Part shown: piece by piece, positions 1 to 45,815 of the stretch
Numbering within the stretch: position 1 is the first letter of the stretch
Layout of the letters: each line of letters starts with the position of its first letter
Assembly (NCBI GenBank): GCA_002369525.1
Contig: DFFN01000042.1
Coordinates: 1 to 45,815, forward strand
DNA from: Lachnoclostridium sp. UBA3775
GTDB lineage: Bacteria; Bacillota; Clostridia; Lachnospirales; Lachnospiraceae
Length of the DNA: 45,815 nt
Direction: 5' to 3'
Position numbers and translations under genes: made by a program
The notes under the pieces: generated by a model
Database searches by the model: none
Seen by the model: only the letters and a program-made list of their open reading frames with translations
Told to the model about the DNA's origin: nothing

Positions 1-441
1 ACGATTGACAAAGGCTCCAAGGACGGCATTAAGAACGATATGAATGTTATTGCCGGTAACGGACTGGTCGGAATCGTTTATCAGGTAAACGATAATTATT
101 CTCTGGTAAGAAGCATTATTGACAATAACAGCAATGTCAGCGCCACCATACTCAAATCATCCGATTCGTGTATGGTGTCGGGAAACATAAAGCTTTTTGA
201 CGAAGGTTATATACTTGTAAAGGAAATACCGGTTACGAGTACCGCTTCAAACAATTATCAGGTCATAACCTCTAATCAGAGTTCAAAATTCCTGCCCGAT
301 ATTCTTATCGGTTATGTATCAAACATAACTGTAAGCCCGGACGGACTTACAAAGGAAGGCTATCTGACACCGGTCGTGGATTTCAGAAGGCTTGACAAGG
401 TTCTTGTAATTACAACTATGAAGGAGAGTGTCACTGAATAA
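1..441 (+). CDS. mreC: Rod shape-determining protein MreC, C-terminal part (5' end lies upstream of the window)
   Basis: Frame 1 is open from nt 1 (TIDKGSKDGIKNDMNVIAGNGLVGIVYQV...), so the listed ORF 40..441 is only the first in-window Met. MreC-like C-terminal sequence, directly upstream of mreD-PBP2-rodA. Confidence 0.8.
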   Translation, partial: TIDKGSKDGIKNDMNVIAGNGLVGIVYQVNDNYSLVRSIIDNNSNVSATILKSSDSCMVSGNIKLFDEGYILVKEIPVTSTASNNYQVITSNQSSKFLPDILIGYVSNITVSPDGLTKEGYLTPVVDFRRLDKVLVITTMKESVTE

Positions 442-459
442 AAGTGCACGGATAATAAA

Positions 460-966
460 TTGCTTAGTGTTGCTGTGTATGCTGTGGAGATGATCATTCT
501 TTTTCTCCTGCAGCATACTGTATTTACGAATTTAAGCGTCGGAAATATAGTTCCCGATCTGATAATCATACTTGTTTTTGCGGTAGCATATCAGAACGGA
601 AAAGTGGCCGGCATATTTGCGGGAATCGCCGGAGGACTGCTTCTTGATCTTACTTTCGGATCTGTCCTCGGTGTTTATGCACTTGCCTATATGTTTATAG
701 GTTATTTCTGCGGTTTTCTTGCAAATTATTATATCAGATCGGATCTTTTACTGCCGCTGGCGGTTATTTCCGTGTCTGAATTTGTGTTTTCGTTTTACAG
801 TTATATAGTCAACCGTCTGATCTACGGAGATACCCTGATTTCCTACTATTTTAAGAGGATAATGATTCCGAAGGTGGCGTATACCCTTGTTCTGGCAGTG
901 ATCATATATAAGCTTTTGGACTATGTCTACATTTCCATTTTGCTGGAGGATGAAGAAGATAACTGA
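460..966 (+). CDS. mreD: Rod shape-determining protein MreD (polytopic membrane protein)
   Basis: 168 aa, almost entirely hydrophobic helices. Sits between mreC and PBP2, with a TGATG stop/start overlap into PBP2. The TTG start at 460 has no clear RBS; an in-frame ATG at 490 is an alternative. Confidence 0.7.
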   Translation: MLSVAVYAVEMIILFLLQHTVFTNLSVGNIVPDLIIILVFAVAYQNGKVAGIFAGIAGGLLLDLTFGSVLGVYALAYMFIGYFCGFLANYYIRSDLLLPLAVISVSEFVFSFYSYIVNRLIYGDTLISYYFKRIMIPKVAYTLVLAVIIYKLLDYVYISILLEDEEDN

Positions 967-3845
967 TGTTTAGCAGTCTGATAGAAAAGTCAAAGGATTC
1001 ATTTGTGGTAAGATCGGTCATCGTGTTTATACTGATGATCGTTCTTTTCATGCTTGTTGCCGTAAAACTTTTCGGACTTCAGGTGGTCACCGAAAAGAAA
1101 TCGCCGGAAGCCGACATGCAGGAGCTTGACAGGATCGGTAAGGCAGGAAAAGACGAATCGGAGGCCGGCTATAAATACGTGACGGAATATGTTCTTCCCG
1201 CCAGAGGAAACATATATGACAAAAACGGAAATCTTCTTGCATACAATGTACAGGATTACAATCTTTACCTGATCAATTCGGCTTCTCTTAAGAACAATGA
1301 GGAGAGGAATGCCGCAATGCTCGGGCTTTCAAAGCTTTTAAAGCAGTACGGTTATGAGCCTGATTTTACATTTCCTCTTGTTGTGGATGAAAGCGGAAGA
1401 CTGAGCTACACTGTAAGCGACAATGCACTGTATCGCTTTTTAAAGAACTGTTTCGGTCTCCCTTCAGCAAACGATCTCACTGCTGAACAGAAAGAAACAA
1501 CTCCCGATGAACTGTATGATTATCTGAAAAAAGGCAACAAGATCACTTCGATGTTCGGTATTGACGATAAATATACCAGGGATGAAGCTCTTGAGATTAT
1601 GAAATACCGCTATCAGCTTTACACAAACAATCCTTCGTATGCCAAAATAAAGCTTGTTTCGGGAATCAGTGAAGAATTCAGGATAGTGCTTCTTGAGAAC
1701 CTGAGCAATATTCCCTGCGTCGAGATTGAAAAGACCTATAAAAGAGTTTACAATGATTCTCTTTACTTTGCTCACGTGATAGGTTATATCGGAACCATAA
1801 ACGAAGCAGAGCTCGCTGCGTCTAAAAAGGTAGGTCTTGATATCTATACTTCCGAAAGCAAGGTCGGAAAGCTCGGTGTGGAACAATCCTATGATGATTA
1901 TCTTCAGGGAAGCCTCGGAGAAGTCAGAGTAACTCTGAATTCTTCCGGGCAGATTGTGGAAAAAACCAGAATAAGCGAGCCTGTTGACGGTAACGATCTA
2001 TATCTTACGATCGAACGTGAATCCCAGATCGCAGGTTATTACCTTGTTGAGAAAAACGTTGCTGCAATACTTCTTTCTAAGCTTGTAAATTCCATGAGCT
2101 ACGGTTCTATGGGAACAAGCGCGGACGAAATTACCATTCCTGTATACGAGGTCTATTCTGCGCTTATTGAAAACAATGTCATCAAGGTCTCCGACTTTAA
2201 TGAACGTGAATTAAGCGATGCCGAGAAAAACATTTATGAGCCTTTTTCCTCGGAAAAGGGAAGCTGGACATTAAAACTGAAAGAACTGTTAAAACAGGAT
2301 AATACGGTTAAGTATAATGATTGTGACGAAAACACCAAGGAATTACTGGATTATCTGTATTCGGCACTCAGAAACGGCTGGGCGGTTGTTAACAAGAACA
2401 TTGACACGGACAGCGAGCATTTTAAAAAATATTTAGAAGGTGAAGCTTCGATATCGGAATTTCTCAATGCCTGTATCGAAAACGGAAATATTGATACCTC
2501 TGTTCTTAAGCTCTCCGACGGTTATTATTCAACCGATGAGCTTTACAAAATTCTTTATGAGTTTATTGCTGAAAAGCTTAAAACAGATAACGGATTTGAA
2601 AAGAAAATTTACAGGCTAATAATCATGGGCGGAAAAATCTCCCCGAAAGATCTCTGTCTTGCACTTTATGACCAGGGAGTTTTAAGGGAAGACAAGGAAA
2701 GCTATAATGCACTTGCAAATTACAGGCTTTCAACCTTTGAATTCATCAAGAGAAAGATCAACAATCTTGAAATCACGCCGGCAATGCTTGCATTAAGACC
2801 CTGCAGCGGTTCAATGGTTGTGACGGATCCTTTTACCGGTAAGGTTAAGGCTTTGTGTTCATATCCGAGCTATGACAATAACAGGCTTACAAACAGTATT
2901 GATTATGATTATTATACCGAACTGAGTGAGGATAAATCCTATCCCATGCTTTGCCGTGCAACACAGTCAAAGACTTCAACCGGATCGACCTTCAAGCCTC
3001 TTACTGCGATAGCTGCCCTGACAGAGGGAACTATCACTGCCGGTACGACAATCCACGACGATGTAAAGTTTGAGAAGATAACTCCTTCGCCTTCCTGCTG
3101 GAGTACACGTTCTCACGGTTATATCAATGTTTCGGAAGCAATCATGTATTCATGTAACTATTTCTTCTTCGAAACTGCCTACAGATTTTCGACAAGAGGA
3201 GGAAATTACAGCGACGAAAGGGGACTGTCTGTAATACATAAATATGCCGAAAAATTCGGTTTCAATTCCCTGTCGGGTGTTGAAATCCAGGAATCCATGC
3301 CGGAGATTTCAAATACCGACGCGATAAGAACCTCAATAGGCTACTATCACAGCTTTGCTCCGGTACATATGGCAAAATATGTAAGCACCATAGCCAACAG
3401 CGGTACATGCTATAACCTGACACTTATCGATCAGGTTAAGTCAAAGGAGGGGGTTGTAGTCTATGAAAAAGAGCCTTCTGTTTACTATAAACTTGACGAG
3501 GTAGCAAAGAATTCATGGGATGCGGTCCACATCGGGATGAGAAAGGTGGTAATCACATCGCTTCCTTCAGTGTTCAAAGGCTTTAATATAAGCGTTGCCG
3601 GAAAAACCGGAACACAGCAGGTAAGCCTCAAACAGCCCAACAATGCGCTGTTCATATCATATGCGCCTTACGAAAACCCGCAGATCGCGGTTGCGGTGGT
3701 CCTTCCCAACGGTTACACGTCATCAAACGCAGCCAAAGTGGCGAAGGAATATTACGATTTTTATTTTAACGGAAACAACAAGGAAAACCTTCTTTCCGGA
3801 AAAGTATATGCCGGCGAGGCCGACGGTACAAAAGTAGGAGATTAG
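966..3845 (+). CDS. mrdA: Penicillin-binding protein 2 (elongasome class B transpeptidase), long form 959 aa
   Basis: N-terminal TM anchor and the three transpeptidase motifs: STFK (in STGSTFKP), SCN (YSCNYFF) and KTGT (AGKTGTQQ). Lies between mreD and rodA. Carries a ~240-aa insertion before the TPase domain. Confidence 0.9.
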   Translation: MFSSLIEKSKDSFVVRSVIVFILMIVLFMLVAVKLFGLQVVTEKKSPEADMQELDRIGKAGKDESEAGYKYVTEYVLPARGNIYDKNGNLLAYNVQDYNLYLINSASLKNNEERNAAMLGLSKLLKQYGYEPDFTFPLVVDESGRLSYTVSDNALYRFLKNCFGLPSANDLTAEQKETTPDELYDYLKKGNKITSMFGIDDKYTRDEALEIMKYRYQLYTNNPSYAKIKLVSGISEEFRIVLLENLSNIPCVEIEKTYKRVYNDSLYFAHVIGYIGTINEAELAASKKVGLDIYTSESKVGKLGVEQSYDDYLQGSLGEVRVTLNSSGQIVEKTRISEPVDGNDLYLTIERESQIAGYYLVEKNVAAILLSKLVNSMSYGSMGTSADEITIPVYEVYSALIENNVIKVSDFNERELSDAEKNIYEPFSSEKGSWTLKLKELLKQDNTVKYNDCDENTKELLDYLYSALRNGWAVVNKNIDTDSEHFKKYLEGEASISEFLNACIENGNIDTSVLKLSDGYYSTDELYKILYEFIAEKLKTDNGFEKKIYRLIIMGGKISPKDLCLALYDQGVLREDKESYNALANYRLSTFEFIKRKINNLEITPAMLALRPCSGSMVVTDPFTGKVKALCSYPSYDNNRLTNSIDYDYYTELSEDKSYPMLCRATQSKTSTGSTFKPLTAIAALTEGTITAGTTIHDDVKFEKITPSPSCWSTRSHGYINVSEAIMYSCNYFFFETAYRFSTRGGNYSDERGLSVIHKYAEKFGFNSLSGVEIQESMPEISNTDAIRTSIGYYHSFAPVHMAKYVSTIANSGTCYNLTLIDQVKSKEGVVVYEKEPSVYYKLDEVAKNSWDAVHIGMRKVVITSLPSVFKGFNISVAGKTGTQQVSLKQPNNALFISYAPYENPQIAVAVVLPNGYTSSNAAKVAKEYYDFYFNGNNKENLLSGKVYAGEADGTKVGD

Positions 3846-3846
3846 A

Positions 3847-5058
3847 ATGTTTAAAAAACGCGGTTACAATATAAAAAACTTCAGATTCTCTCTTTTGATC
3901 GTTGTCTGCCTGCTTTCGTCTGTCGGTCTTGTTGTGTTAAGGGCACTGACGGTAAATCAGAATCAGACCATGTTTAAAAAGCAGGTCCTGGGCGTTGCTG
4001 CAGGTATCTTCATACTGCTGGTTGTATCTTTCTTTGACTATCACTGGATAGGCAAGCTCTGCATACCTTTATATTTTTTTAATATATTCCTGATGCTTTT
4101 TTGCAGATATGTTGACAGATCGATGAGTCCGAGGATATACGGAAAAAGCGTTGACCAGGCAAGACGATGGATCCATATAGGAAGTCCGCAGGGAGGACTT
4201 GACATAATGCCGTCAGAGATTACGAAGATTGTAATTATAGTCTGTCTGGCAAGACTCTTTGTTTTCCTGGAGGGCAAGATAAATAAATTTACGTCGTTGA
4301 TGCTGATCGCCATGATAAGCCTGGTACCGGTCCTGCTTGTTTTCATGCAGCCCGATCTTTCGACAAGTATTGTTATAATGGCAACCATGCTGATCATGCT
4401 TTTTATTGCGGGACTTTCCTTAAAGATAGTAATACCGGTGCTTGCGGTGACAATCCCGGGAATAATCGGCTTTTTATGGTATATACAGCAGGATTTCGGA
4501 AGCAAACTTTTAAAACCGTGGCAGAGGGACCGTATACTTTCGCTGCTGCATCCTGCCGATTATCCTGATCTTATGTATCAGCAGAACAATGCAGCCGCAG
4601 CGATCAAATCCGGAAAAATCTTCGGAAAAATGATTACCGCACCGGGAGAAAAAAGACTGACGGATTATGTTCCCGTCGTTGAGAGCGACTTCATATTCAG
4701 TGCGGTGGGAGAAGAGCTCGGCTTTATCGGCACTATGGTTATCGTAATACTTTTCCTTTCATTCCTTTTCATTGCCCTTCACATTGCCTTGGAGGCAAAG
4801 GATAAGCTGGGAAAATATATTGCAGCAGGTATAGCGGTAATGATCACAATACAGGCCTTTGTAAATATAGGCGTGGTGCTTTCGCTCCTTCCGAACACGG
4901 GCATACCGCTGCCTTTCATGAGCAACGGATTAAGCTCTTTGCTTACTAACTTCCTTGTGGTCGGGATACTGCTTAATATCGGAATGCAGAACAAGGATGT
5001 GAATCCGGTAGATGATGACGTTATAGTTTTCAGTAAATATCATAAACAGGAGATGTGA
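3847..5058 (+). CDS. rodA: SEDS-family peptidoglycan polymerase RodA (FtsW/RodA family)
   Basis: 403 aa, about 10 hydrophobic segments, conserved C-terminal NTGIPLPFMSNGLSS block typical of FtsW/RodA. Starts 1 nt after the PBP2 stop. Confidence 0.85.
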   Translation: MFKKRGYNIKNFRFSLLIVVCLLSSVGLVVLRALTVNQNQTMFKKQVLGVAAGIFILLVVSFFDYHWIGKLCIPLYFFNIFLMLFCRYVDRSMSPRIYGKSVDQARRWIHIGSPQGGLDIMPSEITKIVIIVCLARLFVFLEGKINKFTSLMLIAMISLVPVLLVFMQPDLSTSIVIMATMLIMLFIAGLSLKIVIPVLAVTIPGIIGFLWYIQQDFGSKLLKPWQRDRILSLLHPADYPDLMYQQNNAAAAIKSGKIFGKMITAPGEKRLTDYVPVVESDFIFSAVGEELGFIGTMVIVILFLSFLFIALHIALEAKDKLGKYIAAGIAVMITIQAFVNIGVVLSLLPNTGIPLPFMSNGLSSLLTNFLVVGILLNIGMQNKDVNPVDDDVIVFSKYHKQEM

Positions 5059-5059
5059 T

Positions 5060-6043
5060 ATGAAAAAGATACTTGCAATATTGCTCATTTTAATAATGAC
5101 AGTCTCTGTTTTTGCTTGTTCAAAACCGGAGGATGAGCTTTATGCTTTTTATGCTGATGAGGACAATCTTATCAGTAAGGACATAGGCGAATATATTGAA
5201 GGCCGTTCGGCGACATTTTTTACCGAGGGCGAGCTTTGTTACGTAAAACCTGATGAGATGAGTGACGACGAAAATCTTAAAAATAAAGCAACGCTTGTCA
5301 TAAACATTACGAAAAACGAGCTTGTTTATGCAAAGGACTGCTTCAAAAAAGTCTATCCCGCAAGTATCACCAAGCTGCTTACCACACTTGTGATACTCGA
5401 TATGGGAAAGCTTGACGATTACTATACCGTCAAACAGGACAACTGCGGAATAACAGAAGAAGGAGCCCAGCTTATGGGCTTTAAAGCCGGTGATGTAATA
5501 AAGGTTGAAGATCTGCTTTACTGCCTGCTTCTATATTCCGGTAATGATGCGGCTGCGGCACTTGCAGATTATCTTTGCCAGGATGAAACGAAATTCTGCG
5601 AGCTGATGAATGAAAAAGCGATCAAGCTCGGATGCATCGAAACTCATTACACCAATCCTCATGGACTTCATGATACAAACCATTATACCTCGGCTTACGA
5701 CGAATACGTTATCCTTAAAAAGTGTCTTGAATACGATGTGTTCAGGAAGATTTCCGAACTTTCGGAATATGACTTTTCATACAAAACTGGAGAGGGCGGT
5801 TTCAGAAACCTTACCGTTAAAACAACCAACAAATATAAGCTTGGTATTTATGAAATACCCGAAGGCATTTCGATCATAGCCGGAAAGACCGGAAACACAT
5901 ATGCCGCAGGCCCCTGTCTTATTCAGTGTGTCAAGAACAAAAATAACGAGGAATTTATCATCGCGATCTTCGGTGCAAAGGATAATAAAGACCTTTATAC
6001 ACAGATGAGCTATATGATGAAGAAGGTCTCGGAAGATTTATAA
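5060..6043 (+). CDS. D-alanyl-D-alanine carboxypeptidase (S11, low-MW PBP), probable lipoprotein
   Basis: Signal peptide ending VSVFAC (lipobox-like). Motifs SITK (SxxK), SGND (SxN) and KTGN (KTG). Confidence 0.85.
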   Translation: MKKILAILLILIMTVSVFACSKPEDELYAFYADEDNLISKDIGEYIEGRSATFFTEGELCYVKPDEMSDDENLKNKATLVINITKNELVYAKDCFKKVYPASITKLLTTLVILDMGKLDDYYTVKQDNCGITEEGAQLMGFKAGDVIKVEDLLYCLLLYSGNDAAAALADYLCQDETKFCELMNEKAIKLGCIETHYTNPHGLHDTNHYTSAYDEYVILKKCLEYDVFRKISELSEYDFSYKTGEGGFRNLTVKTTNKYKLGIYEIPEGISIIAGKTGNTYAAGPCLIQCVKNKNNEEFIIAIFGAKDNKDLYTQMSYMMKKVSEDL

Positions 6044-6071
6044 AATTTTTATACAAATCATCAATTAATGG

Positions 6072-6100
6072 TTGTGTTTTTGGTGATTTTGCTCTATAAT
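6072..6100 (+). promoter_or_regulatory. Sigma-A type promoter: TTGTGT - 17 nt - TATAAT
   Basis: -35 at 6072-6077 and -10 at 6095-6100 with an exact 17-nt spacer, about 35 nt upstream of the RBS AAGGAGG and the ATG at 6135. Confidence 0.55.
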
Positions 6101-6134
6101 ATAGACATAAAGAACTCATAAGGAGGACAAATAA

Positions 6135-6554
6135 ATGGTTCAGATTATTGCAGGCGAAAAAGGTAAAGGTAAAACAAAAATCCTTCTCGACAAGGCAAAT
6201 ACCGATATCAAAACGGCAAGAGGTACCATTGTTTATCTCGATAAAGACAATCAGCATATATATGAGCTGAACAATAAAATCCGTCTTATCAACGTACGTG
6301 AATATTGCATAGACGGTGCTGATGAATTCGTAGGTTTTATCTGCGGTATCATTTCACAGGACAATGATATTGAAAAGATTTATCTGGATAGTTTCTTAAA
6401 GGTTGCTAAACTTGACGCTGACAAAGCCGATAAGTATGTGGAAAAACTCGATTATGTTTCCCAGAAATTCAATGTGGATATTATTGTTTCGTACTCACAG
6501 AAGTCTGATGAGCTATCGGAATTTATCAAGAGCAAGCTAGTTGTAGCGCTCTAA
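6135..6554 (+). CDS. Small (139 aa) P-loop protein of unknown function
   Basis: Strong RBS (AAGGAGGA). Walker A-like GEKGKGKT at residues 7-14 and a possible Walker B hhhLD (IVYLD). Own promoter and own terminator. No family recognised. Confidence 0.5.
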   Translation: MVQIIAGEKGKGKTKILLDKANTDIKTARGTIVYLDKDNQHIYELNNKIRLINVREYCIDGADEFVGFICGIISQDNDIEKIYLDSFLKVAKLDADKADKYVEKLDYVSQKFNVDIIVSYSQKSDELSEFIKSKLVVAL

Positions 6555-6575
6555 TAAATGTATTGAGGTTTGATT

Positions 6576-6608
6576 GAAAGGCGTGCCGGGCACGTCTTTC
6601 TTTTTTTT
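6576..6608 (+). terminator. Rho-independent terminator
   Basis: GAAAGGCGTGCC / GGCACGTCTTTC stem (12 bp including one G-T) with no intervening loop sequence, so the innermost pairs must open to form the loop. Followed by T8 at 6601-6608. Confidence 0.8.
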
Positions 6609-6700
6609 ACACAAAAAAATAAAAAAAATACAATATAAGGGCTTTTATTTTTTTATCATATACTGTATAATGTATTTGTATGTTTATAGGGAGGAAAGCA

Positions 6701-8122
6701 GTGAGGGAGAAAAATGATAAAACAATCAAGCCTCCGAAGATCAAAAGGACAAGGAAAGTAAGAAACCTGAATATAGGTATTCTTATAATAGCTCTTGTAT
6801 TTATTTATATGGTCGTAAACATAGCGGTGAGCCTTCGCAAGGAACACCTTTCCGTATATGAAGTCCAGGCGGAAAGAATGGCATTTGACCGCAGGACCGA
6901 AGCGGTGATAATAAGAAATGAACAGGGTTATTATACCGACAAGGCCGGATATACCAATTTCTATGTGCGTAACGGCGCAAGGATAGCTGTGGGGAATACC
7001 GTATATTCGATAGACGAAAGCAAAAACATACATGATTACCTTTCGGAATATAATTACAGCTATTCGTTTTCTACCTCCGACGTCAATTCGTTAAAGAATT
7101 ATGTTTCCAGATTCGGAGATAATTTTGACACTGATGATTATTCGGATGTTTACGAGCTGAAGGAAAATATCGAATCGGAAATTCTAAGTATATCCGATAC
7201 CTATGTTATGGAGCACCTGAGCGAAATAATGGAGGGACAGGATAAGACCGTAAGTTTCAATGTGGTAAAATCCGAAAATTCCGGTGTCGTTTCCTTCTTT
7301 TCTGATTCGCTTGACGGAATAAAGGCCGATGATGTAGGTCCGAAGAGTTTTGACAAAACAACATACAATTCAAAGAATCTTTATGATTCAGAGATCAAAG
7401 AGCAGAATGCGCTTGTATATAAGCTGATACTCGACGAAAACTGGAGTCTTGTGATAAGGCTCAGCGATGAACAGTATAATAAGCTTGCCGGAAAGAGCAG
7501 CATTTCCTTTACGATAAGAGACGATGATTTTCATGTGACACAGAAATGCTCCTTCTTTATGAAGGATAACGAGCATTTCTGCAAGGTTGATATGACCGAT
7601 TATGCTGTCAGATATCTCAAACAGCGTTTTCTCGATATAGAACTTGACATAAGCGATCAGGAAGGACTTAAGATTCCGACCTCATCTCTTACAACGAAGG
7701 AATTTTATGTCATACCTTCCGAGTATTATGTCTCATATGAAGACGAGAATGAGGTGAAATATGGTTTCACTTATATGAATTATGATAAGGAAACCAGACA
7801 GACAAGCTATGAATTTGTTCCTGCCGAGTGCTATTATGAGGATAAGGACAAGGGTGTTGTTTATGTCGATACCAAGGATTTTGAGCACGGACAGTATGTT
7901 TACTGTATGGAAGACGAGACTCTCTATCAGGTCAGCGTCATAGAATCGCTTGAAGGTGTGTTCAATGTAAACAAGGGTTATGCAATATTCAGGAGAATTG
8001 AAATGATAACCCGCGGTGATGAATACTGTATTGTAGCGGCCGGAGCCGACAGAAGTCTCAGCGTTCATGACCATATAGTTCTTAATTCCAAGCTTATTGA
8101 TGAAAATCTGCAGATTTATTGA
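6701..8122 (+). CDS. Membrane-anchored protein, HlyD/barrel-sandwich-like (function unknown)
   Basis: Basic N-tail, one TM (LNIGILIIALVFIYMVVNIAV), then a soluble region. The segments 'AVIIRNEQGYYTDKAGYTNFYVRNGARIAVGNTVYSIDE' and C-terminal 'GYAIFRRIEMI..DEYCIV' resemble HlyD-type adaptor proteins. I prefer the GTG at 6701 (GGAGG at 6690-6694, 6-nt spacer) over the ORF-track ATG at 6680. Confidence 0.45.
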   Translation: MREKNDKTIKPPKIKRTRKVRNLNIGILIIALVFIYMVVNIAVSLRKEHLSVYEVQAERMAFDRRTEAVIIRNEQGYYTDKAGYTNFYVRNGARIAVGNTVYSIDESKNIHDYLSEYNYSYSFSTSDVNSLKNYVSRFGDNFDTDDYSDVYELKENIESEILSISDTYVMEHLSEIMEGQDKTVSFNVVKSENSGVVSFFSDSLDGIKADDVGPKSFDKTTYNSKNLYDSEIKEQNALVYKLILDENWSLVIRLSDEQYNKLAGKSSISFTIRDDDFHVTQKCSFFMKDNEHFCKVDMTDYAVRYLKQRFLDIELDISDQEGLKIPTSSLTTKEFYVIPSEYYVSYEDENEVKYGFTYMNYDKETRQTSYEFVPAECYYEDKDKGVVYVDTKDFEHGQYVYCMEDETLYQVSVIESLEGVFNVNKGYAIFRRIEMITRGDEYCIVAAGADRSLSVHDHIVLNSKLIDENLQIY

Positions 8123-8141
8123 TTTGCGGGAGGTGGAAGAA

Positions 8142-8843
8142 ATGGGTGAGTCTGTTAAAGATAGACTTGCGGCAGTAAAAAAAAGCATAGAAGAATGTGC
8201 AAAGGCCTGTAAAAGAGACAAAGAGGTAAAACTTATTTGTGTTTCAAAAACCAAGCCTTCGGAAATGATAATGGAAGCCTATGAGTCCGGAGAACGTGAT
8301 TTCGGCGAGAATTATGTTCAGGAGCTTTGTGCGAAGGCAGAAGAGCTCCCTAAGGACATTATCTGGCACATGATAGGTCCGCTCCAGAAAAACAAGGTAA
8401 GAAAAGTCGTAAAGTATGCGGAATATATTCATGCTGTTGACAGTGTCGAGCTTGCGGCATTCATTGATAAAGAGGCGGAGCGTATAGGCAAGGTTCAGAA
8501 AATTATGCTTGAGCTTAACATGGCCGGTGAGGAAAGCAAGCATGGATTTAAACCCGAGGAAGTTATTGATGCGGTTAAGGAGATTGCTCCTTTAAAAAAC
8601 ATTAAGCTTACAGGTCTGATGTGCATACCCCCGCTTGCAGTTTCGGCGGATGACAACAGAGTATATTTCAGGCAGATAAAAAGCCTTGAAAAAAAGATCA
8701 ATGACATGGGAATCTGCGATTCGGAACTTACCGAGCTTTCCATGGGCATGAGTGAGGATTACAAATGCGCAATTGAAGAAGGCGCAAGCTACATACGCAT
8801 CGGAACAGCAATATTCGGTGCAAGGGATTACAGTAAAAAATAA
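8142..8843 (+). CDS. yggS: YggS/YlmE-family PLP-binding homeostasis protein
   Basis: KLICVSKTKP (PLP lysine) with an alanine-racemase-N-like fold pattern. Start moved to the ATG at 8142 (RBS GGGAGGTGG at 8128-8136), because the ORF-track TTG at 8097 overlaps the upstream gene. Confidence 0.85.
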   Translation: MGESVKDRLAAVKKSIEECAKACKRDKEVKLICVSKTKPSEMIMEAYESGERDFGENYVQELCAKAEELPKDIIWHMIGPLQKNKVRKVVKYAEYIHAVDSVELAAFIDKEAERIGKVQKIMLELNMAGEESKHGFKPEEVIDAVKEIAPLKNIKLTGLMCIPPLAVSADDNRVYFRQIKSLEKKINDMGICDSELTELSMGMSEDYKCAIEEGASYIRIGTAIFGARDYSKK

Positions 8844-8866
8844 AAATATTAAAGGAGGACAATAAA

Positions 8867-9505
8867 ATGGGTCTGTTAAGCAGCTTGAAGGATGCCATCT
8901 TTATGGATGAGGATGAGGATGACGATGATGAACTGTATGAAAAAGAAATGAAAAATATCGAGAGGAAAGAAAACTCCAAAAAACGTGAGAGCAGTTATAC
9001 TCCCCGCAAAAAAGCAAGCGATTATGATGATAACTATCAGGACGAGTATGATGCTCCGGCGTCTAAAAATACAAGGGAGAAAAAGAAGCAGTCGACGGTT
9101 GAAAAATTCTCTTCCTATTCTTCTTCAAACATAACTCCCCCGAGAAGTCCCGAAAGCTCATATTCTTCTTACAGGAATCCCAAGCCTGTAAAGAGGACTC
9201 AGGATGCTTCCGATATCAGCATCTACAAGGTTAAGAATTTTTCCGATGCCCAGGTAGTATGTGACAGTCTTTCTTCGGGAAGAGCCATTATCGTAAGCTT
9301 TGATGAGATCAGCGAGGAAGAGTCACAGCGTATAATGGACTTTATCTGCGGATGCATTTATGTCATTGAAGGAAATATCCACACCATTTCGGAGAAAATT
9401 TATCTTTTTTCACCCAAGGATGTTGATGTTTCGGGCGATTACATGAGCATGGTTCAGAAAAACGGTTTTGGTGTTCCGACTTTTTCAGGCTCCAAGACAT
9501 ACTAA
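8867..9505 (+). CDS. sepF: Cell division protein SepF
   Basis: Acidic and disordered N-terminal half. Conserved SepF C-domain (IYKVKNFSDAQVVCDSLSSGRAIIVSF...QRIMDFICGCIYVIEGNI). Synteny yggS-sepF-divIVA. Confidence 0.85.
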   Translation: MGLLSSLKDAIFMDEDEDDDDELYEKEMKNIERKENSKKRESSYTPRKKASDYDDNYQDEYDAPASKNTREKKKQSTVEKFSSYSSSNITPPRSPESSYSSYRNPKPVKRTQDASDISIYKVKNFSDAQVVCDSLSSGRAIIVSFDEISEEESQRIMDFICGCIYVIEGNIHTISEKIYLFSPKDVDVSGDYMSMVQKNGFGVPTFSGSKTY

Positions 9506-9534
9506 GTTTTGATTATTTATGAAGGAGAGACTAA

Positions 9535-10044
9535 ATGATTACACCTATTGAAATCCAGAAGACAGAGTTCAAAATGTCCGTTCAGGGTTATTCGAAAACC
9601 CAGGTGGATGAATTCAAAGCTATTGTACTTAAGGATTATGAAACACTTTACAGGCAGTCACTTGATTTCAGCGAAAAGATCGATCAGCTTAACGAGAAGA
9701 TAGGCTATTATGAAAATATGGAACAGTCTCTCCACAAGGCTCTTGTACTTGCTGAAAAATCTGCCGAAGAGACCAGAAAAACAGCCGAGCTTAATGCCGA
9801 AGCAATTGAAAAAGAGGCAAGAGCCGAGGCAGCAAACATACTCGTTGATGCCAAAAGGCAGCTTGCCCAGGTCTATGAAGCAACCCGTGATCTTGTAAGA
9901 CAGTATGAAACCTACAGGTCACAGTTCATTGCGGCATCAAATGCACAGATCCAGCTTTTAAACAGCGATTCGTTTAAAATTGATATGAACAGGCTTGATG
10001 CTTATAAGGATCAGATCGGTAAAAACGGAGATGAAAAGAACTGA
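9535..10044 (+). CDS. divIVA: DivIVA-domain cell division/polarity protein
   Basis: N-terminal ITPIEIQKTEFKMSVQGYSKTQVDEF lipid-binding motif followed by coiled coil. Confidence 0.85.
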   Translation: MITPIEIQKTEFKMSVQGYSKTQVDEFKAIVLKDYETLYRQSLDFSEKIDQLNEKIGYYENMEQSLHKALVLAEKSAEETRKTAELNAEAIEKEARAEAANILVDAKRQLAQVYEATRDLVRQYETYRSQFIAASNAQIQLLNSDSFKIDMNRLDAYKDQIGKNGDEKN

Positions 10045-10550
10045 TGGTTAAGGGCGCAAAGAAAAATATCATTATTTTTTTACTGATATTTGTTCCCGGG
10101 CTTTTACTGGATCAGCTTACCAAGTATTTTGCAAGAAAAGATCTGGAAGCCAGAGAGAAGGTGCTGATCAAAAAAGTACTTGAACTCAGGTTTTTAAAGA
10201 ATACCGGTGCTGTATGGGGCTCTTTTCAGGGAAAGGCACTTGTGCTGGGGATAGTTTCTATCATCCTGATACTTGCACTTTGTTATATGCTTGTAAAAAT
10301 CCCTTACAGCAAAAGAAATATTCCGCTGATCATCGCATTTTCTCTGATAATATGCGGAGCTATAGGAAACCTGATTGACAGGCTGTATTTTAAATATGTT
10401 ACCGATTTCATATATTTCAGCCTTATCAATTTTCCTATTTTTAATGTTGCAGACATTTATGTTACCTGTGCGACCTTTTTACTGATATTTTTAATCCTTT
10501 TTGTTTACAAGGATGAGGATTTTGAATGGCTGAAGAGAAAAAAGAACTGA
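10044..10550 (+). CDS. lspA: Lipoprotein signal peptidase II
   Basis: Four TM segments; conserved NTGAVWG and FNVADIY blocks. TGATG overlap with divIVA. Confidence 0.9.
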   Translation: MVKGAKKNIIIFLLIFVPGLLLDQLTKYFARKDLEAREKVLIKKVLELRFLKNTGAVWGSFQGKALVLGIVSIILILALCYMLVKIPYSKRNIPLIIAFSLIICGAIGNLIDRLYFKYVTDFIYFSLINFPIFNVADIYVTCATFLLIFLILFVYKDEDFEWLKRKKN

Positions 10551-11506
10551 TCGTAAGCTCCGATCATGCCGGAGATCGCATTGACAGGCTTATTTCAGAT
10601 ATTGAGTCCGATATAAGCAGGAGCCGGGTTCAAAAACTAATTGAATCCCAAAATGTTCTTGTAAATGGTAACATAATTTCGTCCGCAAGCTATAAATGCA
10701 AAGAAAATGATCTGATAACTCTTATTATCCCCGCATCCGAAGAAGTCAATATAGATGCGGAGGATATCCCGCTTAATATAATCTATGAAGATGATGACAT
10801 TATAATAATCGATAAGCCCAAGGGCATGGTGGTACATCCTGCCCCCGGGCATTATTCGGGCACATTGGTAAATGCACTGATGCATCATTGCAAAGACAGT
10901 CTTTCGGGCATAAACGGGGAATTGCGCCCCGGAATTGTTCATCGTATCGATATGAATACAACCGGTCTGCTTGTCATCTGCAAAAATGACAAGGCACATG
11001 TGCTTCTTGCCGAAAAACTCAGCGAACATGATATTACAAGAAGATACTACTGCATTGTTAACGGTCATTTCAAAGAAAATGAAGGCACTGTTGACAAGAT
11101 GATAGGAAGGCATCCCACTGACCGTAAAAAGATGTCGGTCAACGCTAAAAACGGCAGAAGAGCGGTAACTCATTATAAAGTCTTATACAGTTTTCAGGCT
11201 CCGTATACCTTGCTTGAATGCAGCCTTGAAACTGGCCGTACACATCAGATAAGGGTTCATATGTCAAGCATCGGACATCCTCTTCTGGGTGACGATATCT
11301 ATGGCAGCACCAAACAGCCATATAAGACAACAGGACAGGTTCTTCACGCGGCTGTCCTCGGATTTGTACATCCTTCAAAAAACGAATATATGGAATTCAG
11401 ATCACCGTTACCGGAATATTTTACAGAAATAATCAAAAAAATAAGCAAAAGCAATGAGATTGAAACAGTAAATAAAATATTGGAAGGAATGGAATTATTG
11501 AAATAA
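10526..11506 (+). CDS. rluD: RluA-family 23S rRNA pseudouridine synthase (RluD-like)
   Basis: N-terminal S4 domain, catalytic HRIDMNTTGLLV and TGRTHQIRVH motifs. lspA-rluD synteny as in Bacillus. Confidence 0.85.
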   Translation: MAEEKKELIVSSDHAGDRIDRLISDIESDISRSRVQKLIESQNVLVNGNIISSASYKCKENDLITLIIPASEEVNIDAEDIPLNIIYEDDDIIIIDKPKGMVVHPAPGHYSGTLVNALMHHCKDSLSGINGELRPGIVHRIDMNTTGLLVICKNDKAHVLLAEKLSEHDITRRYYCIVNGHFKENEGTVDKMIGRHPTDRKKMSVNAKNGRRAVTHYKVLYSFQAPYTLLECSLETGRTHQIRVHMSSIGHPLLGDDIYGSTKQPYKTTGQVLHAAVLGFVHPSKNEYMEFRSPLPEYFTEIIKKISKSNEIETVNKILEGMELLK

Positions 11507-11508
11507 AT

Positions 11509-12786
11509 ATGAACATTAAATTCAACCGTTTTGAAATCAATGTAAAAAGCGCACTGGCTCTTAACAACAGGGTCCTGATACATGGCTTACCTGGAGTCGG
11601 CAAAACCCAGTTCTGCTACAGATTCTGCAAAAAATCCAAAAAGATCTATACCTTTATCGATTGTGAATATGATGGTATTTTTCTGAAAAAAATATATGAT
11701 CTTATCCCATCCGGAAATTTCAAGGATGAATTTATGAAACTGTGCGGGATAATGGAAACGAATGTGGAAAATGCCATAATAGTCGTTGAAAATATTGAAT
11801 GTTCGGAATTCTTCTGCGAGAAAATCTATTCACGTCTTCGGGATCTCGGTTTTACTCTTATGATGACAATGAGAGTGAAAAACTCTTTTGTATCTGATAT
11901 AGTCAATGACAATACAGTCTGCGTTCTTCGTCCTTCGACTTTCTTTGATATCTTAAGAAATGCCAAACAACATAAATATATAGAAATGCTTATTGCTCAT
12001 ACAGGTCTGTTGACAAGGCTTCCTTCTTTGTATCACAATGATTTTTCAAAGGAATATGAGGCTTTTCTTTCCTACGGCGGACTGCCCAATGCTTACAGAA
12101 CATATATCAATAAATCACTGACTTTTGAGGAACTGAAAAATGTTCATGAATCACAATATATCTATGCCCTTGAAAAGCTTCTTGAGCATTCGGACCTCGA
12201 CGAGCTTAACAGACAGTACTGCAGGCAGGTTTGCAATTCTGTACTTAAGCAGATGCTTGATTCGGATTATTACCGCTTTAATTTTAGTAACATCCGCAAG
12301 GGTGCGACAATGAAGATATATGGGCAGGCTATAAATTTCCTGATTGAAAACAATTTTCTGATAAAGATCAACAAAATCGATGATGAAAGATTTTTCATTT
12401 TATATTTTTATGACAGCGGAGTCTTATACGACAAGCTTCTACAACTGTCGAACAGCAGCATGGACGAAACGGTGTTGGAACACATCCTTTATATCGTAAA
12501 AAGAAACCGTATCGCAAACGAGCTTATTGACAGCAATATGAGTTTATATTACTGGAAGTCGGATTATGCGGCATTCATTGATTTTGTCGTTAAAAACAAG
12601 AACAATACATATGCATGCAAGATTGCGGAAAAAGACGATGTAAGATGCAGGTCCTTGGATGTATATGCAGCCGAAAACATTAATGTTACGTCTGTAATAA
12701 TAAGCGGCAGAAATTTTGACAAACAGAACAGAAAGGTTTATCTTCCGGACTATGCCATAGCCTGTATTGATGAAATTCTTGTCTAA
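11509..12786 (+). CDS. AAA_14/DUF4143-like P-loop protein with degenerate Walker B and nuclease-like C-terminus
   Basis: Walker A GLPGVGKTQ; VVENIE where the family has hhhDEhQ; LRPSTFFD and YGGLP blocks; C-terminal LYYWKSDYAAFIDFVV...CKIAEK resembles the DUF4143 E-D...E-K core. Assignment by pattern recall only. Confidence 0.5.
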   Translation: MNIKFNRFEINVKSALALNNRVLIHGLPGVGKTQFCYRFCKKSKKIYTFIDCEYDGIFLKKIYDLIPSGNFKDEFMKLCGIMETNVENAIIVVENIECSEFFCEKIYSRLRDLGFTLMMTMRVKNSFVSDIVNDNTVCVLRPSTFFDILRNAKQHKYIEMLIAHTGLLTRLPSLYHNDFSKEYEAFLSYGGLPNAYRTYINKSLTFEELKNVHESQYIYALEKLLEHSDLDELNRQYCRQVCNSVLKQMLDSDYYRFNFSNIRKGATMKIYGQAINFLIENNFLIKINKIDDERFFILYFYDSGVLYDKLLQLSNSSMDETVLEHILYIVKRNRIANELIDSNMSLYYWKSDYAAFIDFVVKNKNNTYACKIAEKDDVRCRSLDVYAAENINVTSVIISGRNFDKQNRKVYLPDYAIACIDEILV

Positions 12787-12793
12787 AAAACTC

Positions 12794-12822
12794 TTGACTT
12801 TGCTTTTCTATTATAGTAGAAT
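12794..12822 (+). promoter_or_regulatory. Sigma-A promoter: TTGACT - 17 nt - TAGAAT
   Basis: -35 at 12794-12799 and -10 at 12817-12822, upstream of the BlaI-like gene. Confidence 0.55.
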
Positions 12823-12834
12823 TATCGTGCTGGT

Positions 12835-12850
12835 TAATACTAAAGTATTA
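12835..12850. promoter_or_regulatory. Candidate operator: perfect inverted repeat TAATACT-AA-AGTATTA
   Basis: 7-bp arms with a 2-nt centre, between the -10 and the RBS of the BlaI/CopY-family gene. The core TACTnnAGTA resembles cop/bla boxes (TACAnnTGTA). Confidence 0.45.
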
Positions 12851-12864
12851 GAAAGGTAAACGAT

Positions 12865-13239
12865 ATGAGTACAATCAGGCTTCATGAAGGTGAATTGAAC
12901 GTAATGGAGATGCTCTGGAGCAATCAGAGCCTTCCTGCAAAGGATATTGCCAAAATAATAAAGGATTATATCGGCTGGGAGAAGAATACTACTTATACTG
13001 TAATTAAACGTCTGATAGATAAAGGTGCCGTTAAACGTGAGGATCCCGGATTTGTCTGCAAGGCCTGCATTACCAAAAAGGAAGTGCAGAAGATTGAGAC
13101 CGATGCTTTGATAGACAAGGTTTTCAGCGGCAGCCTTACGGAATTCATCGATAATTATCTCGGGCAGAAAAAGCTTACATCGGAAGAAATGCTTCACTTA
13201 AGAAAGGTAATCGAGGCTCAGTATAAGAATATGTTTTAA
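12865..13239 (+). CDS. BlaI/MecI/CopY-family winged-helix transcriptional repressor
   Basis: 124 aa. LHEGELNVMEMLWSNQSLPAKDIAKII...TTYTVIKRLIDKGAVKRE is the typical penicillinase-repressor N-domain. No BlaR1/M56 sensor gene adjacent. Confidence 0.8.
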   Translation: MSTIRLHEGELNVMEMLWSNQSLPAKDIAKIIKDYIGWEKNTTYTVIKRLIDKGAVKREDPGFVCKACITKKEVQKIETDALIDKVFSGSLTEFIDNYLGQKKLTSEEMLHLRKVIEAQYKNMF

Positions 13240-13248
13240 TTTATGTTC

Positions 13249-13277
13249 TTGACATGAAATGAAAAATATTGTATTAT
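13249..13277 (+). promoter_or_regulatory. Sigma-A promoter: TTGACA - 17 nt - TATTAT
   Basis: Consensus -35 at 13249-13254 and -10 at 13272-13277, upstream of rny (RBS GGAGGTG, ATG at 13333). Confidence 0.5.
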
Positions 13278-13332
13278 AATAATGTTGTTTATTTTTTGAA
13301 TTTTGACAATTAAATATGGAGGTGTCATTTAA

Positions 13333-14880
13333 ATGATAAAAATACTGATTTCAGTCATTGTCACCGCTATAATAGTATTTCTGATTACCTGGAAGGCTGC
13401 CATTGCATATAGAATCAAGGTATATGAAGCAAAGGTCGGAGAAGCCAACAAGCTTGCGGATGAAATCAAAGCCGAAGCAGAAAAGGCTGCAGAAACTATG
13501 AAGCGTGAAGCTTTGCTTGAAGCAAAAGAGGAAGCTTTAAAAGCAAAGAATGACTTTGATCGAGAAAAGAAAGAACAGCGTGCTGAGCTTCAGCGCACTG
13601 AAAAGAGATTGGTATCTAAGGAAGAAAATATTGACAGGAAGACGGAAGCCCTCGAAAAGAAAGAACAGCGCATGAACCAGAAGGAGCAGGAGCTGGATGC
13701 ACTTCGTAAACAGGCTAAGGACAGTGCTGACAAGCAGCTTGCCGAGCTCGAGAGAATTTCCGGATTCACCTCCGAAAAAGCAAAAGAATATCTTTTACAA
13801 TCTGTTAAAGAAGAATGTACGCATGAAATGGCTGTGCTTGTCAAGGACATTGAGACCAAGGCAAGAGAGGATGCCGATAAAAAGGCAAGAGACATAGTTG
13901 TCAATGCGATACAAAGATGTGCCGCCGACAGTGTAACAGAGGCAACCATATCTGTTGTTCAGCTTCCCAATGACGAGATGAAGGGAAGAATCATCGGACG
14001 TGAGGGAAGAAATATCAGAACGATTGAAACCCTTACCGGCGTCGATCTCATAATCGACGATACTCCCGAGGCAGTAATTCTTTCATGCCACGATCCTATC
14101 AGACGTGAAGTGGCCAGGATCGCTCTTGAAAGACTTATCATAGACGGACGTATTCATCCTACAAGGATTGAAGAAATGGTTGACAAGGCCAAGAAAGAAG
14201 TTGAAAACATCATAAGAGAGGAAGGAGAAGCAGCTGTCATAAAGACAGGTGTGCATGGACTTCATCCCGAGCTTGTTAAGCTTCTCGGCCGCATGAAATA
14301 CCGTTTCAGTTATGGTCAGAATGCCCTTAAGCATTCAATCGAGGTTTCAATCCTTTCAGGTCTTCTGGCTGCCGAAATGGGTCAGGATGTAAGGCTTGCA
14401 AAACGTGCCGGCCTTCTTCATGATATAGGAAAGTCCGTTGACCATGAGGTTGAAGGAACCCACGTTCAGATCGGTGCCGAACTTTGCAGAAAATATAAGG
14501 AATCCAATATTGTCATCAATGCGGTTGAAGCTCATCACGGTGACGTTGAATTCGGTTCGCTTATCGCATGCATCGTTCAGGCAGCTGATACAATAAGTGC
14601 CGCTCGTCCCGGTGCAAGAAGAGAAACACTTGAAAATTACACTAACAGATTAAAACAGCTTGAAGATATTGCCAACAGCTTTAACGGAGTTGAGAAATCC
14701 TTTGCTATACAGGCGGGCCGTGAGGTTCGTGTTATGGTAGTTCCTGATCAGATCAATGATGATGAAATGGTTCTTTTGGGCAGAGAGCTTGCAAAGAAGA
14801 TAGAGTCAGAGCTTGAATACCCGGGCCAGATCAAGGTCAGCCTGATAAGGGAATCCAGAGTTACCGATTATGCAAAATGA
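13333..14880 (+). CDS. rny: Ribonuclease Y
   Basis: N-terminal TM, long charged coiled coil, KH domain ([12 protein letters not shown]), HD domain (LLHDIGK ... AHHG). Confidence 0.95.
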
Positions 14881-14885
14881 TTCGA

Positions 14886-14919
14886 GGCTGCTTACTTATG
14901 GGTAAGCAGCCTTATTTTT
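14886..14919 (+). terminator. Rho-independent terminator of rny
   Basis: GGCTGCTTAC / GTAAGCAGCC 10-bp perfect stem (14886-14911) followed by TTATTTTT. Confidence 0.8.
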
Positions 14920-14940
14920 ATATAAAAATCAATTTGTGTC

Positions 14941-14969
14941 TTGCTTTTTTCTCGGTTTTAATGTAGAAT
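14941..14969 (+). promoter_or_regulatory. Sigma-A promoter: TTGCTT - 17 nt - TAGAAT
   Basis: -35 at 14941-14946 and -10 at 14964-14969, upstream of the aminotransferase gene. Confidence 0.55.
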
Positions 14970-14976
14970 TAAAAAG

Positions 14977-14988
14977 ATTGTATACAAT
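14977..14988. promoter_or_regulatory. Perfect 12-bp palindrome ATTGTATACAAT (candidate operator)
   Basis: Self-complementary 12-mer starting 8 nt after the -10, i.e. at or near the predicted TSS of the aminotransferase operon. Confidence 0.35.
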
Positions 14989-15038
14989 CCCCCTAAAGGG
15001 CGATCTATAACCATATGTATCATCAGGAGGAGAAATAA

Positions 15039-16238
15039 ATGTCACTATCATTGTCTGTTAAAGCAACAAAGGTAAAGCCTTCATCAACGCTTGCGATTTC
15101 AGCAAAGGCAAATGAGCTTAAAGCTCAGGGCCTTGATGTTGTAAGCTTCGGAGCCGGAGAGCCCGATTTCCAGACTCCGGAAAATATTAAGGATGCGGCA
15201 CATGCTGCGATAAACAATAACTATACCAAATATACAGCCGCTTCGGGTATGCCCGCGCTTAAACAGGCTGTCTGCGATAAATTTGCGAGATTCAATAATC
15301 TTAAATATGAGCCTTCTCAGGTTGTGATCAGCAACGGAGGAAAGCATACGCTTATGAATGCTTTTCAGGCAATACTTAATCCCGGAGATGAAGTCATCAT
15401 TCCCGCTCCCTACTGGCTCAGCTATCCGGAGATGGTAAAGCTTGCTGACGGTGTTCCCGTGTTTGTAAGATGCGAAGCAGACCAGCAGTATAAAATTACC
15501 GCCAAACAGCTTGAGGATGCCTGTACGGAAAAAACAAAGGCATTTGTTCTGACAAGCCCCAGCAATCCTACCGGTATGGTTTATAACAAGGAAGAACTTG
15601 AAGCAATTGCCGAGGTTGTTGTTCGTAAGGATATTTTTGTGATTTCGGATGAAATATATGAGAATCTTGTTTATGATGACAATAAGGCTGTCAGCATTGC
15701 GAGTCTTAACGATGAGATATATAAGCATACAATTACCTGCAACGGTATGGCTAAGGGCTATTCGATGACAGGCTGGAGAATAGGTTATTGCGGCGCTCCC
15801 AAGGATGTTGCAAAGGCCATGTCCTCCGTTCAGTCCCATCAGACATCAAACCCCAATACAATTGCCCAGCATGCTTCTGTCGAAGCATTAAACGGTCCTC
15901 AGGAATCCGTTGCCCTCATGAGAGAACAGTTTGATAAGAGAAGGCAGGTAATGTATGACAGAATCAGCAAAATGCCATATTTCTCTATGTTAAAGCCTCA
16001 GGGTGCATTCTATGCATTTATCGACTGTCATGAGGTTATCGGAAAAAAACATAAGGGTACCGTTATTAACGATATATCCGACTTTGCAAAAATACTTATT
16101 GAGGATTATCTTGTTGCGGTTATTCCCTGCGCTGATTTTGGTTTTGCCGACCATATCAGGCTTTCATATGCAACCAGTCTCGAGCAGATCAACAAAGGTC
16201 TTGACAGGATAGCCGAATGCCTTTCAAACCTTAAATAA
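15039..16238 (+). CDS. Class I PLP-dependent aminotransferase (aspartate aminotransferase-like)
   Basis: SNPTGMVY and NGMAKGYSMTGWRIGY (PLP lysine) blocks; 399 aa; RBS AGGAGGAG. Confidence 0.85.
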   Translation: MSLSLSVKATKVKPSSTLAISAKANELKAQGLDVVSFGAGEPDFQTPENIKDAAHAAINNNYTKYTAASGMPALKQAVCDKFARFNNLKYEPSQVVISNGGKHTLMNAFQAILNPGDEVIIPAPYWLSYPEMVKLADGVPVFVRCEADQQYKITAKQLEDACTEKTKAFVLTSPSNPTGMVYNKEELEAIAEVVVRKDIFVISDEIYENLVYDDNKAVSIASLNDEIYKHTITCNGMAKGYSMTGWRIGYCGAPKDVAKAMSSVQSHQTSNPNTIAQHASVEALNGPQESVALMREQFDKRRQVMYDRISKMPYFSMLKPQGAFYAFIDCHEVIGKKHKGTVINDISDFAKILIEDYLVAVIPCADFGFADHIRLSYATSLEQINKGLDRIAECLSNLK

Positions 16239-16255
16239 TTTACGGAGTAATCAAC

Positions 16256-16798
16256 ATGAGCGGTTATAAACGTGTCGGAAGAGAATTGATTCATAAGGGT
16301 GCCATCGTTGAACTTTACAAGGATAAGATGCAGCTTGACGACGGAAGTGTGCATGACTGGGATTTTATCAGGCATCCGGGTGCGGCTGCGGTTGTTCCGG
16401 TTGATAAAGACGGCAATATCATAATGGTAAGACAGTACAGAAATGCTCTCGGCCGTTATACCATCGAACTGCCTGCGGGAGGAAAGAATCCTGATGAGAA
16501 TTTTGAAACCTGCGCTTTAAGGGAGCTTGAGGAGGAAACAGGCTTTAAAGCCGGACATCATGAGCTTTTGTGCGATATTTTCACAACCGTTGCATTGATG
16601 GATGAAAGAATTCCGATATATCTTGCAACCGATCTTGTGCCGACAAAGCAGCATCTCGATGAAGATGAATTTCTTAATGTTGAAAAGCACAGCATAGATG
16701 AATTGCTTAAAATGATTTATGAGGGAAGACTGCAGGATTCGAAAACAATATGCGGAATTCTTACATATGTAACAAAGTACGGAATTAAGAGCAAATAA
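16256..16798 (+). CDS. Nudix hydrolase (ADP-ribose pyrophosphatase-like)
   Basis: Nudix box GGKNPDENFETCALRELEEETGF (Gx5Ex7REUxEExGU). Confidence 0.8.
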   Translation: MSGYKRVGRELIHKGAIVELYKDKMQLDDGSVHDWDFIRHPGAAAVVPVDKDGNIIMVRQYRNALGRYTIELPAGGKNPDENFETCALRELEEETGFKAGHHELLCDIFTTVALMDERIPIYLATDLVPTKQHLDEDEFLNVEKHSIDELLKMIYEGRLQDSKTICGILTYVTKYGIKSK

Positions 16799-16820
16799 TT
16801 TACGGGCCGGGGACGGGAAT

Positions 16821-18155
16821 ATGTATAATATCATTCTTAAAAAGAAAAGAAACATAGAACTCAGTACCGAAGAGATATATAAGGTGATCGAGGGTTACAC
16901 CAGAGGCGACATACCTGATTATCAGATGAGTGCGCTTTTAATGGCAATATGCTTTAACGGCATGAGTGAAAGGGAAACCTTTGATCTTACCATGGCCATG
17001 GCTTACAGCGGTGATATGCTCAAGCTCGAACGAATACATAACATTACTGCCGACAAGCACAGTACCGGAGGCGTGGGCGATAAAACCTCTCTTATAGTTG
17101 CGCCAATCGCTGCCGCAAACGGTGTATCAATGGCTAAAATGAGTGGAAAAGGACTCGGTCATACCGGCGGTACGATTGACAAGCTTGACTCGATTCCGGG
17201 CTTCAGGACTGAACTTAGCGAAGAAGAATTTATTGACTGTGTAAATTCCTGCGGAATGGCAATCATTTCCCAATCCGGTGAGCTTGCACCCGCCGACAAA
17301 AAAATGTACGCGTTGCGTGATGTAACTGCAACGGTTGACAGTATACCCTTAATTGCCTCCAGCATCATGAGCAAGAAGCTTGCCGCAGGGGCCAAAATTA
17401 TCGTTCTTGACGTTAAATGCGGAAGCGGGGCATTCATGAAAAATTTCGAGGATGCAAAAAAGCTTGCCGAGACAATGATAGAAATAGGAAAAAGAGGCGA
17501 CAGGAAAACCTATGCTCTTATTTCCGATATGGACCAGCCTCTCGGAGATTATGTCGGTAACAGGCTTGAGGTTTACGAAGCGGTTAAAATCCTCCATGGC
17601 GAGGGCACCGAGGACCTGATGGATGCCTGCCTCGATCTTTCTGCAATGATACTCATCGGAGCAGGAAAAGCAGGAGACATAGAAAGCGGCAGGACAATTG
17701 CAAAGAAAACGATTGAAAGCGGAGAGGCTCTCAGGGTATTTAAAAACTTTATTGCCGCACAGGGCGGAGATAACACATTTGCCGACAATCCCGAAATACT
17801 GATAAAACCAACAAATAAAATAGAAGTAAAAGCGGGAAAAACAGGTTATATCACGTCGATCGATACCGAAAAGATAGGTCTTGCCTCAATGTATCTTGGC
17901 GGAGGAAGACAGAAAAAAGAAGATGTGATCGATCCGGATGTCGGTCTTGTGGTTCATCGTAAAAAAGGCTCTTTCGTAAATGCCGGCGAAACCCTTGTAA
18001 CTCTTTTTTCAAAACCATTATCAAACACCGAACAGGCGCTTGAATGTATTTCGGAAGCTTATAAAATAAGTCCGGAAATGCCGTCTGAGGATGAAGCATC
18101 AAAGAAACATACCCTTGCTTATCTCGGTGTCGAAGATCCGGGTGTTGACCGATGA
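16821..18155 (+). CDS. pdp: Pyrimidine-nucleoside (thymidine) phosphorylase
   Basis: KHSTGGVGDK phosphate-binding motif, SGKGLGHTGGTIDKL; 444 aa. Confidence 0.9.
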   Translation: MYNIILKKKRNIELSTEEIYKVIEGYTRGDIPDYQMSALLMAICFNGMSERETFDLTMAMAYSGDMLKLERIHNITADKHSTGGVGDKTSLIVAPIAAANGVSMAKMSGKGLGHTGGTIDKLDSIPGFRTELSEEEFIDCVNSCGMAIISQSGELAPADKKMYALRDVTATVDSIPLIASSIMSKKLAAGAKIIVLDVKCGSGAFMKNFEDAKKLAETMIEIGKRGDRKTYALISDMDQPLGDYVGNRLEVYEAVKILHGEGTEDLMDACLDLSAMILIGAGKAGDIESGRTIAKKTIESGEALRVFKNFIAAQGGDNTFADNPEILIKPTNKIEVKAGKTGYITSIDTEKIGLASMYLGGGRQKKEDVIDPDVGLVVHRKKGSFVNAGETLVTLFSKPLSNTEQALECISEAYKISPEMPSEDEASKKHTLAYLGVEDPGVDR

Positions 18156-18991
18156 AGTTATTTTTTATCGTTATCGGAATTTTGTTCCTGATTTTTTTTG
18201 CGGATGCGCTTATATGCAGAAAGTGGCTTGAGTTTACAAAGACAAGTATAGTCTGTAATATAAAAAAAGCCTGTCGTATCATTCATATCAGCGATCTTCA
18301 TGATTACAGTTACGGAAAAGGCAATGAAAGGCTGATAAGACTTATCGAAAATGACAGACCGGATTATATATGTATAAGCGGGGACCTTCTCAATTCGAAG
18401 GGAAAGTCGGCGGCAAAAACCATAAGACTTTTGGAAGAGCTTAACAGAATAGCAAAAGTAATATATGTCCGCGGCAATCATGAGCTGATTTTTAACGAAT
18501 ATGATTCCAAAGCATATAATGAATATATTACGGCTGTTAAAAAAACCGGAACTATACTTCTTGATGATTCTGAATATGACAGCAATGATTTTTCTTTTTA
18601 CGGATATACTAATAAAATGAGGGAATACAAGAAGTTTGGAGGTATATATCCTCTGACGCTTGAGAAAATGACGGAAGATATTCCTGTCCCGAAAAAATCC
18701 TTCAGTATTTTGCTGGCACATAATCCTGTATATTTTGATATTTATACCCGCTGGGGTGCAGACCTGATACTTTCGGGGCATCTTCACGGCGGAATAATCA
18801 GGCTTCCTTTTATCGGAGGCATAATATCGCCCCAGACTTTTTTCGGAAGAAAATATTCTGCGGGCTTATATGAAAAAAACGGGAAGTATATGTATGTTTC
18901 GAGGGGCCTCGGGCTGCATACATTACATATCAGGGTATTTAACCGGCCCGAGCTTGCACGGATCGACCTGATTCCCGAAAACAAGAGGTAG
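18152..18991 (+). CDS. Membrane-anchored calcineurin-like metallophosphoesterase
   Basis: N-terminal TM; metallophosphatase motifs IHISDLHD, GDLLN, GNHE, GHLHGG. ATGA overlap with pdp. Confidence 0.8.
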   Translation: MKLFFIVIGILFLIFFADALICRKWLEFTKTSIVCNIKKACRIIHISDLHDYSYGKGNERLIRLIENDRPDYICISGDLLNSKGKSAAKTIRLLEELNRIAKVIYVRGNHELIFNEYDSKAYNEYITAVKKTGTILLDDSEYDSNDFSFYGYTNKMREYKKFGGIYPLTLEKMTEDIPVPKKSFSILLAHNPVYFDIYTRWGADLILSGHLHGGIIRLPFIGGIISPQTFFGRKYSAGLYEKNGKYMYVSRGLGLHTLHIRVFNRPELARIDLIPENKR

Positions 18992-18993
18992 AA

Positions 18994-19776
18994 ATGAATT
19001 CAATACCGGTAAAACTGGATGCTTTTGAAGGCCCGCTTGACCTTTTGCTGCATCTTATCGAGAAAAACAAAGTTGATATCTATGATATTCCGATTGCAAT
19101 GATAACCGATCAGTATATTGAATATATTGAACAGGCTATGCAGGAGGAACAGCTTGATATTATGACTGACTTCCTTGTCATGGCGGCGACTCTGCTTCGC
19201 ATCAAGTCGGCAATGCTGCTTCCTAAGGACGAGGATGAAGAAGAGGCTGAAGAGGATCCGAGACTTGAACTCACACAAAGGCTTATCGAATATAAGATGT
19301 ATAAGTATGCTTCCTATGAGCTTAAGGATATGTCAATGGAAGCCTCTAAAAAGCTTTACAGATCCGAGAATTTTCCTGAAGAGGTCCGTGTATATAAAGA
19401 AGAGGTGAAGCCTGAGGATGTAATCGGAGATGCCACGCTTGAGCTGTTGAATCGTCTGTTCAACGAAATAATGAAGCGTAATGCAAACAAGCTCGATCCG
19501 ATCAGAAGCCAGTTCGGAAAGATAAGCAAGGAAGAGGTTAATTTCAACGATAAGGTAAGAAGAATACAGGAATATGGTATCAAGCACAAGAAATGCAGCT
19601 TTTACCGTCTGATAAACAATAAGTCAAGCAAGGTTGAGATAATCGTTACTTTCCTTGGTATATTGGAGCTGATAAAAATGGGAAGGGTACTTGTGAGTCA
19701 GGAGGATACCTACGGCGATATTGAAGTACAGTTCCTTGCCGATGATGTCGTTCCGGTTGAACAATATTCAATCTAA
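18994..19776 (+). CDS. scpA: Segregation and condensation protein A
   Basis: FEGPLDLLLHLIEKNKVDIYDIPIA N-terminal kleisin motif; followed by scpB. Confidence 0.9.
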   Translation: MNSIPVKLDAFEGPLDLLLHLIEKNKVDIYDIPIAMITDQYIEYIEQAMQEEQLDIMTDFLVMAATLLRIKSAMLLPKDEDEEEAEEDPRLELTQRLIEYKMYKYASYELKDMSMEASKKLYRSENFPEEVRVYKEEVKPEDVIGDATLELLNRLFNEIMKRNANKLDPIRSQFGKISKEEVNFNDKVRRIQEYGIKHKKCSFYRLINNKSSKVEIIVTFLGILELIKMGRVLVSQEDTYGDIEVQFLADDVVPVEQYSI

Positions 19777-19816
19777 GAAATTAATATATTTTGAAAGGTA
19801 GTTTTAGGTAATATAT

Positions 19817-20386
19817 ATGGAAAATCTGAAGGCTTCGCTTGAGGCAATACTTTTTGCAAGCGGAGAGGCAGTAGAGGCAAAAAGAATAGCTCAGGCCCTG
19901 GATATTGATGAAAAGCTGGTAAAAAACACACTGACTGAGCTTGCTGACGAATATAAACAGACTCAAAGAGGAATTAACATTGTTCAGCTTGAGGACAGTT
20001 TTCAGATGTGCTCGGCTCCCGAGTGCTATGAAAGCCTCATAAAGCTCTGCCATGTGCCAAAAAAACACAATCTCACTGATGTTATGCTTGAAACGCTTTC
20101 GATCATCGCTTATAAACAGCCTGTTACAAGACAGGATATTGAGTCGATCAGAGGAGTAAAAAGCGATTTCGCCGTCAACAAGCTGCTTGAATACAATCTG
20201 ATTCAGGAGCTTGGAAGAAAGGATGTTCCGGGACGTCCGATTCTGTTCGGAACAACTGAGGATTTCCTTAGAGTATTCGGTGTAAGCGACACAGATGAGC
20301 TGCCGGTCATCAGCCCTGAGAAGATAGAAGAGTTTACGAAAGAAGCAATGGATGAAACCAATGTCGTGGAATTAAATAATCTTTGA
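19817..20386 (+). CDS. scpB: Segregation and condensation protein B
   Basis: LEAILFASGE... and ETLSIIAYKQPVTRQDIESIRGV winged-helix repeats. Confidence 0.9.
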   Translation: MENLKASLEAILFASGEAVEAKRIAQALDIDEKLVKNTLTELADEYKQTQRGINIVQLEDSFQMCSAPECYESLIKLCHVPKKHNLTDVMLETLSIIAYKQPVTRQDIESIRGVKSDFAVNKLLEYNLIQELGRKDVPGRPILFGTTEDFLRVFGVSDTDELPVISPEKIEEFTKEAMDETNVVELNNL

Positions 20387-20405
20387 TTTTATCAACAAAA
20401 AGTAA

Positions 20406-20439
20406 AGGCAGGAACCTTTCGGAACCTGCCTCTTTTTTT
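20406..20439. terminator. Probable bidirectional terminator between convergent scpB and the 806-aa gene
   Basis: AGGCAGG...CCTGCCT stem plus inner CC/GG pairs (20406-20431). T7 downstream (20433-20439) and an A-rich run upstream. Overlaps the stop codon of the - strand gene. Confidence 0.6.
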
Positions 20440-22858
20440 ATTCGTCAATGTACTTGTTGTAAAATCTTTTTACTATGATATCAAGAGCATATTCATCAAG
20501 CTTTCCAAAGTTTGAACGAAGAAGAGCCTTAATGCCTTCAATCTTGAGGTCGTAGTTTTCTTCATTGCTTGCCGTGGCTTTCTCAAACTGCTTAGCCGTT
20601 GTCTTGGTGCAGTTGGTAATGAGCCATGAGGTAAACAGTGAGTTCAGCTGACCGCCTGTAAGTGCGAGTACAAAATTAGTGGACTTCAATGCCGTGAAAT
20701 CCTTGGGCTGTGATGTACCCTTAACTGCTTCAACCGAGAAGAGCTTGTTAAGCTCATAGGAATTGGTAGATCTTAGCGTGCCTGTCAGGGAAGCGAGAGA
20801 GTTGCTCGAATCATCGGAACTGCCCTGAGCACCGCCCTTACGGTATTTGGAATAATCAATCTCTGTTCGTGACGTATAGAAGGACATATCGTCTTTTTTC
20901 TGTGAGTAATCGGGAACGAAACCTGTATAGTCAAGTTTAACATCCTCTTCCTCATCAACGACAACGAAATCAGGATTCTTTTCCTTTTTGGGCTTGGCCT
21001 TGTTGGGATTGTTCTTCCTTTCCATGGCACGTTTTTCAGTTTTAGCTTTCAGTTTTTTATAGGCTTCGGGATCGAATCCCATGCTCTGTGCGATCCTTGT
21101 GTCTTCATCGTCGGTATCGTCTTCATGATAATCAGGTACGAAACCTCTGTATATACCCGAATCAATATCGTCAATATTATCGGTATCACCGAACTTGGAA
21201 TTTTTTTTGGAATCAAAAGCAGCTTTGAATTTATCTGCTCCTGATTTCTTTAAATCTTTGTTGATCACTTCTTCGAAAACTTTGTTGTCGGAGCTTGAAC
21301 TCTTTGAACTGTCCTTGGAAGTGAAAGGATTGTCAGCAAAAATATCTTCAACAATCGGTTCGGTTGTATAACGGCTGTCATCATCAAGGCTGAATTCAGG
21401 TTCCTTGCGAATAAAGCTGTCAAATATGCTCTCGGGCGTCTTTTCCTCTTTGGGAGTAGTTATATCTTCGGGAGCAGGGAGTGGAGATGAGAATGTGGAT
21501 TCACCTGAAGACGCAGCAAACTCATTTCCTGAGAAAAAAGGTATACCGGAATCTTCCTGTTCATCATCTGCTTTGGGAACCTCTTCCTTTTGTGCACCGA
21601 AAATCGAATTGAATTTTTCCTGCTTGATAGAAGAGAAGAAGCTGGAATATTCGTCTCCGGAATCATTCTTTTTTACTTCTTCGGTATCTTCTTCAGAACC
21701 GGGCTCAACCTCAACAGCATCAACAACAATGGTGTCACCGATATTGTATTCCTCTACAGGTTCTGTTTCAACAAAGATAGGTCCGTCTTCGGGTTCGATA
21801 TCTTCGAAGAAATTGCTGGTTTCGGGCATCTTGAAATCGGAGGAGACTGCTTCACCGTCAACTCTGGGAATGTAACCGAAGCGTGATTCTTCCGTTTTGC
21901 CGAGCTCATCAAAGCTGAATCCTTTGGAAGTTCTCGTGCTTTTCTGAGTATCGTTAGACTGCTGTTTGAAAAGGTCGGTGAAACGGTTAACCCTCTGTTC
22001 ACTTTCTTCCTTCTTGCGTCTTTCTTCCTCTTCCTTACGGCGTAAAGCTTCCTCGGCAGCACGTTTTCTTTCTTCCTCGGCACGGGCTTTAAGTTCTTCT
22101 TCGGCAGCACGTTTGGCTTCTTCTGCACGGAGTCTTGCTTCTTCTGCCTGAGCTTTCAGGGCATCAATCTTAGCCTGGGCAGCAGCTTTTGCCTGTTCTG
22201 CCTTAAGCTTGGCTTCCTCCTGAATCCTCTTTTTATATTCCTCGGCTTCACGAACCTTTGCTTCAGCTTCTTCACGAGCCCTCTGAGCTTCATTTTTAAC
22301 TCTTTCGGCTTCAGCCTCGGCACGCTTGATTTCTTCGGCCTGTATACGCTTTCTTTCTTCTTCGAGACGTCTGCGTTTTTCTTCCTCTTCCTGCTTTCTG
22401 CGTTCCTCGGCTTCGGCTTTGCGTCTTGCTTCTTCTTCTGCCCTGCGTCTTGCTTCCTCTTCGGCACGTTTCTTTGCTTCTTCTTCGGCGCGACGCTTGT
22501 CTTCCTCAGCTTTGAGACGTTTTGCTTCAATAGCATAGAATGCGGTATAAGCTTTCAAGGCTTCCTTCGATTTTTCGGGAGCAACATTGATCTTATAGTT
22601 TCTTTCGCGAAGATTCATGTTGTAGCTTGACGGTATGCCCTGTGAGTTGAGATATTCAACAACACGTTCTGCTGACTCTTCACTGGTAACAGAAAACAAT
22701 GAAATTGTCTTGTTGGCAGCTTCGGCAGCAGGAGAAGGCTCTTCATTTTTTTCCGGCTCCGGAACTCCGGCAATTGTTATAAGCCCCATTTTGCAATCCG
22801 GACAGATCATAACAGAATCGTCAAAAGTCTTTTTGCATTTGGTACATTGTTTAGACAT
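20438..22858 (-). CDS. Zinc-ribbon protein with ~180-aa E/R/K-rich helix, long acidic disordered region and a conserved C-terminal domain (806 aa)
   Basis: Start set at the ATG at 22858 (GGAGG at 22870-22866, 7-nt spacer); the ORF-track start at 22885 translates the RBS. N-terminus CTKCKKTFDDSVMICPDCKMGL plus an alpha/beta domain that I judge DUF2007-like by recall. Paralog of 28715..29659. Confidence 0.6.
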   Translation of the reverse strand: MSKQCTKCKKTFDDSVMICPDCKMGLITIAGVPEPEKNEEPSPAAEAANKTISLFSVTSEESAERVVEYLNSQGIPSSYNMNLRERNYKINVAPEKSKEALKAYTAFYAIEAKRLKAEEDKRRAEEEAKKRAEEEARRRAEEEARRKAEAEERRKQEEEEKRRRLEEERKRIQAEEIKRAEAEAERVKNEAQRAREEAEAKVREAEEYKKRIQEEAKLKAEQAKAAAQAKIDALKAQAEEARLRAEEAKRAAEEELKARAEEERKRAAEEALRRKEEEERRKKEESEQRVNRFTDLFKQQSNDTQKSTRTSKGFSFDELGKTEESRFGYIPRVDGEAVSSDFKMPETSNFFEDIEPEDGPIFVETEPVEEYNIGDTIVVDAVEVEPGSEEDTEEVKKNDSGDEYSSFFSSIKQEKFNSIFGAQKEEVPKADDEQEDSGIPFFSGNEFAASSGESTFSSPLPAPEDITTPKEEKTPESIFDSFIRKEPEFSLDDDSRYTTEPIVEDIFADNPFTSKDSSKSSSSDNKVFEEVINKDLKKSGADKFKAAFDSKKNSKFGDTDNIDDIDSGIYRGFVPDYHEDDTDDEDTRIAQSMGFDPEAYKKLKAKTEKRAMERKNNPNKAKPKKEKNPDFVVVDEEEDVKLDYTGFVPDYSQKKDDMSFYTSRTEIDYSKYRKGGAQGSSDDSSNSLASLTGTLRSTNSYELNKLFSVEAVKGTSQPKDFTALKSTNFVLALTGGQLNSLFTSWLITNCTKTTAKQFEKATASNEENYDLKIEGIKALLRSNFGKLDEYALDIIVKRFYNKYIDE

Positions 22859-22892
22859 TCTTTCTCCTCCTGTGTAGAATAACACTTAATAT

Positions 22893-22921
22893 ATTATAAC
22901 TAAGGAAAGAGAAATAAGCAA
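22893..22921 (-). promoter_or_regulatory. Sigma-A promoter on - strand: TTGCTT - 17 nt - TATAAT
   Basis: Reverse complement of 22916-22921 is TTGCTT and of 22893-22898 is TATAAT. About 35 nt upstream of the 22858 start. Confidence 0.45.
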
Positions 22922-23097
22922 GCACAAGCAGTGTACAATAAAAATTACTTGAACAAATGACGTGATTTTTTACATTTTTGTAATTAATCATTTTAAATAT
23001 AACGTTTTTTACAAAATAATTAAATTTATATACCGGATGAACGAAATATTTTTTCTTTTTTTGTAAGTTTTGATCAATGAAAAATCTGCCGGTTTTC

Positions 23098-23106
23098 TGT
23101 TATAAT
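23098..23106 (+). promoter_or_regulatory. Extended -10 promoter element TGTTATAAT
   Basis: TGnTATAAT at 23098-23106 with only a weak -35 (ATGAAA). Would give a ~100-nt 5'UTR for the 251-aa/adhesin operon. Confidence 0.4.
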
Positions 23107-23162
23107 TGCTCATATAAAAAAGTCTTCCGGATTTTTAAAATCCGTCGGTTTCATTTGGTGAA

Positions 23163-23212
23163 GCTGCAGGCGCGTCACCAAAGGGTATAACGCCTGCGTC
23201 ATGGTACGATAA
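23163..23212 (+). promoter_or_regulatory. Conserved leader element, copy A (GC hairpin + ATGGTACGATAA abutting the start codon)
   Basis: GCTGCAGGCG...CGCCTGCGTC inverted repeat followed by ATGGTACGATAA|ATG. Near-identical copy at 29809-29859. No Shine-Dalgarno for the downstream ORF. Confidence 0.5.
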
Positions 23213-23968
23213 ATGAAGAAAAAAATATGTTTCTTTATTGCGGCTTTATTTCTTTTGTTGTTTATTCTATATCTTAAGACAAACCGCATCAGTTCAAAGG
23301 TTAAAAATCAAATGAATATCCCGACTGCTACGGAAACAATTGCAAAACCCGAACTGACAATTGTGGAGCCGACAAAAAAGATAAGCGTCAGGGTATCAAC
23401 ACCTGAAGTCTCAAAAGCAATGATTCCGGAAATAGCAGGAGATCCGACAATGATTACAAAAACAATAAAGCCGACACTAACGGCCGGTCCGACATATCTG
23501 CCGGAAACAATTACTGTCCCAACAATTATTCCGGAACATATTACAATTGCATTGACGAAAGAACCGTTTCCGACAACGTTACCGACACAGACAATAATAA
23601 TAACGCCAACGCCTGCAGCGATAACATCAAAAGTGATTTCGGAAGCCTTGTCATCCGAATGTTTACACAAAAGAAAGAAAACAATATATGAAACCGTAAC
23701 AGTAAATGCCGAAGGCATATGGGTTGATGTGGAGGTTTATAAAGAGATGCTTGTCTGTGAGTGCGGAAAGAGGGAAGATGAATTTGATGACATATCAGAT
23801 TTTTATCTTCATTGTCTTAAAAATGACGAAAATTACTGTTTGGAAAATGTTCCAAGCGGTGAATATTACAGGGAGTGGAAGGAAACACGTGCCGAATACA
23901 CTTATGAAAGAGAGGTGGGATGGATATGCCCTGATTGCAATGAAAAGTATTATAATAAGCAGAATTGA
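23213..23968 (+). CDS. Signal-anchored Pro/Thr/Ile-rich protein with Cys-rich C-terminal domain (251 aa, unknown function)
   Basis: N-terminal TM (ICFFIAALFLLLFILYL), a ~110-aa P/T-rich linker, and a C-terminal ~100 aa with 7 Cys (CxC, CPDC). The adhesin gene starts 12 nt downstream. Confidence 0.65.
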   Translation: MKKKICFFIAALFLLLFILYLKTNRISSKVKNQMNIPTATETIAKPELTIVEPTKKISVRVSTPEVSKAMIPEIAGDPTMITKTIKPTLTAGPTYLPETITVPTIIPEHITIALTKEPFPTTLPTQTIIITPTPAAITSKVISEALSSECLHKRKKTIYETVTVNAEGIWVDVEVYKEMLVCECGKREDEFDDISDFYLHCLKNDENYCLENVPSGEYYREWKETRAEYTYEREVGWICPDCNEKYYNKQN

Positions 23969-23980
23969 AAGGAAAACAAA

Positions 23981-26900
23981 ATGAAAAACATAAATAAAAA
24001 AATGATTGCAGGACTTCTTATGCTTGTTTTGCTTGCCGGAATCATTCTCGGTGAAAGCAATCTTGCCGCTTTTGCAATGGAGTCAAAAGAAAAAGAAAAG
24101 GTAAGCTTAAGCTTTAACGACAAGGGAAAACTGTTTTTTGAAAAAGAAAGGGGTAATCAGGCTTGTTTTAAATCAGGTGAAACAGTCAAAGTATATTTTG
24201 ATGCCATAGAGGATTATGCCCTGACAGAGCTTAATGTTTATTCTGCATCGGGAAATATTGAATACGAAATGGATATGCAGCAAAACTGCTTTACTTTTGT
24301 AAAACCTGATGAGAGCGTTATGGTAAGTGCAGTCTTTTCATGGATGCGGACAACCGGACTGAATAAGGTTGGGAAAGCCGAGGTGGTTGGCGGTATCGAA
24401 TATATTATAAACAATATCGATGAAAAGTATATAGCCTTGAAAAATATCAAGGAAATTGTTCCCGCTGACGGAATCTGGGTAAAGGATACTTTGGCTGACG
24501 GTTCAAAGCTTAAAGAAAAAACGATAGATGCAATGACTTCTGTAGTGGAATGCGACGATCCGGATTTTGATGCATATGCTCTTATATCCCAGACCGACAG
24601 CGTGAGCATATTGTATGATGCCGATCCGACTTCGGATTACTATGTTTCATATGTTGATAAAATGACAAATGACAATGAAAGCTATATAAGTGACTTTTGT
24701 TTTGCCTATACCAACATGAACGGCGAAGTGATAAAGGACTGTATTTTTGACAGAAAAACAGGTCTGGCATATGTTCCGAAGAAATATACAGTTGAAAATA
24801 AAAACGGACTTGGTGTTCTAAATGTTCAGGTACAGTTATTGCATATATTCAGGAATAACGAGGCTAAAGCCGGAGTGAATGTAATTATCGAAAAAGATGG
24901 CATCAAAGGGAAAACAGCGGAAAGCGGAAAAATCAAAACCGACGCCGTGTACGAAGAAATATATATTCAGCTTGCGGAGGACAAAAAAGCCTTATCGGAA
25001 ATAAAAGAAGAAAACCTCCGTGTTTATGTTGACGGAATATCAAACAGCGATTTTTCCTATAGTGAGGAAAGCGGAGTTCTTGCAATAAATGCGGGAGCAG
25101 CTGGCATTGACACTGTTGAAATCAGCATAAATAAAGAAAAGGAAAATAATGCAGTAACCGACCTGCTGCTCAGAGCTTCCGGTATAATGGGACTTAAGGC
25201 AAATGCGGCAGATGCCACAACAATGAGAAGCATTCCGGTTTCGGGACAGGTGATAAAGGTCAGTGATGTACCTGTTGTCGGCGATTCGTGGGAAATGAAC
25301 TGGTGGTACAATTATATCGGAAGAAGTATCGGAGATTATAATCTGAAAGCCAATTCGGGCACGGCAACATTTTATGATGAGGAATGTAAGGCCGCAGCTA
25401 ATTCTTTGTATAACGGAGTAAATACCAGCTCGGTAAACGCAGGAATAAATGTTGACGGTGCCTATGCCTATACTCTTGATATCAACGGAAATGTCCTTGA
25501 CGGTTTGAGCGCTGTGCAGGATTATGTAATCAACAATAACGGTAAGTATTCTCTTGACAAAGCAGTAAGCATGATTTCGGGCAATATGAACGGTGAGCTT
25601 ATAACCGTAGGAGGACCGAGAACCGATGCCGTTTCTGCATCTAAGGGATGGTATACGAAGAGTTCGAACGGAAGAACATATGTATATGACGGCTGGTATA
25701 ACAATTCAGGCCAGACCTATATCGAAAATTATTACAGAAGCATCAATACCGACATAAAGGAGGCATATATTTCAACGGGAAGCCAGAATCTGAAAAAGAT
25801 GGTAGACAATAATATAGATCCTCTTGCCTGTTCATATGTGATCTATATGAAATGCAATCATTCGGGAGCATCTTTCGGCGAAAACAACTCAAGACGCGTA
25901 ATGGCAAGAGTTATCGCCGTAAATGAAAACGAAGGTACGATGTACATAGCCTATACCTCATCAAAAGACAATACTCAGACAACTTCCGCCATCTATAAGT
26001 ACAGGTATGTTCTGCCCGAAGAGCCCCTGGGGTCGGTACGCTTTAAAAAGGGATCTTCTATGAAAAGCATAACCGATAATAATAAGTGCTATTCATTTGA
26101 AGGAGCGGTTTATTCCCTTTTCTATAAAAAAGAAAGTAATCCCGTTGCGGTATATAACAATGACGGATATGTTTTTAATCAGGGCATAAAGGTTGCGGAA
26201 TTTGTTGTCGGAGCGGACGGAAACGGAAGAGCAGACAAACTGAATTTGGCTGAGTTTAAAAATCTTGAGATTTCAACGGACAAGCTTATTCTTGGCGGAC
26301 TTCCAGCCGGATTTTATGCTCTTGCGGAAACGAAAAGACCAGACAATAACAGTTATGCGATTGAGAGAGAAATACACAGGTTTGAAATAAACAGGGAAAA
26401 TGCAGAAAATACCGTGATGATCAGCGGAAGCGATATTCCGTACAACGACCCGATGCTGATAACAATTAAGAAGGAAGGTTTAAATTCCGCATCGTTTGAT
26501 ATGTCAGGCACCGTGTTCAGGCTTGATTATTACGATGATTTTTACGAAAAAGCTGAGGAACTTCCCGAAGAATGCACAAAAACATGGTATTTGTCTCCGA
26601 AGAAAGCCAAAGACACCTATATCTGCGCATACGATGAAGCTTACATTACAAAGCAGGCGGGATATATAAGCGACAGCCTATATACAAGCCTTGAAAACAA
26701 ACCGGTACTACCTCTCGGAACAATTGTACTAAGAGAAGTTAAGGCGGCACAGGGGTTTGTAAAAAACAGCGGAGAACTTAAGGACAGTAAAGGAAATGTT
26801 TTTCCGAACAATGTTTTTATCGGCAGGGTATCATATTCCGAAGAACTCGGACGTGCCTGCCTTAAGGGAATATACGGAAAGCAGTCCGCTCTTTATTTTG

Positions 26901-28672
26901 CAGATTATCCCGAGGGGGCAGAGCTTTTGATGACAAATGAGGCTGTCAGAGGCGACATAAGCCTTCGAAAAAAGAACCTGAATAATGACGAGGGCATGAA
27001 AAATATAAGCTTCAGGCTTTCGCTTCTTGACGCCGAAGGGAAAATTACCGAATCAAATATCATCACCACAGGAACGGAAGGCGAATATGATTCGATAAAT
27101 GATGACAAGCTTAAATTTGCAGGCAAAAAAGGTCTGGTATACGGAAAATACATGCTCGAAGAGATTAGAAACGATGCAAATAAGGGCTATATACTTGCCG
27201 ATCCCATAATCTTTGAAATAAGCGAGGACAAGCAAAAGCTTGAATTCATAATATGTAATGCACCCGAACCTGAGCTTTCAACTTTTGAAGCGGATGTTAA
27301 CATGGGAAAACACTTCAGCTTTTCAGGAAAGATCAAGGTAAAGGATACGGTGAAATACAATAATCTTGAAGCAGGTAAGGAATATACTGTCAAAGGAATC
27401 CTTATGAAAAAGTCGGAGGATGAAATAAAGCCTCTTAAAGATAAGAACGGTAATTTAATCTGCGCCAACAGTTACATAGTAACGCCCGGTGAATTTTCCA
27501 AAAACCGTTATGAATTCTGCGGAGAAACCGAGCTGCTGTTTGAGTTTGAAGACGAAAAAGAAAACGGTACCTGCTTTGTGATATTTGAATACCTGTTTGA
27601 AGGAAAAGATGAGGAAAAACTTAAAACAGACGAAAATGACCGTGTGATAACAGGTGATGTATACAAAGACAAAGAAGGAAATGAGGTAAAGCATACCGAT
27701 GCAAATGATGTAAATCAGACCGGATATATACCGGTCATACATACCAAAGCAAGAGATTCAAAAACAGGAGAAAATATTGCGCTTGCAGCTAAGGATACGG
27801 TTCTGATCGATAAGGTAAGCATATCCGGAATAATACCGGATGAGGATTATGTGATAAAGGGCCGGCTTTATATCAAGAATGATAAGGACTTTTATAAGAA
27901 TGAAAACGGCGAAATACTGGTTGTTGAAAAAGAGCTTAAGGCTTCGGCTGCAGAGCCCCGGCTTGAACTGGTTTTTGAGATTGATGCATCTGAGCTTAAA
28001 GGAAAAGATATAGTGGTTTTTGAAGAGCTGTATTATGGCGATGATCTGATTGCAAAGCATGAAGATGCAGATGACGTGGATCAGACTATAAGCTTTCCGG
28101 AGGGAAAAACAAAGGCTTCAAACAAGGAAGGAAACGGAAATGTAATTAATAACGATGGTCTTTCTACAATTGTAGACAAAGTCATGTATAATAATCTGAT
28201 TCCGGGAAAAAACTATGTTCTTAAGGCCGTTCTAATGGATAAGGCTGACAACAGTGTGATCAAAAGAGAAAACGGAGAAGAATTCTATGTCCTGAGGGAT
28301 TTTATACCAAAGGAAAAGAGCGGGGAAGAAGAGCTTACGATCGTAATTGACAGTAAGCTTGTCGCCGGAAAGACTCTGGTTGTTTTTGAAGAATGTACGC
28401 GTGACGGGAAAAAAGTTTTTATCCATGCTGACATAAATGACGGTGAACAGACCGTTTTTGTACCCGAAATTCCCGAAGAACCGGAAAAGCCGGAAACACC
28501 GGATGTTCCTGAAACACCGGACACTCCAAAAACTCCTGAAACACCAAATAAGCCTTCCGAGCCTTCTTCGCCAAAAACGGCCGATGATTTTGACAGCAGA
28601 TACTTTTTGTTTGCGCTTATCTCGGTAATAACTCTGGGATTTTCCGAAAGAATGAAAAAGAAACACAGATAA
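23981..28672 (+). CDS. Cell-wall-anchored surface adhesin, 1563 aa (SpaA/CnaB-like domains + 3 VaFE/Thr-Gln ester repeats + SPKTA sorting signal)
   Basis: Signal peptide (..NLAAFA|ME). SpaA-like blocks (GAVYSLFY, GLPAGFYALAETKRP, GTVFRLDYY, ISFRLSLLDAEG..GKYMLEEI). Three repeats ending HxDxxDxxQT. Pro-rich stalk, SPKTAD, a hydrophobic helix and an RMKKKHR tail. Confidence 0.85.
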   Translation: MKNINKKMIAGLLMLVLLAGIILGESNLAAFAMESKEKEKVSLSFNDKGKLFFEKERGNQACFKSGETVKVYFDAIEDYALTELNVYSASGNIEYEMDMQQNCFTFVKPDESVMVSAVFSWMRTTGLNKVGKAEVVGGIEYIINNIDEKYIALKNIKEIVPADGIWVKDTLADGSKLKEKTIDAMTSVVECDDPDFDAYALISQTDSVSILYDADPTSDYYVSYVDKMTNDNESYISDFCFAYTNMNGEVIKDCIFDRKTGLAYVPKKYTVENKNGLGVLNVQVQLLHIFRNNEAKAGVNVIIEKDGIKGKTAESGKIKTDAVYEEIYIQLAEDKKALSEIKEENLRVYVDGISNSDFSYSEESGVLAINAGAAGIDTVEISINKEKENNAVTDLLLRASGIMGLKANAADATTMRSIPVSGQVIKVSDVPVVGDSWEMNWWYNYIGRSIGDYNLKANSGTATFYDEECKAAANSLYNGVNTSSVNAGINVDGAYAYTLDINGNVLDGLSAVQDYVINNNGKYSLDKAVSMISGNMNGELITVGGPRTDAVSASKGWYTKSSNGRTYVYDGWYNNSGQTYIENYYRSINTDIKEAYISTGSQNLKKMVDNNIDPLACSYVIYMKCNHSGASFGENNSRRVMARVIAVNENEGTMYIAYTSSKDNTQTTSAIYKYRYVLPEEPLGSVRFKKGSSMKSITDNNKCYSFEGAVYSLFYKKESNPVAVYNNDGYVFNQGIKVAEFVVGADGNGRADKLNLAEFKNLEISTDKLILGGLPAGFYALAETKRPDNNSYAIEREIHRFEINRENAENTVMISGSDIPYNDPMLITIKKEGLNSASFDMSGTVFRLDYYDDFYEKAEELPEECTKTWYLSPKKAKDTYICAYDEAYITKQAGYISDSLYTSLENKPVLPLGTIVLREVKAAQGFVKNSGELKDSKGNVFPNNVFIGRVSYSEELGRACLKGIYGKQSALYFADYPEGAELLMTNEAVRGDISLRKKNLNNDEGMKNISFRLSLLDAEGKITESNIITTGTEGEYDSINDDKLKFAGKKGLVYGKYMLEEIRNDANKGYILADPIIFEISEDKQKLEFIICNAPEPELSTFEADVNMGKHFSFSGKIKVKDTVKYNNLEAGKEYTVKGILMKKSEDEIKPLKDKNGNLICANSYIVTPGEFSKNRYEFCGETELLFEFEDEKENGTCFVIFEYLFEGKDEEKLKTDENDRVITGDVYKDKEGNEVKHTDANDVNQTGYIPVIHTKARDSKTGENIALAAKDTVLIDKVSISGIIPDEDYVIKGRLYIKNDKDFYKNENGEILVVEKELKASAAEPRLELVFEIDASELKGKDIVVFEELYYGDDLIAKHEDADDVDQTISFPEGKTKASNKEGNGNVINNDGLSTIVDKVMYNNLIPGKNYVLKAVLMDKADNSVIKRENGEEFYVLRDFIPKEKSGEEELTIVIDSKLVAGKTLVVFEECTRDGKKVFIHADINDGEQTVFVPEIPEEPEKPETPDVPETPDTPKTPETPNKPSEPSSPKTADDFDSRYFLFALISVITLGFSERMKKKHR
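27269..28465 (+). repeat. Three tandem ~120-155-aa VaFE-type (Cpe0147-like Thr-Gln ester bond) domain repeats within the adhesin
   Basis: Each unit has an N-terminal Thr (LSTFEA / IHTKAR / GKTKAS), a V(V/I)FEE(L/C/Y) strand and a C-terminal HxDxxDxxQ motif (KHTDANDVNQT, KHEDADDVDQT, IHADINDGEQT). Confidence 0.6.
28466..28576 (+). repeat. Pro-rich P-E-x-P tandem repeat stalk (PEIPEEPEKPETPDVPETPDTPKTPETPNKPSEPSSP)
   Basis: Repeated CCNGAAACACC(G/A)-type units at DNA level; the wall-spanning linker before the sorting motif. Confidence 0.6.
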
Positions 28673-28716
28673 AAAAAGTGTCAGAGCAGTAACTAAACCG
28701 CTCTGACACTTTTTTT
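28671..28716. terminator. Bidirectional rho-independent terminator
   Basis: Perfect 11-bp stem AGTGTCAGAGC / GCTCTGACACT (28677-28710) flanked by A7 and T6. Shared by the convergent adhesin and 314-aa genes, and overlaps both stop codons. Confidence 0.85.
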
Positions 28717-29659
28717 AGTCGTCAAATAAACCGTTATAATATTCTTCGACCAAAGAATCAAGATAAACTTCATCAAGCGAAACAAGCTCGGGTATTTCCA
28801 GGGTCATACGCTTTTTTATGTAATCTATGCGAAGAAGGAAGTTTTCTTCGGGGCTGTTTTCAGAAGAGTCGGCACTTTTAATATCGTCTGCGCTGATATT
28901 CTGTGAAAGCCAGGTTTTAATGTGGTTTGTCAGCTGTTCTTCCTGAACCGAGTCGGCCTGATATTCCTTGGATTTTTTGAGAGAATGAAAACCCCAGTAT
29001 GTCATGGCAACGAACATGAACAGCATCATTATGTATGAGAAAAGCTGCGTATTTACAATTGAAAGCAGTCCGAGCATATGAAGCAGGACAAAAACAATTC
29101 CGCCGATTCCTATAAATATCAGCATATAGCCGCTTCCTGACATTTCCTCGGCTTTGGCTTTTTTGGATTCGTAGACCGTTGATCCGCCGGCATATACGAA
29201 ATCCCTCAGTGTATCTATTTCCTCTTCAGAGGATTCTCTATTATCATTTTCAGATGCTTCCGGGCTGTCTGGATGCTTATCCTCAGCTTCGTGCAGTTTC
29301 TTAAGATTGGAAGCGACCTCCTGCATATTGACTGTGTCGACAATATACGACCCGTCGATCTGCCTTACACAGGCAAGATTTCCTTCAACCTTTACAAAGG
29401 CAGCCAAAGCCTTTTTGGCCTGATCGTAATCATCTTCGGAAAAAGAAAGATAATCAATATCATCAACATAAACAGGCTTTGCCTGAATCCTGCTGTATTC
29501 CAGATATTTTATAAATTTGGAATAGGCTTCATCATCGTTAAAATGGCAGAGCGGTCTGTCGGAAGAAATGTCCAACGAAGCAACCAAGGGGGTATTGCAA
29601 TCGCTGCAAAAGGTGAAACCGTCTCTGTATTCATTCTTGCATTTGGGACACCAGGGCAT
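28715..29659 (-). CDS. Zinc-ribbon membrane protein (314 aa), short paralog of 20438..22858
   Basis: CPKCKNEYRDGFTFCSDCNTPL plus the same alpha/beta domain. Two TM helices (GYMLIFIGIGGIVFVLLHMLGLL, LFSYIMMLFMFVAMTYWGF). The C-terminal QL..WL..N...EEN..L.I..IK...LDE..LD..V..YYN pattern is shared with the 806-aa protein. Confidence 0.6.
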   Translation of the reverse strand: MPWCPKCKNEYRDGFTFCSDCNTPLVASLDISSDRPLCHFNDDEAYSKFIKYLEYSRIQAKPVYVDDIDYLSFSEDDYDQAKKALAAFVKVEGNLACVRQIDGSYIVDTVNMQEVASNLKKLHEAEDKHPDSPEASENDNRESSEEEIDTLRDFVYAGGSTVYESKKAKAEEMSGSGYMLIFIGIGGIVFVLLHMLGLLSIVNTQLFSYIMMLFMFVAMTYWGFHSLKKSKEYQADSVQEEQLTNHIKTWLSQNISADDIKSADSSENSPEENFLLRIDYIKKRMTLEIPELVSLDEVYLDSLVEEYYNGLFDD

Positions 29660-29751
29660 GTTAAATACCTCTTTTCTAATATTCTACAGTTAGTTATAAT
29701 AACTTTTTTTGATTGATTTGTAAAGTATAAGTTAAAAAATCAAGGCTTATA

Positions 29752-29780
29752 TTGAAGAATTCCGAAAGCTATGATAAAAT
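29752..29780 (+). promoter_or_regulatory. Sigma-A promoter: TTGAAG - 17 nt spacer (ending in TGA) - TAAAAT, i.e. extended -10 TGATAAAAT
   Basis: -35 at 29752-29757; TGn plus -10 at 29772-29780. Predicted TSS ~29787 gives a ~72-nt leader containing the conserved element. Confidence 0.6.
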
Positions 29781-29808
29781 AACAACATAAATAAGAAGCT
29801 GAGGAATA

Positions 29809-29859
29809 GCTGCAGGCGTGTCACCGGATTGGCACCACGCCTGTGGTATGGTACGATAA
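29809..29859 (+). promoter_or_regulatory. Conserved leader element, copy B
   Basis: GCTGCAGGCGTG / CACGCCTGTGGT 12-bp stem (3 G-U), loop beginning TCACC, then ATGGTACGATAA|ATG. No Shine-Dalgarno for the radical-SAM ORF. Confidence 0.5.
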
Positions 29860-31731
29860 ATGAAAGAAACAAAGCTTGCTCTTTCCGAAGAAATATTAAT
29901 GAACATCGAAAAACCGGCGAGATATATCGGTGGTGAAGTTAATATGTCGGAAAAATACAAAGAGAATGTCGACATCAGGTTTTGCATGTGCTTTCCCGAT
30001 GTATATGAGATCGGAATGAGTCATCTGGGCATTCAGATTTTATATGATATGTTTAATAAAACAGATGGTGTAAGCTGTGAAAGAGTATATTCTCCATGGC
30101 CCGATCTTGACAGGATCATGAGAGAGAAAAATATACTCTTGTTTTCTCTTGAATCCCAGAGACCCATAAAGGAATTTGACTTTCTCGGTATCACGCTTCA
30201 GTATGAAATGTGTTACACGAATATACTGCAGATACTTGATCTGTCCGGCATTCCCCTGTTTTCGAAGGACAGAACAGAAGAGGATCCAATTGTCATAGGC
30301 GGCGGTCCCTGTTCATATAATCCGGAGCCCATTGCAGATTTTTTCGATATTTTTTATCTTGGCGAGGGAGAGACAAGATATGCCGAGCTTTTAATGCTCT
30401 ACAGACAATGTCGTAGGGAAAAGCTTGGCAGAGAGGAATTTCTAAAAAGAGCATGCCGTATACCGGGCATTTATGTTCCTTCTCTTTACAGTGTTGACTA
30501 TAATGATGACGGAACAATAAAAAGCTTTGAGCCGCTTTACGATTTTGTGCCGTCAAAAGTTAAAAAAGAAGTTGAAATGAATATGTCTGACACATATTAT
30601 CCCGAAAAACCCCTGATTCCCAATATTCAGGCGGTTCAGGACCGTGCAACTCTTGAAATCCAGCGCGGCTGCATAAGAGGATGCAGATTTTGTCAGGCAG
30701 GTATGATATACCGTCCGATAAGAGAAAGAAGCCTTGAATTTTTAAAGGATAAGGCAAAGAAAATGCTTGATTCCACAGGTTATGAAGAAATTACGTTAAG
30801 CTCCTTAAGCTCAAGCGATTATTCGAAGTTAAAAGAACTTGTTTATTTTCTTATTGACGAATACAGCAGCAAAAATATAAATATAGCCCTGCCTTCTCTG
30901 AGAATAGATGCTTTTGCCCTCGATGTTATGAGCAAGGTTCAGGACATAAACAAAAGCTCTGTTACTTTTGCCCCCGAAGCAGGCTCGCAAAGGATGAGAG
31001 ACACCATAAACAAAGGTCTTACCAAAGAGGATATTTTAAAGGGCTCAAGGCTTGCTTTCGAAGGTGGCTGGAACAAGGTAAAGCTTTATTTCATGCTCGG
31101 TCTTCCGACGGAAACCGAAGAGGATGCGAGAGATATCGCCAGACTGGCAAATGATATTGCGGTGGAATACTATGAAATTCCCAAGGATCAAAGGAACGGC
31201 AAGGTTTCGATAACGATAAGCACTTCTTTCTTTGTGCCGAAACCTTTTACTCCTTTCCAGTGGACTGCAATGGCTTCCAAGGAAGAATATCTTAGCCATA
31301 AATCTGCCCTGAGGGATGAGCTCGGAAAAATGCTTAATGCTAAGAGCATAAAATATAACTGGCATGACTCTGACACATCCGAGCTTGAGGGGGTATTCGC
31401 AAGAGGCGACAGAAGACTGGCTGCCGTAATATATGATGTGTATTCAAAGGGGTGTATTTTTGATGCCTGGGTTGAATATTTCAAATACGATGTATGGGAA
31501 GAATCCATAAGGTCACACGGTCTGTCCTTTGAATTTTACAACAGGCGTGAAAGAAGCTATGATGAAATACTTCCGTGGGATTTTATTGATGCTGGTGTAA
31601 GCAGGAATTTCCTGAAAAGAGAATACGAAAATGCAAAAAAGGCTGTTGTGACACCGAACTGCAGGGAAAAATGCTCCGGCTGCGGTGCTGCAGGCTATGG
31701 CGGAGGTGTATGCTTTGAGAGTAAGAATTAA
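29860..31731 (+). CDS. Radical SAM protein, TIGR03960-like (B12-binding-like N-domain), function unknown
   Basis: N-terminal KPARYIGGE signature and a CIRGCRFC (CxxxCxxC) cluster; 623 aa. Followed by its usual DUF2344 partner. Confidence 0.85.
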   Translation: MKETKLALSEEILMNIEKPARYIGGEVNMSEKYKENVDIRFCMCFPDVYEIGMSHLGIQILYDMFNKTDGVSCERVYSPWPDLDRIMREKNILLFSLESQRPIKEFDFLGITLQYEMCYTNILQILDLSGIPLFSKDRTEEDPIVIGGGPCSYNPEPIADFFDIFYLGEGETRYAELLMLYRQCRREKLGREEFLKRACRIPGIYVPSLYSVDYNDDGTIKSFEPLYDFVPSKVKKEVEMNMSDTYYPEKPLIPNIQAVQDRATLEIQRGCIRGCRFCQAGMIYRPIRERSLEFLKDKAKKMLDSTGYEEITLSSLSSSDYSKLKELVYFLIDEYSSKNINIALPSLRIDAFALDVMSKVQDINKSSVTFAPEAGSQRMRDTINKGLTKEDILKGSRLAFEGGWNKVKLYFMLGLPTETEEDARDIARLANDIAVEYYEIPKDQRNGKVSITISTSFFVPKPFTPFQWTAMASKEEYLSHKSALRDELGKMLNAKSIKYNWHDSDTSELEGVFARGDRRLAAVIYDVYSKGCIFDAWVEYFKYDVWEESIRSHGLSFEFYNRRERSYDEILPWDFIDAGVSRNFLKREYENAKKAVVTPNCREKCSGCGAAGYGGGVCFESKN

Positions 31732-32530
31732 ATTTTCCAAATTTGATACTATGCGTTTCATAGGTCACCTCGATGTCGTGAGATATTTTCAAAGGTTACT
31801 AAGACGCTCCGGTCTTCCCGTAAAATATACCGAAGGCTACCACCCTCACCAGATCATGAGCTTTGCTCAGCCTTTGGGACTCGGACTTACAAGTGACGGC
31901 GAATATCTTGACACTGAGTTTGATAAGGAAATACCGCCAGATCTTATTGCCGAAAAAATGAGATCGGTGCTTTCCCACGGTTTTGATATCAGATCTGCCT
32001 TCAGGCTGGCGGACAGGGAAGTTAACAAAAAGATAGTCACGTCAATGTCACTTATCAGCAGGGCGGTATATCTGCTGATTTTAAAGGACGGTGACGGAGA
32101 AGGCGCAAAAAAGCATATTCCCGTTGAAAAACTGAAGGAAATACTCGGAAAAGAAAAGCTTAATATTGTAAAGAAGACTAAAAAAGGCGAAAAGGAAATA
32201 GATCTGAAAGAATATATTTATGAAACCTACTACAGCGGTGACGGCCTTGAAACTCTGGAGGAAATATATGTTTCAAATCATTCTACGCCTGTAGTAAACA
32301 AAAAAATGCTTCTTGACGGTTCCATTCATGCGCCTGAATTTTGTGCCGGTGAATATCTGATAGTAAGCCTGAGCGCCGGAAGCGAGACCAACATTTCTCC
32401 GGACCTTTTTATGGAGTCGGCATTTGCTGACGCCGGGATAAGATTAAGTAAAAATGATTTCAGGATACATCGTGTCGAACTCTACGGCAGTACTCCTGAG
32501 GAAAGTGTGCCATTATGCCTGATACCCTGA
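31715..32530 (+). CDS. DUF2344 (TIGR03936-like) protein, partner of the radical SAM enzyme
   Basis: RVRIKFSKFDTMRFIGHLDVVRYFQRLLRRSGLPVKYTEGYHPH signature. I prefer the TTG at 31715 (GGAGG at 31702-31706, 8-nt spacer). The ORF-track GTG at 31685 and the ATG at 31697 are alternatives. Confidence 0.75.
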   Translation: MRVRIKFSKFDTMRFIGHLDVVRYFQRLLRRSGLPVKYTEGYHPHQIMSFAQPLGLGLTSDGEYLDTEFDKEIPPDLIAEKMRSVLSHGFDIRSAFRLADREVNKKIVTSMSLISRAVYLLILKDGDGEGAKKHIPVEKLKEILGKEKLNIVKKTKKGEKEIDLKEYIYETYYSGDGLETLEEIYVSNHSTPVVNKKMLLDGSIHAPEFCAGEYLIVSLSAGSETNISPDLFMESAFADAGIRLSKNDFRIHRVELYGSTPEESVPLCLIP

Positions 32531-33726
32531 TAATTTATGAAAAAAACAATGCGATAGTATGTGCGGGTTTTGAAAACAGAAAGCCGGTTAGCCTCGACAT
32601 TGAAGAAAAAAAGGATGTTTTCAGAAACGGAAATGTTTATGTCGGACATATCAACAAGATTTTATGGCATCTTCGGGCTGCTTATGTGGATATCGGAATG
32701 CCTGACGATTGCTATATGGAGCTGAAGGAGGGTTTTGATTATCTTACCGATAAGGATCATCCTGACGGTGAGCTTCACGTCGGAGATGATATTATTGTGC
32801 AGCTGATAAAACAGCCTCTCAAAAAAAAGCCGGCAACCGTATGCCCTGCAATCGAGATTGACGGAAGACTTGCCGTAATCAAATACATGGGACAGAAACA
32901 GAACACAGAGGTTTGTTTTTCCTCAAAAATCAGCGATAAGAAATTCAAGAATGAAATGTCCTCCATTTTAAGCCCGGCAGTTCCCACGAAAATGATAGCG
33001 CTGCTGCGTACAAATGCGACAGAAGCAAGTCATGAAGAAATTGTTGCCGATTATGAAAGAGGGCACAGAATACTTGAAAACATAATAGAGCTTAACGGAA
33101 AAAGAACCAAGGGAAGCCTTCTTTATTCTGCTTCGCCAAAGTATATCACGACAATAAGGGACTCTGCTGAAATTGAAGTCAAAAAAATGATAACGGATTC
33201 TCCCGACGTTTATGTGACGCTTAAGGATTATCTCAGCGAATACAGACCGGAGATGTTGTCTGCTCTTGAGTTTTACAGTGATGAACATCAGGCTCTCGAA
33301 AATGTTTTTGACATGCAGAAGAATCTGTCGGAAATATGTTCCGAAAAAGTATGGCTTAAATCCGGCGCTCAGCTTGTGATACAGCAGACGGAAGCTTTGA
33401 TTTCGATAGATATAAATTCCTCGAAGGCCTCGGCTGACCGCAAAAATTTTAAAAACGGTTTTCTTGAGCTTAATCTTGAAGCGGCGAGAGAGATTTCAAG
33501 GCAGCTTATATTAAGAAATTACTCCGGAGTGATAATTGTGGATTTTATTAACGACAAGAGTACACCCGGGCCGGCTTTTATCAGAGAACTCGAAAAAATA
33601 TTTGAAAAGGATAAGCGTACGCAGGTAGTTGACATTACTAAACTTGGGCTTGTAGAGCTTACAAGGAAGCGTGAAGAAGGTGATGTTTCTTCCTTAATAA
33701 AAAAATATAAACTAATTTCAAAATAG
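32515..33726 (+). CDS. rng: Rne/Rng-family ribonuclease (RNase G-like, short form)
   Basis: S1-like N-terminus (GNVYVGHINKILWHLRAAYVDIG), ISIDINSSKA and VIIVDFIN catalytic blocks. 16-nt overlap with the DUF2344 gene. Confidence 0.8.
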   Translation: MPDTLIIYEKNNAIVCAGFENRKPVSLDIEEKKDVFRNGNVYVGHINKILWHLRAAYVDIGMPDDCYMELKEGFDYLTDKDHPDGELHVGDDIIVQLIKQPLKKKPATVCPAIEIDGRLAVIKYMGQKQNTEVCFSSKISDKKFKNEMSSILSPAVPTKMIALLRTNATEASHEEIVADYERGHRILENIIELNGKRTKGSLLYSASPKYITTIRDSAEIEVKKMITDSPDVYVTLKDYLSEYRPEMLSALEFYSDEHQALENVFDMQKNLSEICSEKVWLKSGAQLVIQQTEALISIDINSSKASADRKNFKNGFLELNLEAAREISRQLILRNYSGVIIVDFINDKSTPGPAFIRELEKIFEKDKRTQVVDITKLGLVELTRKREEGDVSSLIKKYKLISK

Positions 33727-33729
33727 TTG

Positions 33730-33758
33730 TTGACTTTTTTTGGGAATTTTGTTATATT
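33730..33758 (+). promoter_or_regulatory. Sigma-A promoter: TTGACT - 17 nt - TATATT with TGn extension
   Basis: -35 at 33730-33735; TGT+TATATT at 33750-33758. Upstream of rplU. Confidence 0.6.
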
Positions 33759-33764
33759 ATTTGA

Positions 33765-33835
33765 GTATGCCGCTTGGCGAGGTTTACAAGTATCGATGAT
33801 CACCGAAGCCAGCGAGTAATGATAATAGGAGGTGC
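33765..33835 (+). ncRNA. Structured rplU 5' leader (L21-leader-like ribosomal protein autoregulatory element)
   Basis: CGCT(T)GGC (33771-33778) pairs with GCCAGCG (33808-33814), and an inner GGT pairs with ACC. Position upstream of rplU-prp-rpmA matches the Firmicute L21 leader; class not verified. Confidence 0.4.
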
Positions 33836-33841
33836 CTTAAT

Positions 33842-34150
33842 ATGTACGCAATTATTGCAACCGGCGGGAAGCAGTATAAGGTAGCTGAAGGCGATATCAT
33901 TAATGTTGAAAAGCTTGGCATTGAGTCCGGCGAAACCGTTACCTTTGATCAGGTTCTTGCCGTAAATAACGGTGAGCTTGTTGTCGGAACACCTGTTGTG
34001 TCCGGTGCTAAAGTTACCGCAAAAGTTCTTTGCGAAAGAAAAGCAAAGAAGGTAATCGTTTACAAGTACAAGAGAAAGAGCGGTTATCACAAGAAGAACG
34101 GACATCGTCAGCTGTTTACAAAGGTACAGATTGAGTCAATTACAGCTTAA
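33842..34150 (+). CDS. rplU: 50S ribosomal protein L21
   Basis: [18 protein letters not shown]... canonical L21 N-terminus; 102 aa. Confidence 0.95.
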
Positions 34151-34174
34151 TTGCCTTGATCGGGGTGACAAAGG

Positions 34175-34504
34175 ATGATTACCGTATCCATATTCAAAAA
34201 CAAAGCAGGTAAGATATCCGGCTTTTCGCTTGCCGGTCATGCCGGTTATGCCGAAGAGGGCGAGGATATAGTCTGCTCGGCAGTTACAGCACTTTCATTC
34301 AATACCGTAAACAGTATTGAGGCTTTCTGTAACGATAAAATCGTACTTGATGTTGCCGATGAGAACGAAGGAGGATATTTAAGGCTTGATCTTAAAAATC
34401 CGTCTGAAGAGGCTTTGCTTCTTTTAAAATCTTTTGAGCTCGGGATAAAAAACATCTGCGATGAATATGGCGAACATGTTAATATTGTTTATTCGACTCA
34501 GTAA
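34175..34504 (+). CDS. prp: Ribosomal-processing cysteine protease Prp (YsxB)
   Basis: 109 aa between rplU and rpm[21 protein letters not shown] contains the His/Cys dyad region. Confidence 0.85.
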
Positions 34505-34518
34505 GGAGGAAAATGGTC

Positions 34519-34803
34519 ATGTTAAAGATGAACCTTCAGTTTTTTGCTCATAAAAAGGGTGTTGGTTCCACAAAGAACGGACGTGATTCCGAGTCAAAGA
34601 GACTGGGTGCCAAGAGAGCTGACGGACAATTCGTTAAAGCAGGCAACATTCTCTACAGACAGCGTGGAACAAAGATTAATCCTGGTGTTAATGTAGGCAT
34701 CGGCGGTGATGATACTCTTTTTGCTCTTACGGACGGAATTTTAAGATTCCAGACAAAGGCAAAAGGCAAGAAGTATGCCAATGTAGTTCCCGTAGAGGAG
34801 TGA
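34519..34803 (+). CDS. rpmA: 50S ribosomal protein L27 (with Prp-cleaved N-terminal propeptide)
   Basis: MLKMNLQFF|[15 protein letters not shown]. Start at the ATG at 34519 (AAGGAGG at 34503-34509, 9-nt spacer) rather than the ORF-track 34513. Confidence 0.95.
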
Positions 34804-34817
34804 GAATCCGGATTATT

Positions 34818-34847
34818 AAAGCCCTGAAGTTTTTCAGGGCTTTTTTT
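34818..34847 (+). terminator. Rho-independent terminator after rpmA
   Basis: GCCCTGAA / TTCAGGGC 8-bp stem (34821-34840), 4-nt loop, T7. Confidence 0.85.
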
Positions 34848-34871
34848 CAAAATGAAAGGTAAAATGAACTG

Positions 34872-36167
34872 ATGTTTGCGGATACAGCAAAAATCTATAT
34901 CAGGTCAGGTAAAGGCGGAGACGGACATGTAAGCTTCAGACGCGAGCTTTTTGTCGCTGCCGGAGGACCGAACGGAGGAGACGGCGGCAAGGGCGGAGAC
35001 CTGATCTTCGAGGTCGACGACGGACTTAACACACTTAACGAATACCGTTATAGGCATAAGTTCTGTGCCGAGCATGGCGAAGAAGGCGGAAAAAACAACT
35101 GCACCGGAAAGGACGGAGCAGATCTGGTTCTTAAAGTGCCTGCCGGAACCATAATACGTGAAGCAAATACCGGAAAGGTAATTGCGGATATGTCCGGTGA
35201 CAACCGTCGGCAGATCATCCTTAAAGGCGGCAGAGGCGGCAAAGGAAACCAGCACTATGCAACACCTACGATGCAGGTGCCTCAGTATGCCCAGCCGGGC
35301 CAGAAGGCAATGGAACTTGACGTCATACTTGAACTCAAAACAATTGCAGATGTCGGACTTGTCGGTTTTCCCAACGTCGGCAAATCAACCTTTCTTTCGA
35401 GAGTTACCAATGCAAGACCGAAGATTGCGAATTATCATTTCACTACATTAAATCCGAATCTCGGAGTTGTCGAACTTGATAATGACGGTTTCGTCATCGC
35501 TGATATTCCGGGCCTAATCGAAGGAGCTTCGGAAGGAATCGGACTCGGTCATGAGTTTCTTAAACATATTGAGAGAACAAGAGTTATCTGCCACATCGTT
35601 GACGGAGCGGGGATAGAAGGCAGGGATCCTGCCGAGGATATTATAAAGATAAACTCGGAGCTTGAAAAGTATGATCCGAAGCTGATGGAAAAGCCGCAGA
35701 TAATCGCAGCAAACAAAATGGATCTTCTTGGTCCGGAGGAACAGGAGACAGCAATAAGCCTTTTAAAAGAAGAGCTAAAAAACAAAATAAATGAAGATGT
35801 GGAAATCATTCCCGTCTCTGCAGTTTCGGGTCAGAATGTCAAAGAGCTTCTGTATAAAATAAATTCTTTGCTTAAGACCCAGCCGAAGAATACAATAGTA
35901 TTTGAACAGGAATATTTTCCCGAGGAATATATCGACGAAGAGCTTCCGTTTACAGTCGAATATGATGAAGAAAACGAAGCATATGTTGTTGAAGGTCCGA
36001 GAATTGAAAAAATGCTCGGTTACACAAATCTTGATACCGAAAAAGGCTTTGAATTCTTTCAGGGCTTCCTAAAGAGAAGCGGCGTGCTTGACGAGCTTGA
36101 GGCACTGGGAATCAAGGATGGCGATACCGTAAGAATGTACGGACATGCCTTCGATTATTATAAATGA
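34872..36167 (+). CDS. obg: GTPase Obg/CgtA
   Basis: Gly-rich Obg fold (GGDGHVSFRRE, GGPNGGDGGKGG), G1 GFPNVGKST, G3 DIPGLIEGA, C-terminal OCT domain. Confidence 0.95.
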   Translation: MFADTAKIYIRSGKGGDGHVSFRRELFVAAGGPNGGDGGKGGDLIFEVDDGLNTLNEYRYRHKFCAEHGEEGGKNNCTGKDGADLVLKVPAGTIIREANTGKVIADMSGDNRRQIILKGGRGGKGNQHYATPTMQVPQYAQPGQKAMELDVILELKTIADVGLVGFPNVGKSTFLSRVTNARPKIANYHFTTLNPNLGVVELDNDGFVIADIPGLIEGASEGIGLGHEFLKHIERTRVICHIVDGAGIEGRDPAEDIIKINSELEKYDPKLMEKPQIIAANKMDLLGPEEQETAISLLKEELKNKINEDVEIIPVSAVSGQNVKELLYKINSLLKTQPKNTIVFEQEYFPEEYIDEELPFTVEYDEENEAYVVEGPRIEKMLGYTNLDTEKGFEFFQGFLKRSGVLDELEALGIKDGDTVRMYGHAFDYYK

Positions 36168-36193
36168 TTTTCTTTTGGAATGAGGATGATTAA

Positions 36194-36487
36194 ATGAACA
36201 GCAAACAAAGAGCTTATCTAAAAGGGCTTGCGATGAATATAAATCCCAGCTTTCAATGCGGCAAGGGCAGCATTACACCCGGATTTACGGAAGCAATAAG
36301 GGAAAATCTTGATGCCAACGAGCTTATTAAGATCACTGTCCTTAACAATTGCGATGATGACCCAAGAGAAATTGCACAGCTTCTTGCCGACCGTACCGGA
36401 TCAGAGGTAGTACAGGTAATAGGAAAAAAGATCATACTTTACAAGAAGGCCAAGAAAAGCAAGATTGATATCGACGGAGTAAAATAA
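36194..36487 (+). CDS. yhbY: YhbY-family (CRM domain) ribosome assembly RNA-binding protein
   Basis: 97 aa, KQRAYLKGLA...GKGSITPGF...ELIKI pattern. Synteny obg-yhbY-nadD. Confidence 0.85.
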   Translation: MNSKQRAYLKGLAMNINPSFQCGKGSITPGFTEAIRENLDANELIKITVLNNCDDDPREIAQLLADRTGSEVVQVIGKKIILYKKAKKSKIDIDGVK

Positions 36488-37698
36488 TGAAAAGAGCAGC
36501 GATACTCGGAGGCTCGTTTAATCCGATGCACATAGGACATGCCGAAATGATAGAAGAGGCAAGAAGAGTCCTGGCTCCGGATGAGCTGTGGCTGATGCCG
36601 GCGAAGAAGCCTCCTCATAAAGCAGCCTATGAATATGCCGGAGACGAGCACAGGGTCAATATGCTTAAAGCTTATGCTTCGGACTTTGACGATGTGTTTG
36701 TCGATGAAACAGAGCTTCATATGGACGGCTTCACATATACAGCAAATACAATGAAGCTTCTTAAGGACCGGCACACTGATATAAACTTTATTTTTCTGAT
36801 GGGCGCGGATTCGGCAAAGAACTTTCATAACTGGTATAAGCCCGAAGTCATTGTTGAAAATGCCGAGCTCGGCTTGTTTTCAAGAAACGATATAGGCAAG
36901 GAAGAGCTGGAGGAGCTGGTAGACTCTTTAAAAAGTAAGTTTGGCGGTGTTTATCATATTATCGATTTCAAACCTGCCGATATTTCCTCGACTATGATAA
37001 GAAGCCTTGCCGGTGAAGGCAAGGATATAAAAGGCCTTGTGCCCGAAAAGGTCAGGGAATATATTGAAAAAGCAGGACTCTACAGCAAAGAGCCCGAAAC
37101 GGGATATGACAAAGAATTTCTGATCTCCGAAATGGAAAAGGCACTTAAACCTTCTCGTTTTAAACACTCTCTTGGAGTGATGGAAACTGCTAAAGAACTG
37201 GCAACGATTTACGGTGCCGATTCGCAAAAAGCCGAGATTGCAGGCATCCTGCATGATTGTGCCAAAAATCTCGGTCCCGACAAGCTGAGGAATCTTTGTT
37301 GTCAGAACAATATACCGGTTTCGGAACGGGAGAAAACAGATGATAATGTTGCGGATGCACTGCTTCATTCAAAGGTCGGTGCCTTGCTTGCAAAAAATCT
37401 TTATAATGTTGATGACAAAGAAATACTTGACGCGATTTATTATCATACCGTTGGCAGACCCGAAATGCCATTGCTTGAAAAAATAATATATTTAGCCGAT
37501 TTCATCGAACCTTCAAGAACCCAGAACTGTAAGCCGGGACTTGATGTAATAAGAAAGCTTGCAAAAACTGATATCGACCGGGCTGTTTATTATGCAACAA
37601 AAGCAACAGTGGATTATGTGACTGAAAAAGGACGTTATCTAAATCCCGAAAGCCTTGAAACCCTTAAGTATTACAGCCGGTATAAAGGAGAATTTTAA
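36487..37698 (+). CDS. nadD: Fusion protein: nicotinate-nucleotide adenylyltransferase NadD (N) + YqeK HD-domain hydrolase (C)
   Basis: GGSFNPMHIGH and ISSTMIR (NadD) in residues 1-200. HSLGV, ILHDCAK, YYHTVG, IYLADFIEPSR (YqeK HD) in residues 215-403. A single uninterrupted ORF. Confidence 0.85.
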   Translation: MKRAAILGGSFNPMHIGHAEMIEEARRVLAPDELWLMPAKKPPHKAAYEYAGDEHRVNMLKAYASDFDDVFVDETELHMDGFTYTANTMKLLKDRHTDINFIFLMGADSAKNFHNWYKPEVIVENAELGLFSRNDIGKEELEELVDSLKSKFGGVYHIIDFKPADISSTMIRSLAGEGKDIKGLVPEKVREYIEKAGLYSKEPETGYDKEFLISEMEKALKPSRFKHSLGVMETAKELATIYGADSQKAEIAGILHDCAKNLGPDKLRNLCCQNNIPVSEREKTDDNVADALLHSKVGALLAKNLYNVDDKEILDAIYYHTVGRPEMPLLEKIIYLADFIEPSRTQNCKPGLDVIRKLAKTDIDRAVYYATKATVDYVTEKGRYLNPESLETLKYYSRYKGEF

Positions 37699-38027
37699 TG
37701 GATATTAAAGAAGTCAATCTTATAAAAGCAGCGCTTGAAGACAAGAAAGCCAATGACATAAAGGTACTTGACGTATCTGAGCTTACCACCATTTGTGACT
37801 ATATGATCATTGCGGATGCTTCGAATATCAACCTTCTGGATACAATTGTTGACGCTGTTTATGATACAATGGCAAAAAATGAAATTTTTCCTAAGATGAC
37901 CGAGGGAAACAAAAATTCCGGATGGGTTCTTATGGATTACAATGATATTATCGTGCAGCTTTTTAATTCCGATATGAGAAGCTTTTACGATCTTGAAAGA
38001 ATCTGGTGTGATGCCAAGGAAATATAA
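37698..38027 (+). CDS. rsfS: Ribosome silencing factor RsfS
   Basis: 109 aa, KKANDIKVLDVSELTTICDYMIIADASN signature. TAATG overlap with the upstream gene. Confidence 0.9.
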   Translation: MDIKEVNLIKAALEDKKANDIKVLDVSELTTICDYMIIADASNINLLDTIVDAVYDTMAKNEIFPKMTEGNKNSGWVLMDYNDIIVQLFNSDMRSFYDLERIWCDAKEI

Positions 38028-38045
38028 GCCGGGGAGGATGAAGAC

Positions 38046-38975
38046 TTGATTAAAGTCAGCGGTCTTACGAAATATTACGGCAATAAAAAAGCCATCGAGG
38101 ATATAAGCTTTGAGCTTGAAGACGGAAAAATCTACGGTTTTCTGGGCCCTAACGGAGCCGGAAAATCCACAACAATGAACATCATGACGGGTTATATCGG
38201 CGCGACAAGCGGAAGCGTTGAGATAAACGGTTATGATATACTCGAAGAGCCCGAAAAAGCGAAGAAGAACATCGGCTATCTTCCCGAAATCCCTCCTTTG
38301 TATCCGGATATGACAGTAGAGGAATATCTTCTTTTTGCCGCAGAACTTAAGGGAGTTCCCAAAAAGGAAAGAAAGGATCATGTAAGGGAGATTGAAGATA
38401 AAACCGGAATTTCGGAAGTGAGAGGGCGTCTCATAAAATATCTTTCAAAAGGATATCGTCAGCGTGTCGGATTTTCTCAGGCACTGGTTTCATATCCCGA
38501 CGTTATCATTCTTGATGAACCGACTGTCGGACTCGACCCCATACAGTTAAATGAAATGAGAGAGCTTATAAAATCCTTGAGAGAAAAGCATACGGTCATT
38601 CTTAGCTCTCATATCATGCAGGAGGTCAGCGCAGTCTGTGATACCATACTGATAATCAGTGAAGGAAAGCTTGTGGCAAACGATAATGCCGAAAGCTTAA
38701 GCGCAAAGACCGAGGCTTCGACTGTCCTGATCTACAGGATAAAGAGCGATGCCGGAAACGTCAGAAAAATACTTGAAGGATTTGATAGTATCAAAATTTC
38801 AGAATGCAGGGATGATAACGGAAATACTTATTGTGAGCTTGAGACTGCCGATGATCCCGACAGGCTTCAGAATGACATATTCTTTGCATTTGCCGATAAA
38901 AAGATCGCAATACTTGAAAGCAGGATAATGACAAAGTCGTTAGAGGATATTTTTATCGATTATACGAATTCGTAA
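38046..38975 (+). CDS. ABC transporter ATP-binding protein (ABC-2/GldA-like)
   Basis: Walker A GPNGAGKST, signature LSKGYRQR, Walker B ILDEPTVGLD. TTG start with GGGGAGGA RBS. Confidence 0.9.
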   Translation: MIKVSGLTKYYGNKKAIEDISFELEDGKIYGFLGPNGAGKSTTMNIMTGYIGATSGSVEINGYDILEEPEKAKKNIGYLPEIPPLYPDMTVEEYLLFAAELKGVPKKERKDHVREIEDKTGISEVRGRLIKYLSKGYRQRVGFSQALVSYPDVIILDEPTVGLDPIQLNEMRELIKSLREKHTVILSSHIMQEVSAVCDTILIISEGKLVANDNAESLSAKTEASTVLIYRIKSDAGNVRKILEGFDSIKISECRDDNGNTYCELETADDPDRLQNDIFFAFADKKIAILESRIMTKSLEDIFIDYTNS

Positions 38976-38992
38976 GACGGAGGAAATAATTA

Positions 38993-39856
38993 ATGTCGAC
39001 GATATATAAGCGTGAGGTAAAAAGCCTTTTTACCTCGCTTACAGCATATATTTTCATTGCAATTTACCTGGTCATTTTCGGCAGGTATTTTAAAGTTTAT
39101 AATCTTGATGCAGGCATGACTACCATCGGTTATCCCATGCTTGCTTCATACTGGGTATATTTTCTTTTCTCGCTTCTTACGATGAAGTCGCTTCCCGAAG
39201 AAAGAAAAGAGAAGATAGACCAGCTTCTTTTTACATCACCTGTTTCAATTACCAAAATAGTCATAGGCAAATATCTTGCAATGTGTACGGTATGGTTTGC
39301 CGCATTTGCGGTTCTTTGCACTTGCCCGCTGATAATTAAATATTTCGGCAATGCCGAGCTTATGACCGATTATACTTTATTGATCGCTTATTTTTTCATG
39401 GGCTGTGTGTTTATTGCAATAAGCATGTTTATATCCTCTCTGACAGAGAGCCAGCTTGTTGCCGCCATCACCTCACTGGTGGTTGTTTTCCTTATCGGCG
39501 TTGCCTCGCAGTTTTCCTCAAGGATGACAACATCGGCCTATGTTTCGATGATCATTTTTGTCGGACTTGCGGTTATTCTTGGTGTTGTTGCCGGAATACT
39601 GACAAGAAATGCCTTCTTTGGCGCCGGAACCACCCTGATCATTTCACTTGTCATCATGCTGGTATTTGTTATCAATAAGAATATTTTTGTGGGTGCCGTC
39701 CAGAAGCTTATCGAAAAGCTTGCACTGCCGATGTATCTGCAGAGCATAGTTAATGACAAAATGGCGGATATAAGGATATTTGTATTTTTTATTTCTGTTG
39801 CTGCACTGTTTGTATTTTTTACGATACAGTCACTGTCAAAGAGAAGATATTCATAG
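38993..39856 (+). CDS. ABC-2 type transporter permease (GldF-like)
   Basis: 287 aa, about 6 TM segments, directly after the ATPase; RBS GGAGG. Confidence 0.75.
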   Translation: MSTIYKREVKSLFTSLTAYIFIAIYLVIFGRYFKVYNLDAGMTTIGYPMLASYWVYFLFSLLTMKSLPEERKEKIDQLLFTSPVSITKIVIGKYLAMCTVWFAAFAVLCTCPLIIKYFGNAELMTDYTLLIAYFFMGCVFIAISMFISSLTESQLVAAITSLVVVFLIGVASQFSSRMTTSAYVSMIIFVGLAVILGVVAGILTRNAFFGAGTTLIISLVIMLVFVINKNIFVGAVQKLIEKLALPMYLQSIVNDKMADIRIFVFFISVAALFVFFTIQSLSKRRYS

Positions 39857-39865
39857 GAGGGGACC

Positions 39866-41335
39866 ATGAACAAAAAAGTAAACCGTTCAATACAATTTAA
39901 AAATGGTTCCTTCAGTCTCATACTTACAGTGATAGCTATTGCCATTGTTGTTCTCATCAATTTCATATTCGCAGCTTTTCCTACCGATAAAATGACTTTT
40001 TCGACCGAAGGTACAGATCTTTATTCTCTTTCGGACACGACCAGAAATCTTTTAAACACTCAGGTGAAAAATGATATAACACTATATATTCTTTCCGATT
40101 CAATGGGAAGCTACGACGACTACAGCGTAAATCTTTGCAAGGCTTATGAGGATGCAGACAGCCATATAAAGGTTAAGAAGATCGATAAGGCAGTTAATCC
40201 TGCGTTCACTTCAAAATACGAGGCAGCTCTTGCTTCCGATTCAAGCGTGATTGTTGAAAATTCTTCAAGCAAAAAATATATTCTTGTCGATTTCAACGAT
40301 ATGCATCAGACCAAAAGTGATGAAAAGACAGAATATAAAACCGAAAAATATAACGGTGAAGGTCTTTTGACCTCGGCAATTAACAAAGTATCCGTTTCAA
40401 AGGAAACAAGAATATACCAGCTTGGCGGTCATGGCGAACCGCTTATAAGCAAGGAAAACTATGCTTTGCTTTGCGATGCACTTGACAAATCAGCTTATTC
40501 GCTTTCGGAAACTCCTCTGGTACTTTCGGAAGCCGGTGCTTTGCCTGCAGATCTTGATATATTGATTATTTTCTATCCGGCTGCAGACATCTCAGAAAAC
40601 GATCTGGGTATTTTGAAAGAGTATCTTTCAAACGGCGGCAGAATTGCCATAATACATAACAATATAACGCTTCTTAACGGCAGTTCCGGCTCGGTTTCCT
40701 ATGATAATCTTTATAAGCTTATTAATTACGGCGGGCTTATGATCAGTGAAGATTTTATTGTAGAGAATGATTATGACCATTACATGAGCTCTGCCGTGAA
40801 CTATCCGAAGGAACTGATCATACCCGATTACGGCAGTAAGGTTTCGAAAGCTGTCACAAGCAGCGGAAAAACTCTTGCGGCCTTTGCTTCTCCCTTGTCG
40901 AAATTTTCAAATGAAGGAACGGAGTATGAATATACCGACCTTCTGATCACGTCGTCCGCCATAACCTCATTCCTTGAAGAAAACAAAAGGCTTCCGGCAA
41001 ACACCTCGGTGGCTTCCGTTTCGAAGCTTTCCGGTGCCTCAAAGAAGGGCAGCCTGTTTGTTGTGTCTGACGCCATGTTTTTCAATTTAAGCGCGATTTT
41101 CGGCTCGGCCGGAGACGCTGCGACTGAAAGCAATATAAGGCTTTTCACCGAAGGCCTGAATATAATGAGCGATAATGCCGTGGATTCATATGTTCCGGTA
41201 AAAAGCTTTGAACGCAAGGTAAATATTGTTGCGGACGGAAACGTTTTAATGTTTTCTCTTATTTATATTGCTGTATTTCCGATTGCAATACTGGCGATAG
41301 GCTTTGTGATCTGGATGCTCAGGAGGTCCAGATAG
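39866..41335 (+). CDS. GldG-like ABC transporter auxiliary protein
   Basis: N- and C-terminal TM anchors around a large extracytoplasmic domain. The N-terminal 'T..G.DLYSLSDTTRNLL....KNDITLYILS' pattern is typical of the Gldg family. Confidence 0.6.
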   Translation: MNKKVNRSIQFKNGSFSLILTVIAIAIVVLINFIFAAFPTDKMTFSTEGTDLYSLSDTTRNLLNTQVKNDITLYILSDSMGSYDDYSVNLCKAYEDADSHIKVKKIDKAVNPAFTSKYEAALASDSSVIVENSSSKKYILVDFNDMHQTKSDEKTEYKTEKYNGEGLLTSAINKVSVSKETRIYQLGGHGEPLISKENYALLCDALDKSAYSLSETPLVLSEAGALPADLDILIIFYPAADISENDLGILKEYLSNGGRIAIIHNNITLLNGSSGSVSYDNLYKLINYGGLMISEDFIVENDYDHYMSSAVNYPKELIIPDYGSKVSKAVTSSGKTLAAFASPLSKFSNEGTEYEYTDLLITSSAITSFLEENKRLPANTSVASVSKLSGASKKGSLFVVSDAMFFNLSAIFGSAGDAATESNIRLFTEGLNIMSDNAVDSYVPVKSFERKVNIVADGNVLMFSLIYIAVFPIAILAIGFVIWMLRRSR

Positions 41336-42447
41336 TGAACAGAAAACAGTTAAAAATCCTGCTTGCGTTTCTTATTGTTTTATGCATTAGCATTGTCATT
41401 CTGGTCCTGGTCAGCAAAAACAGCAAAAAAAGCAGCACTGGCCCCGAAGAAAAAGCAGAAGAAGAATATATACTTCCCGAACAATTCAGGAAGATAAATG
41501 AAATTGTCATAGAGACAAAGACCGATAGGTTTAATTTCCTGAAAAGCTTCGACAAATGGACAAATAAAGATGATGCAGGGTTTCCGGTCGATAATGAAAA
41601 GGTAAATATGCTCGGCAATATGCTCAGCAATATGAAAAAGCTGCGTGAAATAAAGGATTATGCGGAGCTTGCCGACTTTAAGCTTGACGCTCCTGCAATG
41701 ACTATTACAGTTGGGAATGAAGCTGACAGCTATAAAGTCTTGTTTTCCGATTATACCGGAAACGATAATGTTTTTTATGTTCTGGCAGATGATTCGGTTT
41801 ATCTTACCGATTCGGCAGTATATAAATTTGCCAAGTACTCTTTGCTGGATTACTGTTTCATACCTGAAAATCCGGATTTTACCCCGGGAAGCGTTAGAAC
41901 GATCACCGTGGAGGTTAAGGGCGGAAATACCATAGAGCTTGTACCCGGAGAGAAAAAAGCAAGTGAAGGAGATGCGGGAGAGTGGTATTATTATGTCAGC
42001 TCCGACGGCGAAGGTTTTAATGATAAAAAGCTCTGCGATCAGGGTGATATCAATGTTTTCTTTAATTATCTTACCGAACTGAGCTACAACCGTGTAATAG
42101 AATATGACCCGAGCGATGAACGAAGGGATTTCTACGGAATAAAAGAGCCTGCGGCAACCGTAACCGTACAGTTTCACGGTATCACCAATGTAACACAGGT
42201 TACCGATGCGGGACAAAGAGTAGATCAGATGCTTGATGCCGATTTCACCTTTAAGTTTCTTATCGGAAATGAGATAAAAGAAAGCGACGGAGAGTATTTT
42301 ATCACAGATACCTGTATCGACTCCGTCGCAAGTGAAAATCTTTATGATGGGAATAATTGTGTGTTTGCCACAAATTCATATTATGCAAAGTTTTTCATCA
42401 ATTTGACAAGAGACAGCCTTAACGGCGTCGCTTCTTCTAAAAATTAA
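41335..42447 (+). CDS. DUF4340-like membrane-anchored protein (usual partner of GldG-type systems)
   Basis: GTG start (GGAGG at 41322-41326) overlapping the gldG-like stop. N-terminal TM plus a 340-aa soluble part. Family assigned by context and recall only. Confidence 0.5.
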   Translation: MNRKQLKILLAFLIVLCISIVILVLVSKNSKKSSTGPEEKAEEEYILPEQFRKINEIVIETKTDRFNFLKSFDKWTNKDDAGFPVDNEKVNMLGNMLSNMKKLREIKDYAELADFKLDAPAMTITVGNEADSYKVLFSDYTGNDNVFYVLADDSVYLTDSAVYKFAKYSLLDYCFIPENPDFTPGSVRTITVEVKGGNTIELVPGEKKASEGDAGEWYYYVSSDGEGFNDKKLCDQGDINVFFNYLTELSYNRVIEYDPSDERRDFYGIKEPAATVTVQFHGITNVTQVTDAGQRVDQMLDADFTFKFLIGNEIKESDGEYFITDTCIDSVASENLYDGNNCVFATNSYYAKFFINLTRDSLNGVASSKN

Positions 42448-43058
42448 AACATTCTGAATACTCCGATAACCTTTCCGAGTATTTCTACATTATCGAAGAT
42501 CAAAGGCTCCATGCTGTCGTTTTCGGGTTGAAGACGGACATGGTCCTTTTCTTTATAGAAGGTCTTAACGGTTACAGAATCATCGATGAGAGCAACAACA
42601 TAATCGCCGTTATCAGCATAGTTCTGCTGTCTTACGATTATTTCGTCACCGTCCAAGATGCCGGCATTTATCATGCTGTCTCCCTTAACCTTTAACATGA
42701 AGGTTACCGCATTGGGCATTAATTCGGCAGGAATGGGGAAGTAGTCATTGATGTTTTCAACGGCAAGTATCGGCTGACCTGCGGTTATCGTTCCGATCAT
42801 CGGAACATTCACTACCTCGCGTCTTGCAAGCTGGAAATCGTCATCAACAATTTCTATTGAACGGGATTTAAAAGTATCGCGCCTGATAAAGCCTTTCTTT
42901 TCAAGATTGGCCAGCTGGGAATGAACCGAAGAAGTTGAACTAAGTCCAACAGCATCGCATATGTCCCTTACGGAAGGCGGAAAGCCTTTTTCAAGTATAT
43001 TTTTTTTGATGTATTTGAGAATTTCAATCTGTTTTGAGCTTAATGAACTGTAATCCAT
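42444..43058 (-). CDS. lexA: LexA repressor (S24 autopeptidase)
   Basis: wHTH N-domain (PPSVRDICDAVGLSSTSSVHSQLANLEKKGFIRRD), GDSM catalytic Ser, VTVKTF Lys block; 204 aa. Confidence 0.9.
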   Translation of the reverse strand: MDYSSLSSKQIEILKYIKKNILEKGFPPSVRDICDAVGLSSTSSVHSQLANLEKKGFIRRDTFKSRSIEIVDDDFQLARREVVNVPMIGTITAGQPILAVENINDYFPIPAELMPNAVTFMLKVKGDSMINAGILDGDEIIVRQQNYADNGDYVVALIDDSVTVKTFYKEKDHVRLQPENDSMEPLIFDNVEILGKVIGVFRMF

Positions 43059-43094
43059 CGATTATCTCCTTAAATTGTAATGATTCACGTCAAT

Positions 43095-43123
43095 ATTATA
43101 TCATATCGAACAAATTTTTGCAA
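43095..43123 (-). promoter_or_regulatory. lexA promoter on - strand: TTGCAA - 17 nt - TATAAT
   Basis: The palindromic hexamer TTGCAA at 43118-43123; the reverse complement of 43095-43100 is TATAAT; exact 17-nt spacer. Confidence 0.55.
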
Positions 43124-43132
43124 CGTTTGTTC
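43121..43132. promoter_or_regulatory. Candidate SOS (Cheo-type) box GAACAAACGTTG
   Basis: On the - strand GAAC-N4-GTTG matches 11/12 of the Firmicute LexA core GAAC-N4-GTTC. Overlaps the -35 of the lexA promoter. Confidence 0.55.
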
Positions 43133-43174
43133 ACAGCTTTTTCAATATTTTGTGATATAATCTTTAAATAGAAT

Positions 43175-43203
43175 TTTACTTTTTTACAGTTTTAAGCTAT
43201 AAT
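43175..43203 (+). promoter_or_regulatory. Possible promoter for the moxR operon: TTTACT - 17 nt - TATAAT
   Basis: -35-like at 43175-43180 and -10 at 43198-43203. An alternative extended -10, TGATATAAT, lies at 43153-43161. Confidence 0.35.
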
Positions 43204-43235
43204 ATATTTGAATATTTTTATCGGAGGTACAGTCT

Positions 43236-44165
43236 TTGAATCAGCAGATTGCCAAACTTGTAAATGAGGTCAAGAAGGTTATAAAAGGTAAAGACGATGT
43301 CATAATAAAAGTAGTTTCCGCAATGATCGCGGGAGGACATATTCTATTGGAAGACATTCCGGGTGTTGGAAAAACAACGCTCGCCGTTGCTCTTTCAAAA
43401 TCGCTTTCAATGGATTATCACCGTGTACAGTTTACACCCGATGTTCTTCCTTCCGATCTTGTAGGCTTCAGCATGTATAATAACAAAACAGGTACCTTTG
43501 AATATAAAGAGGGTTCGGTTTACTGTAACTTTCTTCTTGCCGATGAGATCAACAGAACTTCACCCAAGACCCAGGCTGCAATGCTCGAAGCCATGGCGGA
43601 GGGAAAGGTCAGCATTGACGGCCGGGATATAGAACTGCCAAAGCCCTTTATGGTCATCGCCACCCAGAATCCTGCCAGCTACACCGGCACCTATCCGCTG
43701 CCGGAGGCCCAGATGGACCGCTTTATGATGCGGCTTTCCATCGGATATCCGGACAGCAGCGAGGAGCTTCGCATGATAAGGTCACATATGGAAGGGGCCG
43801 CTTTAACTGAGTCTGATCCGGTGCTTTCGCCCGCTGATATAGAGGAGCTCAGGGAGGCTGTGGCAGCAGTACGTATCAGCGACGGCATTCTTTCCTACAT
43901 GCAGCGGATCGCAGATGCTACACGTCATGACAGTGCATTTGCACTGGGGGCAAGCCCGCGTGCTTTGATACATATGATGCAGGCAGCCAGGGCACGGGCT
44001 GTGCTATGCGGCAGGGATTACTGTCTGCCGGATGATGTAAAAAAGCCTGCGGTGAATGTGCTGGCCCACAGGCTGGTCCTTTCCACTGAGATGAAGCTTC
44101 AGAAAAAGACTGCGGCAGAGATACTGTATGCACTGATCCTGGGTATCAGTGTTCCTGTGGAGTAG
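43236..44165 (+). CDS. MoxR-family AAA+ ATPase
   Basis: Walker A DIPGVGKTT, Walker B LLADEINR, QNPASYTGTYPLPEAQMDRF sensor block. TTG start (GGAGG at 43223-43227). Confidence 0.9.
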   Translation: MNQQIAKLVNEVKKVIKGKDDVIIKVVSAMIAGGHILLEDIPGVGKTTLAVALSKSLSMDYHRVQFTPDVLPSDLVGFSMYNNKTGTFEYKEGSVYCNFLLADEINRTSPKTQAAMLEAMAEGKVSIDGRDIELPKPFMVIATQNPASYTGTYPLPEAQMDRFMMRLSIGYPDSSEELRMIRSHMEGAALTESDPVLSPADIEELREAVAAVRISDGILSYMQRIADATRHDSAFALGASPRALIHMMQAARARAVLCGRDYCLPDDVKKPAVNVLAHRLVLSTEMKLQKKTAAEILYALILGISVPVE

Positions 44166-44167
44166 CC

Positions 44168-45334
44168 ATGAACAGGGGGAGGGTTGCTTTACTACTGGGA
44201 GCTTTTGTTTTGTCTCTGGTGGGTATCACCTGCTATGGAGGCCCGGTGACCTATATCTTTTTTTGGCTGGTGCTGGCGATCCCGGTCATATCCATAGTTT
44301 ATATCCTCTTTGTCTTCACCTTTATCAGATACTATCAAAAGACTGAAGGAAGAAACATGACGGCAGGCACTCCTTCCGATTTCTACATCACCTTAAAAAA
44401 CGAAACTTTTTTTGCATTTTCATCTTTAAGGATAGTTTTTTATTCATCATTTTCAATGGTAAACGATATAGAGCCGGATGCTTTGTATGAGCTTTTGCCC
44501 CACAGCGCGATCAAAAAGAAGACCCAGCTGGTTTGCCGTTATCGGGGCGAATACAAGGTGGGTATCAAAAGCATCGCAGTGCAGGATTTTTTCGGACTGT
44601 TTACAGTGACACGGAGGATAAAAGAGCCCCTGTCAGTGATAGTGGAGCCTGCGCTGTATGAGCTTGATACGCTCTTCGGTGATGATACAAGGGAGGCTTC
44701 GAGCCATGAGAACATGATAAGGAGGGATATTCCTGCCATCCCCGTGCGCGAGTACGTCGGAGGGGATGACATACGCCTGATCAACTGGAAGTCCACCGCT
44801 GCCATGCAAAAGCTTATGGTAAGGGAGCGTACGTCCGAAGAAAAAAGCGGCATAACCATTATCATGGATCCCGGCAGATATGATGACAATATTGAAAACT
44901 ATCTTCCTGTGGAGAATAAGTCCGTGGAGCTTTTGCTGGCGCTGTCGTCCTACTATACCCGAAACTTTGTGTCCCATGAGGTGATGCTTTTATCGGATGA
45001 TCTTTTGCATATACCGGTAAGGGATATGGCGGGCTTTGAAAAGCTTCATCGCATCATGGTACGCTATTATTTCAGGGAAGAAAACAATATAGATAAGCTA
45101 TTGCAGAGGATCTGTGATGAGGGGGCGGCCGCCTCCTGCCACATGTTTATCATAATACTGCAGGGCATCACTGCAAAAACCATGGAGCTTGTTGACAGGA
45201 TAAATACAGACAGGGCAGCTGTAAAGATACTTTTGTTGGGTGACTGTCCGGCGGATATTGTTTTTTCGGATGACAGGGAGATTTCCATTATCCCTGTGGG
45301 CACAGAGGATGATCCGGGGGAGGTTTTGGCATGA
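44168..45334 (+). CDS. DUF58-family protein (vWA-like partner of MoxR)
   Basis: Two N-terminal TM segments and the DUF58 signature REYVGGDDIRLINWKSTA. Starts 2 nt after moxR. Confidence 0.8.
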   Translation: MNRGRVALLLGAFVLSLVGITCYGGPVTYIFFWLVLAIPVISIVYILFVFTFIRYYQKTEGRNMTAGTPSDFYITLKNETFFAFSSLRIVFYSSFSMVNDIEPDALYELLPHSAIKKKTQLVCRYRGEYKVGIKSIAVQDFFGLFTVTRRIKEPLSVIVEPALYELDTLFGDDTREASSHENMIRRDIPAIPVREYVGGDDIRLINWKSTAAMQKLMVRERTSEEKSGITIIMDPGRYDDNIENYLPVENKSVELLLALSSYYTRNFVSHEVMLLSDDLLHIPVRDMAGFEKLHRIMVRYYFREENNIDKLLQRICDEGAAASCHMFIIILQGITAKTMELVDRINTDRAAVKILLLGDCPADIVFSDDREISIIPVGTEDDPGEVLA

Positions 45335-45815
45335 TGGCATTTTTATATGACATTTTATTTACTCTTCCTCTGTCGGCGGTTACGGCTTTCTGGATCAGTT
45401 TGCTTATTAATACGGGCTTTGATAAGAATGCTATGGTCCTGTCGCTGGCGACGTCAGGCTTTTCGCTTTTTTGCATCCTGATAAGACACCTGAAGCCCAC
45501 TCAAAGACTCATGCTTTCGGGAGCGGCCGGTGCAGTGTTTTTGGCGGTGATCCTCACAAGACCTTCCGGTGAGAGACTGGAGTTTTTGAGTAAAAACACA
45601 TGGATATTTGCTGCAGTCCTGTTGGGAGTATTATGCTTTTTTCTCTCACTTTTGACTGAGTATTATAAAAAGCTTCGCATTGGCTTTGCATCAGCCGGAT
45701 GTGCGGCTCTTGTGGCGGCACTGGTAATGGGTGTGGATGTAGGCGCCATCTTCGTTTGCTTGACATTTTTATACACTCTGCTTACCATTGTAGATGTAAG
45801 CGAAAGCTTTAGGAT
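45331..45815 (+). CDS. Polytopic membrane protein, N-terminal part (3' end beyond the window); probably the transglutaminase-like third gene of MoxR-DUF58 operons
   Basis: The frame from the ATG at 45331 (ATGA overlap with the DUF58 stop) stays open to nt 45815 by my own translation (MMAFLYDILFTLPLSAVTAFWISLL...). Absent from the ORF track because there is no stop. Identity inferred from context only. Confidence 0.45.
   Translation, partial: MMAFLYDILFTLPLSAVTAFWISLLINTGFDKNAMVLSLATSGFSLFCILIRHLKPTQRLMLSGAAGAVFLAVILTRPSGERLEFLSKNTWIFAAVLLGVLCFFLSLLTEYYKKLRIGFASAGCAALVAALVMGVDVGAIFVCLTFLYTLLTIVDVSESFR

Follow-up and report, generated by a model that had tools for sequence, protein, structure and literature searches.

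This stretch of DNA (the window, 45,815 nucleotides at its full length) carries the same short element directly in front of two operons, which raises the question of what the element is, how it came to lie there, and what it does to the genes that follow. We read the letters as transcribed and confirmed, letter by letter, the two copies reported by the initial annotation, copy A at 23163-23217 and copy B at 29809-29864. The 17-mer ATGGTACGATAAATGAA occurs exactly twice in the window (23201-23217 and 29848-29864); allowing up to 3 mismatches gave 3 matches versus 0.31 expected, a number reached in 0/100 shuffles. The 5' arm GCTGCAGGCGYGTCACC was found in the window only at 23163 and 29809. The element, hereafter the block, has a consensus of ~46 nt made up of GCUGCAGGCGYGUCACC, an apical region, ACGCCUGYGKY, and AUGGUAC. 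The features of the two loci, where SD denotes a Shine-Dalgarno motif, are as follows.

23077 to 23106, plus strand: promoter-like site for the copy A transcript, ATGAAA-18-TATAAT with a TG upstream, read from the sequence and from the surrounding GCCGnTTTTCTGTT block
23128 to 23144, plus strand: small AT-rich hairpin in the leader of copy A, CGGAUUU/AAAUCCG, a predicted fold
23157 to 23161, plus strand: SD-like GGUGA, 1 nt 5' of the base of the copy A hairpin, with a 16S-tail duplex of -7.4 kcal/mol
23163 to 23207, plus strand: copy A of the ~46-nt GC-rich block, GCTGCAGG...ATGGTAC, from sequence, repeat search, and fold
23201 to 23212, plus strand: upstream AUG of copy A with its 3-codon open reading frame (ORF) AUG GUA CGA UAA, the stop adjoining the main AUG at 23213, from sequence
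23213 to 23968, plus strand: 251-aa orphan, membrane-anchored protein, gene 1 of the adhesin operon, from sequence and gene context
29752 to 29780, plus strand: promoter-like site for the radical-SAM operon, TTGAAG-17-TAAAAT with a TG upstream, aligning with the same motif in the relatives L204 and L003
29801 to 29808, plus strand: native SD region GAGGAAUA of the radical-SAM gene, with GAGG at 29801-29804, aligning with AAGGAAATA of L204; duplex of -5.6 kcal/mol
29809 to 29854, plus strand: copy B of the block, with a main stem of 12 bp (29809-29820 with 29836-29847), from sequence and fold
29848 to 29859, plus strand: upstream AUG of copy B with its 3-codon ORF, the stop adjoining the main AUG at 29860, from sequence
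29860 to 31731, plus strand: TIGR03960-type radical-SAM gene, first of a radical-SAM / DUF2344 / RNase G operon, its N terminus MKETKLAL being kept in relatives

The source of the window is an uncultured member of the Lachnospiraceae. The gene order of the window runs from ScpB through an 815-aa repeat protein (minus strand) to copy A, the 251-aa membrane protein, a 1563-aa TQ/SpaA adhesin, a zinc-ribbon membrane protein (minus strand), and copy B, after which come the TIGR03960 radical-SAM gene, DUF2344, RNase G, and then L21-L27-Obg. A search for homologues of the 251-aa protein, made to trace copy A, returned none. Because sigma-70-like promoters are predicted upstream of both copies, these lie in predicted 5' untranslated regions (UTRs); the GCCGnTTTTCTGTT block around the copy A promoter is also present upstream of the adhesin operon in the relative L204. 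The orientation of the zinc-ribbon gene varies among relatives, which indicates local rearrangements.

Folding bore out the stems that had been described. Copy B forms the 12-bp stem listed above, and in copy A 23166-23172 pairs with 23191-23197 as a 7-bp core flanked by weaker outer pairs, the arms spanning 23163-23174 and 23189-23200 around an apical region at 23175-23188. We call this hairpin P-main. The one difference noted between the arms, C23197 versus T29844, indeed turns a G-C pair into a G-U pair. Taken alone, the stability of the hairpin is unremarkable (z = -1.9 and -2.4). Two descriptions by the initial annotation needed amending: the loops do vary, but they are diverged homologues rather than unrelated sequence, and the flanks are not wholly unrelated, in that GAAGCTG recurs 5' of both copies. 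The mini-ORF ATG GTA CGA TAA abutting the main ATG is present in A and in B, as claimed; the AUG that opens it, within the block, abuts the 3' base of the stem and always lies 12 nt (four codons) 5' of the main AUG.

Further copies were found in other strains of the window's species and at a third locus. A second strain, 98.8% identical over 21.9 kb, and a third one represented by metagenome contigs both carry copies A and B. Across the three strains the stems and the tail of both copies are invariant, and all differences fall in the apical loops, with the alleles AAAGGGTATA, AAAGGGTATC, and AAATTGTATC for copy A and GGATTGGCACC and GGATCGGCACC for copy B. A metagenome scan of 241 million records gave 74 matches and 3 loci with the block; 71/74 matches were chance occurrences in GC-rich coding DNA or ordinary terminators (for example L161 and L129/L141). 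The 45.8-kb window holds 2 copies. The third locus is moaC, which the block precedes in L189 (found in the metagenome scan) and in L200 and L203 (found via a MoaC search). The tail reads ATGGTAC-ATTAA-ATG in L200 and L203, giving the mini-ORF M-V-H-stop; as in A and B, UAA directly adjoins the main AUG of these two. It reads ATGGTAC-AAAAA-ATG in L189, where the stop is lost, the upstream AUG is in frame, and the protein is longer by four residues. The moaC copies also share a hairpin named H1 (GAAAGU/ACUUUC), of which the AT-rich hairpin in the leader of copy A is the positional counterpart.

At the radical-SAM locus, the history of the block can be read by comparison with relatives. The radical-SAM protein forms one cluster at 99% identity, and the next drop is to 77%. 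The closest relative, L204 (77%), shares the gene order of the window, with the adhesin operon, the minus-strand zinc-ribbon gene, and the radical-SAM gene; in L003, L004, and L006 (71-76% protein identity), the gene has a plain GGAG-type SD 6-10 nt from its ATG. The initial annotation expected the element to be conserved upstream of orthologous genes and had set this beforehand as the point on which its reading could fail; we found the block to be absent upstream of the orthologous radical-SAM gene in 4/4 relatives (L003, L004, L006, and L204, 71-77%). In a three-way alignment of the window, L204, and L003, the promoter block TTGAAGA...TATGATAAAATAA (-10 included), the SD region (GAGGAATA in the window versus AAGGAAATA in L204, where it stands about 10 nt 5' of the ATG), and the coding start ATGAAAGAA are all homologous, and the window alone has an additional 46-51 nt, which fall exactly in the SD-to-ATG spacer. 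On this alignment, copy B is an insertion into a translation initiation region in comparison to the four relatives, and upstream of it the native promoter and SD persist. By the same alignment, a likeness of the copy B 17-mer to the native leader of L003 (ATGGAGACGATTATG) is a coincidence.

The moaC locus shows the block both present and absent. The L199 and L200 moaC genes are 99.8% identical from GGTAC onward; L199 is without the block and keeps the ancestral moeA-moaC junction, as in L202, and the breakpoint between the filled and the empty allele falls exactly at GGTAC. The moaC unit has three different left flanks, and the L203 contig breaks exactly at the left edge of the unit. The block is absent at the moaC relatives L201 and L202, and MoaC relatives of 71-77% identity do not have it. 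Between L189 and L200, 44/333 coding positions of moaC differ (13%; 30% of third positions), whereas the 52-nt core and the 19-nt H1 of the leader are identical and only the 6-7-nt linker and the 5-nt spacer vary. This leader identity amid coding divergence points to constraint on the sequence but is confounded by recombination: since L203 has the leader of L200 over 82/82 nt but a coding sequence that is 10% different and nearer to L189, the identity is in part due to recombination and not to selection alone.

From these comparisons, the block is a young, GC-rich hairpin insert, restricted to one narrow Lachnospiraceae lineage and placed in the spacer that separates SD from start codon in no fewer than three unrelated genes. 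Of the cis-regulatory leader initially proposed, what stood is a structured element in predicted 5' UTRs with a third copy at moaC; its conservation did not, as it is limited to one lineage. The sets of genes downstream consist of the orphan membrane protein with the TQ/SpaA adhesin, of TIGR03960 radical SAM / DUF2344 / RNase G, and of moaC-modA, which form no functionally coherent set and share no common pathway.

The view that the element belongs to no known RNA class withstood the searches. Rfam 15 gave 0 matches at the gathering score in the whole window, and at E<=10 the regions of A, B, and the moaC copies drew nothing above noise, the models returned being eukaryotic or viral. A pattern combining the 3' arm with a 13-mer, CGCCTGN{3,8}GGTACGATAAATG, had no true match in 185,579 species-representative genomes; its 4 matches all lay in unrelated coding sequence without a hairpin. 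A covariance model (R1) built from the seven distinct sequences detected no further copy in the relatives examined, plasmids and phages gave no block matches, and a literature search returned nothing on the sequence strings of the block or on TIGR03960. We discarded several other identities. A viral origin was rejected after two viral scans that produced only chance matches in which the partner motif was missing. A promoter inside the block, TTGGCA-17-TACGAT with TG (29829-29857), would start transcription after the conserved start codon; its -10 is not kept in L189, and it cannot serve the block-bearing genes. A leader peptide or minus-strand gene over the block is open in L189 and L200 but broken in A and B and has no SD, and we read it as chance. 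A diversity-generating retroelement was rejected because the changes in the loops are not restricted to adenines and a reverse transcriptase is missing from the neighborhood. An integron attC site was likewise not found, as the arms of the block have no GTTRRRY or AAC cores and the R''/R' arrangement RYYYAAC ... GTTRRRY is missing.

We then looked at how the block sits relative to the signals for translation initiation. According to the initial annotation, the two block-bearing genes had no ribosome-binding site. Within 20 nt of the start their SD is indeed weak, at -2.8 and -3.8 kcal/mol versus about -6 to -11 for most genes of the window, a weakness found also in five or six other window genes; but SD motifs are present 5' of the hairpin, namely, the SD-like GGTGA at 23157-23161 and the GAGG at 29801-29804. 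The GGUGA motif is kept in the moaC copies despite differing flanks. The SD duplex energies of A, B, and moaC are -7.4, -5.6, and -7.4 kcal/mol, values equalled by 3-11% of background windows (3% for copy A). Counted linearly, GGUGA or GAGG lies 39-43 nt from the AUG of the block (43 nt for B), and against the 16S tail the hairpin has an identical register whether it follows GGUGA plus 1 nt (A and moaC) or GAGG plus AAUA (B). Removal of the block in silico joins GGUGAA to GAUAAAUG, GAGGAAUA to GAUAAAUG, and GGUGAC to AUUAAAUG, restoring canonical spacing in all three loci.

A split translation initiation region has an SD, complementary to the 16S 3' end, whose linear distance to the AUG is too great, and an intervening hairpin that restores the spacing. 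The former is seen here, and the SD of copy B is homologous to the working SD of L204; the latter is provided by the predicted stems of 12 bp (B and moaC) or 7-10 bp (A). With P-main formed as predicted, ~39 nt would be looped out and 1-4 nt plus the helix end would be left between the SD and the AUG of the block.

The folding predictions for the moaC copies brought out a second state. There, GGUGAC(GC) is the exact complement of (GC)GUCACC, and the predicted minimum-free-energy (MFE) structure is an alternative fold made up of a helix between GGUGACGC and GCGUCACC, lengthened by the linker, and of a small ACCA-UGGU hairpin. This fold buries both the SD and the AUG and is mutually exclusive with P-main, over which it is favored by 5.6-6.2 kcal/mol in the moaC copies, so that P-main is not the minimum-energy fold there. 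The linkers CUCGUCC (L200) and CCCUUU (L189) each add -9 to -10 kcal/mol to the alternative helix, a gain that only 1.2-1.3% of random linkers match. In the copy A alleles P-main is favored by 4-8 kcal/mol and a weakened alternative helix remains, its 5' strand being the same GGUGA, paired with UCACC (23175-23179). This SD-like GGUGA is paired in the predicted MFE structure of copy A, which would hinder initiation. Copy B folds into P-main only, the alternative helix having been lost. Its pairing in the predicted moaC alternative fold explains why the apical region is fixed in the moaC copies and drifts in the window's species. The covariation check proposed for the element yielded no compensatory change in support of either fold: among 7 near-identical sequences, too alike to surpass the shuffles, P-main had 0 pairs changed on both sides, and the alternative fold had 1, not above shuffles. 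The two different linkers, each lengthening the alternative helix, support that fold indirectly. The H-type pseudoknot suggested by the initial annotation was rejected on geometry as sterically implausible: it is incompatible with the complete stem, whose 12 bp a single nucleotide would need to bridge. The ACC(A/G):UGGU pairing on which it was built is, in the predicted structures, part of the alternative state.

An effect at the RNA level on translation is the most economical reading of these results, because a 12-bp GC stem between an SD and an AUG must affect initiation, and the block probably alters the translation of the downstream genes. We propose, tentatively and at a confidence somewhat short of even, a scheme that combines a split initiation region, a relay ORF, and, in the moaC version, a two-state switch. 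Formation of the 12-bp P-main stem would bring the SD and the AUG of the block near each other. Ribosomes would start at this upstream AUG, read three codons, terminate at the UAA, and reinitiate at the adjacent main AUG. In the moaC copies, burial of the SD and AUG by the alternative fold could make the leader an on/off translational switch; the window copies, biased (A) or locked (B) into P-main, look derived and are probably constitutive. Promoters, folds, and ribosome behavior all enter this scheme as predictions. A bolder version, which we find rather improbable, is that of a portable translation-control cassette that invaded, or was recruited into, the SD-to-AUG spacers of different genes. 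It would carry its relay AUG and an anti-SD (UCACC/CACC) and make each gene dependent on a signal-responsive two-state fold, moaC holding the intact switch and the window copies being locked-on derivatives.

To our knowledge, hairpin-bridged ribosome-binding sites have until now been essentially those of two T4 genes, and we know of no previous description of a cellular, movable split ribosome-binding-site switch. In T4 genes 38 and 25, the SD and AUG are 22 and 27 nt apart, distances that a hairpin shortens to 5 and 11 nt (PMC3014915). The block resembles them in that the SD is far from the AUG (39-43 nt here versus 22 and 27 nt in T4), with a stable hairpin between the two, and in that the arrangement is limited to a narrow lineage (PMC3014915). 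Unlike the T4 hairpins, the block is cellular and not of phage origin, and its function is a predicted one; it is found in front of three unrelated genes, one or more of its copies can be shown to have been inserted, and its AUG opens a 3-codon relay ORF instead of being the start of the gene itself. Leaders that sequester the SD in one of two states, such as the expression platforms of translational riboswitches and RNA thermometers, are matched by the moaC copies, in whose predicted alternative fold GGUGA is taken up by the anti-SD-like UCACC and the UGGU at the start by ACCA; the window copies differ in being biased or locked in one state, and the analysis identified no Rfam match, covariation, aptamer, or ligand for the block. 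With short upstream ORFs that couple termination to reinitiation, the block shares the UAA adjoining the main AUG in all copies except the L189 allele, which is without a stop; it departs from them in that its ORF is of three codons only and comes from the inserted block. If the mechanism is true, cells would offer a natural instance of a hairpin-bridged ribosome-binding site, unusual in that the same hairpin stands at three unrelated genes and ribosomes are relayed through a 3-codon ORF. It would also show how genes can put up with, or take advantage of, an insert in their most sensitive 10 nt, and would provide a compact module of about 50 nt that makes translation depend on RNA folding. For annotation, genes recorded as having no SD may have one that is displaced by a structured insert.

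The alternative that survives best, although we hold it to be unlikely, is that of a palindromic repeat acting at the DNA level, REP- or MITE-like at low copy or borne by recombination, without regulatory role and merely tolerated; transposition, microhomology-mediated recombination, or template switching would have spread it. Bacteria have small palindromic repeats that offer a basis for comparison, namely, REP/BIME, RUP/BOX, Correia elements, and Rickettsia palindromic elements. Like them, the block is a GC-rich imperfect palindrome in transcribed intergenic DNA, with a patchy distribution among close relatives, presence/absence polymorphism, and a predicted ability to alter the expression of a neighbor. 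The patchiness, with absence from the orthologous site of the four nearest relatives and from the species representatives scanned, speaks for such an origin, as do the filled and empty moaC alleles with their breakpoint at GGTAC, the three left flanks of the moaC unit together with the L203 contig break, a GC content far above that of the host DNA, the clustering of strain differences at junctions and in loops, and the mosaic relation of the A, B, and moaC copies to each other. The L199/L200 polymorphism at near-identical moaC genes fits a dispensable insertion equally well. Against this origin, few copies of the block were found, with only three loci in the metagenome scan and two copies in 45.8 kb, and it has no transposase among the neighboring genes scanned and no plasmid or phage matches. 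Its left flanks (GGTGAA, GGAATA, and GGTGAC) and right flanks (GATAA, ATTAA, and AAAAA) reveal no consistent target-site duplication and no fixed target tetranucleotide, and no terminal inverted repeats extend past the stem. All copies have one orientation and one distance to the start codon, which is unlike random insertion and unlike the palindromic repeats above. The split-initiation and palindromic-insertion readings are not mutually exclusive; were the latter right, what remains would be a rare palindromic insert whose interest is local.

A protein-binding site on the DNA is very improbable. It could be an operator, built on GGTGACGC-N7-GCGTCACC or GCAGGCG-N18-CGCCTGC, or a recombinase site; recombination between A and B, as direct repeats, would then be able to remove the 6.6-kb segment holding the adhesin and zinc-ribbon genes. 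The two nested inverted repeats exist, A and B are direct repeats around the adhesin operon, and the varying orientation of the zinc-ribbon gene agrees with local rearrangement; however, the left half-site of the 8-N7-8 palindrome is missing in B, no recombinase or regulator gene is adjacent, and no hybrid (deleted) A/B junction was found among the metagenome matches. Duplex DNA would, moreover, leave the linker complementarity and the conserved AUGGUAC tail unexplained.

We give still less credence to a new class of metabolite riboswitch for Moco/molybdate genes, with P-main as the aptamer and secondary recruitment elsewhere. The two mutually exclusive folds involving the SD and AUG, the position ahead of moaC-modA, the strongly conserved core of the moaC copies, and the lack of a match to any known family would suit it. 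It is weakened because the downstream genes have no pathway in common, and further by the lack of covariation among the 7 near-identical sequences, the tiny taxonomic range, the absence from moaC relatives at 71-77% identity, an apical region that is free to vary in the window's species, and a copy B that cannot switch. Least credible of all is a ribonuclease processing or stability site, with RNase III acting on the 12-bp stem or RNase G/E on the AU-rich tail and possibly autoregulating the RNase G operon: the long perfect stem followed by AU-rich ACGAUAAAUGAA and the place of copy B at the head of that operon invite the idea, but the other two loci have no link to an RNase, relatives with the same operon are without the block, and the sequence holds no nuclease-specific feature.

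A minor point concerns the first gene of the adhesin operon, whose start another gene caller places at 23312, giving a protein of 218 aa. From the N-terminal hydrophobic segment, we infer that the true start is the AUG at 23213.

The hairpin blocks in front of the adhesin operon (copy A) and the radical-SAM gene (copy B) vary between strains only at their tips. In strains differing by 1.2% overall, we found four substitutions among the 21 apical-loop nucleotides of the two copies (window 23175-23188 and 29821-29835) and none in the remainder of either unit. The changes include AGGGTA to ATTGTA in the loop of copy A, by which a TTG is gained, and TTGGCA to TCGGCA in that of copy B, by which a TTG is lost, and both of these triplets lie at a -35-like distance from the block-internal TGnTACGAT. 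Copy B contains the following match:

29829-29857, promoter-like match within copy B, TTGGCA-17-TACGAT with TG upstream

We considered this match as the source of the full radical-SAM gene and rejected it, since its predicted start falls 3' of the conserved ATG and the full gene cannot be expressed from there.

The sequence left of moaC was compared in four contigs, three with the block (L189, L200, and L203) and one without it (L199). Within this single clade, whose moaC alleles differ by 0.2 to 13%, the left flank was found in four different states. In L200, a truncated minus-strand ORF resembling a P-loop ATPase directly adjoins the 82-nt unit upstream of moaC, and the first base of contig L203 coincides exactly with the left edge of that unit.

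Ordinary terminators (a stem followed by a T-run) in three unrelated metagenome contigs, L161 (451-481), L129, and L141, have stems that share GCAGGCGTGTC / CACGCCTG with the block. Given the design of the search pattern, this likeness is probably due to chance; terminators of this type may nevertheless be where the hairpin of the block came from.

The neighborhood of the two copies comprises the following features:

20438-22885, minus strand, gene of an 815-aa protein, with repeats at 21997-22507
23213-23968, first gene of the adhesin operon, an orphan
28670-28717, perfect hairpin of 20 bp with adjoining A- and T-runs, lying between the adhesin and zinc-ribbon genes, which converge
28715-29659, minus strand, zinc-ribbon membrane gene (MPWCPKCKNEY...), neighbor of the radical-SAM gene

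In the databases, the orphan matches only a version of itself, with the start called at 23312 and a length of 218 aa, 33 residues less. The 20-bp hairpin looks like a bidirectional intrinsic terminator. The window and the relatives L003 and L204 have the zinc-ribbon gene on the minus strand, and L004 and L006 have it on the plus strand, where it opens the operon; the locus was therefore inverted while these lineages diverged. The 815-aa protein, which has no Pfam match, contains ∼13 degenerate copies of a charged, E/K/R/A-rich repeat of 21 to 27 nt. It likely starts at the ATG of codon 9, which is preceded by an AGGAGG Shine-Dalgarno sequence. Among relatives, its length ranges from 657 to 815 aa and the position of its gene after scpB is kept. 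Finally, although no match to the Rfam L21 leader was obtained upstream of rplU (window 33727-33841), the L21-Prp-L27 genes are present 3' of the RNase G gene.

Follow-up and report, generated by a model that had tools for sequence, protein, structure and literature searches.

A duplicated hairpin cassette that appears to part the Shine–Dalgarno sequence from the start codon in an uncultured Lachnospiraceae species

How does a ribosome find the first gene of a conserved operon when a stable hairpin fills the space upstream of its start codon, and why does the same leader recur in front of an adhesin operon? These questions arise from a window of 45,815 nt (the whole stretch of DNA analysed here) belonging to an uncultured gut member of the Lachnospiraceae, whose radical-SAM protein has a best GTDB species match of 71%. 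A first, sequence-only reading had proposed ligand- or RNase-responsive control of the operon. We find a cis-acting 5′UTR cassette of approximately 50 nt, which is lineage-specific and present as two paralogous copies in this one species. The element is real and is not a conserved riboswitch; most likely, it alters how translation starts.

A leader element in two copies

Copy B precedes the radical-SAM gene (TIGR03960 type, PF19864 + PF04055; 29860..31731, + strand), the first gene of an operon that runs radical-SAM, DUF2344, RNase E/G homologue (RNase G third); rplU, prp, rpmA and obg come after these genes. The start at 29860 is backed by orthologues beginning ATGAAAGA or MKET(K/R)LAL. The 12-bp stem described earlier, 12 nt before the ATG, is indeed present: its arms, 29809–29820 (GCTGCAGGCGTG; GCUGCAGGCGUG) and 29836–29847 (CACGCCTGTGGT; CACGCCUGUGGU), are recovered on the + strand from both the sequence and the fold, and their nine Watson–Crick and three G.U pairs enclose a variable loop of 15 nt (29821–29835), the whole hairpin spanning 29809..29847 (+ strand). 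At an RNA MFE of −22 kcal/mol, this is the sole strong structure predicted within the leader (29787–29875, itself predicted); its z-score is only approximately −2 against dinucleotide shuffles, so that the hairpin by itself is statistically unremarkable. From the stem end at 29847, a 12-nt tail, AUGGUACGAUAA, leads to the ATG at 29860, and this tail and the early coding region are A-rich and predicted to be largely unpaired. The tail also reads as an in-frame mini-ORF, AUG GUA CGA UAA (29848..29859, + strand), directly 3′ of the hairpin and with its stop codon abutting the main AUG, a feature missed in the first reading.

The promoter claimed for this operon was found again by scan, with a −35 TTGAAG, a 17-nt spacer and an extended −10 TGATAAAAT at 29752..29780 (+ strand) and a predicted transcription start site (TSS) near 29787. 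Both boxes are kept at equal spacing in two related species (loci L106 and L107), which supports a TSS upstream of copy B; the element is thus predicted to lie downstream of the promoter, in a transcribed 5′UTR, and to end at the ATG, as had been proposed. No intrinsic terminator was called on the + strand at either copy (the tail AUGGUACGAUAA is no U-tract), and neither a terminator nor an SD-sequestering alternative fold is predicted.

Copy A (23163–23215) stands in the same orientation, 6.6 kb from copy B. Its hairpin (23163..23200, + strand; −16.7 kcal/mol) has a core stem, 23165–23172 with 23191–23198, and a variable loop, and is followed by the same mini-ORF, AUG GUA CGA UAA (23201..23212, + strand), which abuts the ATG at 23213. 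A promoter-like site, ATGAAA-18-TGTTATAAT, is found upstream (23077..23106, + strand). The genes 3′ of copy A encode a 251-aa membrane-anchored PT-rich/Cys protein (23213..23968, + strand) and then a TQ/SpaA adhesin of 1563 aa (23981–28672, + strand). Outside the species, no homologue of the copy A genes exceeds 36% identity, and leaders are thus not comparable at this locus.

Copies A and B are true paralogues, in keeping with the first reading. Covariance model R1 gives them 88 and 84 bits (E approx. 1e-27) and has no other match in the window. The copies have in common the blocks AGCUGCAGGCG, GUCACC and ACGCCUG and an identical 17-nt tail, AUGGUACGAUAAAUGAA; a stem/loop-edge block of 18 nt is likewise identical before both operons. 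The mini-ORF has one and the same sequence in copy A, copy B and all strains. Its AUG follows the stem immediately in B (0 nt) and after 2 nt in A, and the distance from its UAA to the main AUG is 0 nt in both. Directly 5′ of each hairpin there is an SD-like motif, and, as read from the sequence, the repeat starts at the same anti-SD register in both copies.

Differences between the copies are concentrated in the apical loop, where 7 of 11 columns differ versus 4 of 46 elsewhere (Fisher p = 3e-4; non-loop divergence 9%). The strain polymorphisms within the element all fall in the loop as well: copy A shows A->C and GG->TT, and copy B shows T->C. The loop even exceeds neutral intergenic DNA in variability, while its GUCACC is kept. 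Stems and tails are invariant among strains, an invariance over 90 nt that is not significant at a strain divergence of just 1–3%. In the stem, A and B differ by GC<->GU exchanges that affect one side of a pair, and the non-Watson–Crick stem pairs are all G.U on the + strand (A.C on the other strand), as would be expected of an RNA transcribed from the + strand rather than of a DNA palindrome. With two copies and no compensatory double changes, however, conservation of structure is inseparable from recent common ancestry.

Comparison with related loci

The sequence-only reading had named a lack of conservation in orthologous operons as evidence against its proposals, and such a lack is what was found, the element being missing at 80 + 8 loci. 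Indeed, a motif scan and the covariance model placed it in none of the 80 orthologous radical-SAM/DUF2344/RNase G loci from Lachnospiraceae (GTDB species). An ordinary SD precedes M(R/K)KLALSDEILL in all 28 of the upstream regions read among these 80 loci, and the SD of the orthologues lies 6–8 nt before the same ATG. The element is equally absent from eight same-genus loci (L106, L107, L108–110 and L111–113; four proteins at 74–77% amino-acid identity, metagenome assemblies), which carry plain SDs.

The closest comparison, an alignment of the window with L106 and L107, shows that the divergent promoters are kept (TTGAAG-17-TATGATAAAAT or TGTTACAAT on the + strand, TTTACA on the − strand), that the start ATGAAAGAAA is common to all three and that an SD stands at equal distance from the −10. 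In the window only, a block of approximately 48 nt, from 29809 to approximately 29856, lies between this SD and the ATG; it comprises the hairpin and the first 9–12 nt of the tail, and its removal would leave a canonical ribosome-binding site (RBS), GAGGAAUAUAAAUG. The aligned sequences thus show that copy B, set between a conserved SD and the ATG and missing in relatives, is a lineage-specific insertion that split a pre-existing RBS.

This alters what can be said of the SD. The claim that the gene has none holds for the 12-nt tail, but not for the leader as a whole: GAGGAA (29801..29806, + strand), 2 nt before the copy B stem and 53 nt from the ATG at 29860, is homologous by position to the SDs of the relatives, aligning with AGGAAA and GGAGA of L107 and L106 at equal distance from the −10, and is the ancestral SD of the radical-SAM gene. 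Its predicted duplex with the anti-SD has −5.6 kcal/mol, a value reached by only 8.8% of intergenic 11-mers, and compares with −5.2 and −6.6 kcal/mol for the working SDs of the orthologues. In copy A, GGTGA (23157..23161, + strand) lies 1 nt before the element and 51 nt from the AUG at 23213; its duplex energy of −7.4 kcal/mol is likewise on a par with the orthologues' working SDs and is reached by just 2.7% of intergenic 11-mers. When only the proximal positions (−20..−1) are scored, the two element-bearing genes come out weakest among the credible starts in the window, the other genes of which have mostly GGAGG-type SDs 5–8 nt before the start. Judged from these start regions, the organism is otherwise strongly SD-dependent.

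Beyond the orthologous loci, the known distribution of the element comes down to two sites in one species, across the 60 kb source contig, the JGI scan and the related loci searched. With the pattern GTCACC-N15-30-ATGGTACGATAAATG, the JGI metagenome scan recovered the versions of copy A (L105) and copy B (L104) that belong to the same species and, apart from a single chance match, nothing else. Since independent assemblies from several samples carry the element, it is not an assembly artefact. Model R1 found no third copy in the 60 kb of the source contig, and no copy in approximately 0.74 Mb of Lachnospiraceae loci or in a distant adhesin locus. In viral (IMG/VR) scans, the full loop-to-tail pattern had no match and the three other scans gave chance partial matches only, blastn against plasmids and phages had none, and blastn-short against all fetched DNA revealed no progenitor sequence. 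Rfam 15 gave nothing relevant across the whole window at gathering score and no match over either copy even at E ≤ 10; the element stands outside every Rfam family and known repeat family.

How translation may start behind the element

The sequences themselves show two copies, each with its hairpin and mini-ORF, an inserted block that displaced an SD, and a strand bias; from these we infer, for every step, how a ribosome might behave at these leaders. We tentatively favour, at a probability of roughly 0.35, a split RBS in which the looped-out hairpin would join the SD to the AUG of the mini-ORF, with reinitiation then taking place at UAA|AUG. In a first step, the stable hairpin would loop out and bring the SD (GAGGAA in B, GGUGA in A) to approximately 4–5 nt from the mini-ORF AUG. 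The ribosome would then start at this AUG and make Met-Val-Arg, before terminating at the UAA and reinitiating on the abutting main AUG. The hairpin would thus be needed for translation rather than be a block to it, and the cassette would set, probably lowering or tuning it, the translation of both operons. The choice of the mini-ORF AUG follows from effective spacing: once the hairpin is looped out, approximately 4 nt would separate the SD from the mini-ORF AUG, and 16 nt, which is too long, would separate it from the main AUG. Initiation is therefore proposed at the mini-ORF.

Both halves of this proposal have precedents, and by analogy the element would work most like a split translation initiation region (TIR) combined with upstream-ORF (uORF) coupling. 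T4 genes 38 and 25 have an intervening hairpin that is needed for translation and that shortens the distance between SD and AUG, in one case from 22 to 5 nt, in the other from 27 to 11 nt (PMC3014915). The likeness to these split TIRs (Nivinskas et al. 1999; Malys & Nivinskas 2009; reviewed in PMC3014915) extends to an SD–start gap far beyond functional spacing, to a stable hairpin exactly between SD and start, and to a late origin within the lineage, more distant relatives being without it. The present case differs in lying on a bacterial chromosome, in its two paralogous copies, in its larger hairpin (39 nt) and in a looped-out geometry that fits the AUG of a 3-codon mini-ORF (approx. 4 nt) and not the main AUG (16 nt). 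As for the second half, termination–reinitiation requires overlap or near-zero distance (PMC10666635), and short uORFs acting through coupling or occlusion are documented (PMC13285730). Known termination–reinitiation systems and short bacterial uORFs (PMC6728339, PMC10666635, PMC13285730) share with our leaders an upstream stop 0 nt from an SD-less AUG, whereas here the putative ORF has 3 codons and an SD of its own that would be reachable only across the hairpin.

Several observations weigh against the split RBS. In copy A, a weak hairpin is predicted to tie up part of GGUGA, whose probability of being unpaired is 0.24, and pairing is predicted for the main AUG as well. The 39-nt hairpin exceeds the T4 examples in size. 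Moreover, the loop is hypervariable even within the species, and the pattern of differences between A and B would be explained equally well by a recent, neutral duplication in which one spot mutates readily. If the split RBS is correct, it would be a chromosomal and duplicated example of an arrangement documented so far mainly in T4-type phages, and its minimal uORF would show how an RBS-destroying insertion in a universally conserved operon is tolerated or exploited; if it is wrong, we are dealing merely with a species-specific duplicated leader.

Other explanations for the element

The main rival of the split RBS is a tolerated and essentially functionless insertion, a palindrome duplicated into two nearby 5′UTRs by illegitimate recombination or by a small mobile repeat; translation would then rely on inefficient SD-independent initiation at an unstructured A-rich start, the hairpin having no specific role. 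We regard this as only a little less probable than the split RBS. Confinement to one species, absence from all relatives and the existence of two copies only, a short distance apart, all agree with it; the 9% non-loop divergence fits a fairly young duplicate, the hypervariable loop calls for no constraint, and the A-rich, largely unpaired tail and early coding region of copy B would suit such a start. However, both copies end identically relative to the ATG and have an SD-like motif just 5′, for which the joint chance is below 1%. Furthermore, the radical-SAM operon is universally conserved and its first gene is 99% DNA-identical between strains, so that a crippled RBS should be counter-selected; the organism is otherwise strongly dependent on SDs. 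Nor are terminal inverted repeats or a consistent target duplication visible.

Like REP/MITE-like repeats, the element is a short imperfect palindrome, repeated, intergenic and lineage-specific. It differs from them in that its copies number only two, point the same way and stand at one and the same place with respect to a start codon, and in its G.U-only mismatches, which argue for RNA-level constraint. The terminal inverted repeats of such elements are not seen, the ends GCTGCAGG and GGTACGATAA not being inverted repeats, and in place of many dispersed copies there are two in the 60 kb contig, with the same two loci in the JGI scan. A possible ATA target duplication occurs at copy B only.

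A shared operator, to which an RNA-binding protein or sRNA would bind through the stem, the GUCACC loop edge or the AUGGUACGAUAA tail and thereby co-regulate both operons, appears improbable. The identical 17-nt tail and 18-nt stem/loop-edge block before two functionally unrelated operons, the retention of GUCACC amid a variable loop and the strand-specific signature at the RNA level are what such an operator might leave. On the other hand, a candidate factor is absent from the neighbourhood, further targets were found neither in the 60 kb of contig nor in the metagenome scan, and a two-site regulon in one species would be unusual. Inspection for known protein-binding motifs was likewise negative, with GGA in the loop of copy B only and no RAT, ANTAR or K-turn pattern.

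More speculative still, and in our estimation quite improbable, is a portable and self-sufficient initiation module, consisting of a hairpin and a 3-codon start–stop ORF abutting the main AUG, which could be inserted into the gap that separates an SD from its start codon. It would place the adhesin and the RNA-metabolism operons under one hairpin- or factor-dependent control, or else represent the operator of a new regulator. Such a module, if real, would be a mobile or duplicable RBS element of a kind undescribed in bacteria.

A promoter within the element, giving a leaderless or near-leaderless mRNA, is very unlikely. The tail (TGGTATGGT / TGGTACGAT) would serve as an extended −10, with transcription starting at or next to the ATG: TTGGCA-17-TGGTACGAT is found in copy B, TGgTATGGT (29844–29852), as read from the sequence, would give a TSS at approximately 29859–29860, and the absence of a proximal SD would be explained. 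Yet the −35 sits in the variable loop and is missing from copy A, which has CATGGT without the TG; with the better −10 (TACGAT), the transcript would begin within codon 2 and the conserved N-terminus would be lost, and a conserved sigma-70 promoter already stands upstream.

Least probable of all is what the sequence-only reading had put forward, a SAM/SAH-type riboswitch or an RNase E/G-responsive stem such as that of the E. coli rne 5′UTR, which has gene context only in its favour (a structured 5′UTR before an operon with a radical-SAM enzyme and an RNase E/G homologue), and which fails on the lack of any Rfam match at E ≤ 10 (rne5 included), of conservation in every orthologous operon examined and of expression-platform logic, no terminator being found and the hairpin hiding neither SD nor AUG, as well as on the occurrence of the same element before an adhesin operon. 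The ligand switch is further contradicted by the polymorphic loop, which as the site of a would-be ligand pocket is the most variable part, and the autoregulatory stem by the third place of the RNase G gene.

Several other candidates were set aside on inspection of the sequence. An H-type pseudoknot, in which GUCACC of the loop would pair with GGUAC of the tail, would have a 2-nt linker, too short for a 12-bp stem. Against a sigma-54 promoter, TGGCAC is confined to copy B, where it is not accompanied by the −12 GC; ECF and sigma-D type promoters are not common to both copies, and a CsrA site would have its GGA in the loop of copy B only. Guanidine-II type ACGR loops lack a stem, and a T4 gene 60-type bypass lacks an upstream ORF reading into the element. 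An att-site or Campbell-type integration between the repeats was discarded as the intervening Zn-ribbon gene and the radical-SAM promoter are ancestral.

Whichever reading is right, the element carries a warning for annotation, namely that gene callers mis-start genes behind such leaders. The SD-less start at 23213 was skipped by gene callers, and the annotation of the 251-aa gene is too short by 33 codons.

The adhesin slot and its left flank

The segment 22886-28714 of the window is a variable adhesin slot. In two metagenome loci of relatives without the element (L106 and L111), neither the 251-aa gene nor the gene for the TQ/SpaA ('VaFE repeat') adhesin is found between the flanking genes, and a third such locus (L107) carries a different sortase/SpaA/TQ cluster in place of this segment. 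Outside the species, no homologue of the adhesin above 36% identity was found. For the 251-aa gene, public gene calls place the start at 23312 (218 aa) rather than at 23213, thereby omitting the MKKK-plus-hydrophobic anchor of the product; the start at 23213 is presumably missed because it has no proximal SD.

The slot is bordered by an 815-aa ORF (20438-22885, minus strand) containing Glu/Lys-rich repeats with a 21/24-nt periodicity, for which the Pfam search returned no match. At the equivalent position, relatives encode unannotated proteins of 657-759 aa.

The neighbour of the radical-SAM gene

A zinc-ribbon membrane protein gene (28715-29659, minus strand) adjoins the radical-SAM gene. This adjacency is conserved (the L003 protein, 2053-2979, plus strand, shares 34% identity with that of the window), but the strand of the gene differs from species to species. 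In the relatives' loci L108-110, a 324-aa gene upstream of the radical-SAM gene (8030-9004, plus strand, in L108) is presumed to encode a homologue. The end of the 324-aa gene overlaps a TTG start of the radical-SAM gene there, making the two translationally coupled.

Additional signals in the two leaders

The copy A leader contains an additional AU-rich hairpin (CGGAUUU-UUAA-AAAUCCG, approx. 23125-23155) followed by a U-rich run. Weak attenuation or termination is a possible role for this hairpin, and scanning for terminators gave no call at this site. Specific to copy B, and absent from copy A, is a good sigma-70-like site, TTGGCA-17-(TG)TACGAT, which arises by chance in the loop and tail (29829-29857) and whose predicted TSS would fall inside radical-SAM codon 2.

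The rng-rplU junction

Ahead of rplU (33727-33841), the Rfam L21-leader model gave no match at the gathering score, even though the window has the rplU-prp-rpmA order that is usual in Firmicutes. In L111, whose radical-SAM protein is 74% identical, rng and rplU are separated by extra genes (12864-15538), including one for a 549-aa sigma70_r4/GerE protein, and an IS (rve transposase, 3997-5201) lies upstream.
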